Shown here: positions 1 through 64,000 of the stretch, in pieces | How positions within the stretch are numbered: position 1 is the first letter of the stretch | Layout: each line of letters begins with the position of its first letter | Assembly: GCA_963745835.1 (NCBI GenBank) | Contig: CAVUZH010000003.1 | Span: 1,088,001 to 1,152,000 of the forward strand | DNA length: 64,000 nt | Source: an uncultured delta proteobacterium | GTDB lineage: Bacteria; Desulfobacterota; Binatia; UBA9968 | Direction of reading: 5' to 3' | Notes under the pieces: model-generated | The model's database searches: none | What the model saw: the letters and a program-made list of their open reading frames with translations, nothing else | What the model was told of the DNA's origin: nothing | Position numbers and translations under genes: made by a program

Positions 1-23
1 AAACCTTTGAAAGATTCGATAAG

Positions 24-1025
24 GTGGCAAGTTATCTCCTTCATCGACTCGCTGGCACCATTCCAGTTCTTCTTCTCATTAGTCTGCTTGTTTTCCTGCT
101 CATTCATGCGGCGCCGGGCGATCCAACGCTGCTCCTCCTAGGGGAAGAAACCAATGCAGCGGAAGTCGCCAGGGCCAAGGAGCGTTGGGGATTGGACCGG
201 CCGTTGTACGTTCAGTATCTCAAATTTCTCAATTCGGCGGTTGCCGGAGACTTCGGCAAGTCCTTTAAATACGGCGAGGCGGTGACCAGTGTCATCAAAT
301 CGAGACTGCCTGCGACTATAGAGCTGGCGGTTTTCTCTATCATCATCGCAACTTGTCTGGCCATTCCGTTAGGGGTATGGGCTGGCTCGCGACCCAATTC
401 ATGGCTCGACAATTTCGGAACGACATTCGGCCTTTTCGGGATCAGCATGCCCAGCTTCTGGCTTGCCATCATGCTGATTCTGCTCATGGCCGGGATCCTC
501 AATCTCCTGCCAACCTCCGGGCGCAGTACCTACGGCGTCGCTGGACCCGAACAGACCGGGTTCTACATACTGGATAGTCTTCTGCAGCAAAACTGGCCGG
601 CGGCTTGGGATGCGCTCAGGCACATTTTGTTGCCGGCCTTGGCCCTCGGCGTCAATATGCTGGGAATTTTAATGCGCGTTACACGATCGTCAATTCTTGA
701 GGTGATGAACGAAGAGTATGTCACCACCGCCCGCGCAAAGGGATTGGCGGAACGTAGAGTCGTCTGGCGCCACGTCATTAGCAACGCTCTGATTCCGGTA
801 ATTACAGTGGTGGGCCTGGAGCTTGGGACTCTGCTAAGCGGCTCGATCATCGTAGAAACCGTGTTCGCATGGCCAGGCAGTGGCAGCCTGCTAATTACCG
901 CTCTTAATTCGCGCGACTATCCTCTGGTCACGGGTCTGGTGATGAGCTATACCGTGGCATTTGTCATCATTAATCTAATTATCGATGGATTATATGCGGT
1001 CATTGACCCTCGAATCCGCTTCTGA
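24..1025 (+). CDS. Dipeptide/oligopeptide ABC transporter permease (DppB/OppB family)
   Basis: N-terminal APGDP motif, GLDRPLYVQYL, EAA-like loop EYVTTARAKGL, C-terminal RDYPLV...DPRIR. Confidence 0.93.
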   Translation: MASYLLHRLAGTIPVLLLISLLVFLLIHAAPGDPTLLLLGEETNAAEVARAKERWGLDRPLYVQYLKFLNSAVAGDFGKSFKYGEAVTSVIKSRLPATIELAVFSIIIATCLAIPLGVWAGSRPNSWLDNFGTTFGLFGISMPSFWLAIMLILLMAGILNLLPTSGRSTYGVAGPEQTGFYILDSLLQQNWPAAWDALRHILLPALALGVNMLGILMRVTRSSILEVMNEEYVTTARAKGLAERRVVWRHVISNALIPVITVVGLELGTLLSGSIIVETVFAWPGSGSLLITALNSRDYPLVTGLVMSYTVAFVIINLIIDGLYAVIDPRIRF

Positions 1026-1096
1026 AAAAACCCCCGGCGCGGTCTCAAGCGCGTTAGGACGGCTTCACGCAAAAGCATTCAGCGGCGGTTCAATCG

Positions 1097-1891
1097 TTGT
1101 TGATTTTTATCCTCCTCGGAATCTTCGGTCCGTCGCTCGCGCCCCACGATCCAAACAAGCAGGAACTCACGGCAATGATGAAGCCGCCACAAGGGATGGG
1201 CGGCGCGCACGTGCTCGGCACAGACAATTTGGGACGTGACATTTTGAGCCGCATTGTTTATGGCGCGCGGGTTTCGCTCCTTGTGGCATTTGCGGTGGTT
1301 TTCGTTTCCGGCCTCATCGGTGTCATCCTGGGCGCAATCTCCGGATATATCGGTGGCAAAGCCGACTTCCTCATTCAAAAATTGGTGGAGGTCATTTGGG
1401 CGTTTCCGCCGCTTTTGCTCGGCATCACCATCATGGCCTTCTTTGGCCAGGGTCTAACCAACCTGATCTTCGCGTTGGTGGCGCAGCGCTGGATTCCTTA
1501 CTGCCGAGTGGTGCGCGGCCAAGCTCTCTCCCTGCGCGAGCGCGACTTTGTTATGGCGGCTCGCTGTCTTGGCGCGACCAAAAGCCAGATTATCGGGCGC
1601 CACATTCTTCCCAATCTGATTCAAACATCGCTGGTAATCGGCACCTTTGCGATGGCATCGTCAATTATCGCCGAAGCGAGCTTGAGTTTTCTCGGTGTCG
1701 GCGTGCCGCCGGACATTCCCACGTGGGGTACCATGCTTGCCGATGCGCGCATCTACATCAGCACTTCATGGTGGATGCCGCTGTTTCCCGGCCTGTGTAT
1801 CTTCATAACGGTTTTGGGCATAAACCTGCTCGGCGATGCCTTGCGCGACATTCTCGACCCGCGGCTAAAAAGAACCGGCTCCGGCGTTTAA
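1097..1891 (+). CDS. Dipeptide/oligopeptide ABC transporter permease (DppC/OppC family); true 5' end probably ~1003 with a frameshift near 1096
   Basis: LGTDNLGRDILSRIVYGAR, AARCLGA, HILPN, LSFLGVG. The frame is closed upstream by TAG at 1055; a plausible N-terminus lies in another frame. Confidence 0.9.
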   Translation: MLIFILLGIFGPSLAPHDPNKQELTAMMKPPQGMGGAHVLGTDNLGRDILSRIVYGARVSLLVAFAVVFVSGLIGVILGAISGYIGGKADFLIQKLVEVIWAFPPLLLGITIMAFFGQGLTNLIFALVAQRWIPYCRVVRGQALSLRERDFVMAARCLGATKSQIIGRHILPNLIQTSLVIGTFAMASSIIAEASLSFLGVGVPPDIPTWGTMLADARIYISTSWWMPLFPGLCIFITVLGINLLGDALRDILDPRLKRTGSGV

Positions 1892-2015
1892 GGTCGCATC
1901 AGCAATTCGGTTAATGCTGCGTTTTCGGATGAAATTCCGTTAGTAGCTAAAGCGAACCTCCACCTCAAGCTGCGCTTTCATTGATTCTCTTAACAACTCG
2001 TGTAATTTTACTAAA

Positions 2016-3419
2016 ATGCGTAGAACCAAGATCGTTTGCACCATCGGTCCGGCCAGTGCCTCAAGCAAAGTTCTTAAAGGCCTCATTCAAGCCGGCATGA
2101 ACGTGGCGCGCCTGAACTTTAGCCACGGCGACTACTCTTTTCACAAACAGGTAATTCAAAACATCCGCCAGATCGCCCGCCGGCTCGACAAACCTGTGGC
2201 GATCTTGCAGGATTTGGCCGGACCCAAGCTTCGTCTCGGACCGGTGGCTGCCGACCGGGTACGCTTGACGACGCGGCGCCCTTTCGTCCTCACTACCCGG
2301 CAGATTCTCGGTTCTGAGCTGGCGGTTTCCGTCAATTACAAAGGTTTGACCCGCGCGGTAAAGAAAGGCGATCCGATTTTGCTCGGAGATGGCGAGATCG
2401 AGCTCGAAGCGGTCAAAGTCAGCGGCACCGAAGTAACCTGTAAAATTATCTTCGGGGGTATCCTCGGATCGCACAAAGGTATTCACTTCCCGCGTAGCAG
2501 TTTGGATGTCCGCTCCCTCACTGCTCGCGATAAGCAGGATCTCGCGTTCGGCATCGAGCAGAAAGTAGATCTGGTTGCTTTGTCTTTTGTGCGTAATAGC
2601 GAAGACATAGTCTATGCGCGCCGCGAGATGAAGAATCGCGGCGCCTCCATCCCGATCATTGCAAAAATCGAGAAACACGAAGCGCTCGACCACATTGACG
2701 CGATACTCGAGAAAGTCGACGGTATTATGGTGGCGCGCGGCGACCTAGGTCTAGAGATCGCGCCGGAGAAAATTCCGGCGATGCAAAAAATGATGATTCG
2801 CAAGGCCAATACGCTCGGCAAGCCGGTCATCACGGCGACTCAGATGTTGCGCTCCATGGTTCAAAACCCGCGCCCGACACGCGCCGAGGTCGCGGATATC
2901 GCCAATGCGGTGCTGGATGGCACCGATGCGCTTATGCTGTCGGAAGAGTCGGCTGCTGGTGACTACCCGGTGGAGTCGGTTAGAACAATGGCTCGGGTCG
3001 CGGAGGAGACCGAGCAGATCCTTGAGCCGCGTTATCAATTCCCCGGCCGCCGGCAGAGCGTGCCCGAAGCGATCAGTTTTGCAGCGATCTCTTTGGCGCG
3101 AGACCTGAAGGTCAAAGCGTTTCTCATTCCTACTTCATCTGGCAGCACCGCGCGAATGATTTCTCGTTACCGACCGCCTCATCCGATCATCGCAATCAGT
3201 CCGGAACCTCAAGCCGTGAAAATGCTTTGTCTGGTTTGGGGTGTCTATCCAGTGCAGGTGCCCGGCTTCCAGAGCACCGATGTGATGTTGAAAGTCGCGC
3301 AGCAAAAAGCAGTCAAGTTCGGCTTTGTCAAACGCGGCGATCTTGTCGCCATCACCGCCGGCCTACCGCTACACCAGCCGGGTACCACCAATATGATTAC
3401 TGTCAAAGTTGTCGAGTGA
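2016..3419 (+). CDS. pyk: Pyruvate kinase
   Basis: RRTKIVCTIGPAS, ARLNFSHG, IIAKIE, DGIMVARGDLG, ATQML, PRPTRAE. Confidence 0.98.
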   Translation: MRRTKIVCTIGPASASSKVLKGLIQAGMNVARLNFSHGDYSFHKQVIQNIRQIARRLDKPVAILQDLAGPKLRLGPVAADRVRLTTRRPFVLTTRQILGSELAVSVNYKGLTRAVKKGDPILLGDGEIELEAVKVSGTEVTCKIIFGGILGSHKGIHFPRSSLDVRSLTARDKQDLAFGIEQKVDLVALSFVRNSEDIVYARREMKNRGASIPIIAKIEKHEALDHIDAILEKVDGIMVARGDLGLEIAPEKIPAMQKMMIRKANTLGKPVITATQMLRSMVQNPRPTRAEVADIANAVLDGTDALMLSEESAAGDYPVESVRTMARVAEETEQILEPRYQFPGRRQSVPEAISFAAISLARDLKVKAFLIPTSSGSTARMISRYRPPHPIIAISPEPQAVKMLCLVWGVYPVQVPGFQSTDVMLKVAQQKAVKFGFVKRGDLVAITAGLPLHQPGTTNMITVKVVE

Positions 3420-3709
3420 TGCTTGCTGACGCTGATAATTCCGCCTGAAAATCTTTGGCTCTAGCGATGGATTTCTCTCGGCCACCTGATCGGTTAAAGG
3501 CTCGTTCGCCAGTCTGTCTTATTGGCAATGCGCAACGCTAACGCACCGACTTGCGCGCCCGCCGTCTTCACTCCTTCATAGCGCATCAGATTTCATCCGA
3601 TGCGCCGTTAGCTTCCCGTTCTGTTTCTCTGGGCTACCGAGTTCACGCCTTGCAAGCGTGACTCAAAGTGGGCTAGAACCACAATGAATCACCATGGAGG
3701 TAAAGAGCC

Positions 3710-4720
3710 ATGTCCGAGCTACTCAAAGCGTTCGAGGATGAACTTCAGAGTAAAAACTTCAAAGGCTATTGGCAAAATGTTCAAGGCGATGTCCATCGAG
3801 AACCGGTGCCGTCATATGAACCTTGTCACTGGAGGGGCAAAGATCTCTTTGCCGCCATCGAGAAAGCCGGCGAGGTTGTCGGGCTCGATCTGTCGTTTCG
3901 GCGGGTGATTCAACTCTGGAATCCATCGCTAAAGAACGGCACGACCCGGACTTTAGTATTGAACCTGCAGATGCTGAAGTCCGGCGAAGAAGCTCTTAGC
4001 CACCGTCACATCGCCGGTGCGGTCCGTTTTGTCGTTAAAGGGAGCGGCGCCCGGCTGATCGTCGAAGGCGAGTCTTTCGAAATCGGCGAAGGAGACTTTG
4101 CGACGACGCCGAGTTGGACCTGGCATGATCACGAAAACAATGCAGGTCAAACGATGCTCTGGCTAGATGGCTTGGATTCCCCGCTGGTCCGACTGCTCGA
4201 AACTGACTTTCACGAACCCGATCCGCGCAAGAAGCAAACCGTAAACAAGCCCGAAGGTTATTCGGCGTCAACGCTCGGAGCATTGCGGCCCTCGTGGATG
4301 CGCGCGCACGGTATTCAGCCTCCGGCATTTGCCTACAAGTGGGCCGACACTGAAAAGGCCTTGAACAAAGTCGGCGAGCAACCTGGCGACCCCTACGATG
4401 GCATCGTCTTGGACTATGCCAATCCGCTCACCGGCGGACCCACTTTACCGACCATGTCTTGTCAGATCCACATGCTACGCTCAGGCGAAAAGACCAAAAG
4501 CCATCGTCACACGAGTTCAACGATCTATTATGTTCATCGTGGCAGCGGCGTGAGCACCATCGGCGATAAACGATACGAATGGGAACAAGGCGACTCGTTC
4601 GTTGTGCCCCTCTGGTACCATCATCATCATGAGAACACCGCCAAAGATCCGGCAATTTTTTTCGTCATGTCCGACAAGCCTCTAATGGATGCGATCGACC
4701 ATTATCGCGAACAAGCCTAG
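3710..4720 (+). CDS. Bicupin dioxygenase, gentisate 1,2-dioxygenase-like
   Basis: Two cupin metal motifs (SHRH...TPSWTWHDH and SHRHT...PLWYHHHH), WLDGLDSPLV, YANPLTGGPTLPTM. Confidence 0.85.
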   Translation: MSELLKAFEDELQSKNFKGYWQNVQGDVHREPVPSYEPCHWRGKDLFAAIEKAGEVVGLDLSFRRVIQLWNPSLKNGTTRTLVLNLQMLKSGEEALSHRHIAGAVRFVVKGSGARLIVEGESFEIGEGDFATTPSWTWHDHENNAGQTMLWLDGLDSPLVRLLETDFHEPDPRKKQTVNKPEGYSASTLGALRPSWMRAHGIQPPAFAYKWADTEKALNKVGEQPGDPYDGIVLDYANPLTGGPTLPTMSCQIHMLRSGEKTKSHRHTSSTIYYVHRGSGVSTIGDKRYEWEQGDSFVVPLWYHHHHENTAKDPAIFFVMSDKPLMDAIDHYREQA

Positions 4721-4780
4721 GTTCATCTTCCCGGCCGTTTTAGAAAAGATCGAGATACCGTAGCCAGAGGGAGCAGTGAG

Positions 4781-5527
4781 ATGTTCAATCTAACTGACCG
4801 ACTAAGCCCCGACGAATTCATCGATACCTTTTTCGAAGTTAATAAACGCGACCACCAACGCCCGCCGCACCCGTGGGATGCTCTGTTTCGCGATGGCCGG
4901 TGTACCAAGGAGCAGCTCCAGGGTTGGGCCAAGGAACGTTACTACTTCACCAAGCAGGTGCCGATCAAGGAATACTCAATTCTATACAATTGCCCCTTCC
5001 CGGAAGTGCGCCGATCCTGGCTGCCTAAGGCAATCGAAGAAGAAGGCGAAGATCTTATCGGTAAGCCTGGCAAGCCGCATCCTGAATATTGGTTGGACAT
5101 GTGCGAGGGTCTCGGTCTGGATCGCGAATTTGCCAAGAACTCAGAACCGCTTTATGGCGTAAAGTTCGCCGTCGATAGCTTCGCCAACGCCGCGTTCAAA
5201 GAGTCTTGGTTGATGGGGGTCGCCGTCTCCGAAGGAGACGATACCGCCAAGGCCATGATCCGTGACTTGGAGGTTTTCCGGAAACACTATACGTGGGTTC
5301 CGGACCATGCGTTAGAATTTTATAGGCTGCATGCCGGCGTCGACGTGGAGCATGGCATTCTTCGGAAAGAGATATTAAAAAAATATGCGACCACAAAGGA
5401 ACTCCAGGAACAGTGCATCAACGCCCAGCTGATGAAAAACAATATGCGCCGCGTCATGGCGGATTGCATCTACATGGCGTATGTCGTTCAGGGCATGACT
5501 TGCGAGTCGACTAGCGCCGCGGCCTAG
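4781..5527 (+). CDS. Heme-oxygenase-like diiron enzyme (PqqC/TenA/CADD superfamily)
   Basis: HPWD...LQGWAKERYY, EEEG..HPEYW, E, and FYRLHAGVDVEH give the E-H-E-H-D-H ligand set. Confidence 0.8.
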   Translation: MFNLTDRLSPDEFIDTFFEVNKRDHQRPPHPWDALFRDGRCTKEQLQGWAKERYYFTKQVPIKEYSILYNCPFPEVRRSWLPKAIEEEGEDLIGKPGKPHPEYWLDMCEGLGLDREFAKNSEPLYGVKFAVDSFANAAFKESWLMGVAVSEGDDTAKAMIRDLEVFRKHYTWVPDHALEFYRLHAGVDVEHGILRKEILKKYATTKELQEQCINAQLMKNNMRRVMADCIYMAYVVQGMTCESTSAAA

Positions 5528-5661
5528 CGTGAACGCGAGAAATCGCCGGCCCATGCTTACGCTGTCGCCTATCACGTCTCATTTTGGCCGTACACTGGTT
5601 AGATCTCGCTCCATTTAGCGTTCGGAGGGATTTGCCGGTTCGGATCGATTCGGCGAGACTA

Positions 5662-6636
5662 ATGATGACACGATTCTACACCGCGATATTACTGCTGCTG
5701 ATCTCGCTTCTGCTGTCAAATCAGGCCGGCGCCGCTCCCCTGCGCATCGCTTACAGCTCGATCAGCGGTGCCATGCTACCGCTGTGGGTGGCCAAAGACT
5801 CCGGGCTTTTCGCCAAGCACGGTGTCGACGTTGACTTAACTTACATCCGAGGCGTTGCTATCGAAGCGCTGCTAGCGGGCGAAGTCCAGTTTGTCCGCGC
5901 CTCGCCGCCCTCGGTTGTGCGCTCCGCACTCCGAGGTTCCGATCTCGCGTTTATTGCCAATACCATCAACGTTGCGGTTTTTTCCCTGATGTCGAAACCT
6001 GAACTGCAAAAGCCAGAAGATTTGAAGGGTAAAAAAATCGGCGTCACCAATCTTGGCGATTCGCCTGATCTGGTTTTGAGTTTACTGCTGGAGAAATGGG
6101 GACTGCAGCGCGGCAAAGATCTTGCGGTTTTAGGGATCCGCGGCGGCATGCCCGAACTGCTCATTTCCGTCAGTAAAGGATTCGTCGATGCAGGCATGAT
6201 TTCGGCGCCAAGCAATCGACGCGGCATTAAGATGGGCTTGCGCGAGTTTGTCGACACAGCGGATTTGGGCATTCCATATATCAATTCACCGCTCAGTACT
6301 CGGCGATCTACCATCAAAAACCACCGCGACACGGTACTGCGCGTGCTAAGAGGCTACTACGAAGCGGTACTACGAACCCGACGTGATCGGGATAGTGCGA
6401 TGAAGATTCTTGCGAAATACGTGCGCGTCAGCGATCCGGAGATTTTGTCCGAAGTTTACCAAATCTACGGCGTCAAGCAGCTGCAGCCGGATATCAACGT
6501 CGATATCGATGGCATCAAGGGACTGTTGAAAGGTTTGGGCAGCGAAGCAGTGGGAGCAAACCCCGCTACGTTTGTCGATTTGTCGTTGATCGAGCAACTT
6601 GAACGAGAAGGATTTTTCTCCGCCAGAGATCGGTGA
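5662..6636 (+). CDS. ABC transporter substrate-binding protein (NMT1/THI5/SsuA-like)
   Basis: Signal peptide, PLWVAKDSGLFAKHGVDV, EDLKGKKIGVT. Start moved to the MMTRF ATG. Confidence 0.85.
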   Translation: MMTRFYTAILLLLISLLLSNQAGAAPLRIAYSSISGAMLPLWVAKDSGLFAKHGVDVDLTYIRGVAIEALLAGEVQFVRASPPSVVRSALRGSDLAFIANTINVAVFSLMSKPELQKPEDLKGKKIGVTNLGDSPDLVLSLLLEKWGLQRGKDLAVLGIRGGMPELLISVSKGFVDAGMISAPSNRRGIKMGLREFVDTADLGIPYINSPLSTRRSTIKNHRDTVLRVLRGYYEAVLRTRRDRDSAMKILAKYVRVSDPEILSEVYQIYGVKQLQPDINVDIDGIKGLLKGLGSEAVGANPATFVDLSLIEQLEREGFFSARDR

Positions 6637-6738
6637 TTCGAGCCCAGAAGTCAGATAGATTCTGCGCCGGAGTTACAAGGGTCTTTCCGGAACATTTATG
6701 CCGTCCGGAGAAGACCCTTCGAAAATTCGCCGTCCGAG

Positions 6739-7371
6739 CTAACGCGCGCCCTCTTTGGATCCGCTCTTTGCTCCACTTCTCGACCCACTCTTTGCGTTAC
6801 CTTTGGATTCTGTTTTAATCTGCTTCTCCGTTGATTGCGCAAGCTCAAGGTGTTTCTTCAAAATCGGCAGGTTTTCGCTGGCGAATTTTTTTAATTCGGG
6901 GTCCTTACCCTTATCTGCCTGAGTCTGAAATTTTTCGATATCCTCTTTGTGATCATCGACCATCGTCTCCATGTACTCCCGATCAAATTCGGCGCCGGAT
7001 AGTTTTGTCAACTTATCCATCGTCGATTTGTGCTCTCCTGAAGGTTGGGTAGGAAGATCCACGCCTTTGCTGGAAGCGATTTTTTTTAACTGCGTATTAG
7101 CTTTGCTGTGATCGGCCTGCATGCGTTTGCCGAATTCTTTTACACGCTGGTGCGACCCCTTTTCAGCGGCGATCTTACCCAGCTCCACTTCCATTAGCCC
7201 TCCGGAAGCGGCTTCTTTCATGAATCGCTCCTCACCGCTAGGAAGCTTGCCTTTACTCTCCTTGCGGCTTTCTCCTGCCTTTGTGCTGTCACTTGCCGCT
7301 AACGCAAAGTCACTGGAAAATATGAAAGCTGCCGCGATCATCAACGCCGAAACTTTGGCTAGTCGTATCAT
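6739..7371 (-). CDS. DUF4142 domain secreted protein
   Basis: Signal peptide; FMKEAASGGLMEVELGKIA, VKEFGKRMQADH, FDREYM...DH, LPILKKHLELA. Confidence 0.88.
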   Translation of the reverse strand: MIRLAKVSALMIAAAFIFSSDFALAASDSTKAGESRKESKGKLPSGEERFMKEAASGGLMEVELGKIAAEKGSHQRVKEFGKRMQADHSKANTQLKKIASSKGVDLPTQPSGEHKSTMDKLTKLSGAEFDREYMETMVDDHKEDIEKFQTQADKGKDPELKKFASENLPILKKHLELAQSTEKQIKTESKGNAKSGSRSGAKSGSKEGAR

Positions 7372-7774
7372 GGGTCCACCTCCGTTTTTAATCATCGTGG
7401 ACCTAAGTTGAGCAAAGCATATGCCACAGAGCTGCGTAAAAGTTCGCGCACACGTCGAAGGTTTCTATCAGGATAACTCTTCATGTCGAGGATCATGCGC
7501 GCATCTCATGAATCATTCTCAGGACAGCCAGATTCGGCCCGTCACGGCCTTGGGACAATACATGATCCAGGGGCTTTGTGATGAAAACGAGATCAAAGAC
7601 TATGAGCAAAACACGCGAGCTGTTTGGTAGGAAAACGGTATGACAATCGCTCGACGATTCCACCTCGTCAGGAATGTGGCGATTTAAATATTACATGGCT
7701 AGGGCTATAGCGGCGGGCTGATATAGCTTACCTTGATGTGATGCACGGCAACGGCATGTGCCGATTCTTGACGG

Positions 7775-8752
7775 TTACGGTTTCCACCCGGCTTTGGTGA
7801 GTTGCTGGTCTGCTTGGCGGGCGAAACTAAAGTCATAGGCTCGCTCAATCGGCACGACTTCACTCACCCCGGCTATTTCACGGACGATGGCGAGGTCATT
7901 GCGTTGCGCCTCTTCGTCGACGACTCCGTTGGCCGTGAAAGTTTTTGCGATATCGTCGTACATGCGTATGACGAGTGTGTTATCGAGCTCGGTAAATTTG
8001 GTTGCCGCGGCAATTGCCCCTTCGCGATTGTGCCGCACAAAACGCAATGCTTTGACAACGGCGCGGGCGAAACCGGCCATCACCTTAGGCTGTTCTTTGA
8101 TGAAGCGGTCCGAGGTGGCGATGGTGCCCCAGGAATTTTTCACTTCCTTGCCCATAAACATAAGATCTTTCATTCCTTGGTCGATCGCAGCGTAACGTTC
8201 CTCGGGGCTCAAGATAGCGGCATCCACGGCGCCGGATAGAAGCGAAGGCAACCGATTGACCGGCCCGGGATCGACAAAGACCACATCTTTATTGCCGTCC
8301 ATGCCGTATTTGCCCATGATGTTTCTGAACATGAACGCCGCGATGGAGGCAACGCCCGTGGTTCCGACCTTTTTACCTTTAAGATCCTTAATCGATGAGA
8401 TATTGGGCCGCGCTACCACCCATTGCAGAACCTGATCATTGGCAGCGATAACAGTTTTTAAAGGCGCGCCCCCTTTGGAAATTGCCACTAGCGCGCTGCT
8501 GCCTGAACCAGAAAATTGCACGTTACCGGCAGTCAACGCCTGTAGACCAGGCGCGTTTTGCATGTAAACAAGCTTAAGCTCGATTCCCTCTTCCTTCAGG
8601 TATCCTCGATCCTGAGCGATCGGCAAAATCGTGTACTGAAAAGCCTTCGACGTTAGTGCCACGGTAACCGTCTCCTGGCTGAGTCCAACCCGGTCCGAAA
8701 TACCCAGGAAAATAGCGGAACAAAGAAAGAAAGAGAAAAACTTAACTGACAT
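7775..8752 (-). CDS. ABC transporter substrate-binding protein (NMT1/THI5/SsuA-like)
   Basis: Signal peptide, AQDRGYLKEEGIEL, KDLKGKKVG, LLSGAVDAAIL. Confidence 0.85.
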   Translation of the reverse strand: MSVKFFSFFLCSAIFLGISDRVGLSQETVTVALTSKAFQYTILPIAQDRGYLKEEGIELKLVYMQNAPGLQALTAGNVQFSGSGSSALVAISKGGAPLKTVIAANDQVLQWVVARPNISSIKDLKGKKVGTTGVASIAAFMFRNIMGKYGMDGNKDVVFVDPGPVNRLPSLLSGAVDAAILSPEERYAAIDQGMKDLMFMGKEVKNSWGTIATSDRFIKEQPKVMAGFARAVVKALRFVRHNREGAIAAATKFTELDNTLVIRMYDDIAKTFTANGVVDEEAQRNDLAIVREIAGVSEVVPIERAYDFSFARQADQQLTKAGWKP

Positions 8753-8973
8753 TGAAAGCACCTCCTTTGATGCTGACCCTTTCGTCGGGCCTATGTCGAC
8801 GCTCATTCTTGAGAGCGTCGAGCTTACCGTGCCAACGAGAACTGCGCCGTACCCTACTACCGCATCGTCGTTTCAGTCAATTGAAATACTCTCACGCGTT
8901 GAGGTACGCATTGACATAGCAGCTTAGGCTTGGATAGGCTGATTGGGAAAGACACGACGGAGGAGGAGCGAAT

Positions 8974-9945
8974 ATGAAAGCTGTTCGCATTCACAATTTC
9001 GGTCCAACCGAAGATGTGCTCCAATTCGAAGAAGTGCCCATGCCGGAGCCGGGCCCTGGCGAGCTATTGATCAAAGTCGAGGCAGCTTCGCTGAACCGAG
9101 CCGATCTCGGCTTACGCAGCGGTAACTATCGCGTTGCTCCGCAAGATCTGCCGATCATTCCAGGCCGCGAATTCGCCGGGCGAGTGACCAAACTGGGCGA
9201 CGGTGTGAGTGACTTCCAAGTCGGGCAACGCGTTGTCGCCTACACCGGCACCGGCGGATATGCCGAGTACGCCAAAGCGAAAGTATCTGAAGTGCGGCCG
9301 CTACCGGATGGCGTGGACGCCGCTGCGGCAGCAGCGATTCCAACAGTCTTTTTAACCGCTTGGTTCGCTCTGATGGAAGAAGGTAACCTCAGGTCGGGCG
9401 AATGGCTGCTGGTGCAAGCTGGCAGCAGCGGCGTCGGTATCGCGGCAATTCAAATCGGCAAGCATGCCGGCGCTAAAGTAGTTACAACGACGAGTGGCGA
9501 TGAGAAAGCGCGCAGACTGCGGCAACTTGGCGCCGATGCGGTAATCGATTACACCCAAACGGATTTGGTTGCGGAAGGTAGGCGCGCTACAGGCAATCGC
9601 GGCTTTGATGTCGTGCTCGAGATGATCGGCGGCGAGGTTTACCAGAAAAGTATCGAACTCCTTGGGCCCGCCGGGCGGCTGGTTTCTATCGGCGGTGCCT
9701 TTGGCAAAATCCCGGACACGCCTCCCGCTCTCAAGGACGGACGAACCGCCAGCCGCTTCTCGATCACGAACTACTTAAAAGCGCAGCCCGAAGGATTCAA
9801 ACAGCTCGATGTTGCCCTGCAATGGGTGCGTGATGGAAAATTCCAAGTAGTAATCGATCGAAGCTTCCCGTTGGCCGAAACACGCGCCGCGCAACGTTTT
9901 CTCGAAGGGCGGGAGCACTTTGGTAAGATCGTCTTGATTCCGTAA
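8974..9945 (+). CDS. NADPH:quinone oxidoreductase (MDR / zeta-crystallin family)
   Basis: PEPGPGELLIKV, IPGREFAG, GGYAEY, QAGSSGVG nucleotide motif, HFGKIVL. Confidence 0.9.
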   Translation: MKAVRIHNFGPTEDVLQFEEVPMPEPGPGELLIKVEAASLNRADLGLRSGNYRVAPQDLPIIPGREFAGRVTKLGDGVSDFQVGQRVVAYTGTGGYAEYAKAKVSEVRPLPDGVDAAAAAAIPTVFLTAWFALMEEGNLRSGEWLLVQAGSSGVGIAAIQIGKHAGAKVVTTTSGDEKARRLRQLGADAVIDYTQTDLVAEGRRATGNRGFDVVLEMIGGEVYQKSIELLGPAGRLVSIGGAFGKIPDTPPALKDGRTASRFSITNYLKAQPEGFKQLDVALQWVRDGKFQVVIDRSFPLAETRAAQRFLEGREHFGKIVLIP

Positions 9946-9965
9946 GCCCGAAACAAGGCCGCGTC

Positions 9966-10514
9966 TCAAAGGCGCCAATCAGGATCGGTCGTCTTAGGGC
10001 TGTTCTCAGGTTCCGGTTCGACATTGGCAACTGCTGGCGCTGGTTCTTTGCCGGCGCCCATGAGAAGCAAGCAAAACTCTTCAGCGGCTTCGTAATTAAC
10101 GGGCGTTCCACCGATGCTGCCGGTGCCACCAAGGATTTGAATTTCATTTTTCTTGTGAAACCAAAACAGTGCAATTAGGGCTAGGCCGGCAACCAGCAGG
10201 CCGTATTGAAACAAGGACAAGGTCGATGGCGAAACAGCAAACAGCCGGGTGTTGAAGGCGATCCCTTCCGGCTGGTTCATCTGGTTGACAATAATCAGAG
10301 CCAGCGAAGCGAGAAATAAAATCAAGCCGAAAACCAGCACCCCCCTGCTTCTTTGCCAGCTTAAACGAACTGTCGTGATTGCCCGCCGCGGGATGATCGC
10401 TCGATTTTCGCCGAACATACCGTAATCCTGATGTTGAAAAACGTGGCCGGTCGTTAGCACTAACTGGCTCTTGTCGCTTAATCGCAACCAGCCGAGTTCC
10501 CTCTCGTCGTTCAT
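9966..10514 (-). CDS. Hypothetical membrane protein (2 predicted TM helices)
   Basis: ATG with upstream GGAG; two hydrophobic stretches; fills the gap downstream of the amidohydrolase on the same strand. Confidence 0.65.
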   Translation of the reverse strand: MNDERELGWLRLSDKSQLVLTTGHVFQHQDYGMFGENRAIIPRRAITTVRLSWQRSRGVLVFGLILFLASLALIIVNQMNQPEGIAFNTRLFAVSPSTLSLFQYGLLVAGLALIALFWFHKKNEIQILGGTGSIGGTPVNYEAAEEFCLLLMGAGKEPAPAVANVEPEPENSPKTTDPDWRL

Positions 10515-10624
10515 CGGTTTCTCCGTCAGGCGGATAGAATGCCGTCCAGTTCGATCTCAGCCTCTTGGCATAGTTATCTGGCTAGCCTTGTCTGTGACGC
10601 AACAAAACCGGCTAATCGGCCGCT

Positions 10625-11677
10625 TCAATTTGCCGCTAATGGATACATTCTTTTGGGATTCTGCGTCATGATCTTTTGCTTGGTTTCCATCGCGAGGTCC
10701 TCACGAGCGACAAATTTGCTGATATTTTCCCTGAATTCCGAGCGCGGTTCGTGAGGAAAGTCAGTCGCGCAGAAAAGGATATCGTCGCGGAGAAGCTCGA
10801 CGATTCTCGGAATGCCGAGTTCCTCGAGTTCGCAATGGATAAATATGCGGCCGCTCTTTAGATGTTCCGAGGGAGTAATCTTAAGCTCGGGAACCTGCGC
10901 GCTACGGTGTTCGTATTCCAGGTCCATGCGTTCCATCAGATATGGCACCCAACCGCAACCAGCCTCAGCGAACGCCACCTTTAGCTTGGGAAATTTGTCA
11001 AAAATGCCGCCATAGATCATCCCCGTCATTTGAATCATCTGGCCGAAGCCGTGACTCAAGGTGCGAACCTCGATCAAACGGTCGAAGGCGTCCACGCCAA
11101 TGCCTTGCGTCGGAGCGGCATGAACAGCCAGGAGCGCGCCCAACTCTTGGGCCGCCTCATAGACCGGAAAGTATCTCTCGTCACCGAAGGGCTGCCTCAT
11201 TCCGACTGCCGGGAGAATCGCGCCTACCATGTTGAGTTCCTTGACCGCTCGCCGTAGCTCTTTGACCGCCTCCGGTATGGATTGCAGCGGAATCAGAGCC
11301 ATGCCGCGAAGCCGCTTTTCCTGCTTTAAGAATACTTCGGAAAGATAATTGTTATAGCCTTGGGCGATCGCACAAGCCCAGTCCTTGTCCCGGATCAATC
11401 CAAAAGTAAGCCCGGCGGTGGGATACAGCACCGACCATTCGATCTCATCTTCATCTAGAAAATCCTTCCATTCCTTGAGCGATCCCTGCGCCACATAGCG
11501 GCCTTTGCCATCGACGACGCGCAAAGCCTGACGGTGAAATCCATCCAAGGTCGGGAAGAACGGGAACGACAAGAGATCCTCCCTGCCCTTGTAAGGCGGC
11601 GGCAAAAAATCTAACAAAGCCCGATCATTTTCCACCACATGTCCGTCAGCATCGATAAATCCTTTAACCTTAGTCAT
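10625..11677 (-). CDS. Amidohydrolase family protein (Amidohydro_2)
   Basis: IDADGHVVE, LYPT, AVHA, EAGCGWVPY, ATDFPH. Confidence 0.9.
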   Translation of the reverse strand: MTKVKGFIDADGHVVENDRALLDFLPPPYKGREDLLSFPFFPTLDGFHRQALRVVDGKGRYVAQGSLKEWKDFLDEDEIEWSVLYPTAGLTFGLIRDKDWACAIAQGYNNYLSEVFLKQEKRLRGMALIPLQSIPEAVKELRRAVKELNMVGAILPAVGMRQPFGDERYFPVYEAAQELGALLAVHAAPTQGIGVDAFDRLIEVRTLSHGFGQMIQMTGMIYGGIFDKFPKLKVAFAEAGCGWVPYLMERMDLEYEHRSAQVPELKITPSEHLKSGRIFIHCELEELGIPRIVELLRDDILFCATDFPHEPRSEFRENISKFVAREDLAMETKQKIMTQNPKRMYPLAAN

Positions 11678-11897
11678 TGAAATGCCTCACTCTCCCGTGG
11701 TTTGTCGCTGGCAAAATTTGCGCAAGTACTATTAGCGGTGTTCTCTCAAGCGTATTAGTTATCAAGAAAAGCTGAGGCTCTGCAATGCATAAAGAGAATT
11801 GCGGCAACTGCCAGACCAAGTTGAGATGTCAACTCCAGGTATTTTTGAGAGCGGGGACAACCTCGCCTAGCTACCTGGAAATTGACGTCGGCCTATC

Positions 11898-13469
11898 TCA
11901 CCGATCATTTAAGATCATTTTGTGCGACAAAAACTCGCTGACCACATCTTTCGCCTGCCGCTGATCGCCATCGACAGCATAGTTGAGCTCACGCATCTCC
12001 TCGACGTTCAGAATTCCGCCCAGCTGTTTTAGGACTTCTCTTATCTCAGGATGATTCTCCAAAGCCTTCTGCCGCACGACCGGTACCGCATCATAAGGAG
12101 GAAAGTAGTGCAGATCGTCCTCGAGTTGCACCAGGCCGTATCGGCTGATCAGGCCGTCGGTCGAATTCCCGGCAATCAGATCCACTTGCCTCTCCGATAG
12201 AGCGCGATAGGTCAAGGACAGGTCCATTTCACGAATTTCCTTGAATTGAAAACCATAGGTCCGCGCAAAGCCTGGATAACCGTCAGGCCGTGACATGAAA
12301 TCCTGACCGAATCCGGCGCGCCATTGTGTTGACATCCGTGCCGCGTCAGTAATCGTCTTGAGATTATGGCGTCGTGCTTCATCGCCTCGAACCAGGATCG
12401 CAAAGGTATTGTTGAAGCCAAGCGGTTCGGTCCATTCGATGCCGAACTGTTCGACGTAAGACGATTTGACCTGGCGATACACCTCTGCCGGATCCTTAAT
12501 CGCCGGATTTTTTAAGATCGCCAGCAGAGCAGTACCGGTGTATTCGACATAAACATCAATCTCGCCGGCGATCATCGCCTGATGAGCCAGATTTCCGCCC
12601 AGATCGAATCGGCGCTCTACTTGGAGGCCGGTTTTGGCTTCAATCGCCTGCGCCAGCAATTCACCCATAATGATCTGTTCGGTAAAGTCTTTTGAGCCAA
12701 CAGCGATGCGGCTGGCACTGTAACCTCGCAGAAAACTGACAGTGCCAACCGCTATCAGGATGAGGGCTGTCACCAGTGCCGGCCACAAAAGCTTGCGAAT
12801 TTTGTGACTTGCCGCGCCGCGAAAACGGATTGCGCGCTCCAAAAATCCAAGAAACAAATCGGCAACCAGGGCAATCAAAGCAGCCGGAACTGCTCCCGCC
12901 AGAATCAACACGTTGTCATTCGCTCTTAAGCCGCGGAAAATGTATCGTCCCAATCCGCCGGCATCGATGGCGGCTGCGATGGTTGCCGTGCCGACGCAGA
13001 TAACGGTGGCGACGCGCACGCCGGCGATAATGACGCCGAGCGCTAGTGGCAGTTCAACTTGAAGGAGCAGCTGCCGATCAGTCATCCCCATGCCGCGGCC
13101 GGCCTCCCGAATAGCCGGATCGACGCCGCTGATTCCGGTAAAAGTATTTCTAATGATCGGCAGCAGCGAGTATAAAACCAGCGCGGCAATGGCGGTGCGG
13201 GCGCCGATACCGCCGACTATACGCACATCAAAAAGAATCAGGTTGACCGGTATCAGAAAGCCAAAAAGCGCCAAGCTCGGAACGGTTTGCATGATGTTGG
13301 CAAAGCCCAAGACGGGCTTGCTCAACGCCGGTTTACGCGTAAGGAGAATGCCGAGTGGCACACCGATCAGGAGCGCAATACCGATTGAAACGCCGACTAG
13401 AAACAGATGCTCAAAGATCAGTGCAGCCAGTTCAGCCCGGTGCTCGGCGAAAAAACGCAGCAGGCTCAT
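11898..13469 (-). CDS. Osmoprotectant/ergothioneine-type ABC transporter, fused permease + substrate-binding domain (OpuBC/EgtU-like)
   Basis: QTVPSLALFG, EAGRGMGMT, GGLG; C-terminal SBP with GSKDFTEQ, YVEYTGT, GFNNTF, FPPY. ATGA overlap with the upstream ATPase. Confidence 0.9.
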   Translation of the reverse strand: MSLLRFFAEHRAELAALIFEHLFLVGVSIGIALLIGVPLGILLTRKPALSKPVLGFANIMQTVPSLALFGFLIPVNLILFDVRIVGGIGARTAIAALVLYSLLPIIRNTFTGISGVDPAIREAGRGMGMTDRQLLLQVELPLALGVIIAGVRVATVICVGTATIAAAIDAGGLGRYIFRGLRANDNVLILAGAVPAALIALVADLFLGFLERAIRFRGAASHKIRKLLWPALVTALILIAVGTVSFLRGYSASRIAVGSKDFTEQIIMGELLAQAIEAKTGLQVERRFDLGGNLAHQAMIAGEIDVYVEYTGTALLAILKNPAIKDPAEVYRQVKSSYVEQFGIEWTEPLGFNNTFAILVRGDEARRHNLKTITDAARMSTQWRAGFGQDFMSRPDGYPGFARTYGFQFKEIREMDLSLTYRALSERQVDLIAGNSTDGLISRYGLVQLEDDLHYFPPYDAVPVVRQKALENHPEIREVLKQLGGILNVEEMRELNYAVDGDQRQAKDVVSEFLSHKMILNDR

Positions 13470-14233
13470 GAACAGCTCTGCGCCTTTCCGGTATCGCGAA
13501 AACATTGAACAAAAGCCCGAGCCTCAGGATGATTCGAAGCAAGAAGCTCGGCAGGCGGTCCCAAAACGATCATCTCGCCATCCTTGAGTAAGCCGATGCG
13601 CGTTGCCAGGGCGAAAGCTTCGTCCACGTCATGAGTGACGAAAACCATGGTCTTGCCCAGCTGTTTTTGCAGTGAGCGAAACTCTTGTTGGATTTCGCGG
13701 CGCGTAATCGGGTCCAAAGCACCGAAGGGCTCATCTAGAAGGATCATCGGCGGATCTGCCGCCAACGCACGTGCCACCCCGACCCTTTGTCGCTGGCCAC
13801 CGGAAAGTTCCGCCGGATAACGGGCGGCGAATCTGTCAGGCTCCAAACCCACCATCGCTAACAGTTCCCGAGCACGGTTTCTAATTTTATCGGCCGGCCA
13901 ACTTTCAAGTCTGGGTACCAGCCCAATATTCTCTTCAATGGTTAGATGAGGAAATAAGCCAATCTCCTGAATAACGTACCCGATCCGTCGCCGTAAAATT
14001 ATGGGATCCCAAGCTTCTGTTGAGATTCCCTCGACCCTCACTTCGCCGGAAGTCGGCGCAAGTAGACGGTTAATCATCTTCATGGTGGTTGTTTTACCCG
14101 AGCCGCTACGGCCGAGAAGCACCACTGTTTCGCCCCGGTCTATCCTAAGGTTGAGATCAACGAGAAGTTTTTTCCCTTCCGCGATCTCAAAGCTTACGTT
14201 GTTGAATTCGATAGCTACTCGATTGTCGATCAT
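13466..14233 (-). CDS. ABC transporter ATP-binding protein (OpuA/EgtV-like, no CBS domains)
   Basis: GRSGSGKTT, IGYVIQEIGLFPH, LSGGQRQRVGVARALAADP, LLDEPFGALDP. Confidence 0.93.
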   Translation of the reverse strand: MIDNRVAIEFNNVSFEIAEGKKLLVDLNLRIDRGETVVLLGRSGSGKTTTMKMINRLLAPTSGEVRVEGISTEAWDPIILRRRIGYVIQEIGLFPHLTIEENIGLVPRLESWPADKIRNRARELLAMVGLEPDRFAARYPAELSGGQRQRVGVARALAADPPMILLDEPFGALDPITRREIQQEFRSLQKQLGKTMVFVTHDVDEAFALATRIGLLKDGEMIVLGPPAELLASNHPEARAFVQCFRDTGKAQSCS

Positions 14234-14290
14234 CGATCCATTGTCCCCCCGGGTCGCATCCGATTACACTTTCTTATATTCTATTTCGAT

Positions 14291-15319
14291 ATGGAAACAG
14301 AGCCGCTGCCTTCGATCCTTGCGCCGCATCAGAAGGCGCGATGGAAAACCAATCAGGATGGTATCTGGACCTTGGACGGCTCCCGCGTAGATGAGGTCCC
14401 AGCCCGTTCGATTTTGACAACCTTGTGGGATCAGCCGCGCTGGTTGGAGGCCTACCACTTATACGATCAACGAGGCTCCGAGCTTTTCGAACAGATTTGT
14501 CAGCTGCCGGAGTATTATCTGACTCGTACAGAAAATAGCATTCTCGAAGCGCAAGCCGCCGCTATCATCGCCGCCGCGCCGGTAGAATGCATTGTCGAAC
14601 TAGGCGCAGGCTATAGCAAGAAGACGATTCATTTGCTTACCGAACAGCTGCGGCAGCGCGACAAAGGGATCTTCGCGCCCATCGATGTCAGCGAATCAGG
14701 ACTACTGGCCTCGCGAGAAGCGGTCGCCCGAGATTTTCCGCGATTAGAGTTTCACGGACTTCACGCTCGCTATGAGGACGGCTTTACCAGTATCGAGCAA
14801 GCCGTACCGACCCTGTTTGTGTTTCTCGGCAGCACTGTCGGCAACTTCAATCACTCTGACTTTCCACGTTTCTTTCGCGCGTTATCGGAAGCGATGGGAC
14901 CGAAGGATTATCTCCTGCTCGGCGCCGATCGTATTAAAGACACAACGCTTCTCGAGCAGGCTTACAACGATTCACAGGGACTGACCGCGCAGTTCATTCT
15001 GAACGTGTTTTGTCATATCAACGATCTGCTCGGGAGCAATTTTGACCTGGCAAAAATGCGCTATCACGCGCGCTTCAATTCGGAATGGCAGCAAATCGAA
15101 ATGTACGCCATAGCGGAGCAACGTCATCGAGTAAGCTTCCCTACAGTAGAAACATATTTCGAGTGGCAGAAAGACGAAAAAATTCTGGTGGAGATCAGCC
15201 GTAAGTTCGACCCGCAGCGGTTACAGGAACAGCTAAGGTTTTTCGATCTCCTACCGATCGAGCACTTCACCGATCGTAATCAATGGTTTTCCGTTCTGCT
15301 CTTCCGCAAGCAAGGCTGA
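14291..15319 (+). CDS. egtD: L-histidine N(alpha)-methyltransferase (EgtD, Methyltransf_33)
   Basis: YDQRGSELFEQICQLPEYYLTRTE, VELGAG, FLGSTVGN, AYNDSQGLTAQF, IEM, EISRKF. Confidence 0.92.
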   Translation: METEPLPSILAPHQKARWKTNQDGIWTLDGSRVDEVPARSILTTLWDQPRWLEAYHLYDQRGSELFEQICQLPEYYLTRTENSILEAQAAAIIAAAPVECIVELGAGYSKKTIHLLTEQLRQRDKGIFAPIDVSESGLLASREAVARDFPRLEFHGLHARYEDGFTSIEQAVPTLFVFLGSTVGNFNHSDFPRFFRALSEAMGPKDYLLLGADRIKDTTLLEQAYNDSQGLTAQFILNVFCHINDLLGSNFDLAKMRYHARFNSEWQQIEMYAIAEQRHRVSFPTVETYFEWQKDEKILVEISRKFDPQRLQEQLRFFDLLPIEHFTDRNQWFSVLLFRKQG

Positions 15320-15395
15320 ATCTTAGACAACTCCGAAGCTGCCCGGATCGTATCCCGCCGCCGCACATGCGTTAAGAGTGGGCACCCCTTCTCGG

Positions 15396-16040
15396 TCAAG
15401 GCATTCCCAATAACGATCCCAGTGGTGAAATACTCAGCAACAGAACACTGCCGAAGACGGCAATGCCGCCGCCTGAGATGCGATGGATCCACCACAAAAG
15501 ACGCAAATTAAATCTGTCGCGAAACACCGTTAGGCCGAGAAACAATGCCACCCACCACGATGCCGAACCTACAAAGACGCCGGCGGCGAATAGCGCCGCG
15601 CCGCCATACTGGCCAATCATGCTCTGGGAATTCCAGGCGGCATAAATCGCGGCAAAAGACAGTATGGTCACGGGATTTGACAAGGTCAGAAGAAGGGTTG
15701 CCACGTACGTTCGCAGAAGCCCATTGATTCTCTTTGTTCGCGGCGGCGATTGTCCGGGACGCGTGCAGCAGATTTCGTAACCGAGATAACAAAGAAAAAG
15801 CCCGCCGACGAGTCGGAAAGCAAACTGGTGATCAACTAAGAACTGCGATACCAGCGAGATGCTCAGGGCCGCGATGCCTCCGGCCAAAGCATCAGCCGTG
15901 GCGATACCCAGGCCGGAAAAAAGGCCATACCATGGGCCTAGAGACAGCGCTCGATTGATGCACAACAGTCCGAGTGGGCCAACCGGTACTGCCACGACAA
16001 ATCCCATCATGGCGCCTTTGATGAGAAGATGAATTGCCAT
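15396..16040 (-). CDS. LysE family translocator
   Basis: GFVVAVPVGP, GLGIATAD, LTLSNPVTILSF; ~6 TM. Start at the MAIH ATG, 17 bp after the FGE gene. Confidence 0.88.
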   Translation of the reverse strand: MAIHLLIKGAMMGFVVAVPVGPLGLLCINRALSLGPWYGLFSGLGIATADALAGGIAALSISLVSQFLVDHQFAFRLVGGLFLCYLGYEICCTRPGQSPPRTKRINGLLRTYVATLLLTLSNPVTILSFAAIYAAWNSQSMIGQYGGAALFAAGVFVGSASWWVALFLGLTVFRDRFNLRLLWWIHRISGGGIAVFGSVLLLSISPLGSLLGMP

Positions 16041-16056
16041 TCCTGCCGTCGGAACT

Positions 16057-16878
16057 TTAACTTTTTGAGCGCGCGCAGCGAAAGCCGATATTGTGATGAC
16101 CCGAACGGAAATTCCGTGAGACATGAGCGCCTCGATGGGTCGTCGTCAACTCTTCGGCTGCCGAATCCTGACCGCCTCCTCTGGTGACGCGTACGAGGTC
16201 CCGCTGCAACTCTTCACGGCCGTCAGCGGCATTATAGGGATAAGGAAGATACGCGCTGCTCACCCATTCCCAACCGTTGCCCGCGAGATCGAGCACGCCA
16301 TAGGGGCTTGCTCCTTTCGGCAAGCTCCCCACAGGACGGAAGTCATTCCATCCTGCGCTGAAATGCGCCCGGGTGCGATCGGGCGGATCATTGCCCCAGG
16401 GAAATTTTCGCCCGTCTATGCCGCGCGCCGATTTCTCCCATTCCGCTTCAGTCGGCAATCGTTTACCTGACCAATCGCAGTACGCTGCCGCGCCGAACCA
16501 CGAGGCCTCGATTACCGGGTGGTTCTCAAAGCCGGGATCAGACTGCCATTTACCGGCGCGAAGGTGAATGCGCGCGTCGTTATCATCGCTATCGTACCAC
16601 CGTTCGGCAGCTGCACCTCGAACGCCTTTGGCCTCGAGGAACTTGGCAAACTGCGAATTCGTCACCGGTAAACGATCGATGAAAAATTCCGGCAAATCAA
16701 TCCGGTGCTGTGGCCGCTCGTCGGCGGGCCCGTCGTCTCTGCCCATTGAAAATGGCCCGGCAGGGATTCTTCTCATGTCAGCGCCATCGTTTGCATCGGC
16801 GCCGGTCGTTTGCGCGATACAGGCGGTCAATAATACGACCGAAAGTAAACCCCTCCGCCCAAGAAGAAAACGGCTCAT
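16057..16878 (-). CDS. Secreted FGE-sulfatase (SUMF1/EgtB/PvdO) domain protein
   Basis: Signal peptide/lipobox-like LLTAC; IPAGPFSMG, DERPQH, PVTNSQF, RLPTEAEWEKSARG, FPWG, DLAGNGWEW, GFRCA. Confidence 0.9.
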   Translation of the reverse strand: MSRFLLGRRGLLSVVLLTACIAQTTGADANDGADMRRIPAGPFSMGRDDGPADERPQHRIDLPEFFIDRLPVTNSQFAKFLEAKGVRGAAAERWYDSDDNDARIHLRAGKWQSDPGFENHPVIEASWFGAAAYCDWSGKRLPTEAEWEKSARGIDGRKFPWGNDPPDRTRAHFSAGWNDFRPVGSLPKGASPYGVLDLAGNGWEWVSSAYLPYPYNAADGREELQRDLVRVTRGGGQDSAAEELTTTHRGAHVSRNFRSGHHNIGFRCARSKS

Positions 16879-16973
16879 GATCGCAACATACCGCTTTTGA
16901 AAATTCTAGGAAACACCACGAATAGGACGAGCTAAACTTGTCACAGGTTTAAGCCTGTGCGACAGTCCCAACA

Positions 16974-18119
16974 ATGCGCAACTCGCAATCGTTTCGCCGC
17001 CGCGGTGTTGTCGAAGGATTCTTCGGCCCGGTGTGGAGCATGGCCCATCGCCGCCGCCTATTCGAGTTCGGCGCCGCTCGGGGAATGAACACCTATCTCT
17101 ACGCGCCAAAGGACGATCCCTTCCATCGCGAACGCTGGATGGAACCTTATCCTGAGAAGGAATGGCAGGCGCTCTTGACTATCATTCGCGAAGCACGAAA
17201 GCGCCACATCGAGTTTGTTTATGGCTTTCATCCCGGCAAGGCACTTTTGTTTAGCGCCGAGCAACCGCTGCGCGTTCTGCTGTCGAAGGCGCAGCGTTTC
17301 TACGATGCGGGAGTCCGTACCTTCGCAGTGCTGTTCGACGATATCCCTTCTCGCCTGGAGCATGCCGCCGATCGCAAGCATTTCAACAACAGCTTGGCAC
17401 GAGCCGAAGGAAATTGGCTGGCAGAAATCATCGCTCGTCAGCCGCCTGCATGGTCCGACGTGGAGTGGTGGATCTGCCCTTCGTTTTATACCCCTGATCC
17501 ATTACTGGCGCGTGTGTTTGGCGCCTTTGAGCCGCATTTTTTGGAAAATCTAGCGAAGTACCTTCCGTCCAATGTCTCCTGCTGCTGGACCGGCCCTTCA
17601 GTGGTATCGACAAAGATAACCCTCGCGCACGTTAGAAAAATTGCCAAGCTCGTCGGTCGGCCGTTGATTCTCTGGGACAACTATCCGGTGAACGATCTTT
17701 CAATGAAGGACGAGCTTCACCTGGGTCCGTTGAAAAATCGTGACACGCATCTGCCGGAAATCGTTTACGGCTACCTCAACAATCCGTTAGTTCAAGAAGA
17801 ACTGAGCTTTATCCCTTTGGCCACCTGTTTTGATTATGCCTCAAACCCTCTGGCCTATAGAGCGGAAGAAAGTTGGAATGCGATCGTTACACGCTCTTTC
17901 GGTCAGCGCGAGAGCGCGCACTGGCGCGCCATTCGAGCCTTCTGCGAAAGAGTTCAGCGAACTAAACGATCAAAAGTTGCCTCGCGCATGCCGCGCAGAG
18001 AACTGGAAGCCTTGCAAGAGGCGTCAGAATATATAAGGGCACACCGTCAAGAAAGATGGGCCGTGGAAATCAAGCCATGGAAAGAACAGATCGAACGAGC
18101 GCTTAAAGCGCAGAAGTAG
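16974..18119 (+). CDS. Glycoside hydrolase family 84 (O-GlcNAcase/beta-N-acetylglucosaminidase catalytic domain), cytoplasmic
   Basis: RGVVEGFFG..W, NTYLYAPKDDPFHRERW..PYP, catalytic LFDDI, WTGP, LWDNYPVND, LHLGP, NP. No signal peptide. Confidence 0.9.
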   Translation: MRNSQSFRRRGVVEGFFGPVWSMAHRRRLFEFGAARGMNTYLYAPKDDPFHRERWMEPYPEKEWQALLTIIREARKRHIEFVYGFHPGKALLFSAEQPLRVLLSKAQRFYDAGVRTFAVLFDDIPSRLEHAADRKHFNNSLARAEGNWLAEIIARQPPAWSDVEWWICPSFYTPDPLLARVFGAFEPHFLENLAKYLPSNVSCCWTGPSVVSTKITLAHVRKIAKLVGRPLILWDNYPVNDLSMKDELHLGPLKNRDTHLPEIVYGYLNNPLVQEELSFIPLATCFDYASNPLAYRAEESWNAIVTRSFGQRESAHWRAIRAFCERVQRTKRSKVASRMPRRELEALQEASEYIRAHRQERWAVEIKPWKEQIERALKAQK

Positions 18120-18183
18120 ATCGCTATAACTACAATTCGTCCGAATCTTGATCGCGCGCCGAGAGTAGCGTAAGTTTTTCAGA

Positions 18184-19614
18184 ATGATTGATCCCCATAT
18201 TACGGCGAGTTTGCGCGGCAGGCCACTTCCGGCAATGAATGGCGCTGAGCTGATTTCGCTGATGCGAGAGTATCGTTCCCGTACCCGAGAGTTGGTTGCA
18301 GATCTTGATGAGCGACAACTGATCGGGCCGCGTTTAGCAACGGTGAACCCGCCGTTATGGGAGATCGGCCACGTCGGGTGGTTTCAGGAGTTTTGGCTTT
18401 TGCGCCACCTGCGCCGGCAGAAGCCACTGCTTGAGAACGGTGATCAACTCTATAATTCCACGGATGTAGCTCATGATGTTCGCTGGGACCTTCTACTGCC
18501 TTCGCGCGATAATACCTGGCGCTATCTGGACGAAGTCTTGAACCGAGTCATCGAACCGATCGAAGGTAAGCATGATTTATCCGAGGAGGAGGTCTACTTT
18601 TACTCTCTGACCGCGTTTCATGAAGCCATGCACGCCGAAGCCTTGGCGTGCACAAGGCAAACCCACGGTTATCCCAAACCGAGCTTCCTGCCCGACCAGC
18701 GTATCGGCAAAAATCCATCTGATGATTTCCCAGGAGATGCAGATATTCCGGGCGGTGCATTCTTGATCGGTGCGGCGACTGACGGGCCGTTCGTTTTCGA
18801 CAACGAAAAATGGGCTCATGAGGTAGTTCTTCGGCCCTTCCGCATCTCGCGCGCGCCGGTGAGCAATAGAGAATTTCGAGAATTCGTCGAGGACGGCGGT
18901 TATGGCCAGCCAAACTGGTGGAGCGAAGAAGGCTGGCGCTGGCTGGAAACCGGCGGCGCGCCGCAGCTCGAGAATTCGTTCGCAAAATTCTTCAACAAGC
19001 CGATCAAGCAGTCGAGTCAAGCTATTGCCGGTAAAGAGAAACTTGATCATCCCATGTACTGGGACCGTGACCCTGATGGCCACTGGCAACAGCGGGTTTT
19101 TGATCGCTACGTTCCGCTGCATGACAATCTGCCGGTTGTGCATGTCAGTTGGTACGAAGCGGAAGCGTTTTGCGCTTGGGCCGGACGGCGTTTACCGAGC
19201 GAAGCAGAATGGGAAACTGCCGCATCGGCAGAACCAGCTTCCGACGGTTGCAGCTTGATCAACAAACGGCGTCGTTTTCCCTGGGGCGATACGCCACCAA
19301 CAAGTGCCCAGGCAAACCTTGACTGGCAGAACGGAATCGTTGAAATCAGCGCCCATGGAGCAGGCGACAGCGCGTTTGGTTGTCGTCAGATGATCGGCAA
19401 TGTCTGGGAGTGGACCGCTGACAACTTCATGCCGTATCCAGGATTTATCGCGGATCCTTATAAGGAATACTCGAAGCCGTGGTTCGGCACCCATAAGGTC
19501 CTGCGCGGCGGCTGCTGGGCGACCTCTTCGCGGCTCATTCGCAACACCTGGAGAAACTTCTACACGCCGGATCGTCGCGATGTTTTTTCCGGCTTTCGAA
19601 CATGCGCAAAGTGA
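18184..19614 (+). CDS. senA: Selenoneine synthase SenA (EgtB-like non-heme iron enzyme: DinB + FGE domains)
   Basis: NPPLWEIGHVGWFQEFW, LYNS..V.H..RW, FHEAMHAEA, FVFDNEKWAH, GNVWEW, PYKEYSKPWFG, RNFY.PDRRDVFSGFR; adjacent to senB. Confidence 0.85.
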   Translation: MIDPHITASLRGRPLPAMNGAELISLMREYRSRTRELVADLDERQLIGPRLATVNPPLWEIGHVGWFQEFWLLRHLRRQKPLLENGDQLYNSTDVAHDVRWDLLLPSRDNTWRYLDEVLNRVIEPIEGKHDLSEEEVYFYSLTAFHEAMHAEALACTRQTHGYPKPSFLPDQRIGKNPSDDFPGDADIPGGAFLIGAATDGPFVFDNEKWAHEVVLRPFRISRAPVSNREFREFVEDGGYGQPNWWSEEGWRWLETGGAPQLENSFAKFFNKPIKQSSQAIAGKEKLDHPMYWDRDPDGHWQQRVFDRYVPLHDNLPVVHVSWYEAEAFCAWAGRRLPSEAEWETAASAEPASDGCSLINKRRRFPWGDTPPTSAQANLDWQNGIVEISAHGAGDSAFGCRQMIGNVWEWTADNFMPYPGFIADPYKEYSKPWFGTHKVLRGGCWATSSRLIRNTWRNFYTPDRRDVFSGFRTCAK

Positions 19615-19623
19615 TGCTCCAAC

Positions 19624-20574
19624 GTGAAAATCCAGCTCGTCACTCCGGCGCCGTTGCGCTTTAACAACGGCAACAAGATTACCGCCCTGCGGTGGGCGAA
19701 AATCCTTAGAACCCTCGGACACCGCGTAACGGTTTTGCAGCATTACGACGATAAGCCCTGCGATGCGCTGATTGCACTTCATGCGAGACGGAGCTATCAG
19801 TCGATCCGCCGTTTTCGCAAACTTCATCCCGAATTACCCTTGATCGTCGTCCTAACCGGCACGGACCTCTATCGCGATATCCGCAGCCACCGCAGTGCTC
19901 AACGGTCGCTCACGCTGGCGACGCGGATTGTCGCGTTGCAGAAGATGGCATTTTCCGAATTATCCGAATCCTTGCATCCAAAAACTCGGGTGATCTATCA
20001 GTCAGCCGAGCGCTGTTTGAGCCGTAATTCAAAAAATCGAGGAGATGGATTCAAAGTCTCAGTTATCGGTCACCTGAGAAACGAGAAGGACCCGCTGCGA
20101 ACCGCATTGGCGATCCGCCGTTTGCCGAAGCACTCGCGGATCGAGGTACAGCATATCGGCCGGGCGTTGGATAAAGACCTCGAGCGCCGGGCGCGAGCCG
20201 AAATGGCGAGAAACCCACGCTATCGGTGGATCGGAGAGTTGGCGCATAAAAGGACCCGGCAGATTCTAGCGCAAAGCGATGTAACGGTTATCACCTCGCG
20301 CATGGAAGGAAGCTCGAATGTGTTATCCGAAGCGCTCGCCTGCGCCGTGCCGGTTATCGCTTCGAGAATACCCGGATTGATGGGAACCCTAGGAACCGAT
20401 TACCCGGGCTATTTTGCCACGGGCGACACGGGTTCACTGAGAGAAATTCTATTCCGAGCCGAAAGCGATCGGGCCTTTTACCGATCGTTGCAATCAATTT
20501 GCAAGAGCTTATCACCCGTGGTGGCGCCCAAGCGAGAAGTGGCTGCTTGGAAACAACTTCTACAAGAGCTGTAA
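19624..20574 (+). CDS. senB: Selenosugar synthase SenB (GT-B glycosyltransferase, TIGR04348-type)
   Basis: VTPA...NGNKITALRW, LIALHARRS, VLTGTDLYRDI, GHLRNEKDP, SRMEG..NVLSEA, GTLG.DYPGYF. Confidence 0.9.
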   Translation: MKIQLVTPAPLRFNNGNKITALRWAKILRTLGHRVTVLQHYDDKPCDALIALHARRSYQSIRRFRKLHPELPLIVVLTGTDLYRDIRSHRSAQRSLTLATRIVALQKMAFSELSESLHPKTRVIYQSAERCLSRNSKNRGDGFKVSVIGHLRNEKDPLRTALAIRRLPKHSRIEVQHIGRALDKDLERRARAEMARNPRYRWIGELAHKRTRQILAQSDVTVITSRMEGSSNVLSEALACAVPVIASRIPGLMGTLGTDYPGYFATGDTGSLREILFRAESDRAFYRSLQSICKSLSPVVAPKREVAAWKQLLQEL

Positions 20575-20585
20575 TCTTAAAGCTA

Positions 20586-21842
20586 TCAAGATTGCGAAGG
20601 CTCCTCGCGTATCCAGGGTTTCACCCAGGGCAAGAGCAGATAAGCGGGCATAGATAACAAAAAAGTTAAGGCGAAATAGTTGCCATAGCCATAATGCTCT
20701 GCGCCAAGCCCGCTAATCCCGCCGATCAAGCGTCCGGTCAGCGAGAAGATCGAAGAAAGAAAGGCATACTGCACGGTTGCATGCTCTTTTTGACAGATGT
20801 TCATGAGAAAGGCCAGGAATGCCGCCGTTCCCAGGCCGCCGCTAAACGACTCGAACATCGATGCGCTATAGAGGCCGTACCTTCCAAGACTTAACCATTC
20901 GACGGCCGAATAACCCAGATTGGAAAACGCCTGCAGTAAACCCAATAACCACACTGCATGAAAGATTCCGTAACGCGTGATAAAGGCGCCTCCGGCTAAT
21001 GCTCCAGCTATGCTGAGAACGATGCCAAAGCTGGTGGGAAACAGTCCGATTTGAAACATGAGATCTTCCTGCAGCGGCCAAATCGATTTACCGTAATCCA
21101 CCCAGAACGGTTTGACCATCGGGCCGATGGCAAACTCGCCCAGCTTATACGTCAACACGAAAGCCACAAGAGGAATTACCCGCCAAGTCCCGGCCCATCC
21201 GATAAAGCCTCGCCACCAATGCTGGCGCGCTTCCTCGGGCAGATGAAGCCGCGGAATCAGGAGCGCACACAATCCCAGAACAATGAATAGCGCTCCCGCC
21301 AGGTTGAATAAAAGGCTCCAGCGCAGCGCTGCGGCGAGAAACACCAGACCACCACCGACGAATACCAAAGCCACTCGGTAGGCGGAAGCGCGCACGCCGT
21401 TGGCGGGCCCCTCCTCCTCCCGAGCAATCAGCCCGACTGAATAAGAATCAATGGCAACGTCTTGCGTCGCCGACAAGGTCGTAAAAGCGAGTACCAGAAC
21501 GAGAACGAGCAAGCCGACACCGGCAACGTCTACCCACGGCAGCGCAAACAACATCGCTGCGATGCCGAGCATACAACCCAGTACCCACATGCGGCGATCG
21601 CCGTGTCGATGCACCAGCGGCGACCAGATTACTTTTAAAGAATACGGCAGTTCCAGCAGCCGCAAGCCGCCGATGGCGCGCAGCGAAACGCCGTGCAGCC
21701 GAAAGTAAACCGGCAGCACTTCCCAGAGAATAGCCGCGGGCGCGCCCTGAATGAAGTAGAGCAGCGCGACCACACCCAGTTTGTTCTTGGTTTCTGGCGC
21801 CGCCCGACTTACGCCGAGGCATTTCCACATCAGTTCCTGCAT
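20586..21842 (-). CDS. AmpG-like MFS transporter
   Basis: LYFIQGAP, LPYSLKVIWSPLV, SATQDVAIDSY, LTYKLGE, GLGTAAF, ATVQYAFLSS. Confidence 0.85.
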   Translation of the reverse strand: MQELMWKCLGVSRAAPETKNKLGVVALLYFIQGAPAAILWEVLPVYFRLHGVSLRAIGGLRLLELPYSLKVIWSPLVHRHGDRRMWVLGCMLGIAAMLFALPWVDVAGVGLLVLVLVLAFTTLSATQDVAIDSYSVGLIAREEEGPANGVRASAYRVALVFVGGGLVFLAAALRWSLLFNLAGALFIVLGLCALLIPRLHLPEEARQHWWRGFIGWAGTWRVIPLVAFVLTYKLGEFAIGPMVKPFWVDYGKSIWPLQEDLMFQIGLFPTSFGIVLSIAGALAGGAFITRYGIFHAVWLLGLLQAFSNLGYSAVEWLSLGRYGLYSASMFESFSGGLGTAAFLAFLMNICQKEHATVQYAFLSSIFSLTGRLIGGISGLGAEHYGYGNYFALTFLLSMPAYLLLPWVKPWIREEPSQS

Positions 21843-22089
21843 GTCGGTCCTAGGTTAAAAGCAATTACGGTTAGATTCCAACGTTTTCTCACTGTTTATG
21901 GCGGCGTGCCCGCTCATTGTAATGGCTGGGCTCAGTTTAATGAAGCGAAATACACGATTGCCGCGCCGGCCAGTGGGTGAACAGCATAGGCGCTTCACCA
22001 CGTACTATCGGCAAACCACATAATTTGCCCGCCTACGAATCCCCAAGGATCTCCCCGTACCCATTCCTTCATCGATACTTCGTTGTTTC

Positions 22090-22105
22090 GTTACATTGCC
22101 TTAAC
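22090..22105 (+). promoter_or_regulatory. Putative PHO-box-like half-site pair
   Basis: GTTAC at 22090 and TTAAC at 22101, 11-bp spacing, upstream of the 22268 gene. Confidence 0.4.
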
Positions 22106-22267
22106 AATCGCCGGGCTAGTATCGCCGCATCTCACGTGAGGAAAAGTGAAAGAAGCAAACAGGCAATGGCTCACGCCTTTTAGTAGCTAGAGCAGCATGG
22201 ATTGATGGCACTTTTGCGTTGCCCAGTCATTCGATCGAAGAGGAGAAACCCAACAAGAGGAGGTTTT

Positions 22268-22804
22268 ATGGAACGGATCGATTTAACCAAAACAATCAAG
22301 GAAGCGGCCGCCACATTCTGCCAGAACCGGATCGGCGATAAACCGCCGATCTCGGTCACGGTTCCCGCCATCAAGACCGATATTCTTTGGCCTGATCGCA
22401 AGCTTCAGGAACTCGTCAAGCTGTTCCTCTACGAAACGCTTCTAACCAATGATCCTGACGCCGAAGTTACGGTATCACTGCGGCGCCGATCACAGCTGAA
22501 AGATCTCAGCGAGTTTGTCGGCGTGCAACCTACATACTGGCTTCATCTACGTATTTCCGGCCGCGGTGTGAGACTCTCCGAATTTTTCATTGACGAGTTC
22601 TTTAGCGACATCGGCTACACGTGCGCGGAATGGGTCGGCGTTGCGGAATCGGAGACCCGCCTAGGAATATTCACGGCCGCCGGTAAGCCGGAGATAAAAA
22701 TAGTCTTCTGCCTGGACGATGGCCGCTTCAAGCGGAAATTCGATCTCCTGTTGCCGGTGCGCGAGCCGGTTGCGCTTTCACCCGACATCAATGTCAAACA
22801 TTGA
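22268..22804 (+). CDS. Hypothetical protein, possibly a degenerate HATPase_c-like domain
   Basis: Strong RBS GGAGG before ATG 22268; IDL..TIKEA, LQELV.LFL, VTVSL, LRISGRG echo a GHKL fold without N/G boxes. Confidence 0.6.
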   Translation: MERIDLTKTIKEAAATFCQNRIGDKPPISVTVPAIKTDILWPDRKLQELVKLFLYETLLTNDPDAEVTVSLRRRSQLKDLSEFVGVQPTYWLHLRISGRGVRLSEFFIDEFFSDIGYTCAEWVGVAESETRLGIFTAAGKPEIKIVFCLDDGRFKRKFDLLLPVREPVALSPDINVKH

Positions 22805-22899
22805 ACGCCAGCATTTAACCGAAACGTAGCGGTTCTGAGATACAGAGTTAATCTTCAGGTCGCATCATCTCACTAAAACTAAATGGGAGGGATATCATC

Positions 22900-23442
22900 A
22901 TGATGCGCCTAAAAAACATTTTATTGCCAACCGACTTTTCGCAACGTTCCAAACGATCCTTGCGCTATGCCCTGTCTCTGGCGACGGAATACAGCGCAAC
23001 GGTCACCGTGGTGCATGTGGCCAATGAGTTGAATTCCTGGGAGCTCTACTGCGATGAGTTCAGTTTCAGGATTCCAGGCGAAAGAGCCTGGCCCGTTGAC
23101 CGGGTAGTGGCGGAAGCACGCCTCGAGCTGAGCAATTTTCTTGAACCTTATAGCGATACGATCAAGAGACTTCCTGCGCTCTCCAAGCGCATAGGTTTAG
23201 GTCCGATTGCGGATGAAATCGTTAGTGCTGCGGAAGATCTGCAGGCCGATTTGATTGTCATGTCACCGCGCCGGCTTAGAGGTCTGAAACGGATTCTAAC
23301 CCCCAGCATCACCGATCAGGTTATGCGAATAAGTCCGTGTCCGGTTTTGTCTGTCATAGATCCCCTTCCCTCCCATCCATGGCGAGGGAAGGGGATAACT
23401 AGACTATGCGCCTGGCCAAAACCAAGGTTCGCCAGTGTTTGA
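22900..23442 (+). CDS. Universal stress protein (USP)
   Basis: KNILLPTDFS..S..SLRYALSLA, ADLIVM, SITDQV...SPCPVL. Confidence 0.9.
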   Translation: MMRLKNILLPTDFSQRSKRSLRYALSLATEYSATVTVVHVANELNSWELYCDEFSFRIPGERAWPVDRVVAEARLELSNFLEPYSDTIKRLPALSKRIGLGPIADEIVSAAEDLQADLIVMSPRRLRGLKRILTPSITDQVMRISPCPVLSVIDPLPSHPWRGKGITRLCAWPKPRFASV

Positions 23443-23459
23443 CCAAAACGGAGGAGAGC

Positions 23460-24047
23460 TTGCTCAACTATCATAACGGGCGGACGATCAGGCAGTCTCG
23501 TCGTTTCACTCTGGAGGAGGAGTTACTGCGATTATGGCAACACTTCGATGCGTTGACGTTCTTCAACCGGGTCATGGACCTGTTTTTCAAGCTACTGATC
23601 TTCTTCGTTGTCGTTGTTCTCGGTATGGGACTCGTCAGGCTGTTCTGGGAGACCTGGAGGATCATGGCAGTCAGCGAACTGAAAGACGCTTTCAGTTTTA
23701 CGGTCACCAACCTGCTGACATTTTTCATAATCCTGGAGCTGTTTAAAAGCCTGGTGGAATATTTTCGCGAGCACCGTCTTAGACTGACGTTTATTGTCGA
23801 TGCTACCTTGGTATTCATACTGCGCGAGGTCATGATCAGTCTCTACCAACATCAAAGCCCGCCACTGTTGATTACAGCGCTCGCGTTCCTGGCGCTCGTA
23901 CTCGGCGTGTTGCGGACTTTAGCGATTGTCTATTCCCCAATGGAACGAAATATGGTCGAGCATCTCGTCGAGAGTAAGCACCATGCGCAGCATTCCGAGG
24001 AGAAGATAGCCGGACGTTCGGAAACGGCGAGCCTTTTCGCCTTCTAA
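23460..24047 (+). CDS. Phosphate-starvation-inducible PsiE family membrane protein
   Basis: LLTFFIILELFKSLVEYFREH, FIVDATLVFILREV; RBS GGAGG before TTG 23460. Confidence 0.82.
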   Translation: MLNYHNGRTIRQSRRFTLEEELLRLWQHFDALTFFNRVMDLFFKLLIFFVVVVLGMGLVRLFWETWRIMAVSELKDAFSFTVTNLLTFFIILELFKSLVEYFREHRLRLTFIVDATLVFILREVMISLYQHQSPPLLITALAFLALVLGVLRTLAIVYSPMERNMVEHLVESKHHAQHSEEKIAGRSETASLFAF

Positions 24048-24439
24048 ATAACACGGAGAATAATAATGATGCCCGCGCCTTTTATCGAACTGGAAGTCCA
24101 ATATGTTGACAAAGCTTCATTTGATCGATCGTTGGCCGCGATGTCCAAGTTGGCACACGAGTTGATCGATCAACTGAATATCATTTGACTTTGCTTTGGA
24201 CCCGGCGATTTCCTACAGTTGGTACCGAGCCTCTCCAAACGTGTTTCGCGAAACAGTCATGAACTTAGCGGGGCCATGAAGAACACACGCTGCGGCACCT
24301 GTACTATAAAGAGCGGGCTTGAGCAGAATGGCTCTATTGCTTCAGATATAATCTTCGAGTTTAGCATGATCGCGTTAATTTGTTTGATTGTTCGCTCCCT
24401 AGAAGGAGAAGCCCTCCTAGGGAGCTTGCGTTTCTCGGA

Positions 24440-26395
24440 TTAGGTGCCGATCTGACCGCCATCATCCTTGGTAATCACAATACACGCCGAGCGCGGACGT
24501 CCGCCCGCATCCCCATCGGGCCACGAGCTGAACCGCTTCGGATTGGCCGGATCGTTGGGCGACTCGTCGGCAGTCTCGCCGGGGTGCTGAATGCCGACGA
24601 ACATGGTGCGTTCGTCAGGCGTGACGAATACGCCGGTAACCTCGCACTGCTGCGGGCCGACAAGAAAACGGCGGACCTCGCCGGTTTGCGGATTGGAGCA
24701 GAGCATCTGATTGTTGCCGAATCCGGCGTAGTCGCCGGTGTTGATGGTCGAGGTTGATACATCCGTCTGAATCCAGAGCCTGCCGCTCGGCGCCACGTAA
24801 ATACCGTCGGGGGAACCGAACTTGTCGCCTTCAACGTCCGAGCCGTGCGCCGGCACCGCCGGGTCACCGGCGAGCATGAAAATCTCCCACTCGAACGTCG
24901 GCTCGGTCCAGTCCTTTCGGTACTTCCACGTAACGATGTGACCGTACACGTTGTTGGGCCGCGGATTGATGGCATCCACCGGCGGGCGGGCCGAACCCGC
25001 CAGAGTGGTGCCATCCGGATTGTTTACCGAAACCGGAGTAGTGCCGCGCCGGTTGTTATTGGTAAGCGTGCCGATAGCAGTGAGCGCGTGGGGAAAAGTA
25101 TCGATCCACTCAGGGCGATCCATCATTGTGGCGCCGACCGCATCGGCCGCGCCTCGGGTATTGAGCAGAATGTCGTTCAGTGACCAAGCAGCCAGCGCCG
25201 GATTGGCCGGGGTCAGCGGCAGCCATTCGCCAAAGCCGCTGTCATGAAACTTGGCGACATAAAGAACCCCATCGTCAAGCGGATTGATCCCCTGCCGCCG
25301 CGCCCTGCGCCAGGGCAGGTTCGAGACATAACGATAGATGTACTCGTTGCGCTCGTCGTCGCCCATGTAAACGACGATTCTGCCGTCGTTCGCCTCTTGT
25401 ACCCAGGCGCCCTCGTGCTTTAAGCGCCCGAGCGCGGTGCGCTTAACCGGCGTCGATTTGGGATCGAACGGATCGATCTCGACCACCCAGCCAAACCGGT
25501 TCGGCTCGTTGGGCTCGAGATCGGCGTTGAATCTGGGATGGGTGGTGTGCCAGCGTAACCCCGAACTGGAGGGAGAGATGCCGTATCGCAATTCCAGCGG
25601 CGTCCTGTTGGGAAGAGTCTTTTGAAAGAAACCGTGGAAATTTTCCTCGCAGCTGAGAAAAGTTCCCCAGGGCGTAAAGCCCATGGCGCAGTTGTTCACC
25701 GTACCGAATACGATGCTGCCGGTCGGATCCGCGCTCGTTTTTAATCGCTCATCTCCGGCCGCCGGGCCGCCGATAGCAATCGGCGTCTGGGCGGTGATAC
25801 GCCGCCCGTATCTTGACGGACGTACCACTTGCCACTTGCCGCCTTGGTTGATGATCTCGATGATCGCGATACCATGGGCGTTGAGCGATTTGTTGGTCTT
25901 TTCTTCATTCCAGTTGGCGATGCCATCTGAAAACAGTAGTCCATCGTCGGTGTACTCATTGTTTTGCACGAGCAGGCCATGCGCCGATCCCCTGATTGGG
26001 AAGTACACCACGCCGTCATTGTGCATGCCCCATTGCTGCGCCTGGTCGGCAGCGCTGTTGCTGCCATCCTGCTTGAACTCCGGGCCATTGGAGACCGGAT
26101 CGCCCCATGCGACGAGAACTCGCGCGCTGTATCCCGGGGGCACTACGACGGTATCTGCATCAGAAACCGGCACGCCTCGAAAGCCCAGCAATGGTCGAAG
26201 CGAGCCCTGGCCGATATCTTGGGCCGAGGCCGGAACAGATCGCAGCAGAGCATTAACACCGCTGAAAGAAACTGCCGCAGCCGCAGCAAGACCGCCGCCG
26301 AGAAAGCCCCGTCGAGATAGGCGGGCTTCGACAATGTCTTGGAAACTCCGGTTGCCAGAATTGTTACTTACCTCATCGTCATCGATTTTAGCCAT
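24440..26395 (-). CDS. phoX: PhoX family alkaline phosphatase (Tat-exported)
   Basis: Tat motif SRRGFL; GMHNDG, NNEY, NCAMG.TPWGT.LSCEEN, ALGRLKHE, MDRPEW, SPDG, IQHPG. Confidence 0.95.
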   Translation of the reverse strand: MAKIDDDEVSNNSGNRSFQDIVEARLSRRGFLGGGLAAAAAVSFSGVNALLRSVPASAQDIGQGSLRPLLGFRGVPVSDADTVVVPPGYSARVLVAWGDPVSNGPEFKQDGSNSAADQAQQWGMHNDGVVYFPIRGSAHGLLVQNNEYTDDGLLFSDGIANWNEEKTNKSLNAHGIAIIEIINQGGKWQVVRPSRYGRRITAQTPIAIGGPAAGDERLKTSADPTGSIVFGTVNNCAMGFTPWGTFLSCEENFHGFFQKTLPNRTPLELRYGISPSSSGLRWHTTHPRFNADLEPNEPNRFGWVVEIDPFDPKSTPVKRTALGRLKHEGAWVQEANDGRIVVYMGDDERNEYIYRYVSNLPWRRARRQGINPLDDGVLYVAKFHDSGFGEWLPLTPANPALAAWSLNDILLNTRGAADAVGATMMDRPEWIDTFPHALTAIGTLTNNNRRGTTPVSVNNPDGTTLAGSARPPVDAINPRPNNVYGHIVTWKYRKDWTEPTFEWEIFMLAGDPAVPAHGSDVEGDKFGSPDGIYVAPSGRLWIQTDVSTSTINTGDYAGFGNNQMLCSNPQTGEVRRFLVGPQQCEVTGVFVTPDERTMFVGIQHPGETADESPNDPANPKRFSSWPDGDAGGRPRSACIVITKDDGGQIGT

Positions 26396-26599
26396 AGCCT
26401 CTCCTTTGTCGGATAGAATGGCTTTGGTTTTTATGCGCGAGAGGTTATGGCTTTGCTATGAAAGTATTAAATGTCGATGAACGTTCGCGTAAACAGACTG
26501 ACAGAATCACTGCCGTGTAGCGGTGCGGAAGAACGCGAGGTAATCTTACGAAGGCCTTAAGGCGAGGGAGATTTCGTCTTGGTTGAGATAAGACGGAGA

Positions 26600-27508
26600 C
26601 TACTTAACGGTCAATAACGCTTCTTTTGCTTCGTCGAGTTGCTTGAGTTCCTCTTTGCTTAGTTTTGGATACTTCAAATCGAGCGATGCGAGAAGGTCCA
26701 CCAGAGCAGCCGCAACGATGAGGTGAGTAAACCACTTGTTATCTGCCGGCACGATGTACCACGGCGCTTCTTCTGTCGCGGTGTGCCCAATCATGTCCTC
26801 GTATGCCTGCATGTAGTCGTCCCAGTGTTGGCGTTCATGGACGTCATTCACTGAAAACTTCCAGTTCTTCTCCGGTTCATCGATCCGCTTCAGGAACCGT
26901 TTTTTCTGCTCTTTCTTAGACAGATGCAGAAAGAATTTGCGAATAACTATACCGTTGCGCGTCAGATAGCGCTCAAACTTTCGAATATCCTGGAATCGCT
27001 CTTTCCAGATATTCTTGGTGACAAGTTCAGACGGGAGCTTCTGCTTCTCCAACAACTCCGGATGAATCCGAACGATAAGCGTTTCTTCGTAGTAGCTGCG
27101 ATTGAATAGCCCGATCATGCCCCGCTCCGGCAAACGTCTCGCGCAGCGCCACAGGTAATCGTGATCGAGATCCTCACTGCTTGGCGCTTTGAAGGAGTGA
27201 ACCTGACAGCCCTGGGGATTGACGCCTGACATGACATGCTTAATGGCGCTGTCCTTGCCTGCCGTATCCATCGCCTGAAAGATAGCCAGCACAGCCCAAC
27301 GGTTCTGTGCATAGAGTATCTCCTGGAACTTGGCCAACGCTTGAACTCCGGCGACTAGGTTTTCCTTAACCCGCGGTTTGTCCTCTGATTTAAAGTCGAG
27401 TGTGTCGGCAGGGTCAAAATCCTTGAGACGAAAACTCTGACGATCCGTGACCCGAAAGGCTTTGATCAGCTCTCTTGCGCTCTCTATTAGTGTATCTATT
27501 TCCATCAT
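26600..27508 (-). CDS. ppk2: Polyphosphate kinase 2 family protein (PPK2)
   Basis: FQAMDTAGKDSAIKHV, SFKAPS..DLDHDYLWR, FNRSYYE, KFFLHLSK.EQ, KNWKFS, APWYIVPADNKW. Confidence 0.93.
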   Translation of the reverse strand: MMEIDTLIESARELIKAFRVTDRQSFRLKDFDPADTLDFKSEDKPRVKENLVAGVQALAKFQEILYAQNRWAVLAIFQAMDTAGKDSAIKHVMSGVNPQGCQVHSFKAPSSEDLDHDYLWRCARRLPERGMIGLFNRSYYEETLIVRIHPELLEKQKLPSELVTKNIWKERFQDIRKFERYLTRNGIVIRKFFLHLSKKEQKKRFLKRIDEPEKNWKFSVNDVHERQHWDDYMQAYEDMIGHTATEEAPWYIVPADNKWFTHLIVAAALVDLLASLDLKYPKLSKEELKQLDEAKEALLTVK

Positions 27509-27899
27509 TCCGTCCTCGTTTAAGGTCTTAAAGCAGAAACTTTCACATGGTTGGTAGGGCTCTAATCGGTAATTCGTTTTACAAGCCGGCTGCTCGTAGA
27601 TCTACACTTCTCCCCGATCAGTGTTGATCGGAAGTTAAACTGCCCTTTTACCCGGAGGTTGCATTCGGAAGCGACATTCACGACGTGTTCAGTACATTGT
27701 TTGAGTAACACACTTATAAACATGGCGATACGCCACTCGACCGTTCGCCGACTGGATCACCTATTATCTCTGCTGCAAGAAACGGGAGCAGCCGCCATTG
27801 ATTGATCAACTCTCGCGAGGGCGCAATGATTCTCCAGCCTGCTTGGCTGGTGAACATGATGTCCAGTAGACGCCGTCCATGCACGGCATAAACCGGTTT

Positions 27900-28107
27900 T
27901 TCATGAGTACGATCCGCGGCTCCTGAGATGAAAGCGATCTTTTATGCCGCTGGACCATATTTCCAGCGAAAGACGATCAAGGAGGTGGAAAATATCGACG
28001 TTGCGCCGACCATTGCCGAGGTACTTGGCATCAATCCGCCGCAGGACGCGCAAGGAAGAAAGATTGACACCCGCGATAATGGCAATCGGGAATCCTTCTT
28101 TAGGTGA
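27900..28107 (+). pseudogene. C-terminal remnant of a nucleotide pyrophosphatase/phosphodiesterase (alkaline phosphatase superfamily)
   Basis: Manual translation HEYDP../PEMKAIFYAAGP...VENIDVAPTIAEVLGINPPQDAQG; no start codon, frameshifted. Confidence 0.7.
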
Positions 28108-28313
28108 GACAACGAGAGGACGGTTTGCGCTGCAGCGCACCTGACGAAAGACACCCTGCACAATATCTCCCGGATTTAGCGAAGCGCAGAGTCACCCGCG
28201 CATAACGGATAATTCCTATGCTTCCAGCTTGTGTCTAAGCGGCTTAGCACAATGGAGCTCGCAACAAAACTCAAGAACCGACCGCGAGCAGCGGCATGAT
28301 GCAAGAAGAACGC

Positions 28314-28850
28314 TTAAAACTCGTATAAGGTTGCCAATTGTCGCGTCAATCGCCTGCCTCTGTCGGATGAAAAATGCTCAATTTGCGGTGGGCACAAGGA
28401 GAGTACCGGACACGGAGCATTTGCGGTTACAACGTCGGAAATACTGCGTGCAAAAGTACGAGGCAAAACACCGCGTTTACGCTTCGCCATTACGATGCAA
28501 TCGGCTTCCTGTTGAACCGCCGCCACAACGATCTCCCGGGAAACCTTGCCGATGCTGGTGCGGATCGTCCAAGAGACGCCCGGAATGTTAGCCCTGAAAT
28601 GTGTCTGAACAAACATCTCCAATTCGGAAGTGGCAACCTTTAGGAGATGTTCCACGACAAGTTGTGAACGCCATTGTTCCACCGGTACTTCGTCAAGTCG
28701 GCAAGACGCCATTTTTTGCCATGGAAATTGGATGACATGAAGAAAAACCAGCTCCGCCTTGTGCTCTCGTCCTAATGAAAGAGCATAGGCCATTCCGGTT
28801 TTGGCATTTTCGGAACGATCGGTCGGGCAGAGGATTTTTTTGATTAACAT
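28314..28850 (-). CDS. Universal stress protein (USP)
   Basis: IKKILCPTD.SE.A..GMAYALSL, ADCIVM, SISDVV...APCPVL. Confidence 0.88.
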   Translation of the reverse strand: MLIKKILCPTDRSENAKTGMAYALSLGREHKAELVFLHVIQFPWQKMASCRLDEVPVEQWRSQLVVEHLLKVATSELEMFVQTHFRANIPGVSWTIRTSIGKVSREIVVAAVQQEADCIVMAKRKRGVLPRTFARSISDVVTANAPCPVLSLCPPQIEHFSSDRGRRLTRQLATLYEF

Positions 28851-29074
28851 AGTATTTCCCTTCTTCGTACAAGCAGACGTCTATAGGTTTGTAGGTCGCA
28901 TGCACATCGATCTCACAGCTCAATCGTAAGCAGTCTGCTGGAAGGAAGTTAAAGGAAAAAGTCAATATGATGAAGCTCTTGTAAAGCGACGAACTTTCCC
29001 CAAATCGGCTATGGACAAGCTGCGTGCTTATTATCTCAGCAGCACTGGAAGTAAAATAAAAGCCGCGGCAACCA

Positions 29075-29275
29075 TCAGTAATAACAATGATGCCGTATCG
29101 TACCTATCAAACCGCAGCCCTGATCTGCTGAACGCCGGCTCTTCTCCACCGTGGCAATAAGCTCATCGTAAATGCAGCGGTAGAACTCAACAACTTCCTT
29201 GGCATTTTTGCTTGTTACTCCGGTACCTATCCATGCAGCAGTCAATGCCTTGGCGGTTTCTGATGCATCAGCCAT
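29075..29275 (-). CDS. Small hypothetical protein
   Basis: ATG with upstream GGAG; helical-looking 66 aa (AKALTAAW...EVVEFYRCIYDEL); no family recognised. Confidence 0.5.
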   Translation of the reverse strand: MADASETAKALTAAWIGTGVTSKNAKEVVEFYRCIYDELIATVEKSRRSADQGCGLIGTIRHHCYY

Positions 29276-29359
29276 AAGACAATTCTCCGTTCAAATCCTG
29301 AGCTTGAGTAAATCAGAGTGCGAGGTGCAAGCAGAGAGCGTAACGAACTTTTAACATTC

Positions 29360-29593
29360 TTACCGTCTCGTTGTTGTGCGAAGGCCGATACTGTTTACCT
29401 CTGTCAGCGAATCCAGAAACGCATTTGTGGATTCCTCGGAAGCCTTTCGACGAAATAATTTCCAGGAGAGATGGTGATCACAGCGGCCGCAAAAGCCGTT
29501 GATCCACTGCATCAGGGAGTCACGATCGAGTAGAACAACGACAAAATCGAAGGTGCACTCCGGACACTGACGGTTAGACAGATATCTGAGCAT
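29360..29593 (-). CDS. Small CPxC...CxxC (zinc-ribbon-like) protein, copy A
   Basis: MLRYLSNRQCPEC...INGFCGRC...LSW; aligns by eye with 50330-50515 and 62441-62653. Confidence 0.65.
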   Translation of the reverse strand: MLRYLSNRQCPECTFDFVVVLLDRDSLMQWINGFCGRCDHHLSWKLFRRKASEESTNAFLDSLTEVNSIGLRTTTRR

Positions 29594-30006
29594 CTTGCGA
29601 GGCGATTCCTTAACGTGTAACTGCATGAACGATTGTTGTTGAAATCTCAGGGAACGGGATCGCTTTCCAACGCCCTAAGACTAACGGGATGACTGAACAA
29701 AGCAAAGCTTGAAACAAAGATTTAACTCACATACGCGGCTCGACGATCGGGATCACGGATTATCATAAATTTACTGGCGAGTTCTGATGATTTTACTCAT
29801 CGCCGCTCGAGCCACTCACCTAGTGTTCCCGCTTCTCTGGCAAAGTTGCTGTTGCTGCTTAACTCTCAGCTGCAGTTCCTTGAAGGAATTACCGGAGGAT
29901 GCTTCCTAGGACGAGGATAATCGTCGACAATCCAACTATGATGATTGCATCAAAAAGGTCTTCACTCATAGAACTCAACGAGTTCTCCATATCAGAAGCA
30001 CGCAGC

Positions 30007-30369
30007 CTAAGCGTGTCTTCCAACAGCTTCAATAAGCTCTGTAGCAGCGAACGGCTTGATTAAGAACTCTACAATTCCAGCCTCTTGTGCCTCAACTTTT
30101 ACCTCACTCTGGGTCCAACCTGAACATGCAACGATCGGAATCTTTGTGGTTGCAGGGTTGTCTTTGATCCTTCTTGCCAGATCGAATCCCCTAACATCGG
30201 GTAGCGACACATCCATCAAAATTAAATCAGGGGGTTCAGATAAAGTCTTTTCCATTCCCTCATTCGCGTTCTCAGCTTCCCTGGTCTCGTGCCCTGCGGA
30301 ACATAGAATCAGACTAAATACACGACGAGCATCGGGATGATCCTCTATGATCAAAATCTTTTTGCCCAT
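30007..30369 (-). CDS. Single-domain response regulator (CheY/DivK-like)
   Basis: KILIIED, PDLILMD..LP...G, IPIVA.S, KPF. Confidence 0.9.
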   Translation of the reverse strand: MGKKILIIEDHPDARRVFSLILCSAGHETREAENANEGMEKTLSEPPDLILMDVSLPDVRGFDLARRIKDNPATTKIPIVACSGWTQSEVKVEAQEAGIVEFLIKPFAATELIEAVGRHA

Positions 30370-30457
30370 TTTGATTTCCTTCTCCTTTTTAGGTGCGCCA
30401 GCGGTTTACGAGTTCGCAATTACCTGATGACCTTTGGAGAGAAGGTAATCCGTATCT

Positions 30458-30495
30458 GTTACGTGACTGTTAACGTTCGGCAAACTCTGAATGAA
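30458..30495 (-). promoter_or_regulatory. Putative PHO-box-like repeat array upstream of the response regulator
   Basis: + strand GTTAC 30458, GTTAA 30469, GCAAA 30480, ATGAA 30491: exact 11-bp period. Confidence 0.45.
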
Positions 30496-30690
30496 TAGTG
30501 CTACTGGGAAGAAAATCTCAGTGAAGTTCGAGGAGGCTTGCTCCTACCGATTGATTCTCAGGAAGGAGGCATATGACCGGGTGCGTAACGGGGATTGTCA
30601 GGAGCCGCTCCAGGCCGCGAACCAGGTCAACTGTTCTCGAGACATCATCAAGCGGCTGGCCATGAGATGGAATCCGGCGGGCAACAATTA

Positions 30691-31939
30691 CTAGATCACA
30701 TCATTGGTCAAATCGTTTTCGGCTCGTAAGATCTCATAGAGCTGGTCCTGAGAACGGATGTGTGGGCGACCCGTGCTAGTGATGCGCGATGAGCTACCGT
30801 CAGGCTGGATTTGCCAGCTTTTGGCAGTATCACTGAGCTGAATTTCCAAAATCCCTCTCAGTTTAAGCTGATGCTGCGGGTCGAGTACAGGGAAAGCGAT
30901 TTCAACCCGTCGGTCGAAATTGCGCGGCATCCAGTCGGCGGAAGCTAACCAGTACGCGCAATCACCGCGGTTATGGAAGTAGAAGATGCGAGCATGCTCT
31001 AAGTAGCGGTCGATGATTGAAATGACACGAATGTTCTCCGACACGCCCGGAACACCCGGACTCAAACTGCACATGCCGCGTACGATCAAGTCGATCTGCA
31101 CTCCCGCTTGGCTGGCACTGTAAAGCTCATCGATGATCGCCGGATCCGTGAGGCTATTCACTTTGGCGATGATCCGCGCCGAGTCGCCGCTGCTCGCATG
31201 CTCTTTTTCCTTCCGGATGCAGTTAACGAAGTGCTCCCTCAATCCAGTCGGCGCCAGTAGTAACTGCTGAAACTTCTGCGGTCGGGTGTAGCCGGTCAGC
31301 AGATTGAATAACTCCGTGAGATCCTGACCCAAGTCTTCCCGGCAAGTAAATAGCCCTAGATCGGTAAGGAAATGAAACGCGGCACCACATGCGTAGGAAT
31401 GTGAAGGATTGAAAGATCAGCATGCGGCAGGCGGGAAGCTGCAGCCGTATGCAGGGAGACGACAAAGCACAATGAACGGTTTGCCAAGTAGGGAAACGGA
31501 TGGCCCGGATCGATGGCGAGCGGCGTTAGTATCGGGTAGAGAGTGCGATTAAAAAAATCTTCAAGAAAGCGCCCCTGCTCGTTATTCAATTCTTGCGGCC
31601 GTACCAAGTGAATGCCTTCCGACGTAAGTTGCGGAAGTATGGTGTTGATGAAACAGAGATGCTGCTCTTCGGCGAGCTCATGGACACGTTTGGAGATGGC
31701 GCTTAGAGTTTCAGCCGGTGTCAGTCCATCAGGGGTGATGCTTCGAATTCCTTTTTTTAACTGGCGTTTGATTCGCGATACTCTCACCATGAAAAATTCA
31801 TCGAGATTTGAGCTGAAGATCGCCAGGAATTTGATCCTTTCCAGCAATGGAACTGCCTCGTCTTTTCTTCCTCCAAGACTCGTCGGTTAAATTCAAGCCA
31901 TGATAACTCGCGATGTAAATATTTGTTGTTTTGCTCCAT
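30691..31939 (-). pseudogene. ppk1: Polyphosphate kinase 1 pseudogene (5' frameshift plus large internal deletion)
   Basis: ATG 31939 MEQNNKYLHRELSWLEFNRRVLEE; frameshift ~31865; LERIKFLAIFSSNLDEFFMVRV...HPFP..PRFISLP joined out of frame at ~31362 to TDLGLFT...AKVNSL..IVRGMC..RYLEH..SADWMPRNFDRRVE. Confidence 0.9.
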
Positions 31940-32043
31940 AGCCGATGCCGTCCTTAGAACATCCTAAAGAGTGACTATGCTTGGAATTCGTAAGCCTCTT
32001 CCTACCATACACCAAGCTTTCCCGGATATGACTATCCGTGAAT

Positions 32044-32140
32044 GTTAAAAGGAGATTAAATTTATGTTACAAAGCTTGCCTCATCGGCTGTCACTTACCC
32101 ACAGTCTGCAGAAATTCTCCAAATTTAACCTGTTCGTAAC
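32044..32140. promoter_or_regulatory. Divergent ppk1/ppx promoter region with PHO-box-like repeats
   Basis: GTTAA 32044, ATTAA 32055, GTTAC 32066 (facing ppk1); TTAAC 32125, GTAAC 32136 (facing ppx); 11-bp spacing. Confidence 0.5.
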
Positions 32141-32186
32141 CTGAGTCGATCAACAAAAGCACCGATTAGTGATAAGAAGAGCGCCG

Positions 32187-33716
32187 ATGGCAGATCACTT
32201 TGCGGTCATTGACGTTGGAAGCAACGCGATGAAGTTTCAAATAGCGGTCGTCGATCAGCCAAAGCGATACCGCGTAGTCGAACAAGACCGCCAACCAGTT
32301 CGTCTCGGACACAATGTTTTTAGAACCGGTCACCTGGACCCTGCTAACGCCGAAGCTGCTTTAAAGGCTCTCGCCGATTTCAAAGCAGTGGCCGATAAAT
32401 ACCAGGTTAAGGCGATCCAAGCCGTAGGCACGAGCGCGCTTCGTGAGGCCCGTGACGGGGAATCCTTCCTCAAAGATGCCCATCAGCTCGGTGTGCCGAT
32501 GCAGATTCTGTCAGCAGAGGATGAAGCTCGGCTAATCAGTTTAGGAATCATGAGCGGCCTGCGCTTTCATTTGCCGCTCGGGCTGTTTTTGGACATTGGC
32601 GGCGGCAGTGTCGAACTAGCCGTTGCAAATCCAAACAATATTTTTTGCTTATTCAGTCTAGCCCTCGGAGCGGTTCGTTTGACAGAAGAGCTATTCACCG
32701 CTGACCCGCCGCGCAAACGTGAAATCCGCAACCTGCGGCAGTTTGCTAGACAGAAGCTCAGATCGGTGGGTCAGCGTGTCGGTCAGGAAAAGTACACCAT
32801 GGCTTTTGGTAGCGGCGGTACCATGACTGCTCTGGCCGAAACCAATCTACGCGTCGCTGGAGACGGTAAAAATGGATCTTTAGCGATATTGCGGCGCACG
32901 CGGTTGGATGCCTTGTTAAAGTTGCTCATGACGATACCGGCCAAAGAGCGAGCCGCTTTGATCAGCGGCGATCCCAAACGCGCGGATATCATAGTTGCCG
33001 GCGGGCTAGTTCTCCATGAGATCATGGCTGAGATCGGACTAGACTATATATTTGTATCGCGACGAGGGTTGCGCGATGGCTTGATGATCGATCTACTACA
33101 GCGACACTACGAGAACTCAGGTTCGTGGGATCCAGATGCGGAGCGCGCGGAATCTCTCGAGCAGGTATGTCAAAAGTACTTGTATGATGCGCCGCATGCT
33201 CATCATGTCAGCCAGCTCGCGCTGACGTTGTTTTATCAATTGAATGATCTGCACAAGCTACCGGAGAAATATGCCAGCATTTTACATGCCGCAGCGATGC
33301 TGCACGATATCGGCCTTTTCATAGCCGAGCCCAAGCACCACAAGCATTCTTACTATTTGATCAAAAGTTCAGAAATCAACTCTTTCGACAAGCTCGATCT
33401 CGACGTCGTTGCCAACATTGCCCGCTATCATCGCAAAGCGCACCCGAGCCAGAAGCATTTAGGTTTTAGTCAGCTCTCTCCGGCCAACCAGGCTGTCGTA
33501 CGAAAACTCAGCGCCATACTCCGCATTGCCAATGCCTTTGATTTTAAGCACGACCAGAAAGTTGGCGCTCTCAGTTGCGCCTTAAAAAGATCCAAAGCTA
33601 TAACCGTTACGGTTTCCGGCTCAGCCAATTCCAGCAACGAAATCGAGTGCGCCCGGGCGCAGGGTGAACTGTTCGAAGAAGTTTTCAATCTCAAGCTTAC
33701 CATTCAGAATTCCTAG
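32187..33716 (+). CDS. ppx: Exopolyphosphatase Ppx/GppA with C-terminal HD domain
   Basis: AVIDVGSN, GTSALREA, E.EARL, DIGGGSVE, LGAVRLTE, GSGGT, RADII, GLRDG, LHDIG, HHKHSYYLI, ARYHRK. Confidence 0.95.
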   Translation: MADHFAVIDVGSNAMKFQIAVVDQPKRYRVVEQDRQPVRLGHNVFRTGHLDPANAEAALKALADFKAVADKYQVKAIQAVGTSALREARDGESFLKDAHQLGVPMQILSAEDEARLISLGIMSGLRFHLPLGLFLDIGGGSVELAVANPNNIFCLFSLALGAVRLTEELFTADPPRKREIRNLRQFARQKLRSVGQRVGQEKYTMAFGSGGTMTALAETNLRVAGDGKNGSLAILRRTRLDALLKLLMTIPAKERAALISGDPKRADIIVAGGLVLHEIMAEIGLDYIFVSRRGLRDGLMIDLLQRHYENSGSWDPDAERAESLEQVCQKYLYDAPHAHHVSQLALTLFYQLNDLHKLPEKYASILHAAAMLHDIGLFIAEPKHHKHSYYLIKSSEINSFDKLDLDVVANIARYHRKAHPSQKHLGFSQLSPANQAVVRKLSAILRIANAFDFKHDQKVGALSCALKRSKAITVTVSGSANSSNEIECARAQGELFEEVFNLKLTIQNS

Positions 33717-33747
33717 TGTACTGGCTCAAAACCGGAGGAGAACACAA

Positions 33748-34188
33748 ATGAGACGAACCATCCGTGAACGAAACATTCTTTTTCTGTGCGAGGACAACGC
33801 CTCGCTAAGTCAAATGGCTGAAGCCGTGGCGAAACACCTCGGTCCGCCTAAGGTTAAAGTCTTCAGCGCCGGTATAAGTCCGACGACGATTCCCTCCCTG
33901 GTATATAGGGTTATGGAGGAATCGGGGGTCAGCTTGCAGGGCCAGTCATGTAAAAAGATGAATGAGGTACCATTGAATGAAATTGATTTGGTGATAAGTT
34001 TTCAAGGGGCGGACAAAAAGATTACTTCCCTGCCGAAGCGGACGAAAGTGGAGAACTGGTCGATTCCGGCACCGGATTCTTCCGATACAACCAGCTCGGC
34101 GCCATTGACAAGATTTCGCCACGAGCGAGATGAGATCAATAAACGAGTATTTGCGCTGTTCCTGGATCATTGGCGCAATGATGCATAG
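33748..34188 (+). CDS. LMW-PTP/ArsC-fold protein with degenerate P-loop
   Basis: NILFLCEDNASLSQMAEA (CX5R arginine replaced by L), FSAG, DLVIS, WSIP.P, RDEI. Confidence 0.8.
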   Translation: MRRTIRERNILFLCEDNASLSQMAEAVAKHLGPPKVKVFSAGISPTTIPSLVYRVMEESGVSLQGQSCKKMNEVPLNEIDLVISFQGADKKITSLPKRTKVENWSIPAPDSSDTTSSAPLTRFRHERDEINKRVFALFLDHWRNDA

Positions 34189-34243
34189 GTCACTCATCCT
34201 TTCGCAAGCGCCGAAACGGGTAAGTATATAAGCAAGAGGTTGT

Positions 34244-34753
34244 ATGAATCTTTACCTTCTTCGACACGGAATCGCTGCAGCTAAGGATGATCCGGCTTTT
34301 GAATCCGACAGCGATCGGCCCCTTACCAAAAAAGGAATTAAGAAGTTTCGCAAAGCCGCGCGCGGGATCGACCGTTTGGCGATTCCCTTTGACGCGATTC
34401 TCAGCAGTCCTTTAGTTCGCGCCCGCCAAACAGCTGATATCGTCGCCGCGGTCTTGAATAAGGACTCCTGCATTGAGGAGATACCGGAACTAGCTCCTGA
34501 GAGTTTGCCCGAGCAGCTAACATCCGCCTTGAACAATGTTCAAGACAAAGAGCATGTCATGTTGGTGGGCCATGAGCCGTTCCTTGGCAAATTGGCGGCG
34601 TTTCTGGTTAATGGAAAAAACAATTCTGATAGTGTGATTCCCCTCAAAAAGGGCGGCATCTGCCGCATCGAGATCGAAGCTCTTCCCCCGACACGGCCCG
34701 GACAAATGCACTGGCTGCTGACTCCAAAACAGCTTCGCCTCATAGCTCGCTAA
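34244..34753 (+). CDS. sixA: Phosphohistidine phosphatase SixA
   Basis: LYLLRHGIA, DRPLT.KG, SSPLVRARQTA, LVGHEP, LKKGG. Confidence 0.93.
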   Translation: MNLYLLRHGIAAAKDDPAFESDSDRPLTKKGIKKFRKAARGIDRLAIPFDAILSSPLVRARQTADIVAAVLNKDSCIEEIPELAPESLPEQLTSALNNVQDKEHVMLVGHEPFLGKLAAFLVNGKNNSDSVIPLKKGGICRIEIEALPPTRPGQMHWLLTPKQLRLIAR

Positions 34754-34762
34754 TCTGGCGAA

Positions 34763-35707
34763 ATGTACCTGGAGACGGGCCACTCTGAGAAGGGAGTAAC
34801 TCTTGTCAGAGTGTCGAAAAAACATATCCTCAAGCTGGCCCGAACTCGTTTGAAAAAATGCGTTTCCATCGCGCCCAGGCTTTTGGTTGACGACGATCCA
34901 CAGGACATTCACGATCTTCGAGTATCCAGTCGCCGGTTGCAGCAATTGGTTGGCCTACTTTTCCCCAAGCGACGTCGCGGTAAAAGCCGCAAGGTTCTGC
35001 GATCTCTACGCACCGTGCGCCGCGATTGGAGTGTTTGCCGCAATCTCGACGTTAATTTAGATCTGCTTCGGGAGAAGCTCGAGTCGGTTAAGACAGACGC
35101 GAATCGTGACGCATGGTATCATGTCCGTGAATACATATCGGATTTGCGAGCTCAGGAATTCGCCGACGCGCGTAAGCGACTCCGGCGGCTGGATCTTCTC
35201 GGTCTAATCGACAAAACGCAGCGGTTGTTAAAGGCAGTGCAAGGAGAAAATGCGCAAGAGCTAATCTTGGTAGACAGTTTTGCAAACACTCTGGCGCGGT
35301 GGTGCGAGGCGTTAGCCCAAGCCAAACGCAGCAAGGATCCGGAGCATCTTCATGAATTGCGGATCTCCGGCAAGCGACTGCGCTACCGTTTTGAAGTGCT
35401 CGCCGAGCTCGGAGATGGCGCCGCAAAATCTCACGTAAAGTTATTGAAAGCACTGCAAGATGAGCTCGGCCGTTGGCACGATCGGCACGTGCTGTTGAAG
35501 TTGGTCAAAGAGCTCAACAGAAAGCCGGAATTTTTGGGTGAGCAACCGGAAATTCAGCAGGTACTGGAGAGTGACATTGAAAACGATAGGCAGAATAATG
35601 ATTCTGCCATCGATGAAATCTTAACGGCAGCTGAAAGCCTCCAGTTCGAACTGGATCATTGCAACCCGGCACCTGAACCAGACTATGATCTTACCGCCTC
35701 CAGTTAG
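34763..35707 (+). CDS. CHAD domain protein (polyphosphate-binding)
   Basis: IHDLRVSSRRL, RNLDV, LHELRISGKRLRYRFE, LQDELGRWHD. Confidence 0.92.
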   Translation: MYLETGHSEKGVTLVRVSKKHILKLARTRLKKCVSIAPRLLVDDDPQDIHDLRVSSRRLQQLVGLLFPKRRRGKSRKVLRSLRTVRRDWSVCRNLDVNLDLLREKLESVKTDANRDAWYHVREYISDLRAQEFADARKRLRRLDLLGLIDKTQRLLKAVQGENAQELILVDSFANTLARWCEALAQAKRSKDPEHLHELRISGKRLRYRFEVLAELGDGAAKSHVKLLKALQDELGRWHDRHVLLKLVKELNRKPEFLGEQPEIQQVLESDIENDRQNNDSAIDEILTAAESLQFELDHCNPAPEPDYDLTASS

Positions 35708-35720
35708 TCATCTGAGGGTT

Positions 35721-36406
35721 TCACGCGATCACCTGAGTCACGCGCTTACGTAGCTCTTCGAACACCTGTTCGATTGTGCCAGAGGCGTCGATAATCCCAA
35801 AGCCGTAGGTTTCTACCATCTTATCGAACTCGGCCAAAAGCCCCGTTTGATATTTGACAAAGCTTTCGTACAAGTCTTCGCCCATATGTAAATCCATTCC
35901 CGATTCCCAATAATTAAACCCGGTGCTTTGCAGTACTCTGGTAACTAGGTCGTCGATATTGATGCGCAAATAGAAAATCGCATCCGGCTTTAAAGCGAAG
36001 CCATAGACTTCCCGCAACCACTCGGGATCGGCGCCACGGACAATCGCCCGAGCCATTAACGAATAAATATACCGATCGGTCAGCACGATGAATCCCGCGC
36101 GCAAAGCGGGAATGATCTCGTTTTCCAGCCGGTCGGCAAAATCGGTTGCATAGAACAGACTCATGGTCATGCCGCCCAAGGTATGTCCTTCCTTGGCCAG
36201 TTTTAGCCGTTTTCCCGCCAATGCCGAGCGAGTCATGCCGGTATCCAAAACTGCATGACCGCTATTTTCCAACCAGTCCTTTAACAAGCGAGAATATGCG
36301 TGGACCGACCAACCCCATCGGTACCTTCAAGTACAATCAACTTCCCTTTGAGCTCGTCGAGGTCTACGTCTGGGAGCCCCTCGCCAAAGAAGCTAAATCG
36401 ACCCAT
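35721..36406 (-). pseudogene. Thymidylate-kinase-like protein 2, frameshifted near 36293 (pseudogene or assembly indel)
   Basis: ATG 36406 MGRFSFFGEGLP...GKLIVLEGTDGVGRSTHI, then frame change to LLKDWLE...LFYATDFADRLE..IIPALRAG.IVLTDRYIYS. Confidence 0.8.
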
Positions 36407-37098
36407 CTACGAATCCTTGTTTTTTTGGTGCCCGCCAGCGCGTGTGACACGATCTTTCTGACTTCTACCTGCTGCTCCTCGATGGAGCGAGTCGCATCGA
36501 TCGTGATGAGACCGAACTCGTTTATCATTTTTTCATACTCGTCAATGATACGGCCCTGAAAAAGCCGGAAGCTCTCCTCAATGTCATTGCTTAGCTCTAA
36601 ATCCATGCCCGCTTCGTAGTATTTAATCGCATCTCTGCCGCCCAGAATTCTTTTCATTGCGACATCGAGCGGCGTGCGGAAATAAAAGGCGACGGTGGGT
36701 TTAACGGCGAAAGTGTAGAGATCCCGAACCCATTTGGGGCTGACTCCCCGAACCACATCGCGAGCGAAAGCAGTGTAGATATAGCGGTCGGCCAAAACTA
36801 CCGCACCCGCTTTCAAAGGGGGAATAATGTCGTGTTCTACTCGGTCCGCAAAATCCGTCGCATGAATCAGACTAAAGGTCATAGCGGTAAGCATTTTCTT
36901 TTTCTTGCCCCGCTTGGTCACGTCGCGAACCAGGGGTGATGAATTCCACTCACTGAATGACGCGACGTATCCTTCCGACTCGAGCCATTTTTGCAGCAGC
37001 ATCAGCTGAGTACTCTTACCCGAACCATCGATTCCCTCGACAATAAAGAGTCGGCCAGGAAACCGGTGTTTGCCGTAAGTTTTCATTCCTGCGGCCAT
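36364..37098 (-). CDS. Thymidylate-kinase-like protein 1
   Basis: IVEGIDGSGKST P-loop, SEWNSS, HATDFADR, LADRYIYT, YYEAGMDL; overlaps the start of its paralog. Confidence 0.88.
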   Translation of the reverse strand: MAAGMKTYGKHRFPGRLFIVEGIDGSGKSTQLMLLQKWLESEGYVASFSEWNSSPLVRDVTKRGKKKKMLTAMTFSLIHATDFADRVEHDIIPPLKAGAVVLADRYIYTAFARDVVRGVSPKWVRDLYTFAVKPTVAFYFRTPLDVAMKRILGGRDAIKYYEAGMDLELSNDIEESFRLFQGRIIDEYEKMINEFGLITIDATRSIEEQQVEVRKIVSHALAGTKKTRIRRWVDLASLARGSQT

Positions 37099-37242
37099 CG
37101 AAAGACTCCCTCAATCAATAAACCGACATTGGACACCATCAGATCCCGAGGGACTTTATCAAAAAGACCCTGGCGAAGACCAGTAGAGACACGTTGTACC
37201 AGGTTAAGCTTATGTTACGCGATCCCGGGATTTCTCCCGCGT

Positions 37243-37405
37243 TTAACACTTTCTTAACCGATCCTTTACAACCGCTTCACCCTACATGATCATCGTCTTC
37301 GTCAAAAGTGCAGTAACGTCTTGCAAGGAGGCAAACTGATGTCGCGTTGCAGAAGCCCATGTCGCGCTTCACCAAACCTTAAGACTGTCTTAACAATTTC
37401 GTAAC
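37243..37405 (+). promoter_or_regulatory. Two arrays of PHO-box-like direct repeats upstream of pstS
   Basis: TTAAC 37243, TTAAC 37254, TTTAC 37265, TTCAC 37276; TTCAC 37368, TTAAG 37379, TTAAC 37390, GTAAC 37401; all with an 11-bp period. Confidence 0.75.
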
Positions 37406-37442
37406 ATTAACTAGCTAAATGAGCATAAACAAAGGAGGAAAA

Positions 37443-38426
37443 ATGAAGAACTTGTTATTGGCTACCTTTATCGCTGGCTTACTGGCGGCGCCACTAGCCG
37501 CAAAGGCGCAGGTTATTCAGATTGACGGTTCCAGCACTGTCTTTCCAGTGACCGAAGCGATCGCGGAAGAGTTTCAAAAAGCAAAGAAGGGAAAGCTTAA
37601 AGTCACAGTCGGCATTTCAGGCACCGGTGGTGGCTTCAAGAAATTCTGCCGAGGGGAAACCGATATCAGCGATGCCTCGCGGCCGATCTTGAAACAGGAA
37701 ATAGAGGCCTGCAAGGGGTCTGGCGTGGAGTTTTTTGAGCTCCCGGTCGCCTATGATGCTTTAACGGTTATAGTAAATCCAAAAAACGATTGGGCGACAT
37801 CGATGACCGTCGCCGAATTGAAAAAAATCTGGGAACCTGCCGCGCAGGGCAAGGTTACAAACTGGAATCAGGTTCGGCCCAAATGGCCCGATGCGCCGCT
37901 CAAGCTTTTCGGCGCCGGCGCCGACTCCGGAACCTTCGACTATTTTACTGAAGCCATCGTAGGCAAGGCCAAGTCGAGCCGTGGAGATTTTACGGCAAGT
38001 GAAGACGATAACGTCCTGGTTCAAGGAGTGGCTAATGATCGTAGCGCATTGGGCTTCTTTGGCTTCGCCTATTACATAGAAAATCAAAAGAAACTGAAGG
38101 CTGTTGCGATTGACGGCGGCAAGGGTCCAGTAGCTCCGTCAGCAAAGAGCGTGGAGGACGGCACTTATCAGCCACTGTCGCGCCCCATCTTTATCTACGT
38201 TAGCAAAAAAGCGCTTGCCAAACCGGAGGTAAAAGAGTTCGTCGAATTTTATCTCAAAAATGCTCCCAGCCTGGTAAAAGAAGTTAAGTATGTTGCCCTG
38301 CCGGCCAAAGCCTACACCTTAGGCCTGGAGCACATCCAAAAAGGAAAAATCGGCACTGTATTTGGAGGCGAAGCGGAAGTCGGAGTTAAGATCGACGATT
38401 TGCTAAAGCGCGAAGCCAAATTCTAG
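37443..38426 (+). CDS. pstS: Phosphate ABC transporter substrate-binding protein PstS
   Basis: [45 protein letters not shown]; RBS GGAGG. Confidence 0.96.
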
Positions 38427-38442
38427 CATATCAACCTCAACT

Positions 38443-38475
38443 GCAGGAAGCGCCGAAACTATCGGCGCTTTCTGC
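38443..38475 (+). terminator. Stem-loop between pstS and pstC (partial terminator or mRNA stabiliser)
   Basis: GCAGGAAGCGCCGA-aacta-TCGGCGCTTTCTGC, 14-bp stem with one G-U pair; no long U tract. Confidence 0.6.
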
Positions 38476-38495
38476 TCCTGGTCCCGGACACATTT

Positions 38496-39443
38496 ATGGC
38501 AGCTACCGAACAGGTGCATCCTGAAATTCTAAGAAGTCGAGTTCAAACCGCAACGGCGAGTCGCAGTTTGCAACGAGCACGCGAACGAGTGATCGAAATC
38601 TTATTACTTCTCGCGGCGCTTTCTTCGGTGGCGATTACCGTCGGAATCGTCGGCGTTCTTATCTTCGAGTCGCTGCAGTTTTTTAAACACGTTTCGATCG
38701 TGGAGTTCTTAACCGATACCCAGTGGACGGTGCTCTTCGCGGATCCGCATTATGGTATCCTGCCGCTGGTCTCCGGCACTTTGGTGACATCTGTGGTCGC
38801 ACTCCTGGTTTCTCTTCCGCTCGGAACCATTATCGCGATTTATCTCAGCGAGTATGCCAATACCAGGACAAGAGAAATACTCAAGCCAATTCTCGAGCTT
38901 CTCAGCGCGGTCCCGACCGTGGTGTTCGGCTACTTCGCTCTGCTTTTTCTAACGCCATTGTTACAGCGCTGGTTACCGAGTTTACCGGGTTTCAATATGC
39001 TCAGCGCCGGCATCGTCATCGGTATCATGATCATTCCCTATGTTAGCTCGCTCAGCGAAGATGCGATCCGAGCCGTGCCGGTGCATATTCGCGAGGGTTC
39101 TTATGCGATGGGGGCCACTCGGTTACAGACCGCGCTCCGGGTGCTTTTCCCTGCCGCATTCTCGGGCATTGCTTCGGCCTATGTGCTGGGTTTCTCCCGC
39201 GCTGTGGGTGAAACGATGATAGTTGCGGTGGCTGCCGGCACGCAACCGAACCTTACTCTCAATCCCATGGAAGGCGCGGCAACGATCACGGCCTATATCG
39301 TTCAAGTGAGCCTCGGTGACCTGCCGCATGGTAGTATTGCCTATCAGAGCATTTTTGCCGCAGGATTGACGCTGATGTTGATGACCTTGATTTTCAATAT
39401 CGGCGGCTATTTGTTGCGCAAGAAGTTCCGGGAGATTTATTAA
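38496..39443 (+). CDS. pstC: Phosphate ABC transporter permease PstC
   Basis: GILPLVSGTL, AIYLSEYA, LELLSAVPTVVFG, SRAVGETM. Confidence 0.96.
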   Translation: MAATEQVHPEILRSRVQTATASRSLQRARERVIEILLLLAALSSVAITVGIVGVLIFESLQFFKHVSIVEFLTDTQWTVLFADPHYGILPLVSGTLVTSVVALLVSLPLGTIIAIYLSEYANTRTREILKPILELLSAVPTVVFGYFALLFLTPLLQRWLPSLPGFNMLSAGIVIGIMIIPYVSSLSEDAIRAVPVHIREGSYAMGATRLQTALRVLFPAAFSGIASAYVLGFSRAVGETMIVAVAAGTQPNLTLNPMEGAATITAYIVQVSLGDLPHGSIAYQSIFAAGLTLMLMTLIFNIGGYLLRKKFREIY

Positions 39444-39444
39444 C

Positions 39445-40362
39445 ATGAAAAAAACGATCGATCTCGAAGCACGTATCGCTCGCAACAAAACAGTCGATCG
39501 CCTATTCGTCGTGTTTGGGCTATTGGCCACTTTCATCGGCCTGCTGACTCTTGCTGCGCTCATGATCGACCTCGCCTTAGACGGGGTCGGCAGATTCAGT
39601 TATGAATTTTTTACTTCGTTTCCGTCGCGATTTGCCTCAAGAGCAGGAATACTCTCTGCCTGGGTTGGTACGATCTTGGTCATGATCGTTACTGCGGTTA
39701 CCGCTGTTCCTCTGGGGATTGCCGCCGGAGTTTATCTGGAAGAGTACGCGCCCAAGAACTGGTTAACCGCCCTGATCGAAATCAACATTGCCAATTTAGC
39801 CGGAGTTCCCTCGATAGTTTACGGACTGATGGCATTGGGCCTCTTTGTCTACCAACTCCGACTTGGACAGAGCATCCTAACGGCCGGTCTGACCCTAGCC
39901 TTGCTGATTCTGCCGATCGTCATTGTTGCAACACGGGAGGCAATTCGAGCAGTTCCGGGGAGTATGCGCGAAGCGGCCCTAGCTCTTGGCGCGACTAAAT
40001 GGCAGATGGTCAAAGACCATGTTGTTCCCTACTCTACCGGAGGCATTTTGACCGGCGTGATTATCGCCCTATCTCGAGCGATCGGCGAGACCGCGCCGCT
40101 TATCACCATCGGTGCCCTGACGTTTATCGCTTTTCTCCCCGGGGCGCCGATCCAAGCTGAATTTCCGTTCATTTCATTTGAATGGCTGATGTCGCCTTTT
40201 ACCGTGATGCCGATACAGATGTTCAACTGGGTCTCCCGTCCTCAGGAGGAGTTTCATCTAAACGCCGCAGCAACCGGCCTGGTCCTCATGTTCATGACCC
40301 TGGCGATGAATGCAGTTGCGATTTATTTGCGCTACCGCTTTCGTAAGCGCATCAAGTGGTAA
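39445..40362 (+). CDS. pstA: Phosphate ABC transporter permease PstA
   Basis: [41 protein letters not shown]. Confidence 0.96.
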
Positions 40363-40399
40363 CAGGTACAAAGTGAAAAACAACGTGAATGGAGGTACA

Positions 40400-41248
40400 A
40401 TGGCTCTGCAGGAACAAGCGGCGGTATCGAGGATTGAGGCGCCGGTAGTGAAACGAGACGGAGCGATGGAAAAGATAAACTTAACTGAAACTTCTTCGCC
40501 CATCATCCAAATTAAAGATCTGAATTTCTATTACGGTTCCAAGCATGCCCTTAAATCCATAACTGTTAATATCTCCGAGAAGAAGGCTACCGCGTTTATC
40601 GGCCCTTCAGGCTGTGGTAAAACGACTCTGTTGCGGTGCTTGAACCGCATGAATGATCTCATTCCCGATGTGCGCGTCACCGGCAGCATCACTCTGGATG
40701 GCAAGGACATTTATGGATCCTCCACGGACGTCATCCAATTGCGTCGGAGAGTCGGGATGATTTTTCAGAAGTGGAATCCATTCCCAAAGAGTATCTATGA
40801 AAACGTGGTCTACGGACTGCGGATTATCGGCGTCAGCGACCGTCAGCACCTGGACGAAGTGGTTGAGAGTACATTGAGGCGGGCGGCACTGTGGGACGAA
40901 GTGAAAGACACTCTGCACAAGAGCGCCGCTGAGCTCTCGGGGGGACAACAGCAGCGGCTCTGCATCGCGCGAGCTCTTGCCGTTGAGCCAGAAGTACTGT
41001 TGATGGACGAACCTTGCTCAGCTCTGGATCCGATTTCTACAGCGAAGATCGAAGAGCTTATTCATGAGCTCAAAGACGCGTTTACGATCGTGATCGTGAC
41101 TCACAACATGCAGCAGGCGGCGCGCGTTTCCGACCGTACGGCGTTCTTCTATCTCGGCGAGATAATCGAATATGGCGAGACTGGCAAACTTTTTACCAAT
41201 CCCGATAAACGGCAGACCGAGGACTACATCACCGGACGATTCGGTTAG
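40400..41248 (+). CDS. pstB: Phosphate ABC transporter ATPase PstB
   Basis: [49 protein letters not shown]; start at ATG 40400 after GGAGG. Confidence 0.97.
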
Positions 41249-41259
41249 CGGAGGAGCTC

Positions 41260-41946
41260 ATGCAAACCGCCCATACGGATAAAAGGTACGAAGAAGAGCT
41301 TAAGAAGCTGCGTGAAGAAATCCTCTACATGGGAGGGCTGGTAGAGGATCAGATTCAAAAAGCGGTCAAATCACTCGTCGATCGGGACTCCAATTTGGCC
41401 GAAGTGATCATCGAGCGCGATCATGAAGTGAACCGCTTAGACGTCGATATCGACGAACTTTGCATCCGTTTGCTCGCTCTCCATCAGCCCGCCGGACGGG
41501 ATCTTCGCTTCATTACCACCGGGCTTAAAATCACCACGGACCTGGAGCGGATCGGCGATATGGCGGTTAATATCTGCGAGCGCGCGTTAGAGCTCAATCA
41601 GGAGCCGCAGTTAAAACCGTACATCGACATACCGCGCATGGCACAGATAGCCCAGCGGATGATCCAGCAGAGTTTAGACGCTTTCGTTCGCGAGGATACC
41701 GATCTCGCGCTTCGGGTTTGTAAGGAGGACAGCGAGGTCGATCAACTCAATGCGCAGATCTTCCGAGAGATTCTCACGTTCATGATCGAAAATGTTCAAA
41801 CCATTAGCCGGGGAACAAAGATTAGTTCCGTATCAAAATACCTCGAACGCATCGCCGATCATGCCACCAATATTGCCGAGATGGTTGTCTTCATGGTGAA
41901 GGGCAAGAGCATCCGGCACATGAAGGAACTGCCGCCGTCAATCTAA
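41260..41946 (+). CDS. phoU: Phosphate signalling complex protein PhoU
   Basis: MGGLVE, QPAGRDLR, DLERIGD, LERIADHATNIAE. Confidence 0.97.
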   Translation: MQTAHTDKRYEEELKKLREEILYMGGLVEDQIQKAVKSLVDRDSNLAEVIIERDHEVNRLDVDIDELCIRLLALHQPAGRDLRFITTGLKITTDLERIGDMAVNICERALELNQEPQLKPYIDIPRMAQIAQRMIQQSLDAFVREDTDLALRVCKEDSEVDQLNAQIFREILTFMIENVQTISRGTKISSVSKYLERIADHATNIAEMVVFMVKGKSIRHMKELPPSI

Positions 41947-41949
41947 TTT

Positions 41950-42669
41950 ATGAGCAGCTTAAGTCAAAAAATTCTCGTGGTCGAAGATGAGCCGGATATC
42001 CGCAAGTTGATAAACTATAATCTGGCGCAAGAGCGTTTTAAAGTGTTGGAAGCCGAGGACGGCGAACAGGCCCTCAAACTTTTGCAGCGTGAGAAGCCAA
42101 ACCTCGTCATCTTAGATCTCATGCTTCCCGGCCTTTCCGGATTAGAGTTATGCAAGATTCTTCGCGACCGAACCGATACCACACACCTTCCTATTCTTAT
42201 GTTGACGGCGAAAGCTGGAGAAGCCGACAAAGTCGTAGGCTTGGAAATGGGCGCCGACGATTATTTGGCGAAACCATTTAGCCCGCGGGAAATGGTGGCT
42301 CGAGTTCGAGCGATCCTCCGCCGCTCCGAGTCTTCAACGGCGGCAGAATCGGCGCCGTATTATGAAAAAGGCGCACTGAAAATTGATTTCAGCACTTATG
42401 AGGTTTTTGCCCGGGGGCAGCAAATCAAGCTGACTCTGAAGGAATTTGAGCTTCTGCGTTTTTTGGTCCAGAATTCAAATCGCGTGCTCAGTCGCGACCA
42501 ATTACTTGATCGAGTATGGGGTGGTGAAACCTTCGTGACACCAAGGACTGTCGATGTCCACATCCGCCGTTTACGTAAAGCCGTTGAAGAAGATGATCGC
42601 AAACCGAGGTTGATTCTGACGTTACGAGGAGTTGGTTATAAATTCGATGAGAAGGCTTTGGCAGAATAG
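41950..42669 (+). CDS. phoB: OmpR-family response regulator PhoB/PhoP
   Basis: REC domain (LDLMLP, GADDYLAKPFS) plus winged helix (RTVDVHIRRLR, TLRGVGY); follows phoU. Confidence 0.9.
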   Translation: MSSLSQKILVVEDEPDIRKLINYNLAQERFKVLEAEDGEQALKLLQREKPNLVILDLMLPGLSGLELCKILRDRTDTTHLPILMLTAKAGEADKVVGLEMGADDYLAKPFSPREMVARVRAILRRSESSTAAESAPYYEKGALKIDFSTYEVFARGQQIKLTLKEFELLRFLVQNSNRVLSRDQLLDRVWGGETFVTPRTVDVHIRRLRKAVEEDDRKPRLILTLRGVGYKFDEKALAE

Positions 42670-44452
42670 CCTTGTTGTAAAATTTTTCTTAAGTTATCTC
42701 GCCGTCGTTACCCTACTTTTCACCAGCTTCTATCTCTATTCCGGCACTGTTGTTAGGGATTTCTATGTGTCATCGCTCGGTGAAAGGCTCGAGCTCGAAG
42801 CTCGGCTATTAGCAAAGGCACTACCTTCTCTTTCAGACAACCACGAGTTTGACCTCCTGTGCCGAAACTTAGCGAACGAGTTGGTAACCCGCATCACAAT
42901 TGTCGGCGCTGATGGTCGAGTCTTATGCGATTCGGTAGAGGCGTCGGCAACGATGGAAAATCACCGTTGGCGGCCAGAAGTCGTCGAGGCCTTAAAAACT
43001 GGCTCCGGCTTCTCTTTTCGCTACAGCACGACCACAGGCGAAGAGTTATTTTACCGCGCGTTTTTACAAGATGAGGGCGAAAGTCAAAGGATCGTGCGTT
43101 TGGCCATCGCTCTTGACAAAGTTCAGGCGGTTACAAATTCGTTGCGCCGCAGTCTTTTCCTCGGATTCCTTGTCGCCTCAGCGGTCGGCTTGCTGCTCGC
43201 TTTTGCCTTTTCCCGGCGCTTGAGCCAGCGCGTGAAGCGGCTAGTTGAATTTTCCGGTCAAGTGGCCGAAGGAGTTTTTCCCCAGAACTTCTTCGGTAAA
43301 TCAGGACGCGACGAAATTCACCGCTTAGAACGCCACCTAAATGACATGAGTGAAAAGATTCGCCAAAATGTTCAGCAGGTTATCGCCGAAAAAGAAAAGG
43401 CAAATTCGATTTTGCGGGGCATGATGGAAGGCGTTTTAGTGATCGATCCGAAGGGACGAGTCTTGGTCATCAACGAGCAAGCGCAAAGAATGTTCAACCT
43501 ATCTCCCGACCGAGACGTCCGTGGCGCCTCCATATTAGAATTATCGCGCCATCCGGAGATGAAGAAATTAATCGAGCAAGTTTTGGTTTTTGATTTTACG
43601 AGCGAGCGGTATTCCAGACAGGTTGAGTTGCATGAAGGTAGATGGTTTCGCGTTAATGCGGTGAGCCTCAGGAACAATCAGAGTAGCACGTACGGTTCTA
43701 TTTTGGTTTTTCACGATATTACAGAGGTAAAGCAATTGGAAAGAATGCGCTCCGATTTCGTGGCAAACGTATCACATGAGCTGCGCACGCCGCTAACAGC
43801 GATTCGGGGGTATGCGGAAACCCTTCGTCAGACTCCGCCGGACGATCCAGCCGACGCACAACACTTTCTGAGCGTCATAGAAAAACATGCTGAACGGCTC
43901 AGTCGTCTGACGGAAGACTTGCTGACACTCTCGGATCTCGAATCGGGCAAAATCGAAATAGACTTCAATCCGGTCGATATCAAACGTGTGGTGCAAAGCG
44001 TCTCAGAAGTGTTCTCGGACGCAGCCAACAAGAAGCAGGTTACCTTAGAGCAGGTCATCGAACAGGGACTTCCTGCCGTGATGGGCGACGTTGATCGCTT
44101 GCAGCAACTCCTTATCAATCTCGTAGATAATGCCGTCAAGTATACTCCGGTCAACGGAACAGTGGTCGTCAAAGCTCAACGAATCACGATCAACAGCAGC
44201 ATCGACGCAGTTGAACTTTCGGTTATCGATACTGGCACCGGAATCCCCGAACACGCTATTCCGCGGCTCACCGAAAGATTCTACCGCGTCGACAATGCGC
44301 GCTCCCGAGACTTGGGCGGCACCGGACTAGGCCTCGCAATCGTCAAACACATTGCGCAGGCGCATGGAGCACAATTAAAGATCGAAAGTGCTCTGCACAA
44401 GGGCACGATGGTTTCGGTGTTGCTGCCGACAGCCGCGGAAGTATCGACATAA
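42647..44452 (+). CDS. phoR: Sensor histidine kinase PhoR (HAMP-PAS-HisKA-HATPase)
   Basis: MENH..RPEV, FVANVSHELRTPLT, NLVDNAVKY, RFYRVD..RSR..GGTGLGLAIVKH. Confidence 0.92.
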   Translation: MRRLWQNSLVVKFFLSYLAVVTLLFTSFYLYSGTVVRDFYVSSLGERLELEARLLAKALPSLSDNHEFDLLCRNLANELVTRITIVGADGRVLCDSVEASATMENHRWRPEVVEALKTGSGFSFRYSTTTGEELFYRAFLQDEGESQRIVRLAIALDKVQAVTNSLRRSLFLGFLVASAVGLLLAFAFSRRLSQRVKRLVEFSGQVAEGVFPQNFFGKSGRDEIHRLERHLNDMSEKIRQNVQQVIAEKEKANSILRGMMEGVLVIDPKGRVLVINEQAQRMFNLSPDRDVRGASILELSRHPEMKKLIEQVLVFDFTSERYSRQVELHEGRWFRVNAVSLRNNQSSTYGSILVFHDITEVKQLERMRSDFVANVSHELRTPLTAIRGYAETLRQTPPDDPADAQHFLSVIEKHAERLSRLTEDLLTLSDLESGKIEIDFNPVDIKRVVQSVSEVFSDAANKKQVTLEQVIEQGLPAVMGDVDRLQQLLINLVDNAVKYTPVNGTVVVKAQRITINSSIDAVELSVIDTGTGIPEHAIPRLTERFYRVDNARSRDLGGTGLGLAIVKHIAQAHGAQLKIESALHKGTMVSVLLPTAAEVST

Positions 44453-44898
44453 AAATTACTTTTCTCTGCACCCGCCAGACTCATAGTGAAACCAAATGGC
44501 CAACGTTTCGGCCGATCACCGAACGAACGGGCGAATTTCTTCCTAGCATCAGCCCCCAGCCCGATCCTTGCCTTAATATTATCCCACCGAGCACTGACCA
44601 ACAAAGTCATTCAGCTTCAGAGTGAAGGTCGTACACTTTTCGGCTCTGTCGCAACCGTACGATGATCGATTCATGGGTCGATACTTCCTCGCCACGGTCT
44701 TTGATATGAGACAAATGTCGATTGCGCCCTCTTCCATCACCCACTCTCTTCAAGTATTCAGAAGGCTCGCAATGACGATCACGGTTCAGCGGTTATACGT
44801 CTTCAAATGCAGTTAAGGAGGGCCATGTTTGCAGAGCTAACCTTGACAATGACTGAAGGCTACTGCTAGATAGAAAGCTTCACCAGCAATGCATCGGT

Positions 44899-45513
44899 AT
44901 GTTCAATTTCGCTCCGCATAAAGAAAAGTTTTTTGATCTGTTCAGGCAAGCCGCGGAAAATGCTCTGGCTGGCGCGCGAGCGCTCAAAGAAATGCTTGAA
45001 CATTACGATAACCCTGAAGAGTCTTGGAGGAAAATTAAAGACCTGGAGCATGAAGGAGACCGGATTACACACAGGACAATCCGCAGCTTAAATCAAACCT
45101 TCCTCACTCCGATTGACGCCGAAGACATTCACGCGCTAATTACTGCGTTGGATAATGTGATGGACGCAATCGAGGCTGCAGCGTCGCGCATGGTCCTTTT
45201 CCGCATTGACGAGCCCACCGCCGAAGCCAGAGAACTGAGCGACATCATCGTGACATCCACAGAACAACTCGTTAAAGCGGTTTCACACATGCCGCGATTG
45301 GATGATATCGACGAGTATTGCATCGAAATCAACCGGCTTGAAAACACCGCGGATGATATTTATCGCAAAGCCATTGGTCGGCTCTTTGAAAACGGAACGC
45401 CTCCTCTGGACGTCATCAAATGGCTCGACGTTTACGAAATCCTGGAATCTGCTACTGATCGCTGCGAGGACGTAGCGAACACTCTCGAGACCGTCGGTCT
45501 GAAAAACTCCTAA
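44899..45513 (+). CDS. DUF47 / PhoU-like phosphate transport regulator
   Basis: EKFFDLF, LEHEGD, TFLTPID.EDI, LE..ADDIYR, LESATDRCEDVA. Confidence 0.92.
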   Translation: MFNFAPHKEKFFDLFRQAAENALAGARALKEMLEHYDNPEESWRKIKDLEHEGDRITHRTIRSLNQTFLTPIDAEDIHALITALDNVMDAIEAAASRMVLFRIDEPTAEARELSDIIVTSTEQLVKAVSHMPRLDDIDEYCIEINRLENTADDIYRKAIGRLFENGTPPLDVIKWLDVYEILESATDRCEDVANTLETVGLKNS

Positions 45514-45534
45514 GCTTCTCCATCATTCCTCAAC

Positions 45535-46533
45535 ATGCTCGACGGCAACCTGTTGCTTCTTCTGGTCCTGGGACTCATTCTGGCCGCCGAATTCGTCAAC
45601 GGGTGGACCGACTCACCGAACGCTATCGCCACGGTTGTTTCGACCCGCGTGCTTCCGCCTTATCAGGCGCTGATCATGGCAACGGTGCTCAATGCCATAG
45701 GCGCCATGTCGGGCACCGCGGTCGCGGCAACGATTGGCAAAGATATCGTACGTCCAGAAATCATCAATCTTACTACTGTGGCGGCTGCTATGGTTGGAAT
45801 CATCGTTTGGAGCACGCTGGCGTGGTACTACGGGTTACCGACAAGCGAAAGTCATGCTCTCATCGCCGGCTTGACGGGTGCCGGACTCGCTACCGCTGGT
45901 CCGGAAAGCCTGCTCTGGACGGGCTGGAGCAAGGTCCTAATCGGTCTGGTATTTTCCTCATTTTTGGGTTTTGGTGGCGGCTTGTTGCTGATGGGCGTTT
46001 TATACCGCACGCTGGCTCACAGCCGACCGGGTAAAGTCCGGCGCATCTTTGGACGCCTGCAAATTCTCTCGGCAGCGTTCATGGCGTTTAGTCATGGTTC
46101 CAACGACGGCCAGAAATTCATCGGCGTGTTTACTTTGGCTCTCCTACTTGGCGGAATTTTACCCGAATTCAGGGTACCAATCTGGGTGATCTTACTTTGT
46201 GCTGTAACGATGGGTGTAGGAACCGCCGTCGGCGGATGGCGGATTGTTCGTACGATGGGACTGCGCCTCACCAAGCTTGAACCGGTTCATGGTTTCGCCG
46301 CCGAAACTGCCGCTGCGGTCACAATCGAGGTGGCCACTCGGCTCGGGATCCCGGTCAGTACAACTCAAACCATCAACACTGCCATCATCGGGGTCGGTGC
46401 CACTCGGAGGCTCTCGGCTGTGCGTTGGGGGGTAACGTTCGAAATCGTGACCGCGTGGATACTGACATTTCCGGTTTGTGGTGCGATCGGCTGGTTGGCG
46501 ACGAAACTTTTTATCTTCTTTCAAGCGGTATGA
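45535..46533 (+). CDS. pit: Inorganic phosphate transporter (PiT family)
   Basis: NGWTDSPNAIATVVSTR, GLPTSESHAL, HGSNDGQK, GGWRIVRTMG, PVSTT. Confidence 0.93.
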   Translation: MLDGNLLLLLVLGLILAAEFVNGWTDSPNAIATVVSTRVLPPYQALIMATVLNAIGAMSGTAVAATIGKDIVRPEIINLTTVAAAMVGIIVWSTLAWYYGLPTSESHALIAGLTGAGLATAGPESLLWTGWSKVLIGLVFSSFLGFGGGLLLMGVLYRTLAHSRPGKVRRIFGRLQILSAAFMAFSHGSNDGQKFIGVFTLALLLGGILPEFRVPIWVILLCAVTMGVGTAVGGWRIVRTMGLRLTKLEPVHGFAAETAAAVTIEVATRLGIPVSTTQTINTAIIGVGATRRLSAVRWGVTFEIVTAWILTFPVCGAIGWLATKLFIFFQAV

Positions 46534-46557
46534 TAGCGCTTGCCGGCCCACAAAAAC

Positions 46558-46851
46558 TTAGCGCGATGTGAACGAGTAACTTCTGACGGTATTATCCTTG
46601 TTGAAGACCACGTACAGATCTTTGGACTCGCGCAGCTGGCCGAGCTCGTAATATTGATAACTGTAGACCCAATTTTCCAGGCCGTTTTCTAGGCCTCTTC
46701 TTATTGGTTCGCCAAAGTCTGCATAAATCTCCCTCTGAGTCGTCACATCGTTTCTGATATTCCTTACCGGCGAAATATCGAAATTGCGACCCTGATAAAA
46801 ACATCCGGATAGTATCAACGCAGCAAAAATGGCTGGAATGATGCGCCCCAT
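46558..46851 (-). CDS. Small lipoprotein (SmpA/OmlA-like)
   Basis: Lipobox LSGC; TTQREI..DFGEP, WVY, LYVVF. Confidence 0.75.
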   Translation of the reverse strand: MGRIIPAIFAALILSGCFYQGRNFDISPVRNIRNDVTTQREIYADFGEPIRRGLENGLENWVYSYQYYELGQLRESKDLYVVFNKDNTVRSYSFTSR

Positions 46852-46858
46852 GTTAGTT

Positions 46859-47479
46859 CTATATCTCTCTCCGGCCTTCAAGAGCTTTGCCCAACGTCAC
46901 CGCATCAGTATATTCAAGGTCGCCGCCCATCGGCAGCCCACGGGCAATTCGGGTTACCGAAACGCCCAATGGTTTGATCACTTTGGATAGATAAAGCGCG
47001 GTCGCTTCCCCATCCATTGTCGGGTTAGTGGCGACAATAATTTCTTGAACCACTTCGCTCTTGATTCTTGCGAGCAATTCTTTGATGCGTAATGCATCCG
47101 GCCCGATACCGTCCAATGGTGAGATGGTTCCATGAAGCACGTGATAAAGCCCGCGAAATTCCTGTGATCTTTCTACCGCGATCAAATCCGACGGCTCTTC
47201 AACGACGCAGATGCTTTGCTGGTCTCGTTCAGGATTTCGGCAAATTATGCAAACACTCGTTTCGCCGCTCTGCGGATCGACCTCGCTGAATCCGAAGCAA
47301 ATTCGGCAGAGTCCCATTTCTTTGCGCAACTTGCCGATACTGTCGGCAAGATTGAAAACATCGTCTTTCTTTCCTTTTAACATGTGAAATGCCAGGCGCG
47401 CCGCCGTTTTTTCCCCAATTCCAGGAAGCTTCGATAACTCTTGAACCAGCCGTGCAAGAGGCGCGGGATAAGCACTCAT
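46859..47479 (-). CDS. recR: Recombination mediator RecR
   Basis: LPGIGEKTAARLA, C4 zinc finger, YHVLHG, ATNPT.DGEATA, GGDLEY.D. Confidence 0.97.
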   Translation of the reverse strand: MSAYPAPLARLVQELSKLPGIGEKTAARLAFHMLKGKKDDVFNLADSIGKLRKEMGLCRICFGFSEVDPQSGETSVCIICRNPERDQQSICVVEEPSDLIAVERSQEFRGLYHVLHGTISPLDGIGPDALRIKELLARIKSEVVQEIIVATNPTMDGEATALYLSKVIKPLGVSVTRIARGLPMGGDLEYTDAVTLGKALEGRREI

Positions 47480-47802
47480 ATGGACAGTCCCGGGATTTTA
47501 AGTCCCCCGGTAATCTTACTCATTTCCGTTGAAGCCATGTCACGTGCCTTACGCATACCATCATTAATTGCAGCCATAATCAGATCCTCGAGCATCTCCT
47601 TTTCTTCGGAATTGATTACGCTTGGATCGATCTTAATCGCCGTAAGTGCAAGTTGACCATTCACCGTCACCTGAACCATACCACCGCCAGCCGATCCATC
47701 CACGGTTTTTTGTGCCAACTCTTCCTGGATCTTTGCCATACGCGACTGCATTTCCTGCGCTTGTTTGAGCAAATTACCCATTCCGCCAATTCCTTTAGCC
47801 AT
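47476..47802 (-). CDS. ybaB: Nucleoid-associated protein YbaB/EbfC
   Basis: KQAQEMQ, GSAGGGMV, EMLEDLIMAAIND; between dnaX and recR. Confidence 0.95.
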   Translation of the reverse strand: MAKGIGGMGNLLKQAQEMQSRMAKIQEELAQKTVDGSAGGGMVQVTVNGQLALTAIKIDPSVINSEEKEMLEDLIMAAINDGMRKARDMASTEMSKITGGLKIPGLSI

Positions 47803-47837
47803 GGATCCTCCTACTTTAAACGTTAAATCGATCTTCC

Positions 47838-49508
47838 TTAGATTTTGTCGGTCCGAACTCCTTTGATCGAGCCGCCGAAAATCCGCAGCGCTTCCTTAAC
47901 CATTTCGCTGCCGCTCTCACCGCTTGCCAGGGACCCCTGCTGCTGAGACTTGGCAGGCGTAGCGTCCAACTGAATCAACTGGATTGTCATCTCGCGCGAA
48001 AAGAAACGTTTTGCAAAGCTTCTCAAGAGAGTCATGTTCTCGAGATCTTGCAGATAGTTAAGATGATGCTTCTCGGCAATCCCTATAGTCAAAGATTCGG
48101 GTGCAATAGCCACAACGCTGCCGGATTCCAAATGGGATGCCAATAGTTTCTTCTCTTTGCCGATAAACGAGACAAACGTCCGCCAGACCTGGTCTTTGTC
48201 CTGTGAAATGGCAGACGCTGAAGACGGCGCCGTGGTCGCTTCGACGGGATCCGGACTAACGTTACTCGAGAGCCGCGGTGCTAGCGTTTTCATTCCCACA
48301 GGAGCCGCTTCTCGCTCGCTGACTAGCCGGGTCTCAAGCTGTGTGAGCCGTTCGATCAGTTGACTAAGCGGAAGAGTTTTAGGCAGCATCGCTAATCGCA
48401 CTAGCAGCGTCTCCAAAATGAAACGAGGATTGGCGGCGCGCGCGATCTCGTCCTCCCCCGCTGCCATAAGCTCGAAATAATCCAACAAAGTATCAATAGA
48501 CACATTGGCCACCTGGGAGCCCAACGCGATGACCTCTTGGTCCGGCAAATCGAGAAGTTCCGCTCGCTCCCGATCCGCAAGGTCCTTTGGTTTTTTTTGT
48601 CCACATAGCTGCGCAACCATTAGATTTCGAAAATGCTCCACCAAATCTTTTGACAACCGGGTTAAGTCGCGTCCCTGCTCAGCGGCCTGCGCCACCAATT
48701 CCAGGCATCGTTTACCATCGCCGGCGATGATTGACGCTGAGATCTCAAAAAGCATGCGCCTTTCGGCCAGCCCTAACATCTCCTGTAGCGCTGTTTCATC
48801 TACTTCAGTTGCTTGCTCTGTCCCGAAGCAGGATAACACTTGCTCCAATAACGACTGAGCGTCTCGCATGCTTCCGTCCGCTTCGCGAGCAACCGCTATC
48901 AAAGCGCCTTGGCTAATCGTGAGACCTTCTCTGGCGGAAATGTCACCTAACCGTTGAACGATTTCTTTCAGCGATATGCGCCGGAAATCAAACCGCTGGC
49001 AGCGAGACAAGATTGTCTCGGGCAACCGATGCGGCTCGGTGGTGGCAAGAATGAATTTCACCGAGGCTGGAGGCTCCTCAAGGGTTTTCAGCAGTGCGTT
49101 AAAAGCGTCTTTAGTAACCTGGTGCACTTCATCGATAATGTAAATCTTGAACGCGCAACGCGCCGGTTGATAGCGAACGTTTTCGATGATCTGACGGACC
49201 TCATCAATTCCGCGATTGGAGGCGCCATCAATCTCGATTACATCGATACAATTTCCCTGGATAATTTCTTTGCACTGAACGCATTCGTTACAAGGGGTTG
49301 GAGTCGGACCCTTAGCGCAATTGAGTGCTTTCGCGAGAATCCTAGCTGCGGTTGTTTTCCCGACTCCGCGAACGCCAGTAAACAGGTAGGCGTGAGCTAT
49401 ACGGCCTGCTCGTATAGAATTCTGTAAGGTGCGAGTGATGTGACTTTGTCCCGAGATATCTTCAAAGTTCTGAGGACGCCACTTACGCGCGAGGACGAGG
49501 TAAGACAT
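47838..49508 (-). CDS. dnaX: DNA polymerase III subunit gamma/tau
   Basis: YLVLARKWRPQ, GVRGVGKTT, EIDGASN, IIDEVH, NALLKTLEEPP, TILSRCQ, GSMRDA. Confidence 0.98.
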   Translation of the reverse strand: MSYLVLARKWRPQNFEDISGQSHITRTLQNSIRAGRIAHAYLFTGVRGVGKTTAARILAKALNCAKGPTPTPCNECVQCKEIIQGNCIDVIEIDGASNRGIDEVRQIIENVRYQPARCAFKIYIIDEVHQVTKDAFNALLKTLEEPPASVKFILATTEPHRLPETILSRCQRFDFRRISLKEIVQRLGDISAREGLTISQGALIAVAREADGSMRDAQSLLEQVLSCFGTEQATEVDETALQEMLGLAERRMLFEISASIIAGDGKRCLELVAQAAEQGRDLTRLSKDLVEHFRNLMVAQLCGQKKPKDLADRERAELLDLPDQEVIALGSQVANVSIDTLLDYFELMAAGEDEIARAANPRFILETLLVRLAMLPKTLPLSQLIERLTQLETRLVSEREAAPVGMKTLAPRLSSNVSPDPVEATTAPSSASAISQDKDQVWRTFVSFIGKEKKLLASHLESGSVVAIAPESLTIGIAEKHHLNYLQDLENMTLLRSFAKRFFSREMTIQLIQLDATPAKSQQQGSLASGESGSEMVKEALRIFGGSIKGVRTDKI

Positions 49509-49595
49509 GTGGTTCCTTCGAGATTTTCAGCGAAAGTTCAGACCAATCAACACAGACGCGATCTATGATTTTACCACGAGTTAGCGAAGAGACTG

Positions 49596-49724
49596 GGATG
49601 CCCATTGCTGACAGCCAGGCTACCCTGTGGCACAGGGGAATTCCGGTACCGCTGCTTCCTTCCGGATCTGACGGGGTTCGCGGCTCCTTCTTGCACAGGA
49701 CCTAACTATCAGCAATCGACATCC
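49596..49724 (-). ncRNA. ffs: Signal recognition particle RNA (4.5S)
   Basis: Minus strand has the helix-8 core GTCAGATCCGGAAGGAAGCAGC inside a long hairpin (GGATG.../...CATCC); canonical position upstream of dnaX. Ends approximate. Confidence 0.92.
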
Positions 49725-49802
49725 AATTTCAGAATAGCGTCGGACCAAACGCTCCTGTATTTACAGCCCGACTTTTGCTTCCATCGCCCGCGTTTTTTCA
49801 GG

Positions 49803-49893
<91 letters not shown>

Positions 49894-50243
49894 CTCTTTT
49901 ATCCATTTATCTAGGTTAGGACGACACAGACGCGCACCAACGAAATTACCACAGCGGTGTTTTGTTTTCCACAAAGCTAACCGTCGAGTTTCAAATGGGC
50001 ACTTCGCGGCTCGGCGATTCCCTAATTCGCCTTTATTAAGGTCGCTAATCGTTCGATTGAGACCGGCTAGACGACGCTCTAATCGACTCTGATCCAACTG
50101 GCGCTTGGTCGGGAGGACATTTGGTGACGATTACACGCGCGCAAGTTCGCGCTCGATGGGGTAGTAAAACTAAGAACCCGACGCGACAGCACTATGAGAT
50201 ACATACAGCGATACTCACAATTGAATCCGTACTCGGGTGCGGT

Positions 50244-50287
50244 TCGTTTCATATCCTTACCCACTCGTTTCATATCCTTACCCACTC
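50244..50287. repeat. Perfect 21-bp tandem duplication
   Basis: TCGTTTCATATCCTTACCCAC twice, plus TC. Confidence 0.9.
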
Positions 50288-50329
50288 CTAGAGCTGGGAC
50301 CTGGGAGCCCGGGAAAGCGTCGATGGACG

Positions 50330-50515
50330 CTACTTCTTAGGTAGGTTGCAAGGGGACAGTGCTTTTCCTCGGATCAGTAACCACGCCAAGCGATGATGGC
50401 ATTCGAAGCAGTGACCGAATATGGCCCGAAGCCCGGTATTGCGTTCGGGCGCGCGCAGAACAATTCCAAGATAGCCGTTACATCGCGGACAAACGCGGGC
50501 TAGGTACTTTCCCAT
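50330..50515 (-). CDS. Small CPxC...CxxC (zinc-ribbon-like) protein, copy B
   Basis: MGKYLARVCPRCNGYLGIVL...GHCFEC..RLAW; 33 of 51 residues identical to copy C by hand alignment. Confidence 0.75.
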   Translation of the reverse strand: MGKYLARVCPRCNGYLGIVLRAPERNTGLRAIFGHCFECHHRLAWLLIRGKALSPCNLPKK

Positions 50516-51679
50516 AGTCTACTGCCCCTTTCAGTCGGTATTCTTTTGGTGCGGTAACTGCTGCCCTCATCATTTCATCAAGCCCGTCATTAAGTGTCAT
50601 AGCCGGAGTCCAACGCGATTCGAGATCTTCAGAGGAGAGAGAGCGGGTATCGCCAGAATTGGAGACTTTCGTTTGCGAGAGGCGCAAAGCGCTGTCGTCG
50701 ATCGGCTGTCTATCACCGGCATCATCATATCCAGCAGGATCAAGCTGGACTTCTCTAAACGAATGTAGCTGTTCAGCTCTACTAGGAGGGCTGCTAGACT
50801 GCCATATCCAGGTTTGTCCTTTGGCTTAAAACTTCATTCATGCGCTGCAATCTCATTGCGATCAAGTACTAAACAGTAGCGCCGGGAACGAAGATCCATG
50901 GTGTAGTAGCAAGTTGCGCTTCTCCGCCCCGGCGACCGGCGGTTGAGCAATCGTTGTGCCCTCACTCTCATCGGACAGTCAATAACTTTGGGAGTTTCGG
51001 AACGAATATGAGAGCGTTTTCTCCGCAGAATCGCCGGCAGCTTTGCCTGTTAAATCAACATTACCTACTCATCGGGTTCGTTTGTCGGTGTTTCACCGGA
51101 CAAACTAAAGCAATTGGGGTGAACAACACTAAAGGGGCAAGCACTCTCGATGCTTCTGATCAAAACGCATTGGAAACAGAATGCGCTGAAAGTTCGAAGA
51201 TCAGCGCAATTACCACCTTGGAGGAATTTGCACGTCCATAACCATCAAGGAGCCGTTTTCACCATGAAGGCGGCATCTCCTAATCCATTATCGCTGGACG
51301 CACTGCCTCTTTCTACCACCGGTTGCGAGCGGCGTTTGTAGGGTTAGCGGTAGAGCGCTTGCGTGACGATTTTTGAGTCCTATTTTTTCTATTTTTTTGA
51401 CCGCTCTAATCTGTCGTGGATTCTTTGTGATTGTCTATTCCCACTCAGAATCGGCCATGGCGTTGCTGCTTCCCCCTTTCTTTTGTCAACTGGGCCAGTT
51501 CAAATCCTCAGATATCTCCAGAACTTTCGCGGCGGTGTTGGCTATCTGTCCGATTGCTAGCTCAGGTCCCACCACACGGGTTCGGTGAGAATTACGATAA
51601 ACGCGACAAGCAAATCAGAACGAACGAAGAGCGGCCGGGCGGTTTGGGCGTAATTACGGGCCATGAAAACTGCTAGAAG

Positions 51680-52039
51680 CTAGATGAGTCGCTCAATTTT
51701 TCTACGTAGTTGTCCCACAGTAAATGGCTTGACGATATAGTCGTTGCATCCGACCGTAATGCATCTCTGAAGGTCGGAAGGCCGAACTAAGACTGTTGCT
51801 GCAAGAACGGGAATATCCTTGGTTTGAGGATTGCCGCGCAGGATCCGAGTCGCCTCCCATCCAGAGATTTCCGGCATCATAATGTCCATCAGGATCAGAT
51901 CGGGTTTCTCAGCCAGAGCCTTCTCGACACCTTCCCTACCATTTCTTGAGGTGATTGCGGCGAAGCCCATGAGATCAAGTATCCTTACGAGAATTTCGCG
52001 CATGTCCGCGTGATTTTCGATGATTAAGATTTTCATCAT
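51680..52039 (-). CDS. Single-domain response regulator (CheY/DivK-like)
   Basis: KILIIEN, PDLILMDIMMP..SG.EATR, IPVLAAT, GCNDYIVKPF. Confidence 0.9.
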   Translation of the reverse strand: MMKILIIENHADMREILVRILDLMGFAAITSRNGREGVEKALAEKPDLILMDIMMPEISGWEATRILRGNPQTKDIPVLAATVLVRPSDLQRCITVGCNDYIVKPFTVGQLRRKIERLI

Positions 52040-52468
52040 CGTATTTAGACAAGATAATGGTCAGGTGCATGTTGCATATGTTCAACGTATACACTGCATA
52101 CTTTGTCCTGCCTTTCGGAGTCAGTTATCAGTAACCTTCCTGAACAGTCCATGATCGTCCCGATCTCCCATACCTCAAGCGAAGGGATCCAGTCACTCCC
52201 CAAATCATAGAACGCGATCTTGCTGCCTCGGATTCGAGTGATTTCTCAGCCTGATGTTTTTTGAACGTTAGCGCAAAGCGAGATCCAGTGAGGCTGCGTT
52301 CGTCAGCATCGTTCCAAAACCTTTGCAATCGTTGATTTAATGTTCATCATTAAATGCCGGCCGCGCGGCAAACCGTCAGTCAGATTGCCTTCAGGCAGTT
52401 CATACCTGCAATTTTGTCGCGTATCCCTACCACGTTTTCGTAGAGTAGCCAAATCAATACATCGTCAC

Positions 52469-52811
52469 TGATGTTTTTCCTTATCCGCTTCAGTCCGTTC
52501 TTACCGATAACGGGTCTGAGTTTATGAAGCACTTCGATGAGGAGATCAGACGCTTGCACAAAACTCACTGGCATACCTACCCCAGAACTCCCAAGATGAA
52601 CGCCCACGTCGAACGTTTTAACCGCACCATCAGGAGTTCATTGATTACCATCAGGAGCTGCTGATCACTCCCAATGAGTTCAATCGCCAACTGATCCCGT
52701 GGCTCATCTGCTACAACGCTGAACGACCTCATGGGTTGCTAGAGCTTAAATCTCCGTCCAATTCCTGTTGAAAGAAATCCCTCTTTGTGCAAAACATAGT
52801 GGCCCAATACA
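52469..52811 (+). mobile_element. IS481-family transposase remnant (3' part, frameshifted) with probable right end
   Basis: Manual translation VFPYPLQSVLTDNGSEF...HTYPRTPKMNAHVERFNRTI / EFIDYH...YNAERPH..L.LKSP; ends ...CCAATACA. Confidence 0.8.
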
Positions 52812-53056
52812 TTACACTTGCCACCCGAGGCACACGGTGCCGAGTAATCCGTTCATGCTCGCACGGACGCCATAAGACGTCATGAGTCACCAGAACGGAA
52901 GCTGTAAAAAGGATCTAAGACCTCAATTTCGATCATCGAAATCGCACGAATTCACGGCGCAACGGAAAGCAGATCAAATCTTTTCGGCAGGCGTTCTGGG
53001 CTGAGGGCGAAAGTTAGCCTTGTTCATCTTGTCGTATGGTTGAACATGAGGCAACC

Positions 53057-53254
53057 CAGAAAGAGAAATACGGGGGCATTGTTCCCCATGGTAGAAGGCA
53101 GTCAGCCATTCGGAAGTTTGCAAGGCTGGGATTGGACAGTTCCAGGCACGGCAACATCTGGGCACCGCACCAACGCAGTATGTAAGCGTACAACATCATT
53201 GATGAGGAAATGCAGCTTCAGAGCCTGAAGCGTGTCCACGAGCACCAGAAGTAG
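53057..53254 (+). pseudogene. Tyrosine recombinase (integrase) C-terminal remnant
   Basis: Across frameshifts: KYGGIVPHGRRQSAIR / KAGIG / SGHRTNAVCKR / YNIIDEE, matching the HxxRR.A.RN...SGH.T..VF.RYNI pattern. Confidence 0.7.
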
Positions 53255-53423
53255 GAAAAGGAGCAGCGGAATTGGTCCCAATAAGCCGAGGCAGGTGAAC
53301 TCGGACAAAGTTCGGACAAAAAGGAAGAAAATAGGGTAAAGTGAAGGTGATCTATGTCGGACAGGCTGTTAACTCGTGATCGAGAAAAACGTGGTAACTC
53401 TTTGCTGGATCAGAGAAAGTATC

Positions 53424-53482
53424 TGGCGGAGAGGGTGGGATTTGAACCCACGTTACCCTTTCGGGTAAACTTGATTTCGAGT
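53424..53482 (-). other. 3' fragment of tRNA-Ser(CGA); probable att site
   Basis: Minus strand ACTCGAAATCAAG-TTTACCCGAAAGGGTAAC-GTGGGTTCAAATCCCAC-CCTCTCCGCCA. Anticodon loop through CCA present; 5' acceptor strand and D arm absent. Confidence 0.85.
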
Positions 53483-54387
53483 ATTCCCGCTACCCCTCAC
53501 TACAGCCAACATCATACAGTTTCCTACAGTAGAAACGACTCTTCCCTTCTCCGTTGGTTGTAAGTTTCCGTTCTCCACTGCTCATCCTTCTATCACAATT
53601 CTAGCACAGTCATTCCGCTGAATGCGCCGGTCTTTCGCGTTCGCGATTTAGCCATTGATTTGGCTTATCACCTGCTCGTCATCGCAGTCGGCAGGCGAAG
53701 CCAGCAATACGCATCGAGTCCCTTCGTTGGATTCTGAATCGACATCCGCTGCCGGAGGTCATCAGGCAGAGGCTCTACTACATGCGTTATCCGGGAGTCG
53801 CCATGTACTGAACGGCGCCCTCTGATTGCGAAGGCAAATGAAGATTCAACTTGACCACGTAGGTTCGCTGCCGGGTACTCAAAGGTCCAAGACGCTCCCG
53901 AGTACTCGTTCCAGAACTTCAAGCGACTAAGTCAGCAAACAAGGCGCCCGTACCTCATCTTTGGGCAGACACTATCCAATGAGTAAGCGTTATGTTGGAT
54001 CATCGCTTCATTTCATTGCACGAACGCGTGACGCGAACGACGATCAAAAATCGCAAGGCGTGCGAAACGTTGCTTAACCGAAAAAGACAGCTGCGTCGTG
54101 AATATCGACCCTGCGCTCGCAGTTAGTAGCAAGCAGCGCTCGTTAGACTCACCCCAGTTTCAAATTGAAAGCGCAGCCCCGGAGCTCCCTACGTCCGGAA
54201 CTCCGGGATTGCCGAGCGATGTTGGCGAGATTCTTTTGCTTGACAGCCTTTGCCAGTTACTCTGAAAAGATGCTGGGCGGGATCTGATTTGAGTTCACGT
54301 TGAGCAATATCTTCCCAGTCAACCTGAATATCTGAGCCAAGCATATCTCACTTCCATTTTGAACCCGAGGTCTGAGGTCGCCGAAGG

Positions 54388-55371
54388 TCAATGTACGTAG
54401 TTAGCGTCTCCGCGGTCACTAGCTACGTGACCACCGCCGGACGTGCTAATTTCCTTGCGTCGGGGACGAAGTGCGTTAATGATCGATGGCGCTGCCGAAA
54501 GAACAACCGGAATCAGTGCACCTAAGAACTTCTGTGTTTCCTCTTCAGTGACACCCGTCCCGGATGTCATCATTGTCGCGTCGAACTCGTTCATAACGTT
54601 AGCCATTTTTTGATCCTCCATATTTATAAAGCTACGACTTTTCAAACTTCCGGGGGTTTCTCTTTCTAAAAGCAATGGCGTTTGCTGAAATCCCAGCTTT
54701 TTCAGGCTTTCTGCTGTCGCCTTGAAAACTTGGGCTGCTGAAGCGCTATTGCCCAAACCGATGATGGCGTTCCGCATGGAGTGAGTGAAAGCAGACATAC
54801 CTTCAGTGCGCGACGTACTCGCGGACGCTGTTTCGGTCTCAAGGCATGCTGAGACGAGCAGGCCTTGTAACTCCGGCTGCAGGTTTTCACTCGAATCCGA
54901 TAATGCTTTGTTGGTCGCTTTGAATTCGGCAGTCAAATCTGGCGAAAAAGCTTTTACAATGGCGCGCGGCGATGACAGCGGCATACAGCCAAACCGGTGA
55001 TAACGAGCAATCTTCATCGGCTTGGACGCTCCGGAGACGGCTGATTCCAACGCGAAAGCTTTCACGACTTCCTCCTGGGGCGGCTGCCACACTTTTACCT
55101 GCGCGACTTCAATATCATCTGTGTCCAACGCAAGTATTGCTTTGAAAAGCCCTCCTGAAAAGCAAGCGTCGAGGATAACTGTCAAGATTCCTGGTGGCAC
55201 TCTCTGCGTTCGCGCTGTCAGCTTGTTATCTTCAAATAGCGCGGGCTTTCCACCATCCAACAAAACCAAATATTCCTCCATTACCTCGTTCGTTAGTTTG
55301 GTATAGCCGTGCCCGGAGAAATAAAAGACAAGCCGATCCTCATCTGTGGCATCCTTGTCAGTCTTTGTCAG
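54388..55371 (-). pseudogene. Caspase-family (peptidase C14/metacaspase) gene, 5'-truncated
   Basis: Open frame from 55371 (preceded by TAG): DRLVFYFSGHG (His), VILDACFSGG (Cys), VSAC...ETA, SAFT, QQTP. First ATG lies downstream of the His. Confidence 0.8.
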
Positions 55372-55451
55372 CTATCGTCAACCGAGCATCCAATTAGCGA
55401 CAGCTGCTTTACTTCTAATAGACTCCGACTGCTGTTGCTCCTGAGGAGTCA

Positions 55452-56456
55452 ATGACTTTGCATCAATTCACAATTTTTGTGGCCATCGCGAAACATGGAA
55501 ACATAACCAAAGCCTCTCAAGAGCTTCACATCAGTCAGCCTGCCGTTTCAAAGCAAATGCGGCTGTTACAGGAACAATACGGGGCTAAGCTCTTCCTTCG
55601 ATGCGGACGAGGCGTAGCGTTGACGCTTGCAGGTGAGCGTTTCCGCACAGCTGTTTCTCCTATCCTAAAGCAAGTAAGAATCCTGCATCAGGGCTCCGCA
55701 GATTCAGTATTTAAAATGGAACCTGACCGACTCGCCGTTGGCGGTACCTACTCTCCCTCGGCAATTTTGCTTCCAAGGCTATTGAGTCGTTTTAGAAAGA
55801 GTCATCCTGATACCGAGATAGAATTTAGAACCAGCGACGCTCTAATGCTCGAACGATTGCTGCTTAAGCAAAGCATTGAGCTTGCTGTCACGACGCACGT
55901 ACCTAAATCCAGCCAACTCGTCGTGCAACCCTTTAGACGCGAAAAGCTAGCACTTCTAGTTTCTTGCCGGCATCCGCTTGCTTACCTCAAGGAGGTCAGC
56001 GTGCGCCATCTCGCAAGAACGCCTATCATCGTCCGTTCGTCAGGAGGACGCGATGGCAACACTGTCAAAAAATTAAAAGCTTTCGCTGAAGAAAAAGGCG
56101 TGACGATCAATGTAGGTATGCGCTTCGAGTCGCCTAGCGCATTAAAAGCAGCGATATTGAAGAACATGGGAATCGGCGTGCTTTACGAAGACGTCGTAAA
56201 ATACAACATTCAACGGGGTGAGTTTAAGGCGATTAAGGTGAAAGATTTGAAGCTCGAAAATCAGAGTTACATCGTTTACCTCCAAGGCAGAACGCTTTCC
56301 ACACCAGCAGCCGAGTTCCTGCGGCTACTGATAAGCTCTCAAGCAGCTGTACCCAAAAATCACGACACATCCGGATGTGAGATGGATGATCCGAACGGTT
56401 ATAACCGTCGCCCTCAGGGAGCTGCTGAACCGAGCGGGCGGACAGCGGTTCGATAA
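55452..56456 (+). CDS. LysR family transcriptional regulator
   Basis: MTLHQF..F, NITKASQELHISQPAVSKQMRLLQ, LF.R.GRGV.LT.AG. Confidence 0.93.
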   Translation: MTLHQFTIFVAIAKHGNITKASQELHISQPAVSKQMRLLQEQYGAKLFLRCGRGVALTLAGERFRTAVSPILKQVRILHQGSADSVFKMEPDRLAVGGTYSPSAILLPRLLSRFRKSHPDTEIEFRTSDALMLERLLLKQSIELAVTTHVPKSSQLVVQPFRREKLALLVSCRHPLAYLKEVSVRHLARTPIIVRSSGGRDGNTVKKLKAFAEEKGVTINVGMRFESPSALKAAILKNMGIGVLYEDVVKYNIQRGEFKAIKVKDLKLENQSYIVYLQGRTLSTPAAEFLRLLISSQAAVPKNHDTSGCEMDDPNGYNRRPQGAAEPSGRTAVR

Positions 56457-56519
56457 GCTTGAGCCGCTCCCATGAAACGGTCGACTTGTTTGCGGTGCCT
56501 TGGCCCAACCTCAACAGCT

Positions 56520-56650
56520 TAGTGTCGGCACAATGGTATACTTCCTCGACCTCACTCCGGAGCAAGAAGCGCAAAAGATCGAAGTGGTGAACAGCTAACT
56601 CAAACAGCACTCCACCTCGCCGCGCGCGATATTGCCGCCATGAGAATTTG
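56520..56650 (-). pseudogene. Fragment of a Gfo/Idh/MocA oxidoreductase
   Basis: WR......GGVLFELAVHHFDLLRFLL..EVEEVY motif only; no NAD-binding N-terminus. Confidence 0.6.
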
Positions 56651-57060
56651 AAGCGATGAAGATGACCATTTCGGCTGGAATGCACCTGAAGGACCGACAA
56701 ACGTAAGCATCACACCGAGGATAATCAGCGGTAAAAGTCGATTTCAGCTTGATCGCAGGTCAAGTGCGCTCATTTAACTGCATGTCATTACGGCTTTTTT
56801 CAGTGGTTGTGCTCGTTTTGTGCATTCGGGGAAAAAGCGGAATGGGGTCCTGATTACGCTTAGATTCGAAATTTGCGGCACAGAAGTCTAAAGACCTTTC
56901 GACTTCTTACACAGCCTGTTTCGAATTTGTTTCCACAGTAGTACGTTCGGACGCTTGATTACCGCGGCTTGATGCGGGGCTTCAGCCAATACAAGCGTCG
57001 CTTTCTGGTGAAGGCAAGACTATGGTGACTTCATAAGGTAAAATTGAAACTGAGGCCACA

Positions 57061-59051
57061 ATGACCATTGACTCTCTACTGGGCGAATTAAATGCAAGCC
57101 AAAGGGTAGCTACATGCCTGCCCCGCCAGCATGCTCTAGTCCTAGCCGGCGCAGGATCAGGAAAGACCAAAACTATAGTGGCACGGGCCGCTTATTTGAT
57201 ATCAACCGGTACTCCGGCTACGAGAATCCAAATCATGGCGTTTACAAGGCGAGCTGCCACCGAAATCGTCGAGAGAGTCAAGATGCACTTGGGAGACGCA
57301 GCAAGAGGCTTGAATGCGTCAACATTCCACGCTTGGTGCATGCATCTTATCCATCGCGCTCCGCAGACCTTCGGTTGCAAAGGTTACACGGTGATTGACG
57401 AAGATGACCAGTTACAGTTGTTCAAAAGGGACGGGGAGCCAGACAGTTAAACGAGTTGCCGGAGTCAAGAAAGATCCGTGACCTATATTCTCTGGCGCGA
57501 AACACGTTAAAAAGCCTCGATCCCACTCTTCAGGAACACGCAGCCGAACTCTATGAGCACAAGAAAGCTATTGCCGAGGTGATGCTCGGCTATGAGGCCA
57601 AAAAACGAGAGCGCAGATACCTAGATTACGACGATATTCTTGATGTAGTCGCGCAGAGAATAGAAGATTCCACTGAAGCTCGTGGATGGGTCGCCAGCCT
57701 TTATGACCATCTGCTTATCGATGAGATGCAGGATACCAACCCACTTCAATGGAAGTTGATCGAACCCTTGCGGGAGCATGTCACACTCTACTGTGTCGGG
57801 GACGATGCACAATCGATCTATGGGTTTAGAGGTGCCGATTTCCGCAACGTGCATCAGTTTTCTGACCGGGTACAAGGGGCTGTAACATTGAGATTAGAAG
57901 ACAACTATAGATCAACACAGGAAATCCTCGACATACCCAACTGGCTCCTCGAGAAAAGCCCGCTGAAATACGACAAACACCTGAAAGCTGTGCGCGGCAA
58001 AGGACGCAAACCGTGTCTCCACACGTTTTCAAACGAATGGGAGGAGGCTAATTGGGTGACCGGGGATATACGAAGCAGGCATGGCCAAGGCGCTGAGTGG
58101 CGAAATCATATGATTTTAGTCCGCTCTAGTTACGCTGCACGTGCCTTACAGGCTTCTCTGTTGGCGAAGAATATACCATACATCTTTATTGGCGGAGTTC
58201 GGTTGCTCGAGTCCGCCCATGTTCGTGATCTTCTATCTGTCTTGAGACTGGTGGCTAACCCTAAGGATGAAATCGGCTGGATGAGATATTTGACGCTGTG
58301 GAACGGCATCGGTGATGTAACGGCAAGCCACCTGATTGAACAGGTCTTGTCTAAACAAGATCTCGACGATTGCCTAAAGGTAATCTCTAAAGAACCGAAG
58401 GTACCTAAGAGAGCCATAAAAACAGTTGCACTTGTGCGAGATTTTCAAAATGACGTGGGAAAAGCAGTATCCAAGGCTTTTGAAGCAATGGAAGAGTTAC
58501 TCGCAGACAAGTACAAAACCCAGGAATGGGAGAAAAGGCGCGGCGATTTCGCTTTGATTGAGAAACTAGCGAAAAGGCACTCGGCCATTTTGGAGTTCAT
58601 CGAAGAATATGTGCTTGAACCGGTTTACGAAACCCAAAGATCTCCTGCAGACGATCAGGATCGGGTTATCATTATTACTATCCATTCTGCCAAGGGCACT
58701 GAACGGGAAATTTGCTATATCCTAAACGTCTCGCCACAGGCATATCCTTCGAGTTACGCTATTGGCCACTTTGACCGAACGGAAGAAGAGCGACGGGTTT
58801 TGTATGTTGCTCTTACCAGGGCAAAGGATGAATTGATTATAACGCGACATGCCCCTAGAGGGGTCGAAGGCTATGCGTTGTGGGCGCATTCAAATCAGTC
58901 GCCCGAAGACAATGCCATCGAAACGTATTTCTTCAACTCACTTCCCGAAAGTTTGTTGGAGGAGCATCTTCATTATGAACCACCGCTGCCCCGGCCATCC
59001 GGCGCAGGTAAAGCAGGAGGAGGCTTACGTGTCGGTATAAGGATAGATTAA
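57061..59051 (+). pseudogene. UvrD/Rep/PcrA-family helicase split by one frameshift (~57427)
   Basis: LNASQ, LAGAGSGKT, AFTRRAA.E, TFHAW in ORF1; LIDEMQDTN, VGDDAQSIYGFRGA, NYRST, TIHSAKG.E, EERRVLYVALTRAK in ORF2. Confidence 0.9.
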
Positions 59052-59361
59052 CATACAATCCTATGAGATTGGCTATAAAGAGCTCTTGAATGCCATTCAA
59101 AAGTCGATCGTAACTAGAACCTAAACGCGCCGTCAAAGGCCGACTATTTCGAAGCCCGCGTGCTTTTTCTTCGACAACCGGAAGATGTATATTCTGCCCA
59201 CGTTCAGGCACAAACAAGCACAGCCGAGGACTCAAGGTCCTAATGGATCGGCTCTCAACCTTGCAGGCGGCCTTTGCCGATATTAATATCGCGAAAGACA
59301 GGTCCGTATTATTTTTAGTTAGGCGCCAGAATTCATTTCAACGCGGCAAAGGATCGACCAC

Positions 59362-59628
59362 GTGCGCACAATGTTGTTTCTCGCTTCCGGTTTGCTGCTG
59401 ATGGCTTCAGCTCTCATAGCGGGAAAGCTGTTTTTCGAGCACTTCCCGTCGGCGCCTAATTGGGCGCTAGCGGCTTCGCTGGCTTTGTGGCTGGCGATTA
59501 CTAGCGCGAACATGTGGATTGGTGTATCGAAAGTCGGCTACTCGGTCGCCGAGGAGCTGCCGATACTGGTGCTGCTATTTGCAGTGCCCGCGGCGGCGGC
59601 GGTGTTGGTGCGCTGGCGGTTCTTTTAG
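59362..59628 (+). CDS. Small membrane protein (3 TM), cassette-borne
   Basis: Three hydrophobic segments; ANMWIGVSKVGYSVAEELPI. Confidence 0.75.
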   Translation: MRTMLFLASGLLLMASALIAGKLFFEHFPSAPNWALAASLALWLAITSANMWIGVSKVGYSVAEELPILVLLFAVPAAAAVLVRWRFF

Positions 59629-59644
59629 GCGACCGGGACCGGAA

Positions 59645-60229
59645 GTGGGCAAGAACAGGCTCGAGGCGTTTAGCGATGGGGTCCTGGCGATCATCATCAC
59701 GATCATGGTGCTCGAGATGAAGGTCCCGCACGGCGACAACCTGAAAACGCTCGCGCCGCTTGTCCCGGTGTTCATGAGCTACGTGTTGAGCTTCGTGTAC
59801 CTTGGCATCTACTGGAACAATCATCACCACATGCTTCACACGTGCATCCGGGTCACCGGAGGCATTCTCTGGGCCAACCTGCATCTGCTTTTCTGGCTGT
59901 CGCTGTTTCCGTTTGTCACTGGCTGGATGGGCGAGAATCACTTCGCCGCGTTACCTACGGCACTCTACGGCGGGGTACTCCTGGCGGCGGCCGTTGCCTA
60001 CTGGATACTTCAGCAGACGATTATTGCAGTGCAGGGACCGGGTTCACAGCTGAAAACGGCAATTGGTAACGACTGGAAAGGCAAACTTTCGCCTGTGCTG
60101 TACGCGCTGGGAGTCGTTTCCACGCTTCAGTGGCCGTGGGTCGCGCAGGCCCTGTATGTAGCTGTCGCACTTCTTTGGTTGGTGCCTGACCGCAGAATCG
60201 AAAGGTCACTACGCCCCGATGGCGCCTAA
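59645..60229 (+). CDS. TMEM175 family (DUF1211) potassium-channel-like protein
   Basis: RLEAFSDGVLAIIITIMVLE, SYVLSF..LGIYWNNHH, WLSLFPF.T; GTG start at 59645. Confidence 0.92.
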   Translation: MGKNRLEAFSDGVLAIIITIMVLEMKVPHGDNLKTLAPLVPVFMSYVLSFVYLGIYWNNHHHMLHTCIRVTGGILWANLHLLFWLSLFPFVTGWMGENHFAALPTALYGGVLLAAAVAYWILQQTIIAVQGPGSQLKTAIGNDWKGKLSPVLYALGVVSTLQWPWVAQALYVAVALLWLVPDRRIERSLRPDGA

Positions 60230-60287
60230 CAGCCGCATGCAGCGGACGCGCAAGAACCCGCGCGCGGCTGATGCCGGACGGTTAGAC
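60224..60287 (+). other. attC recombination site (64 bp)
   Basis: R'' GCCTAAC, L'' GCATGCAGC, L' GCTGATGC (pairs with one extra G), R' GTTAGAC. Confidence 0.85.
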
Positions 60288-60317
60288 ACATCTGTTGTTG
60301 CCGCGAAAGGAGCACCC

Positions 60318-60500
60318 ATGAAACCTTATTTCTTGATGATGGCGCGTTACAACGCTTGGGCAAACCTCAGGCTCTACAAGATGGCTGGCGCTCTTCCAGA
60401 AGAGTTGTATAGGCGTGAAGTAGGCGTGTACTTCAAGAGTCTGCACGGAACTTTGAATCATTCGAGTGCCGGAGGTGACCATTCGGTGTCCACTCCGTGA
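60318..60500 (+). pseudogene. DinB family protein, 3'-truncated (next cassette)
   Basis: RBS AAGGAG; MARYNAWAN.RLY...YFKSLHGTLNH, then similarity stops. Confidence 0.8.
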
Positions 60501-60672
60501 AGGCCACGTGTCAGTTGCAGATGCTTCAACTTTGCCCACACTCACGCAGCAAGCGAGGGACGAACCCGTTCCTCACCTTACTGGCAAACATCAGCTTGTC
60601 GCCTTCGTAGTAGCCCACGATCAACGCATCGAGCGGGTTGTCTGGCGTGTGGCCACCGATAACGAACGTCTG
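60500..60672 (-). pseudogene. ATP-dependent DNA ligase (LigD-type) OB-domain remnant
   Basis: Manual translation QTFVIGGHTPDNPLDALIVGYYEGDKLMFASKVRNGFVPRL. Confidence 0.78.
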
Positions 60673-60755
60673 TGATTAATAGAAGTTGTTTCAACCCCCC
60701 ACAACCTCGCATGCCGGATCGGTAACGGGAGTTTCTTAACCAGCATTATGCACCC

Positions 60756-61130
60756 CTACGTACTGGATTTGGATTCCAGAGTCCGCTTCACAGCCGTTAG
60801 TAAATCATCCAGGTCTATCGGCTTGGTCATTATCCGAGCCGCCCTACCGTCTAGGATCATCTCCCCTGCATGAGCGGACAGATAGCCTGTGATTAAAATG
60901 ACAGGTAGCTGTAGCCATTTCCCGCGCACCAATTCAATAAGCCGAAGTCCATCCACGTGCGGCATAACGAAGTCGGTGATCACAAGATCAAAACTCTCGG
61001 ACGTAATTTTCTCAAGCGCCTCCGCGCCGTTGGCTGCGTCACGTATGATATAGCCTTCGCTGCCCAGGAACTTACATAGGTTATTGCGGCTTAGAAACTC
61101 ATCCTCGACAACGAGAATTTTTTGCGCCAC
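60756..61130 (-). CDS. Single-domain response regulator
   Basis: KILVVEDE, FDLVITDFVMP..DG, PVILITGY, KPID; GTG start after GGAGGAG. Confidence 0.9.
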   Translation of the reverse strand: MAQKILVVEDEFLSRNNLCKFLGSEGYIIRDAANGAEALEKITSESFDLVITDFVMPHVDGLRLIELVRGKWLQLPVILITGYLSAHAGEMILDGRAARIMTKPIDLDDLLTAVKRTLESKSST

Positions 61131-61614
61131 TTCTCCTCCTCCTCGCTGTAAATAGATAGGTACTCCTCTGCTCGGCGGCATTAAACGCCATCCGAAAATT
61201 TAGCCATTGGAACAGAACCTGACAAGATATGTAGAACCCAATTCTTGAATCAGTTAGACAGGACAATATCAACTCTGAATTGACCTATTAAATCCATCGC
61301 CTCCAAGCCATCTCTTGGCTGGAGGACACGATAACCTTGCTTCTCAAGAAATAGAGAGATTAATCGTAGATTCGCAGCCTCATCTTCGACGACCAAAATC
61401 GTTTGTGACATTTTCCTCCACAGGGAAGAGCAGTTGGTATGTCACGAGGTGAGTCCGGCTCGCCGATATTACGTCTGGGCGGTCAATCGCGGAATGTGCG
61501 TTTAAGCAAGACAATGAAGCGGCAGTGTCACTCCCGGGTGGAGGCGAGCAACTACAGGCGGCTGTGATCGAGTAGCGGTATAGCGATATCAGCGAGGGAT
61601 AGTTGATCGTATGT

Positions 61615-62013
61615 CTAAGATGGCTGAGCGCGACCTACTGACTTAACATCGTTCTGCGGGACGGCCTCCCGTATTACTCTGACCAGCTCCTTTATAGGGA
61701 AAGGCTTTATCAAAACAGATGACACGCCCGGTTGTTTATCGTTTGCCATCCTTCGTGCTCTCGGGTCGGCGGTTATAAGTACAATCCGCATCTCGGCGAA
61801 CCTTTCAAGTATGCGCCCTACCAAGTCGAACCCGCTAAGTCCTGGCATTCTAATATCGGATACCACCACATCGAAAGTTTCGTCTTCGAGTTTCTGAAAA
61901 GCTTCCAAACCATTATGGGCTTGTTCGACTGTAAAACCCTCTATCTGCAGACAGATCGCAAGTACTAAAAGATTATCTGCGTTGTCTTCCACGAGTAGAA
62001 TCTTGGTCGCCAT
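61615..62013 (-). CDS. Single-domain response regulator
   Basis: KILLVEDN, FDVVVSDIRMPGLSG, IVLITA, KPF. Confidence 0.9.
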   Translation of the reverse strand: MATKILLVEDNADNLLVLAICLQIEGFTVEQAHNGLEAFQKLEDETFDVVVSDIRMPGLSGFDLVGRILERFAEMRIVLITADPRARRMANDKQPGVSSVLIKPFPIKELVRVIREAVPQNDVKSVGRAQPS

Positions 62014-62440
62014 CTGTGAGATTATGCAACCTTTGGACCAACGCATAAGTAGCTGAAAGTTGACGCTCAACCTCGGCCTGATTGCAGTGGTGGGATAAAA
62101 ATGGAGACCAGTGTCTCGCGGGTGCGAACAGCTAACCTGAAAGCATTACATGCAATCAATATCTTAGAACTGCGTCGTGCGAAGACCGACAGAAATTCTC
62201 GAGCGCGTAAGATAAAGCGACGGCCCTGACAGTCGTGTTATATCAGCCAAGCCTTTAACGAATTACATTTATTTGGATCTTTGCCGTCCAGCTCAGGGAT
62301 CTCGTTCTCAATCAATCAGTGAAGTTTCAGCCCTAACTTTTCTTCAATTCGGTACCTGAGCCTCAAGTTCCCGCAGATTCCCTTCGTGCTGGGCTATCTC
62401 GGCGTCTAGTTCGCGGATGCGCTTCAGCAGTGCTTCACGT

Positions 62441-62653
62441 TCAAGAGTCTTTTGTGGGTTCAGCATATCGGTTCCTTCGTGACTGGTGACAGGCAGCCTG
62501 GTTGCCCTTGATGACGATCCAAGCCAGTCGATAGCCGCATTTGAGGCAATGCCCGTTGACAGCGCGCACTGGCGTGTTGCGTCCCGACTCGCGCAAAACA
62601 ATGCCGAGATAACCGTTACAGCGTGGACACGGACGAGCGAGGTAGCGTGCCAT
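62441..62653 (-). CDS. Small CPxC...CxxC (zinc-ribbon-like) protein, copy C
   Basis: MARYLARPCPRCNGYLGIVL...VNGHCLKC..RLAW; paralog of copies A and B. Confidence 0.75.
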   Translation of the reverse strand: MARYLARPCPRCNGYLGIVLRESGRNTPVRAVNGHCLKCGYRLAWIVIKGNQAACHQSRRNRYAEPTKDS

Positions 62654-63661
62654 ATTGGGTTATCGCTGGCGACTAAGTTTTGGTCTACGCCATTTAGGGT
62701 GGACGTAATGCAAGTGGGGGTCGAACCGCGATGCATTCATTCCTCTCAGTGATTTACAACACCTCCACTACCACCACATCTTGCGACGATTCTTTGATCT
62801 TCACTCCCCGAATGTATCTAATCTCACCATCCATTTTGACATGAATTTTGGTATTCAACGGAAATACTACTAACTCAGCGATCAAATCTTCAATTTTCAA
62901 TTGCGCTCTCCTTAAACTTCGAGACAGCAGATACGGTTCGATATTGCGAGGTTTGAACTGATGCCTTTCGACTAAAGTGGCCAATAACATCGGACACGCG
63001 CCGTGAAAAACCTCGCGGTAAACGGCGGCGTTCGATGGGATTGGCACACCAAGTCCAATCATCTGAGGGCACTTCGAGAATCAGAGAGGTATCTCGAAGT
63101 TGGTCAACGCCCAAATGAGTCTTGCGCCAGAACTCCATCCGATTTCTCCTGCGGCCAAATGTTTCTCAGACGCTCGCTTATCAACTGTCCCTGGAACGGC
63201 CGCCACTGCGCAAGTAGTTCAAGCGACGTTTCAAATACGTGTCCTCGGGCCACGGCCACTTAACGTTCCACTCTTGTTCTTCGTAAGGTGCGCCGTTCAC
63301 TTTGCTTTGTAGAAATATACGTTGCCACTCGGTTTTTGATGGTCGCAATTCATTTGCTTTAATCATCGTTGATCCTTTCTTTCCTTTGAATGAAAACGGA
63401 TGGGGATGAGAGCAACCGCTGCGCCAGGAGTGCTAGGGAGGATCTGAGATACAAAGAGAATTAATTAGAAAGAAGCTAGTCTCGTCGCTGGGAACACGCC
63501 TGATGCATGTCGCACGCGTGAAACATTTTATTTTTTATTTTATTTGATTCTCTGCTCATCAACCCACTGCTTAGCGAGCCTACGCCGACCTTTATCGCGT
63601 TTTTTACGGGCAAAGAGCGGTCCTTCAATTCTCCTGATCTCAGTCACTGGGTTTCGTTTCC

Positions 63662-63863
63662 ATTCGCGTGCGCAAGATGCGCGAGGGAAAAGCCAAGGGG
63701 AAAGAGAATCGTCGCGGCGCCGGCAGAGCCGGCGCGAAAGCCTGGCCAGGTGATCGATCTCATGCAGGCGCTAAAGCAGAGCCTCGGCGCTGCACCGGCG
63801 GAGAAAAGGGTGCCAAAAAGGCATGTCGGCTACGGCGACAAAGAAACGAAAGAAGCATCCTAA
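63662..63863 (+). pseudogene. Ku (NHEJ) protein C-terminal remnant
   Basis: RVRKM..GKAKGKE / IVAAPAEP...GQVIDLMQALKQSL followed by a basic tail; one frameshift, no N-terminus. Confidence 0.72.
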
Positions 63864-64000
63864 CCGCAAAACTCCTCAAAAACGTTTTTTCATGGGGAAG
63901 AACTATTTAATGCTCGCCTGCACCGACTCTGTAGGACTAGATGGTATCGTCACAGTAGCAGGACTGTTCCACAGCGCCGTTAAGCCGTACGTAACCAACG

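Follow-up and report, generated by a model that had tools for sequence, protein, structure and literature searches.

In the EgtB route to ergothioneine, EgtC and EgtE trim the scaffold of the sulfur donor once the C–S bond has been formed. The published route to selenoneine, encoded by the senABC cluster of Variovorax paradoxus, consists of three enzymes and the sugar leaves by spontaneous selenoxide elimination, so that a step of the EgtC/EgtE type is reported not to be needed (Kayrouz et al., 10.1101/2022.04.13.486033). SenB prefers UDP-GlcNAc (PMC10891094), SenA prefers SeGlcNAc, and the reduced hercynyl-SeGlcNAc selenoether has been seen in vitro (10.1101/2022.04.13.486033). The words glycosidase, hydrolase and acetylglucosaminidase are absent from the main text of that preprint and, in agreement with a preliminary description of this DNA which held that no glycosidase is a described member of the pathway, none was linked to it in the literature searched (main texts), where selenoneine or senB never appeared together with GH84. 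The only paper there to mention both selenoneine and N-acetylglucosaminidase deals with fungi and is unrelated, and in a selenosugar review OGA appears only as an inhibitor target.

Among described GH84 enzymes, human OGA, Clostridium perfringens NagJ (CpNagJ) and the Bacteroides thetaiotaomicron enzyme are multidomain or secreted and act on glycoproteins or glycans, while TtOGA of Thermobaculum terrenum (PDB 5DIY) is a stand-alone intracellular barrel plus helical bundle that has an OGT partner and removes protein O-GlcNAc. The window, that is, the whole 64,000-nucleotide stretch of DNA analysed here, encodes a GH84 protein that has the family and catalytic machinery of the first three, differs from them in being stand-alone and cytoplasmic, and is in this respect like TtOGA. 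Its gene precedes senA and senB, and the locus points to a putative, undescribed sugar-removal or recycling step beside the selenoneine genes of a soil bacterium. Any likeness to EgtC and EgtE is by analogy only, as the protein families are unrelated.

A GH84 gene beside senA and senB

The GH84 gene (16974..18119, + strand) encodes 381 aa and matches PF07555 (NAGidase) over residues 10-319 (E 1.1e-80, 271.5 bits against a cut-off of 25). Its catalytic pair, D122-D123 in the motif VLFDDIP, aligns with D297/D298 of CpNagJ, and Y172 with its Y335; D122, D123, K46, Y172, N236, D241 and N270 do not vary across 25 sequences of the window protein's own clade (see below) and 137 other GH84 sequences. 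Because residue 10 already belongs to the domain and no 15-residue stretch of the first 60 aa exceeds a hydropathy of 0.71, the protein has neither a signal peptide nor a membrane segment, which bears out the earlier view of a cytoplasmic stand-alone domain with an intact DD pair; the β-N-acetylglucosaminidase activity is predicted from sequence. The AlphaFold model (pLDDT 94.7, pTM 0.92) is a (β/α)8 barrel with a C-terminal helical bundle, and the best 49 PDB matches listed for it are all GH84 (TM 0.71-0.87), led by intracellular TtOGA (TM 0.87). TtOGA is also the best sequence match (E 1.4e-68, identity about 32-48%) and shares both the DD motif and the sugar-binding Asp. The GlcNAcase equivalog model NF041654, with a cut-off of 1000 bits, was matched at 188 bits, over positions 144-423 of 732 alone.

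Two features separate this protein from a protein O-GlcNAcase of the TtOGA type. Searching the 97.1%-complete window genome for an OGT of the GT41 type alone (PF13844) gave no matches, while the control matched in 2/14 genomes. Further, where TtOGA has Tyr in the motif GFYG, the clade has Phe (F17), together with five further fixed substitutions (H86, F93, S170, F189 and L272). In human OGA this position is taken by Tyr69, a residue that contacts and anchors the peptide backbone; Phe occupies it in 25/25 clade sequences and Tyr in 134/137 other GH84. Protein O-GlcNAc cycling would here lack both its GT41 partner and its Tyr69 equivalent.

The layout described earlier, GH84-senA-senB on one strand with spacers of 64 and 9 bp, is exact in the ORF coordinates. 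The product of senA (18184..19614, + strand; 476 aa), the selenoneine (selenoxide) synthase, has DinB_2 and FGE-sulfatase domains (Pfam) and scores 494.8 bits against NF041186 (cut-off 420), and that of senB (19624..20574, + strand; 316 aa), the selenosugar synthase, 397.9 bits against TIGR04348 (cut-off 300); adjacent and above curated cut-offs, the two constitute a sen cluster. GH84 and SenB are each encoded once in the genome. Upstream, egtD (14291..15319, + strand; TIGR03438, 296.5 bits against 290.9) encodes the histidine N-α-methyltransferase that yields hercynine, the SenA substrate, and in two relatives (G002 and G013) it lies immediately upstream of GH84. The locus thus shares senA and senB with senABC and has egtD nearby, but its senA and senB are collinear, whereas they are divergent in most other sen loci, and a GH84 gene is added (in family f1 also an AmpG-family permease). 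The selenophosphate synthetase SenC/SelD is not encoded in the cluster; the only selD above cut-off, with one in-frame TGA, lies on another contig (C22).

Between GH84 and senA, the 64 bp spacer (18120..18183, + strand) contains neither a predicted terminator nor a stable hairpin and is no more stably folded than its shuffled versions (z +1.76), and no terminator-like site was found on the + strand from 14000 to 22500. Many relatives carry an inserted α/β-hydrolase gene in this spacer, at times with a VOC/glyoxalase gene. Contigs from four soil metatranscriptome runs, 95-99% alike, cover parts of GH84, senA, senB and the permease; two of them bridge senA and senB, and none among the 32 records listed (30 more exist) bridges 18119-18184. 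GH84 may belong to the same operon. One contig spans GH84 and the divergent FGE-like gene, so DNA carry-over in these RNA libraries is possible.

That divergent gene (16057..16878, - strand) encodes an FGE/SUMF1-like protein (PF03781, E 1.1e-50) lacking the DinB domain (Pfam), whose best PDB matches are formylglycine-generating enzymes. With its lipoprotein-type signal and an N-terminus ending in LLTAC, it is probably periplasmic and outside the cytoplasmic sen chemistry. It adjoins GH84 in families f1 and f2 at 66-73% identity.

Conservation of the GH84-senB pair

Among 61 related genomes of the window's order (Binatia), GH84 occurs in 54 and SenB in 55. A linkage peculiar to the window genome would have spoken against the earlier proposal. 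It is not peculiar: 52 genomes possess both genes, in 44 of them the two lie no more than 5 kb apart on a single contig, and in seven of the other eight a contig ends within or beside the cluster. In G021 GH84 and senA-senB are apart. In four genomes GH84 is the immediate neighbour of senB and senA lies at another site (G013 in f1; G037, G039 and G041 in f2). Only GH84 and SenB, of 28 window ORFs (positions 3.7-34 kb), remain neighbours in f2 and f3; SenA is retained in f1 and f3, and the FGE-like gene in f1 and f2. The adjacency persists through at least two rearrangements, although these related genomes are non-independent samples. Co-occurrence within the order carries little information because both genes are near-universal there (GH84 in 82/86 genomes at least 90% complete). 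From four genomes (G030, G035, G043 and G045; 71-95% complete) GH84, SenB and the orthologue of the permease are missing together, which we do not count as support since one deletion or incompleteness explains it equally well, and two apparent SenB losses (G002 and G047) are contig ends instead. In the rest of the phylum sample SenB occurs in 2/301 genomes and GH84 in 4/301, two of these non-orthologous.

The window GH84 belongs to an isolated clade (identity at least 56%), every other GH84 being at most 41% identical. Among 3649 matches, the best clade representative scores 492 bits (56%) and the next full-length GH84 at most 272 bits (at most 41%), and in the GH84 tree the clade stands on a branch of length 1.13 with support 100/97. 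The distinct sen-linked clade that a tree had been proposed to reveal is thus present. One sequence within it, P0254 (branch length 4.8), was treated as a long-branch artefact, and the protein-atlas phylum label 'Pseudomonadota' was left unused as probably reflecting old 'Deltaproteobacteria' labels on MAGs.

Metagenomes give the same association. SenA or SenB accompanies 24 of 41 clade GH84 loci; 15 are too short and two are without, giving 24/26 informative loci, as against 0/39 non-clade GH84 loci (21 of the 39 with at least 4 kb of flank). From the SenB side the picture differs: 65 SenB loci outside the order were free of GH84 in their flanks, none of five SenB-bearing genomes outside the window's lineage has any GH84, and only one of five further SenB-bearing genomes does. 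The pathway evidently works without GH84, which is not a general member of it.

Outside the order, the clade occurs in one Burkholderiales family, in 9/151 genomes. SenB is near-universal there (140/151), and co-occurrence statistics, offering no contrast, were discarded. SenB lies next to the clade GH84 in one of the nine and was not found in two. The linked case, the only one from outside a single order, is G448, whose GH84 is 60% identical to the window's and 2.3 kb from a SenB of proteobacterial type (67% identity to those of L057 and L075, 42-48% to the Binatia types); to judge by these identities, the pairing is an independent re-assembly of the GH84-senB adjacency. The G448 cassette includes an ArsR-rhodanese regulator and, as in L108, a SemiSWEET-like match beside GH84 that is weak (E 0.002, below the Pfam cut-off). 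In G423 a sugar ABC importer (binding protein plus two permeases) is directly upstream of the clade GH84, and in G407 the gene lies behind an MFS_1 transporter.

Possible roles of the enzyme

The explanation we prefer, and hold tentatively as having a little less than an even chance, is that a catalytically competent cytoplasmic GH84 β-N-acetylglucosaminidase of a specialised clade acts as a Se-GlcNAc glycosidase, salvaging or proofreading SenB/SenA products. The clade would have been drawn into the selenosugar chemistry based on SenB as an accessory, with β-Se-GlcNAc compounds from SenB and SenA as its most likely substrates: either free 1-seleno-GlcNAc, as such or oxidised, or the selenoether hercynyl-SeGlcNAc, a reduced dead-end product. 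Hydrolysis by the usual substrate-assisted GH84 mechanism would give GlcNAc and a selenol (selenoneine or selenide), in a role of salvage or proofreading and not of core biosynthesis; substrate and direction of flux are what we infer. The cleavage of S-glycosides had been supposed unknown for the family, but it is already in print: human OGA, a GH84 enzyme, is reported to cleave thioglycosides.

In favour of this explanation as a whole we counted the GH84-senB adjacency within the order, the isolated clade, the metagenome control, the G448 re-assembly, the GlcNAc preference of SenB and SenA, the selenoether in vitro, GH84 thioglycoside cleavage, the lack of a GT41 OGT and Phe for the peptide-anchoring Tyr. 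Against it we counted the 65/65 other SenB loci without GH84, the mostly unlinked Burkholderiales copies, the separation in G021, the near-universality of the genes, the kinship of the genomes and the lack of a listed RNA contig bridging the GH84-senA spacer. A hydrolase clade tied to senB would mean that some bacteria use enzymes to deal with the sugar, or selenosugar, side of the pathway. A Se-glycosidase would represent a new natural GH84 activity and a handle on selenosugar turnover, as well as a practical route to higher selenoneine yield through rescue of the reduced selenoether. A bolder extension, which we consider unlikely, is that the clade is the first natural selenoglycosidase and forms, with SenB and a sugar transporter, a selenosugar cycle partly independent of selenoneine: SenB would store selenium as Se-GlcNAc, cells might export or import it, and GH84 would free the selenium. 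The senB-GH84 pairs without senA, the Burkholderiales ArsR-rhodanese/SemiSWEET-like cassette and the GH84 gene that follows an ABC sugar importer would then all be forms of such a cycle.

Retaining glycosidases can hydrate glycals. It is conceivable, though improbable at about one chance in five, that the enzyme hydrates 2-acetamidoglucal from SenA selenoxide elimination to GlcNAc, recovering the sugar and removing a hexosaminidase inhibitor. In the related OvsA reaction, to which its authors liken SenA, release of the sugar as 2-acetamidoglucal was observed (10.1101/2024.04.10.588772); the genome encodes one GH3 NagZ-like enzyme as a possible target of inhibition; and relatives add α/β-hydrolase, glyoxalase-like VOC and Amidohydro_2 genes beside GH84, as expected of multi-step processing of a sugar by-product. 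Yet 2-N-acetyl glycals are listed as inhibitors of hexosaminidases, not as substrates (PMC6017319, citing Santana 2016), GH84 on separation follows senB and not senA (which is still elsewhere in those genomes), and most selenoneine producers are without any GH84. If hydration did occur, a need for by-product detoxification would be common to all selenoxide-synthase pathways. The preliminary description, which envisaged Se- or S-glycoside cleavage or selenosugar recycling, overlooked this compound; of its interpretation, the recurrent linkage, the clade and the absence from the literature hold, and the S-glycoside novelty and general membership do not.

Somewhat less probable again is that the enzyme cleaves an imported GlcNAc glycoside, such as a selenosugar or a GlcNAc-selenoneine conjugate released by neighbours, which would be selenium or sugar scavenging and not biosynthesis. 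Clade genes adjoin four kinds of sugar transporter (AmpG-family MFS in f1, SemiSWEET-like if the weak match is accepted, MFS_1 and the ABC importer), and the regulator in G448 fits as well. However, in f2 and f3 no sugar transporter adjoins the cluster, the AmpG-family gene being confined to f1, the SemiSWEET match is under the Pfam cut-off, and export or import of selenosugars is purely hypothetical.

We regard as equally doubtful that there is no functional link, the enzyme being a general-purpose GlcNAc hydrolase of the cytoplasm (OGA-like or housekeeping) whose place beside the sen genes was fixed ancestrally and then co-inherited. The nearest solved relative, 5DIY, is a genuine protein O-GlcNAcase, a single order accounts for every linked case except one, 8/9 of the copies in Burkholderiales do not adjoin senB, and one deletion would explain the co-loss. 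Set against this, the adjacency outlasts a change of every other neighbour and was re-created in G448 with a SenB of non-orthologous type, the 39 ordinary GH84 loci lack sen genes, the genome has no GT41 OGT, and the clade was found only in two lineages with near-universal SenB and in no other part of the phylum sample.

The gene convergent with senB (20586..21842, - strand) encodes an AmpG-family MFS permease (TIGR00901, 241.4 bits, under the cut-off of 350), single-copy in the genome; its orthologue, always next to SenB where found, occurs in 31/36 f1, 0/5 f2 and 0/19 f3 genomes and is an f1-specific addition to the cluster. That permease and GH84 together recycle peptidoglycan, GlcNAc being removed from imported muropeptides, is very improbable, as GH84 persists beside the sen genes in f2 and f3, where no orthologue of the permease was found, a GH3 NagZ-like gene is already present and the permease falls below the AmpG family cut-off.

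Two further transport systems are encoded upstream of GH84. A betaine-type ABC importer (11898..14233, - strand) comprises a permease-OpuAC fusion (11898-13505; Pfam BPD_transp_1 and OpuAC) and an ATPase (13466-14233; ABC_tran; proV subfamily, 278.9 bits, under cut-off), an architecture that we take to be like that of the ergothioneine importer EgtUV. It accompanies egtD and GH84 in five relatives (L096, L112, L125, L134 and L144) at 69-78% identity. A LysE-family exporter (15396..16124, - strand; PF01810, E 2.7e-16) is a conserved neighbour of the cluster in family f1.

Organization and expression of the sen cluster

The GH84 gene (16974–18119, + strand) encodes a 381-aa protein with a Pfam NAGidase/GH84 domain at residues 10–319 (E 1.1e-80), and is followed on the same strand by senA (18184–19614; NF041186, 494.8 bits; cut-off 420) and senB (19624–20574; TIGR04348, 397.9 bits; cut-off 300), with spacers of 64 bp and 9 bp, respectively. 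An ORF check reproduced exactly the positions that a preliminary, sequence-only description had assigned to these three genes. GH84 and SenB are each present in one copy in the 7.28-Mb genome, while selD is unlinked to the sen genes, lying on another contig (G000:C22:69235–70161); its reading frame includes a single TGA, in line with a selenophosphate synthetase that contains selenocysteine. In the literature searched, no paper connects GH84 or another glycosidase with either pathway, sen or ovs, in agreement with the preliminary description of the sen pathway, and supplementary neighbourhood tables, outside the scope of that search, might list one. The cluster offers a candidate new enzyme activity that is testable.

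Upstream, egtD (14291–15319, + strand; TIGR03438, 296.5 bits against a cut-off of 290.9) sits beside a betaine-type ABC importer (11898–14233, − strand) in which the permease is fused to an OpuAC binding domain and the ATPase is a protein of its own; the importer stays with egtD among relatives (69–78% identity). Its architecture resembles that of the ergothioneine importer EgtUV, so its cargo may be ergothioneine, selenoneine or hercynine. Between egtD and GH84 lie a LysE exporter (15396–16124, − strand) and, divergent from GH84, an FGE/SUMF1-like gene (16057–16878, − strand) whose product lacks the DinB iron domain, bears a lipoprotein-type signal (‘LLTAC’), is probably periplasmic and has formylglycine-generating enzymes as its closest solved structures. 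A homologue of this protein (55%) also occurs near SenB and EgtD in a betaproteobacterial locus (L078). The outer flanking genes are unrelated (Usp, PsiE, PhoX, PPK2, alcohol dehydrogenase and NMT1-type binding proteins), and include a phosphate-starvation-type run just past the cluster (22900–27508; Usp, PsiE, PhoX alkaline phosphatase, PPK2).

Co-transcription of GH84, senA and senB is plausible. No terminator-like site was found on the + strand, and the GH84–senA spacer has less structure than shuffled sequence. In four soil metatranscriptome runs, contigs cover parts of GH84, senA, senB and the AmpG-family permease gene downstream of them. Two of these contigs bridge senA–senB, and none among the records listed crosses the GH84–senA spacer (18119–18184); since one contig reaches across a divergent gene pair, these runs may contain some carried-over DNA.

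Linkage of GH84 to senB

The linkage is not peculiar to this genome; had it been, the proposal of the preliminary description would have been refuted. Among 61 relatives from three families (f1–f3) of one order, 54 have a GH84 orthologue, 55 have SenB and 58 have SenA-family genes, and coordinate tables place GH84 and SenB no more than 5 kb apart on one contig in 44 of the 52 genomes that have both (42 of 50 without the unpublished G012 and G018). Seven of the remaining eight have a contig end inside or beside the cluster, leaving G021 as the sole genome of the 52 in which the two are truly separated. A GH84 orthologue is present in 82 of 86 genomes at least 90% complete, a tally that takes in the unpublished G012, G018 and G389.

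Of the 28 ORFs at positions 3.7–34 kb of the window, only GH84 and SenB are still neighbours in f2 and f3 loci; f1 and f3 also retain SenA, while f1 and f2 keep the FGE-like gene beside GH84 (66–73% identity). Two types of rearrangement place senA elsewhere while GH84 stays with senB: FGE-like gene, GH84, senB in f2 (G037, G039, G041) and egtD, GH84, senB in f1 (G013). In many relatives GH84 and senA are separated by an inserted alpha/beta-hydrolase gene (~277 aa), in some cases together with a VOC/glyoxalase-like gene (~266 aa; L117:2787–3620, L096:10690–11523, L144:11181–13770, L140:1015–3043), whereas the window has neither, but the 64-bp spacer alone. In f3, GH84 is preceded on its own strand, at a distance of 14 bp, by an Amidohydro_2 gene (L027:6307–7431) that is 28–30% identical to the window’s Amidohydro_2 gene (10625–11677, − strand), which is about 5 kb upstream of GH84, beside the ABC importer.

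In a sample of 301 genomes of the phylum, SenB exceeds its cut-off in two, both f1, and GH84 occurs in four, two of these proteins being just 34% and 28% identical and in genomes that lack SenB. Of 588 loci confirmed in a SenB-alignment scan of species genomes, the best 80 include nine with GH84 close to SenB, all nine within 15 loci titled ‘Binatia/Deltaproteobacteria’ with collinear senA–senB; of five loci so titled that were mapped, four belong to the window’s order. GH84 is absent from the flanks of the other 65 of these 80 loci (Proteobacteria, Actinobacteria, Chloroflexi, Bacillota, Planctomycetes, Acidobacteria and one archaeon), and PF07555 from all five genomes of such loci that were searched; the pathway thus does not generally include this enzyme.

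Burkholderiales provide a second setting. There, clade GH84 (the sen-associated group containing the window’s protein) was found in 9 of 151 sampled genomes of one family at 57–67% identity, and SenB in 140 of 151, a tally that includes the unpublished G418 and G551. The GC content here is 0.60–0.66, like that of the Burkholderiales sen contig (0.64) and not the window (0.53–0.55). In G448, GH84 lies 2.3 kb from the genome’s sole SenB in a cassette (L100:6457–10901) of SenB, an ArsR-rhodanese regulator, a fatty-acid-hydroxylase-like gene, a small SemiSWEET-like gene (weak, E 0.002) and GH84, with senA on other contigs; metagenome locus L108 repeats it at 99% identity. Since this SenB belongs to the proteobacterial type, with 67% identity to L057 and L075 against 42–48% to Binatia types, the adjacency was assembled independently.

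A distinct GH84 clade

The preliminary description had looked to a tree for a distinct sen-linked group, and such a clade emerges from maximum-likelihood analysis on a branch of length 1.13 (support 100/97). Among 3649 matches to GH84 in 1.84 billion representatives, one is full-length at 492 bits and 56% identity, and the next-best full-length proteins reach at most 272 bits and 41%; named members of this second tier are Bacillota ‘protein O-GlcNAcase’. In a metagenome scan with the clade alignment, SenA or SenB shares the contig in 24 of 41 clade loci, 15 of the 41 having less than 4 kb downstream, and both are absent in two with Burkholderiales-like GC. None of 39 ordinary GH84 loci (≤40% identity) carries a sen-cluster gene, at least 4 kb of flank being available in 21.

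The catalytic pair, D122–D123, is accompanied by K46, Y172, N236, D241 and N270, which do not vary among 25 sequences of the clade and 137 from the rest of GH84. Six sites that are 81–98% conserved in other GH84 proteins carry a different, fixed residue in every or almost every member of the clade (usual residue in brackets): F17 (Tyr), H86 (Ser), F93 (Tyr), S170 (Thr), F189 (Tyr) and L272 (Met). F17 aligns with Tyr69 of human O-GlcNAcase (OGA), a residue near the catalytic machinery (PMC2973230) that anchors the peptide backbone in one OGA–glycopeptide complex (PMC5610315). By hydropathy there is no signal peptide, and the catalytic domain starts at residue 10. The AlphaFold model (pLDDT 94.7, pTM 0.92) predicts a barrel and C-terminal helical bundle and best matches the intracellular T. 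terrenum O-GlcNAcase (5DIY, TM 0.87), followed by CpOGA, OgOGA, BtGH84 and human OGA, an order that sequence search repeats. TtOGA functions together with an O-GlcNAc transferase (PMC4683255), whereas no GT41 was found in the window genome.

Possible substrates

Since senB is the clade’s only invariant partner, the likeliest substrate is a GlcNAc derivative whose existence depends on SenB, and some functional tie to SenB chemistry seems quite probable. SenB favours UDP-GlcNAc (PMC10891094); SenA favours SeGlcNAc and yields a selenoxide that undergoes spontaneous elimination, and with reductant a reduced hercynyl-SeGlcNAc selenoether appears (preprint 10.1101/2022.04.13.486033). We tentatively rank first a salvage or proofreading role, in which the enzyme would hydrolyse Se-GlcNAc glycosides. 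An S-glycosidase activity, which the preliminary description took to be unknown in the family, would not be new, thioglycoside cleavage by GH84 being already in print. The window SenB and 12 other proteins aligned with it carry an ‘EGSSNV’ motif that retains the Glu, whereas the V. paradoxus study reports ‘EGGAHV’ as a conserved motif for donor binding (PMC10891094).

Hydration of 2-acetamidoglucal is a less likely second choice; the related OvsA reaction releases the sugar in that form (preprint 10.1101/2024.04.10.588772), and listed hexosaminidase inhibitors include N-acetyl glycals (PMC6017319). That the enzyme cleaves a GlcNAc or seleno-glycoside taken up from outside is unlikely. In favour of this reading, GH84 in the Burkholderiales genome G423 (L101:9646–13889) comes last in a run with the solute-binding protein and both permeases of a sugar-type ABC importer, and in MAG G407 a clade GH84 of 62% identity precedes an MFS transporter, on a separate contig from a canonical sen locus. 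Equally doubtful is that GH84 has no functional link to the sen genes, although eight of the nine Burkholderiales copies are not adjacent to SenB. SenB was not found in two of the nine genomes; SenA-family genes occur in all five tested. A role in muropeptide recycling is highly improbable: the AmpG-family MFS permease convergent with senB (20586–21842, − strand; below its family cut-off and the genome’s sole copy) is confined to f1 (31 of 36 genomes, against 0 of 5 in f2 and 0 of 19 in f3), and GH84 is therefore independent of it. This f1-only addition is always convergent with senB there and, at 69–99% identity, more conserved than SenB.
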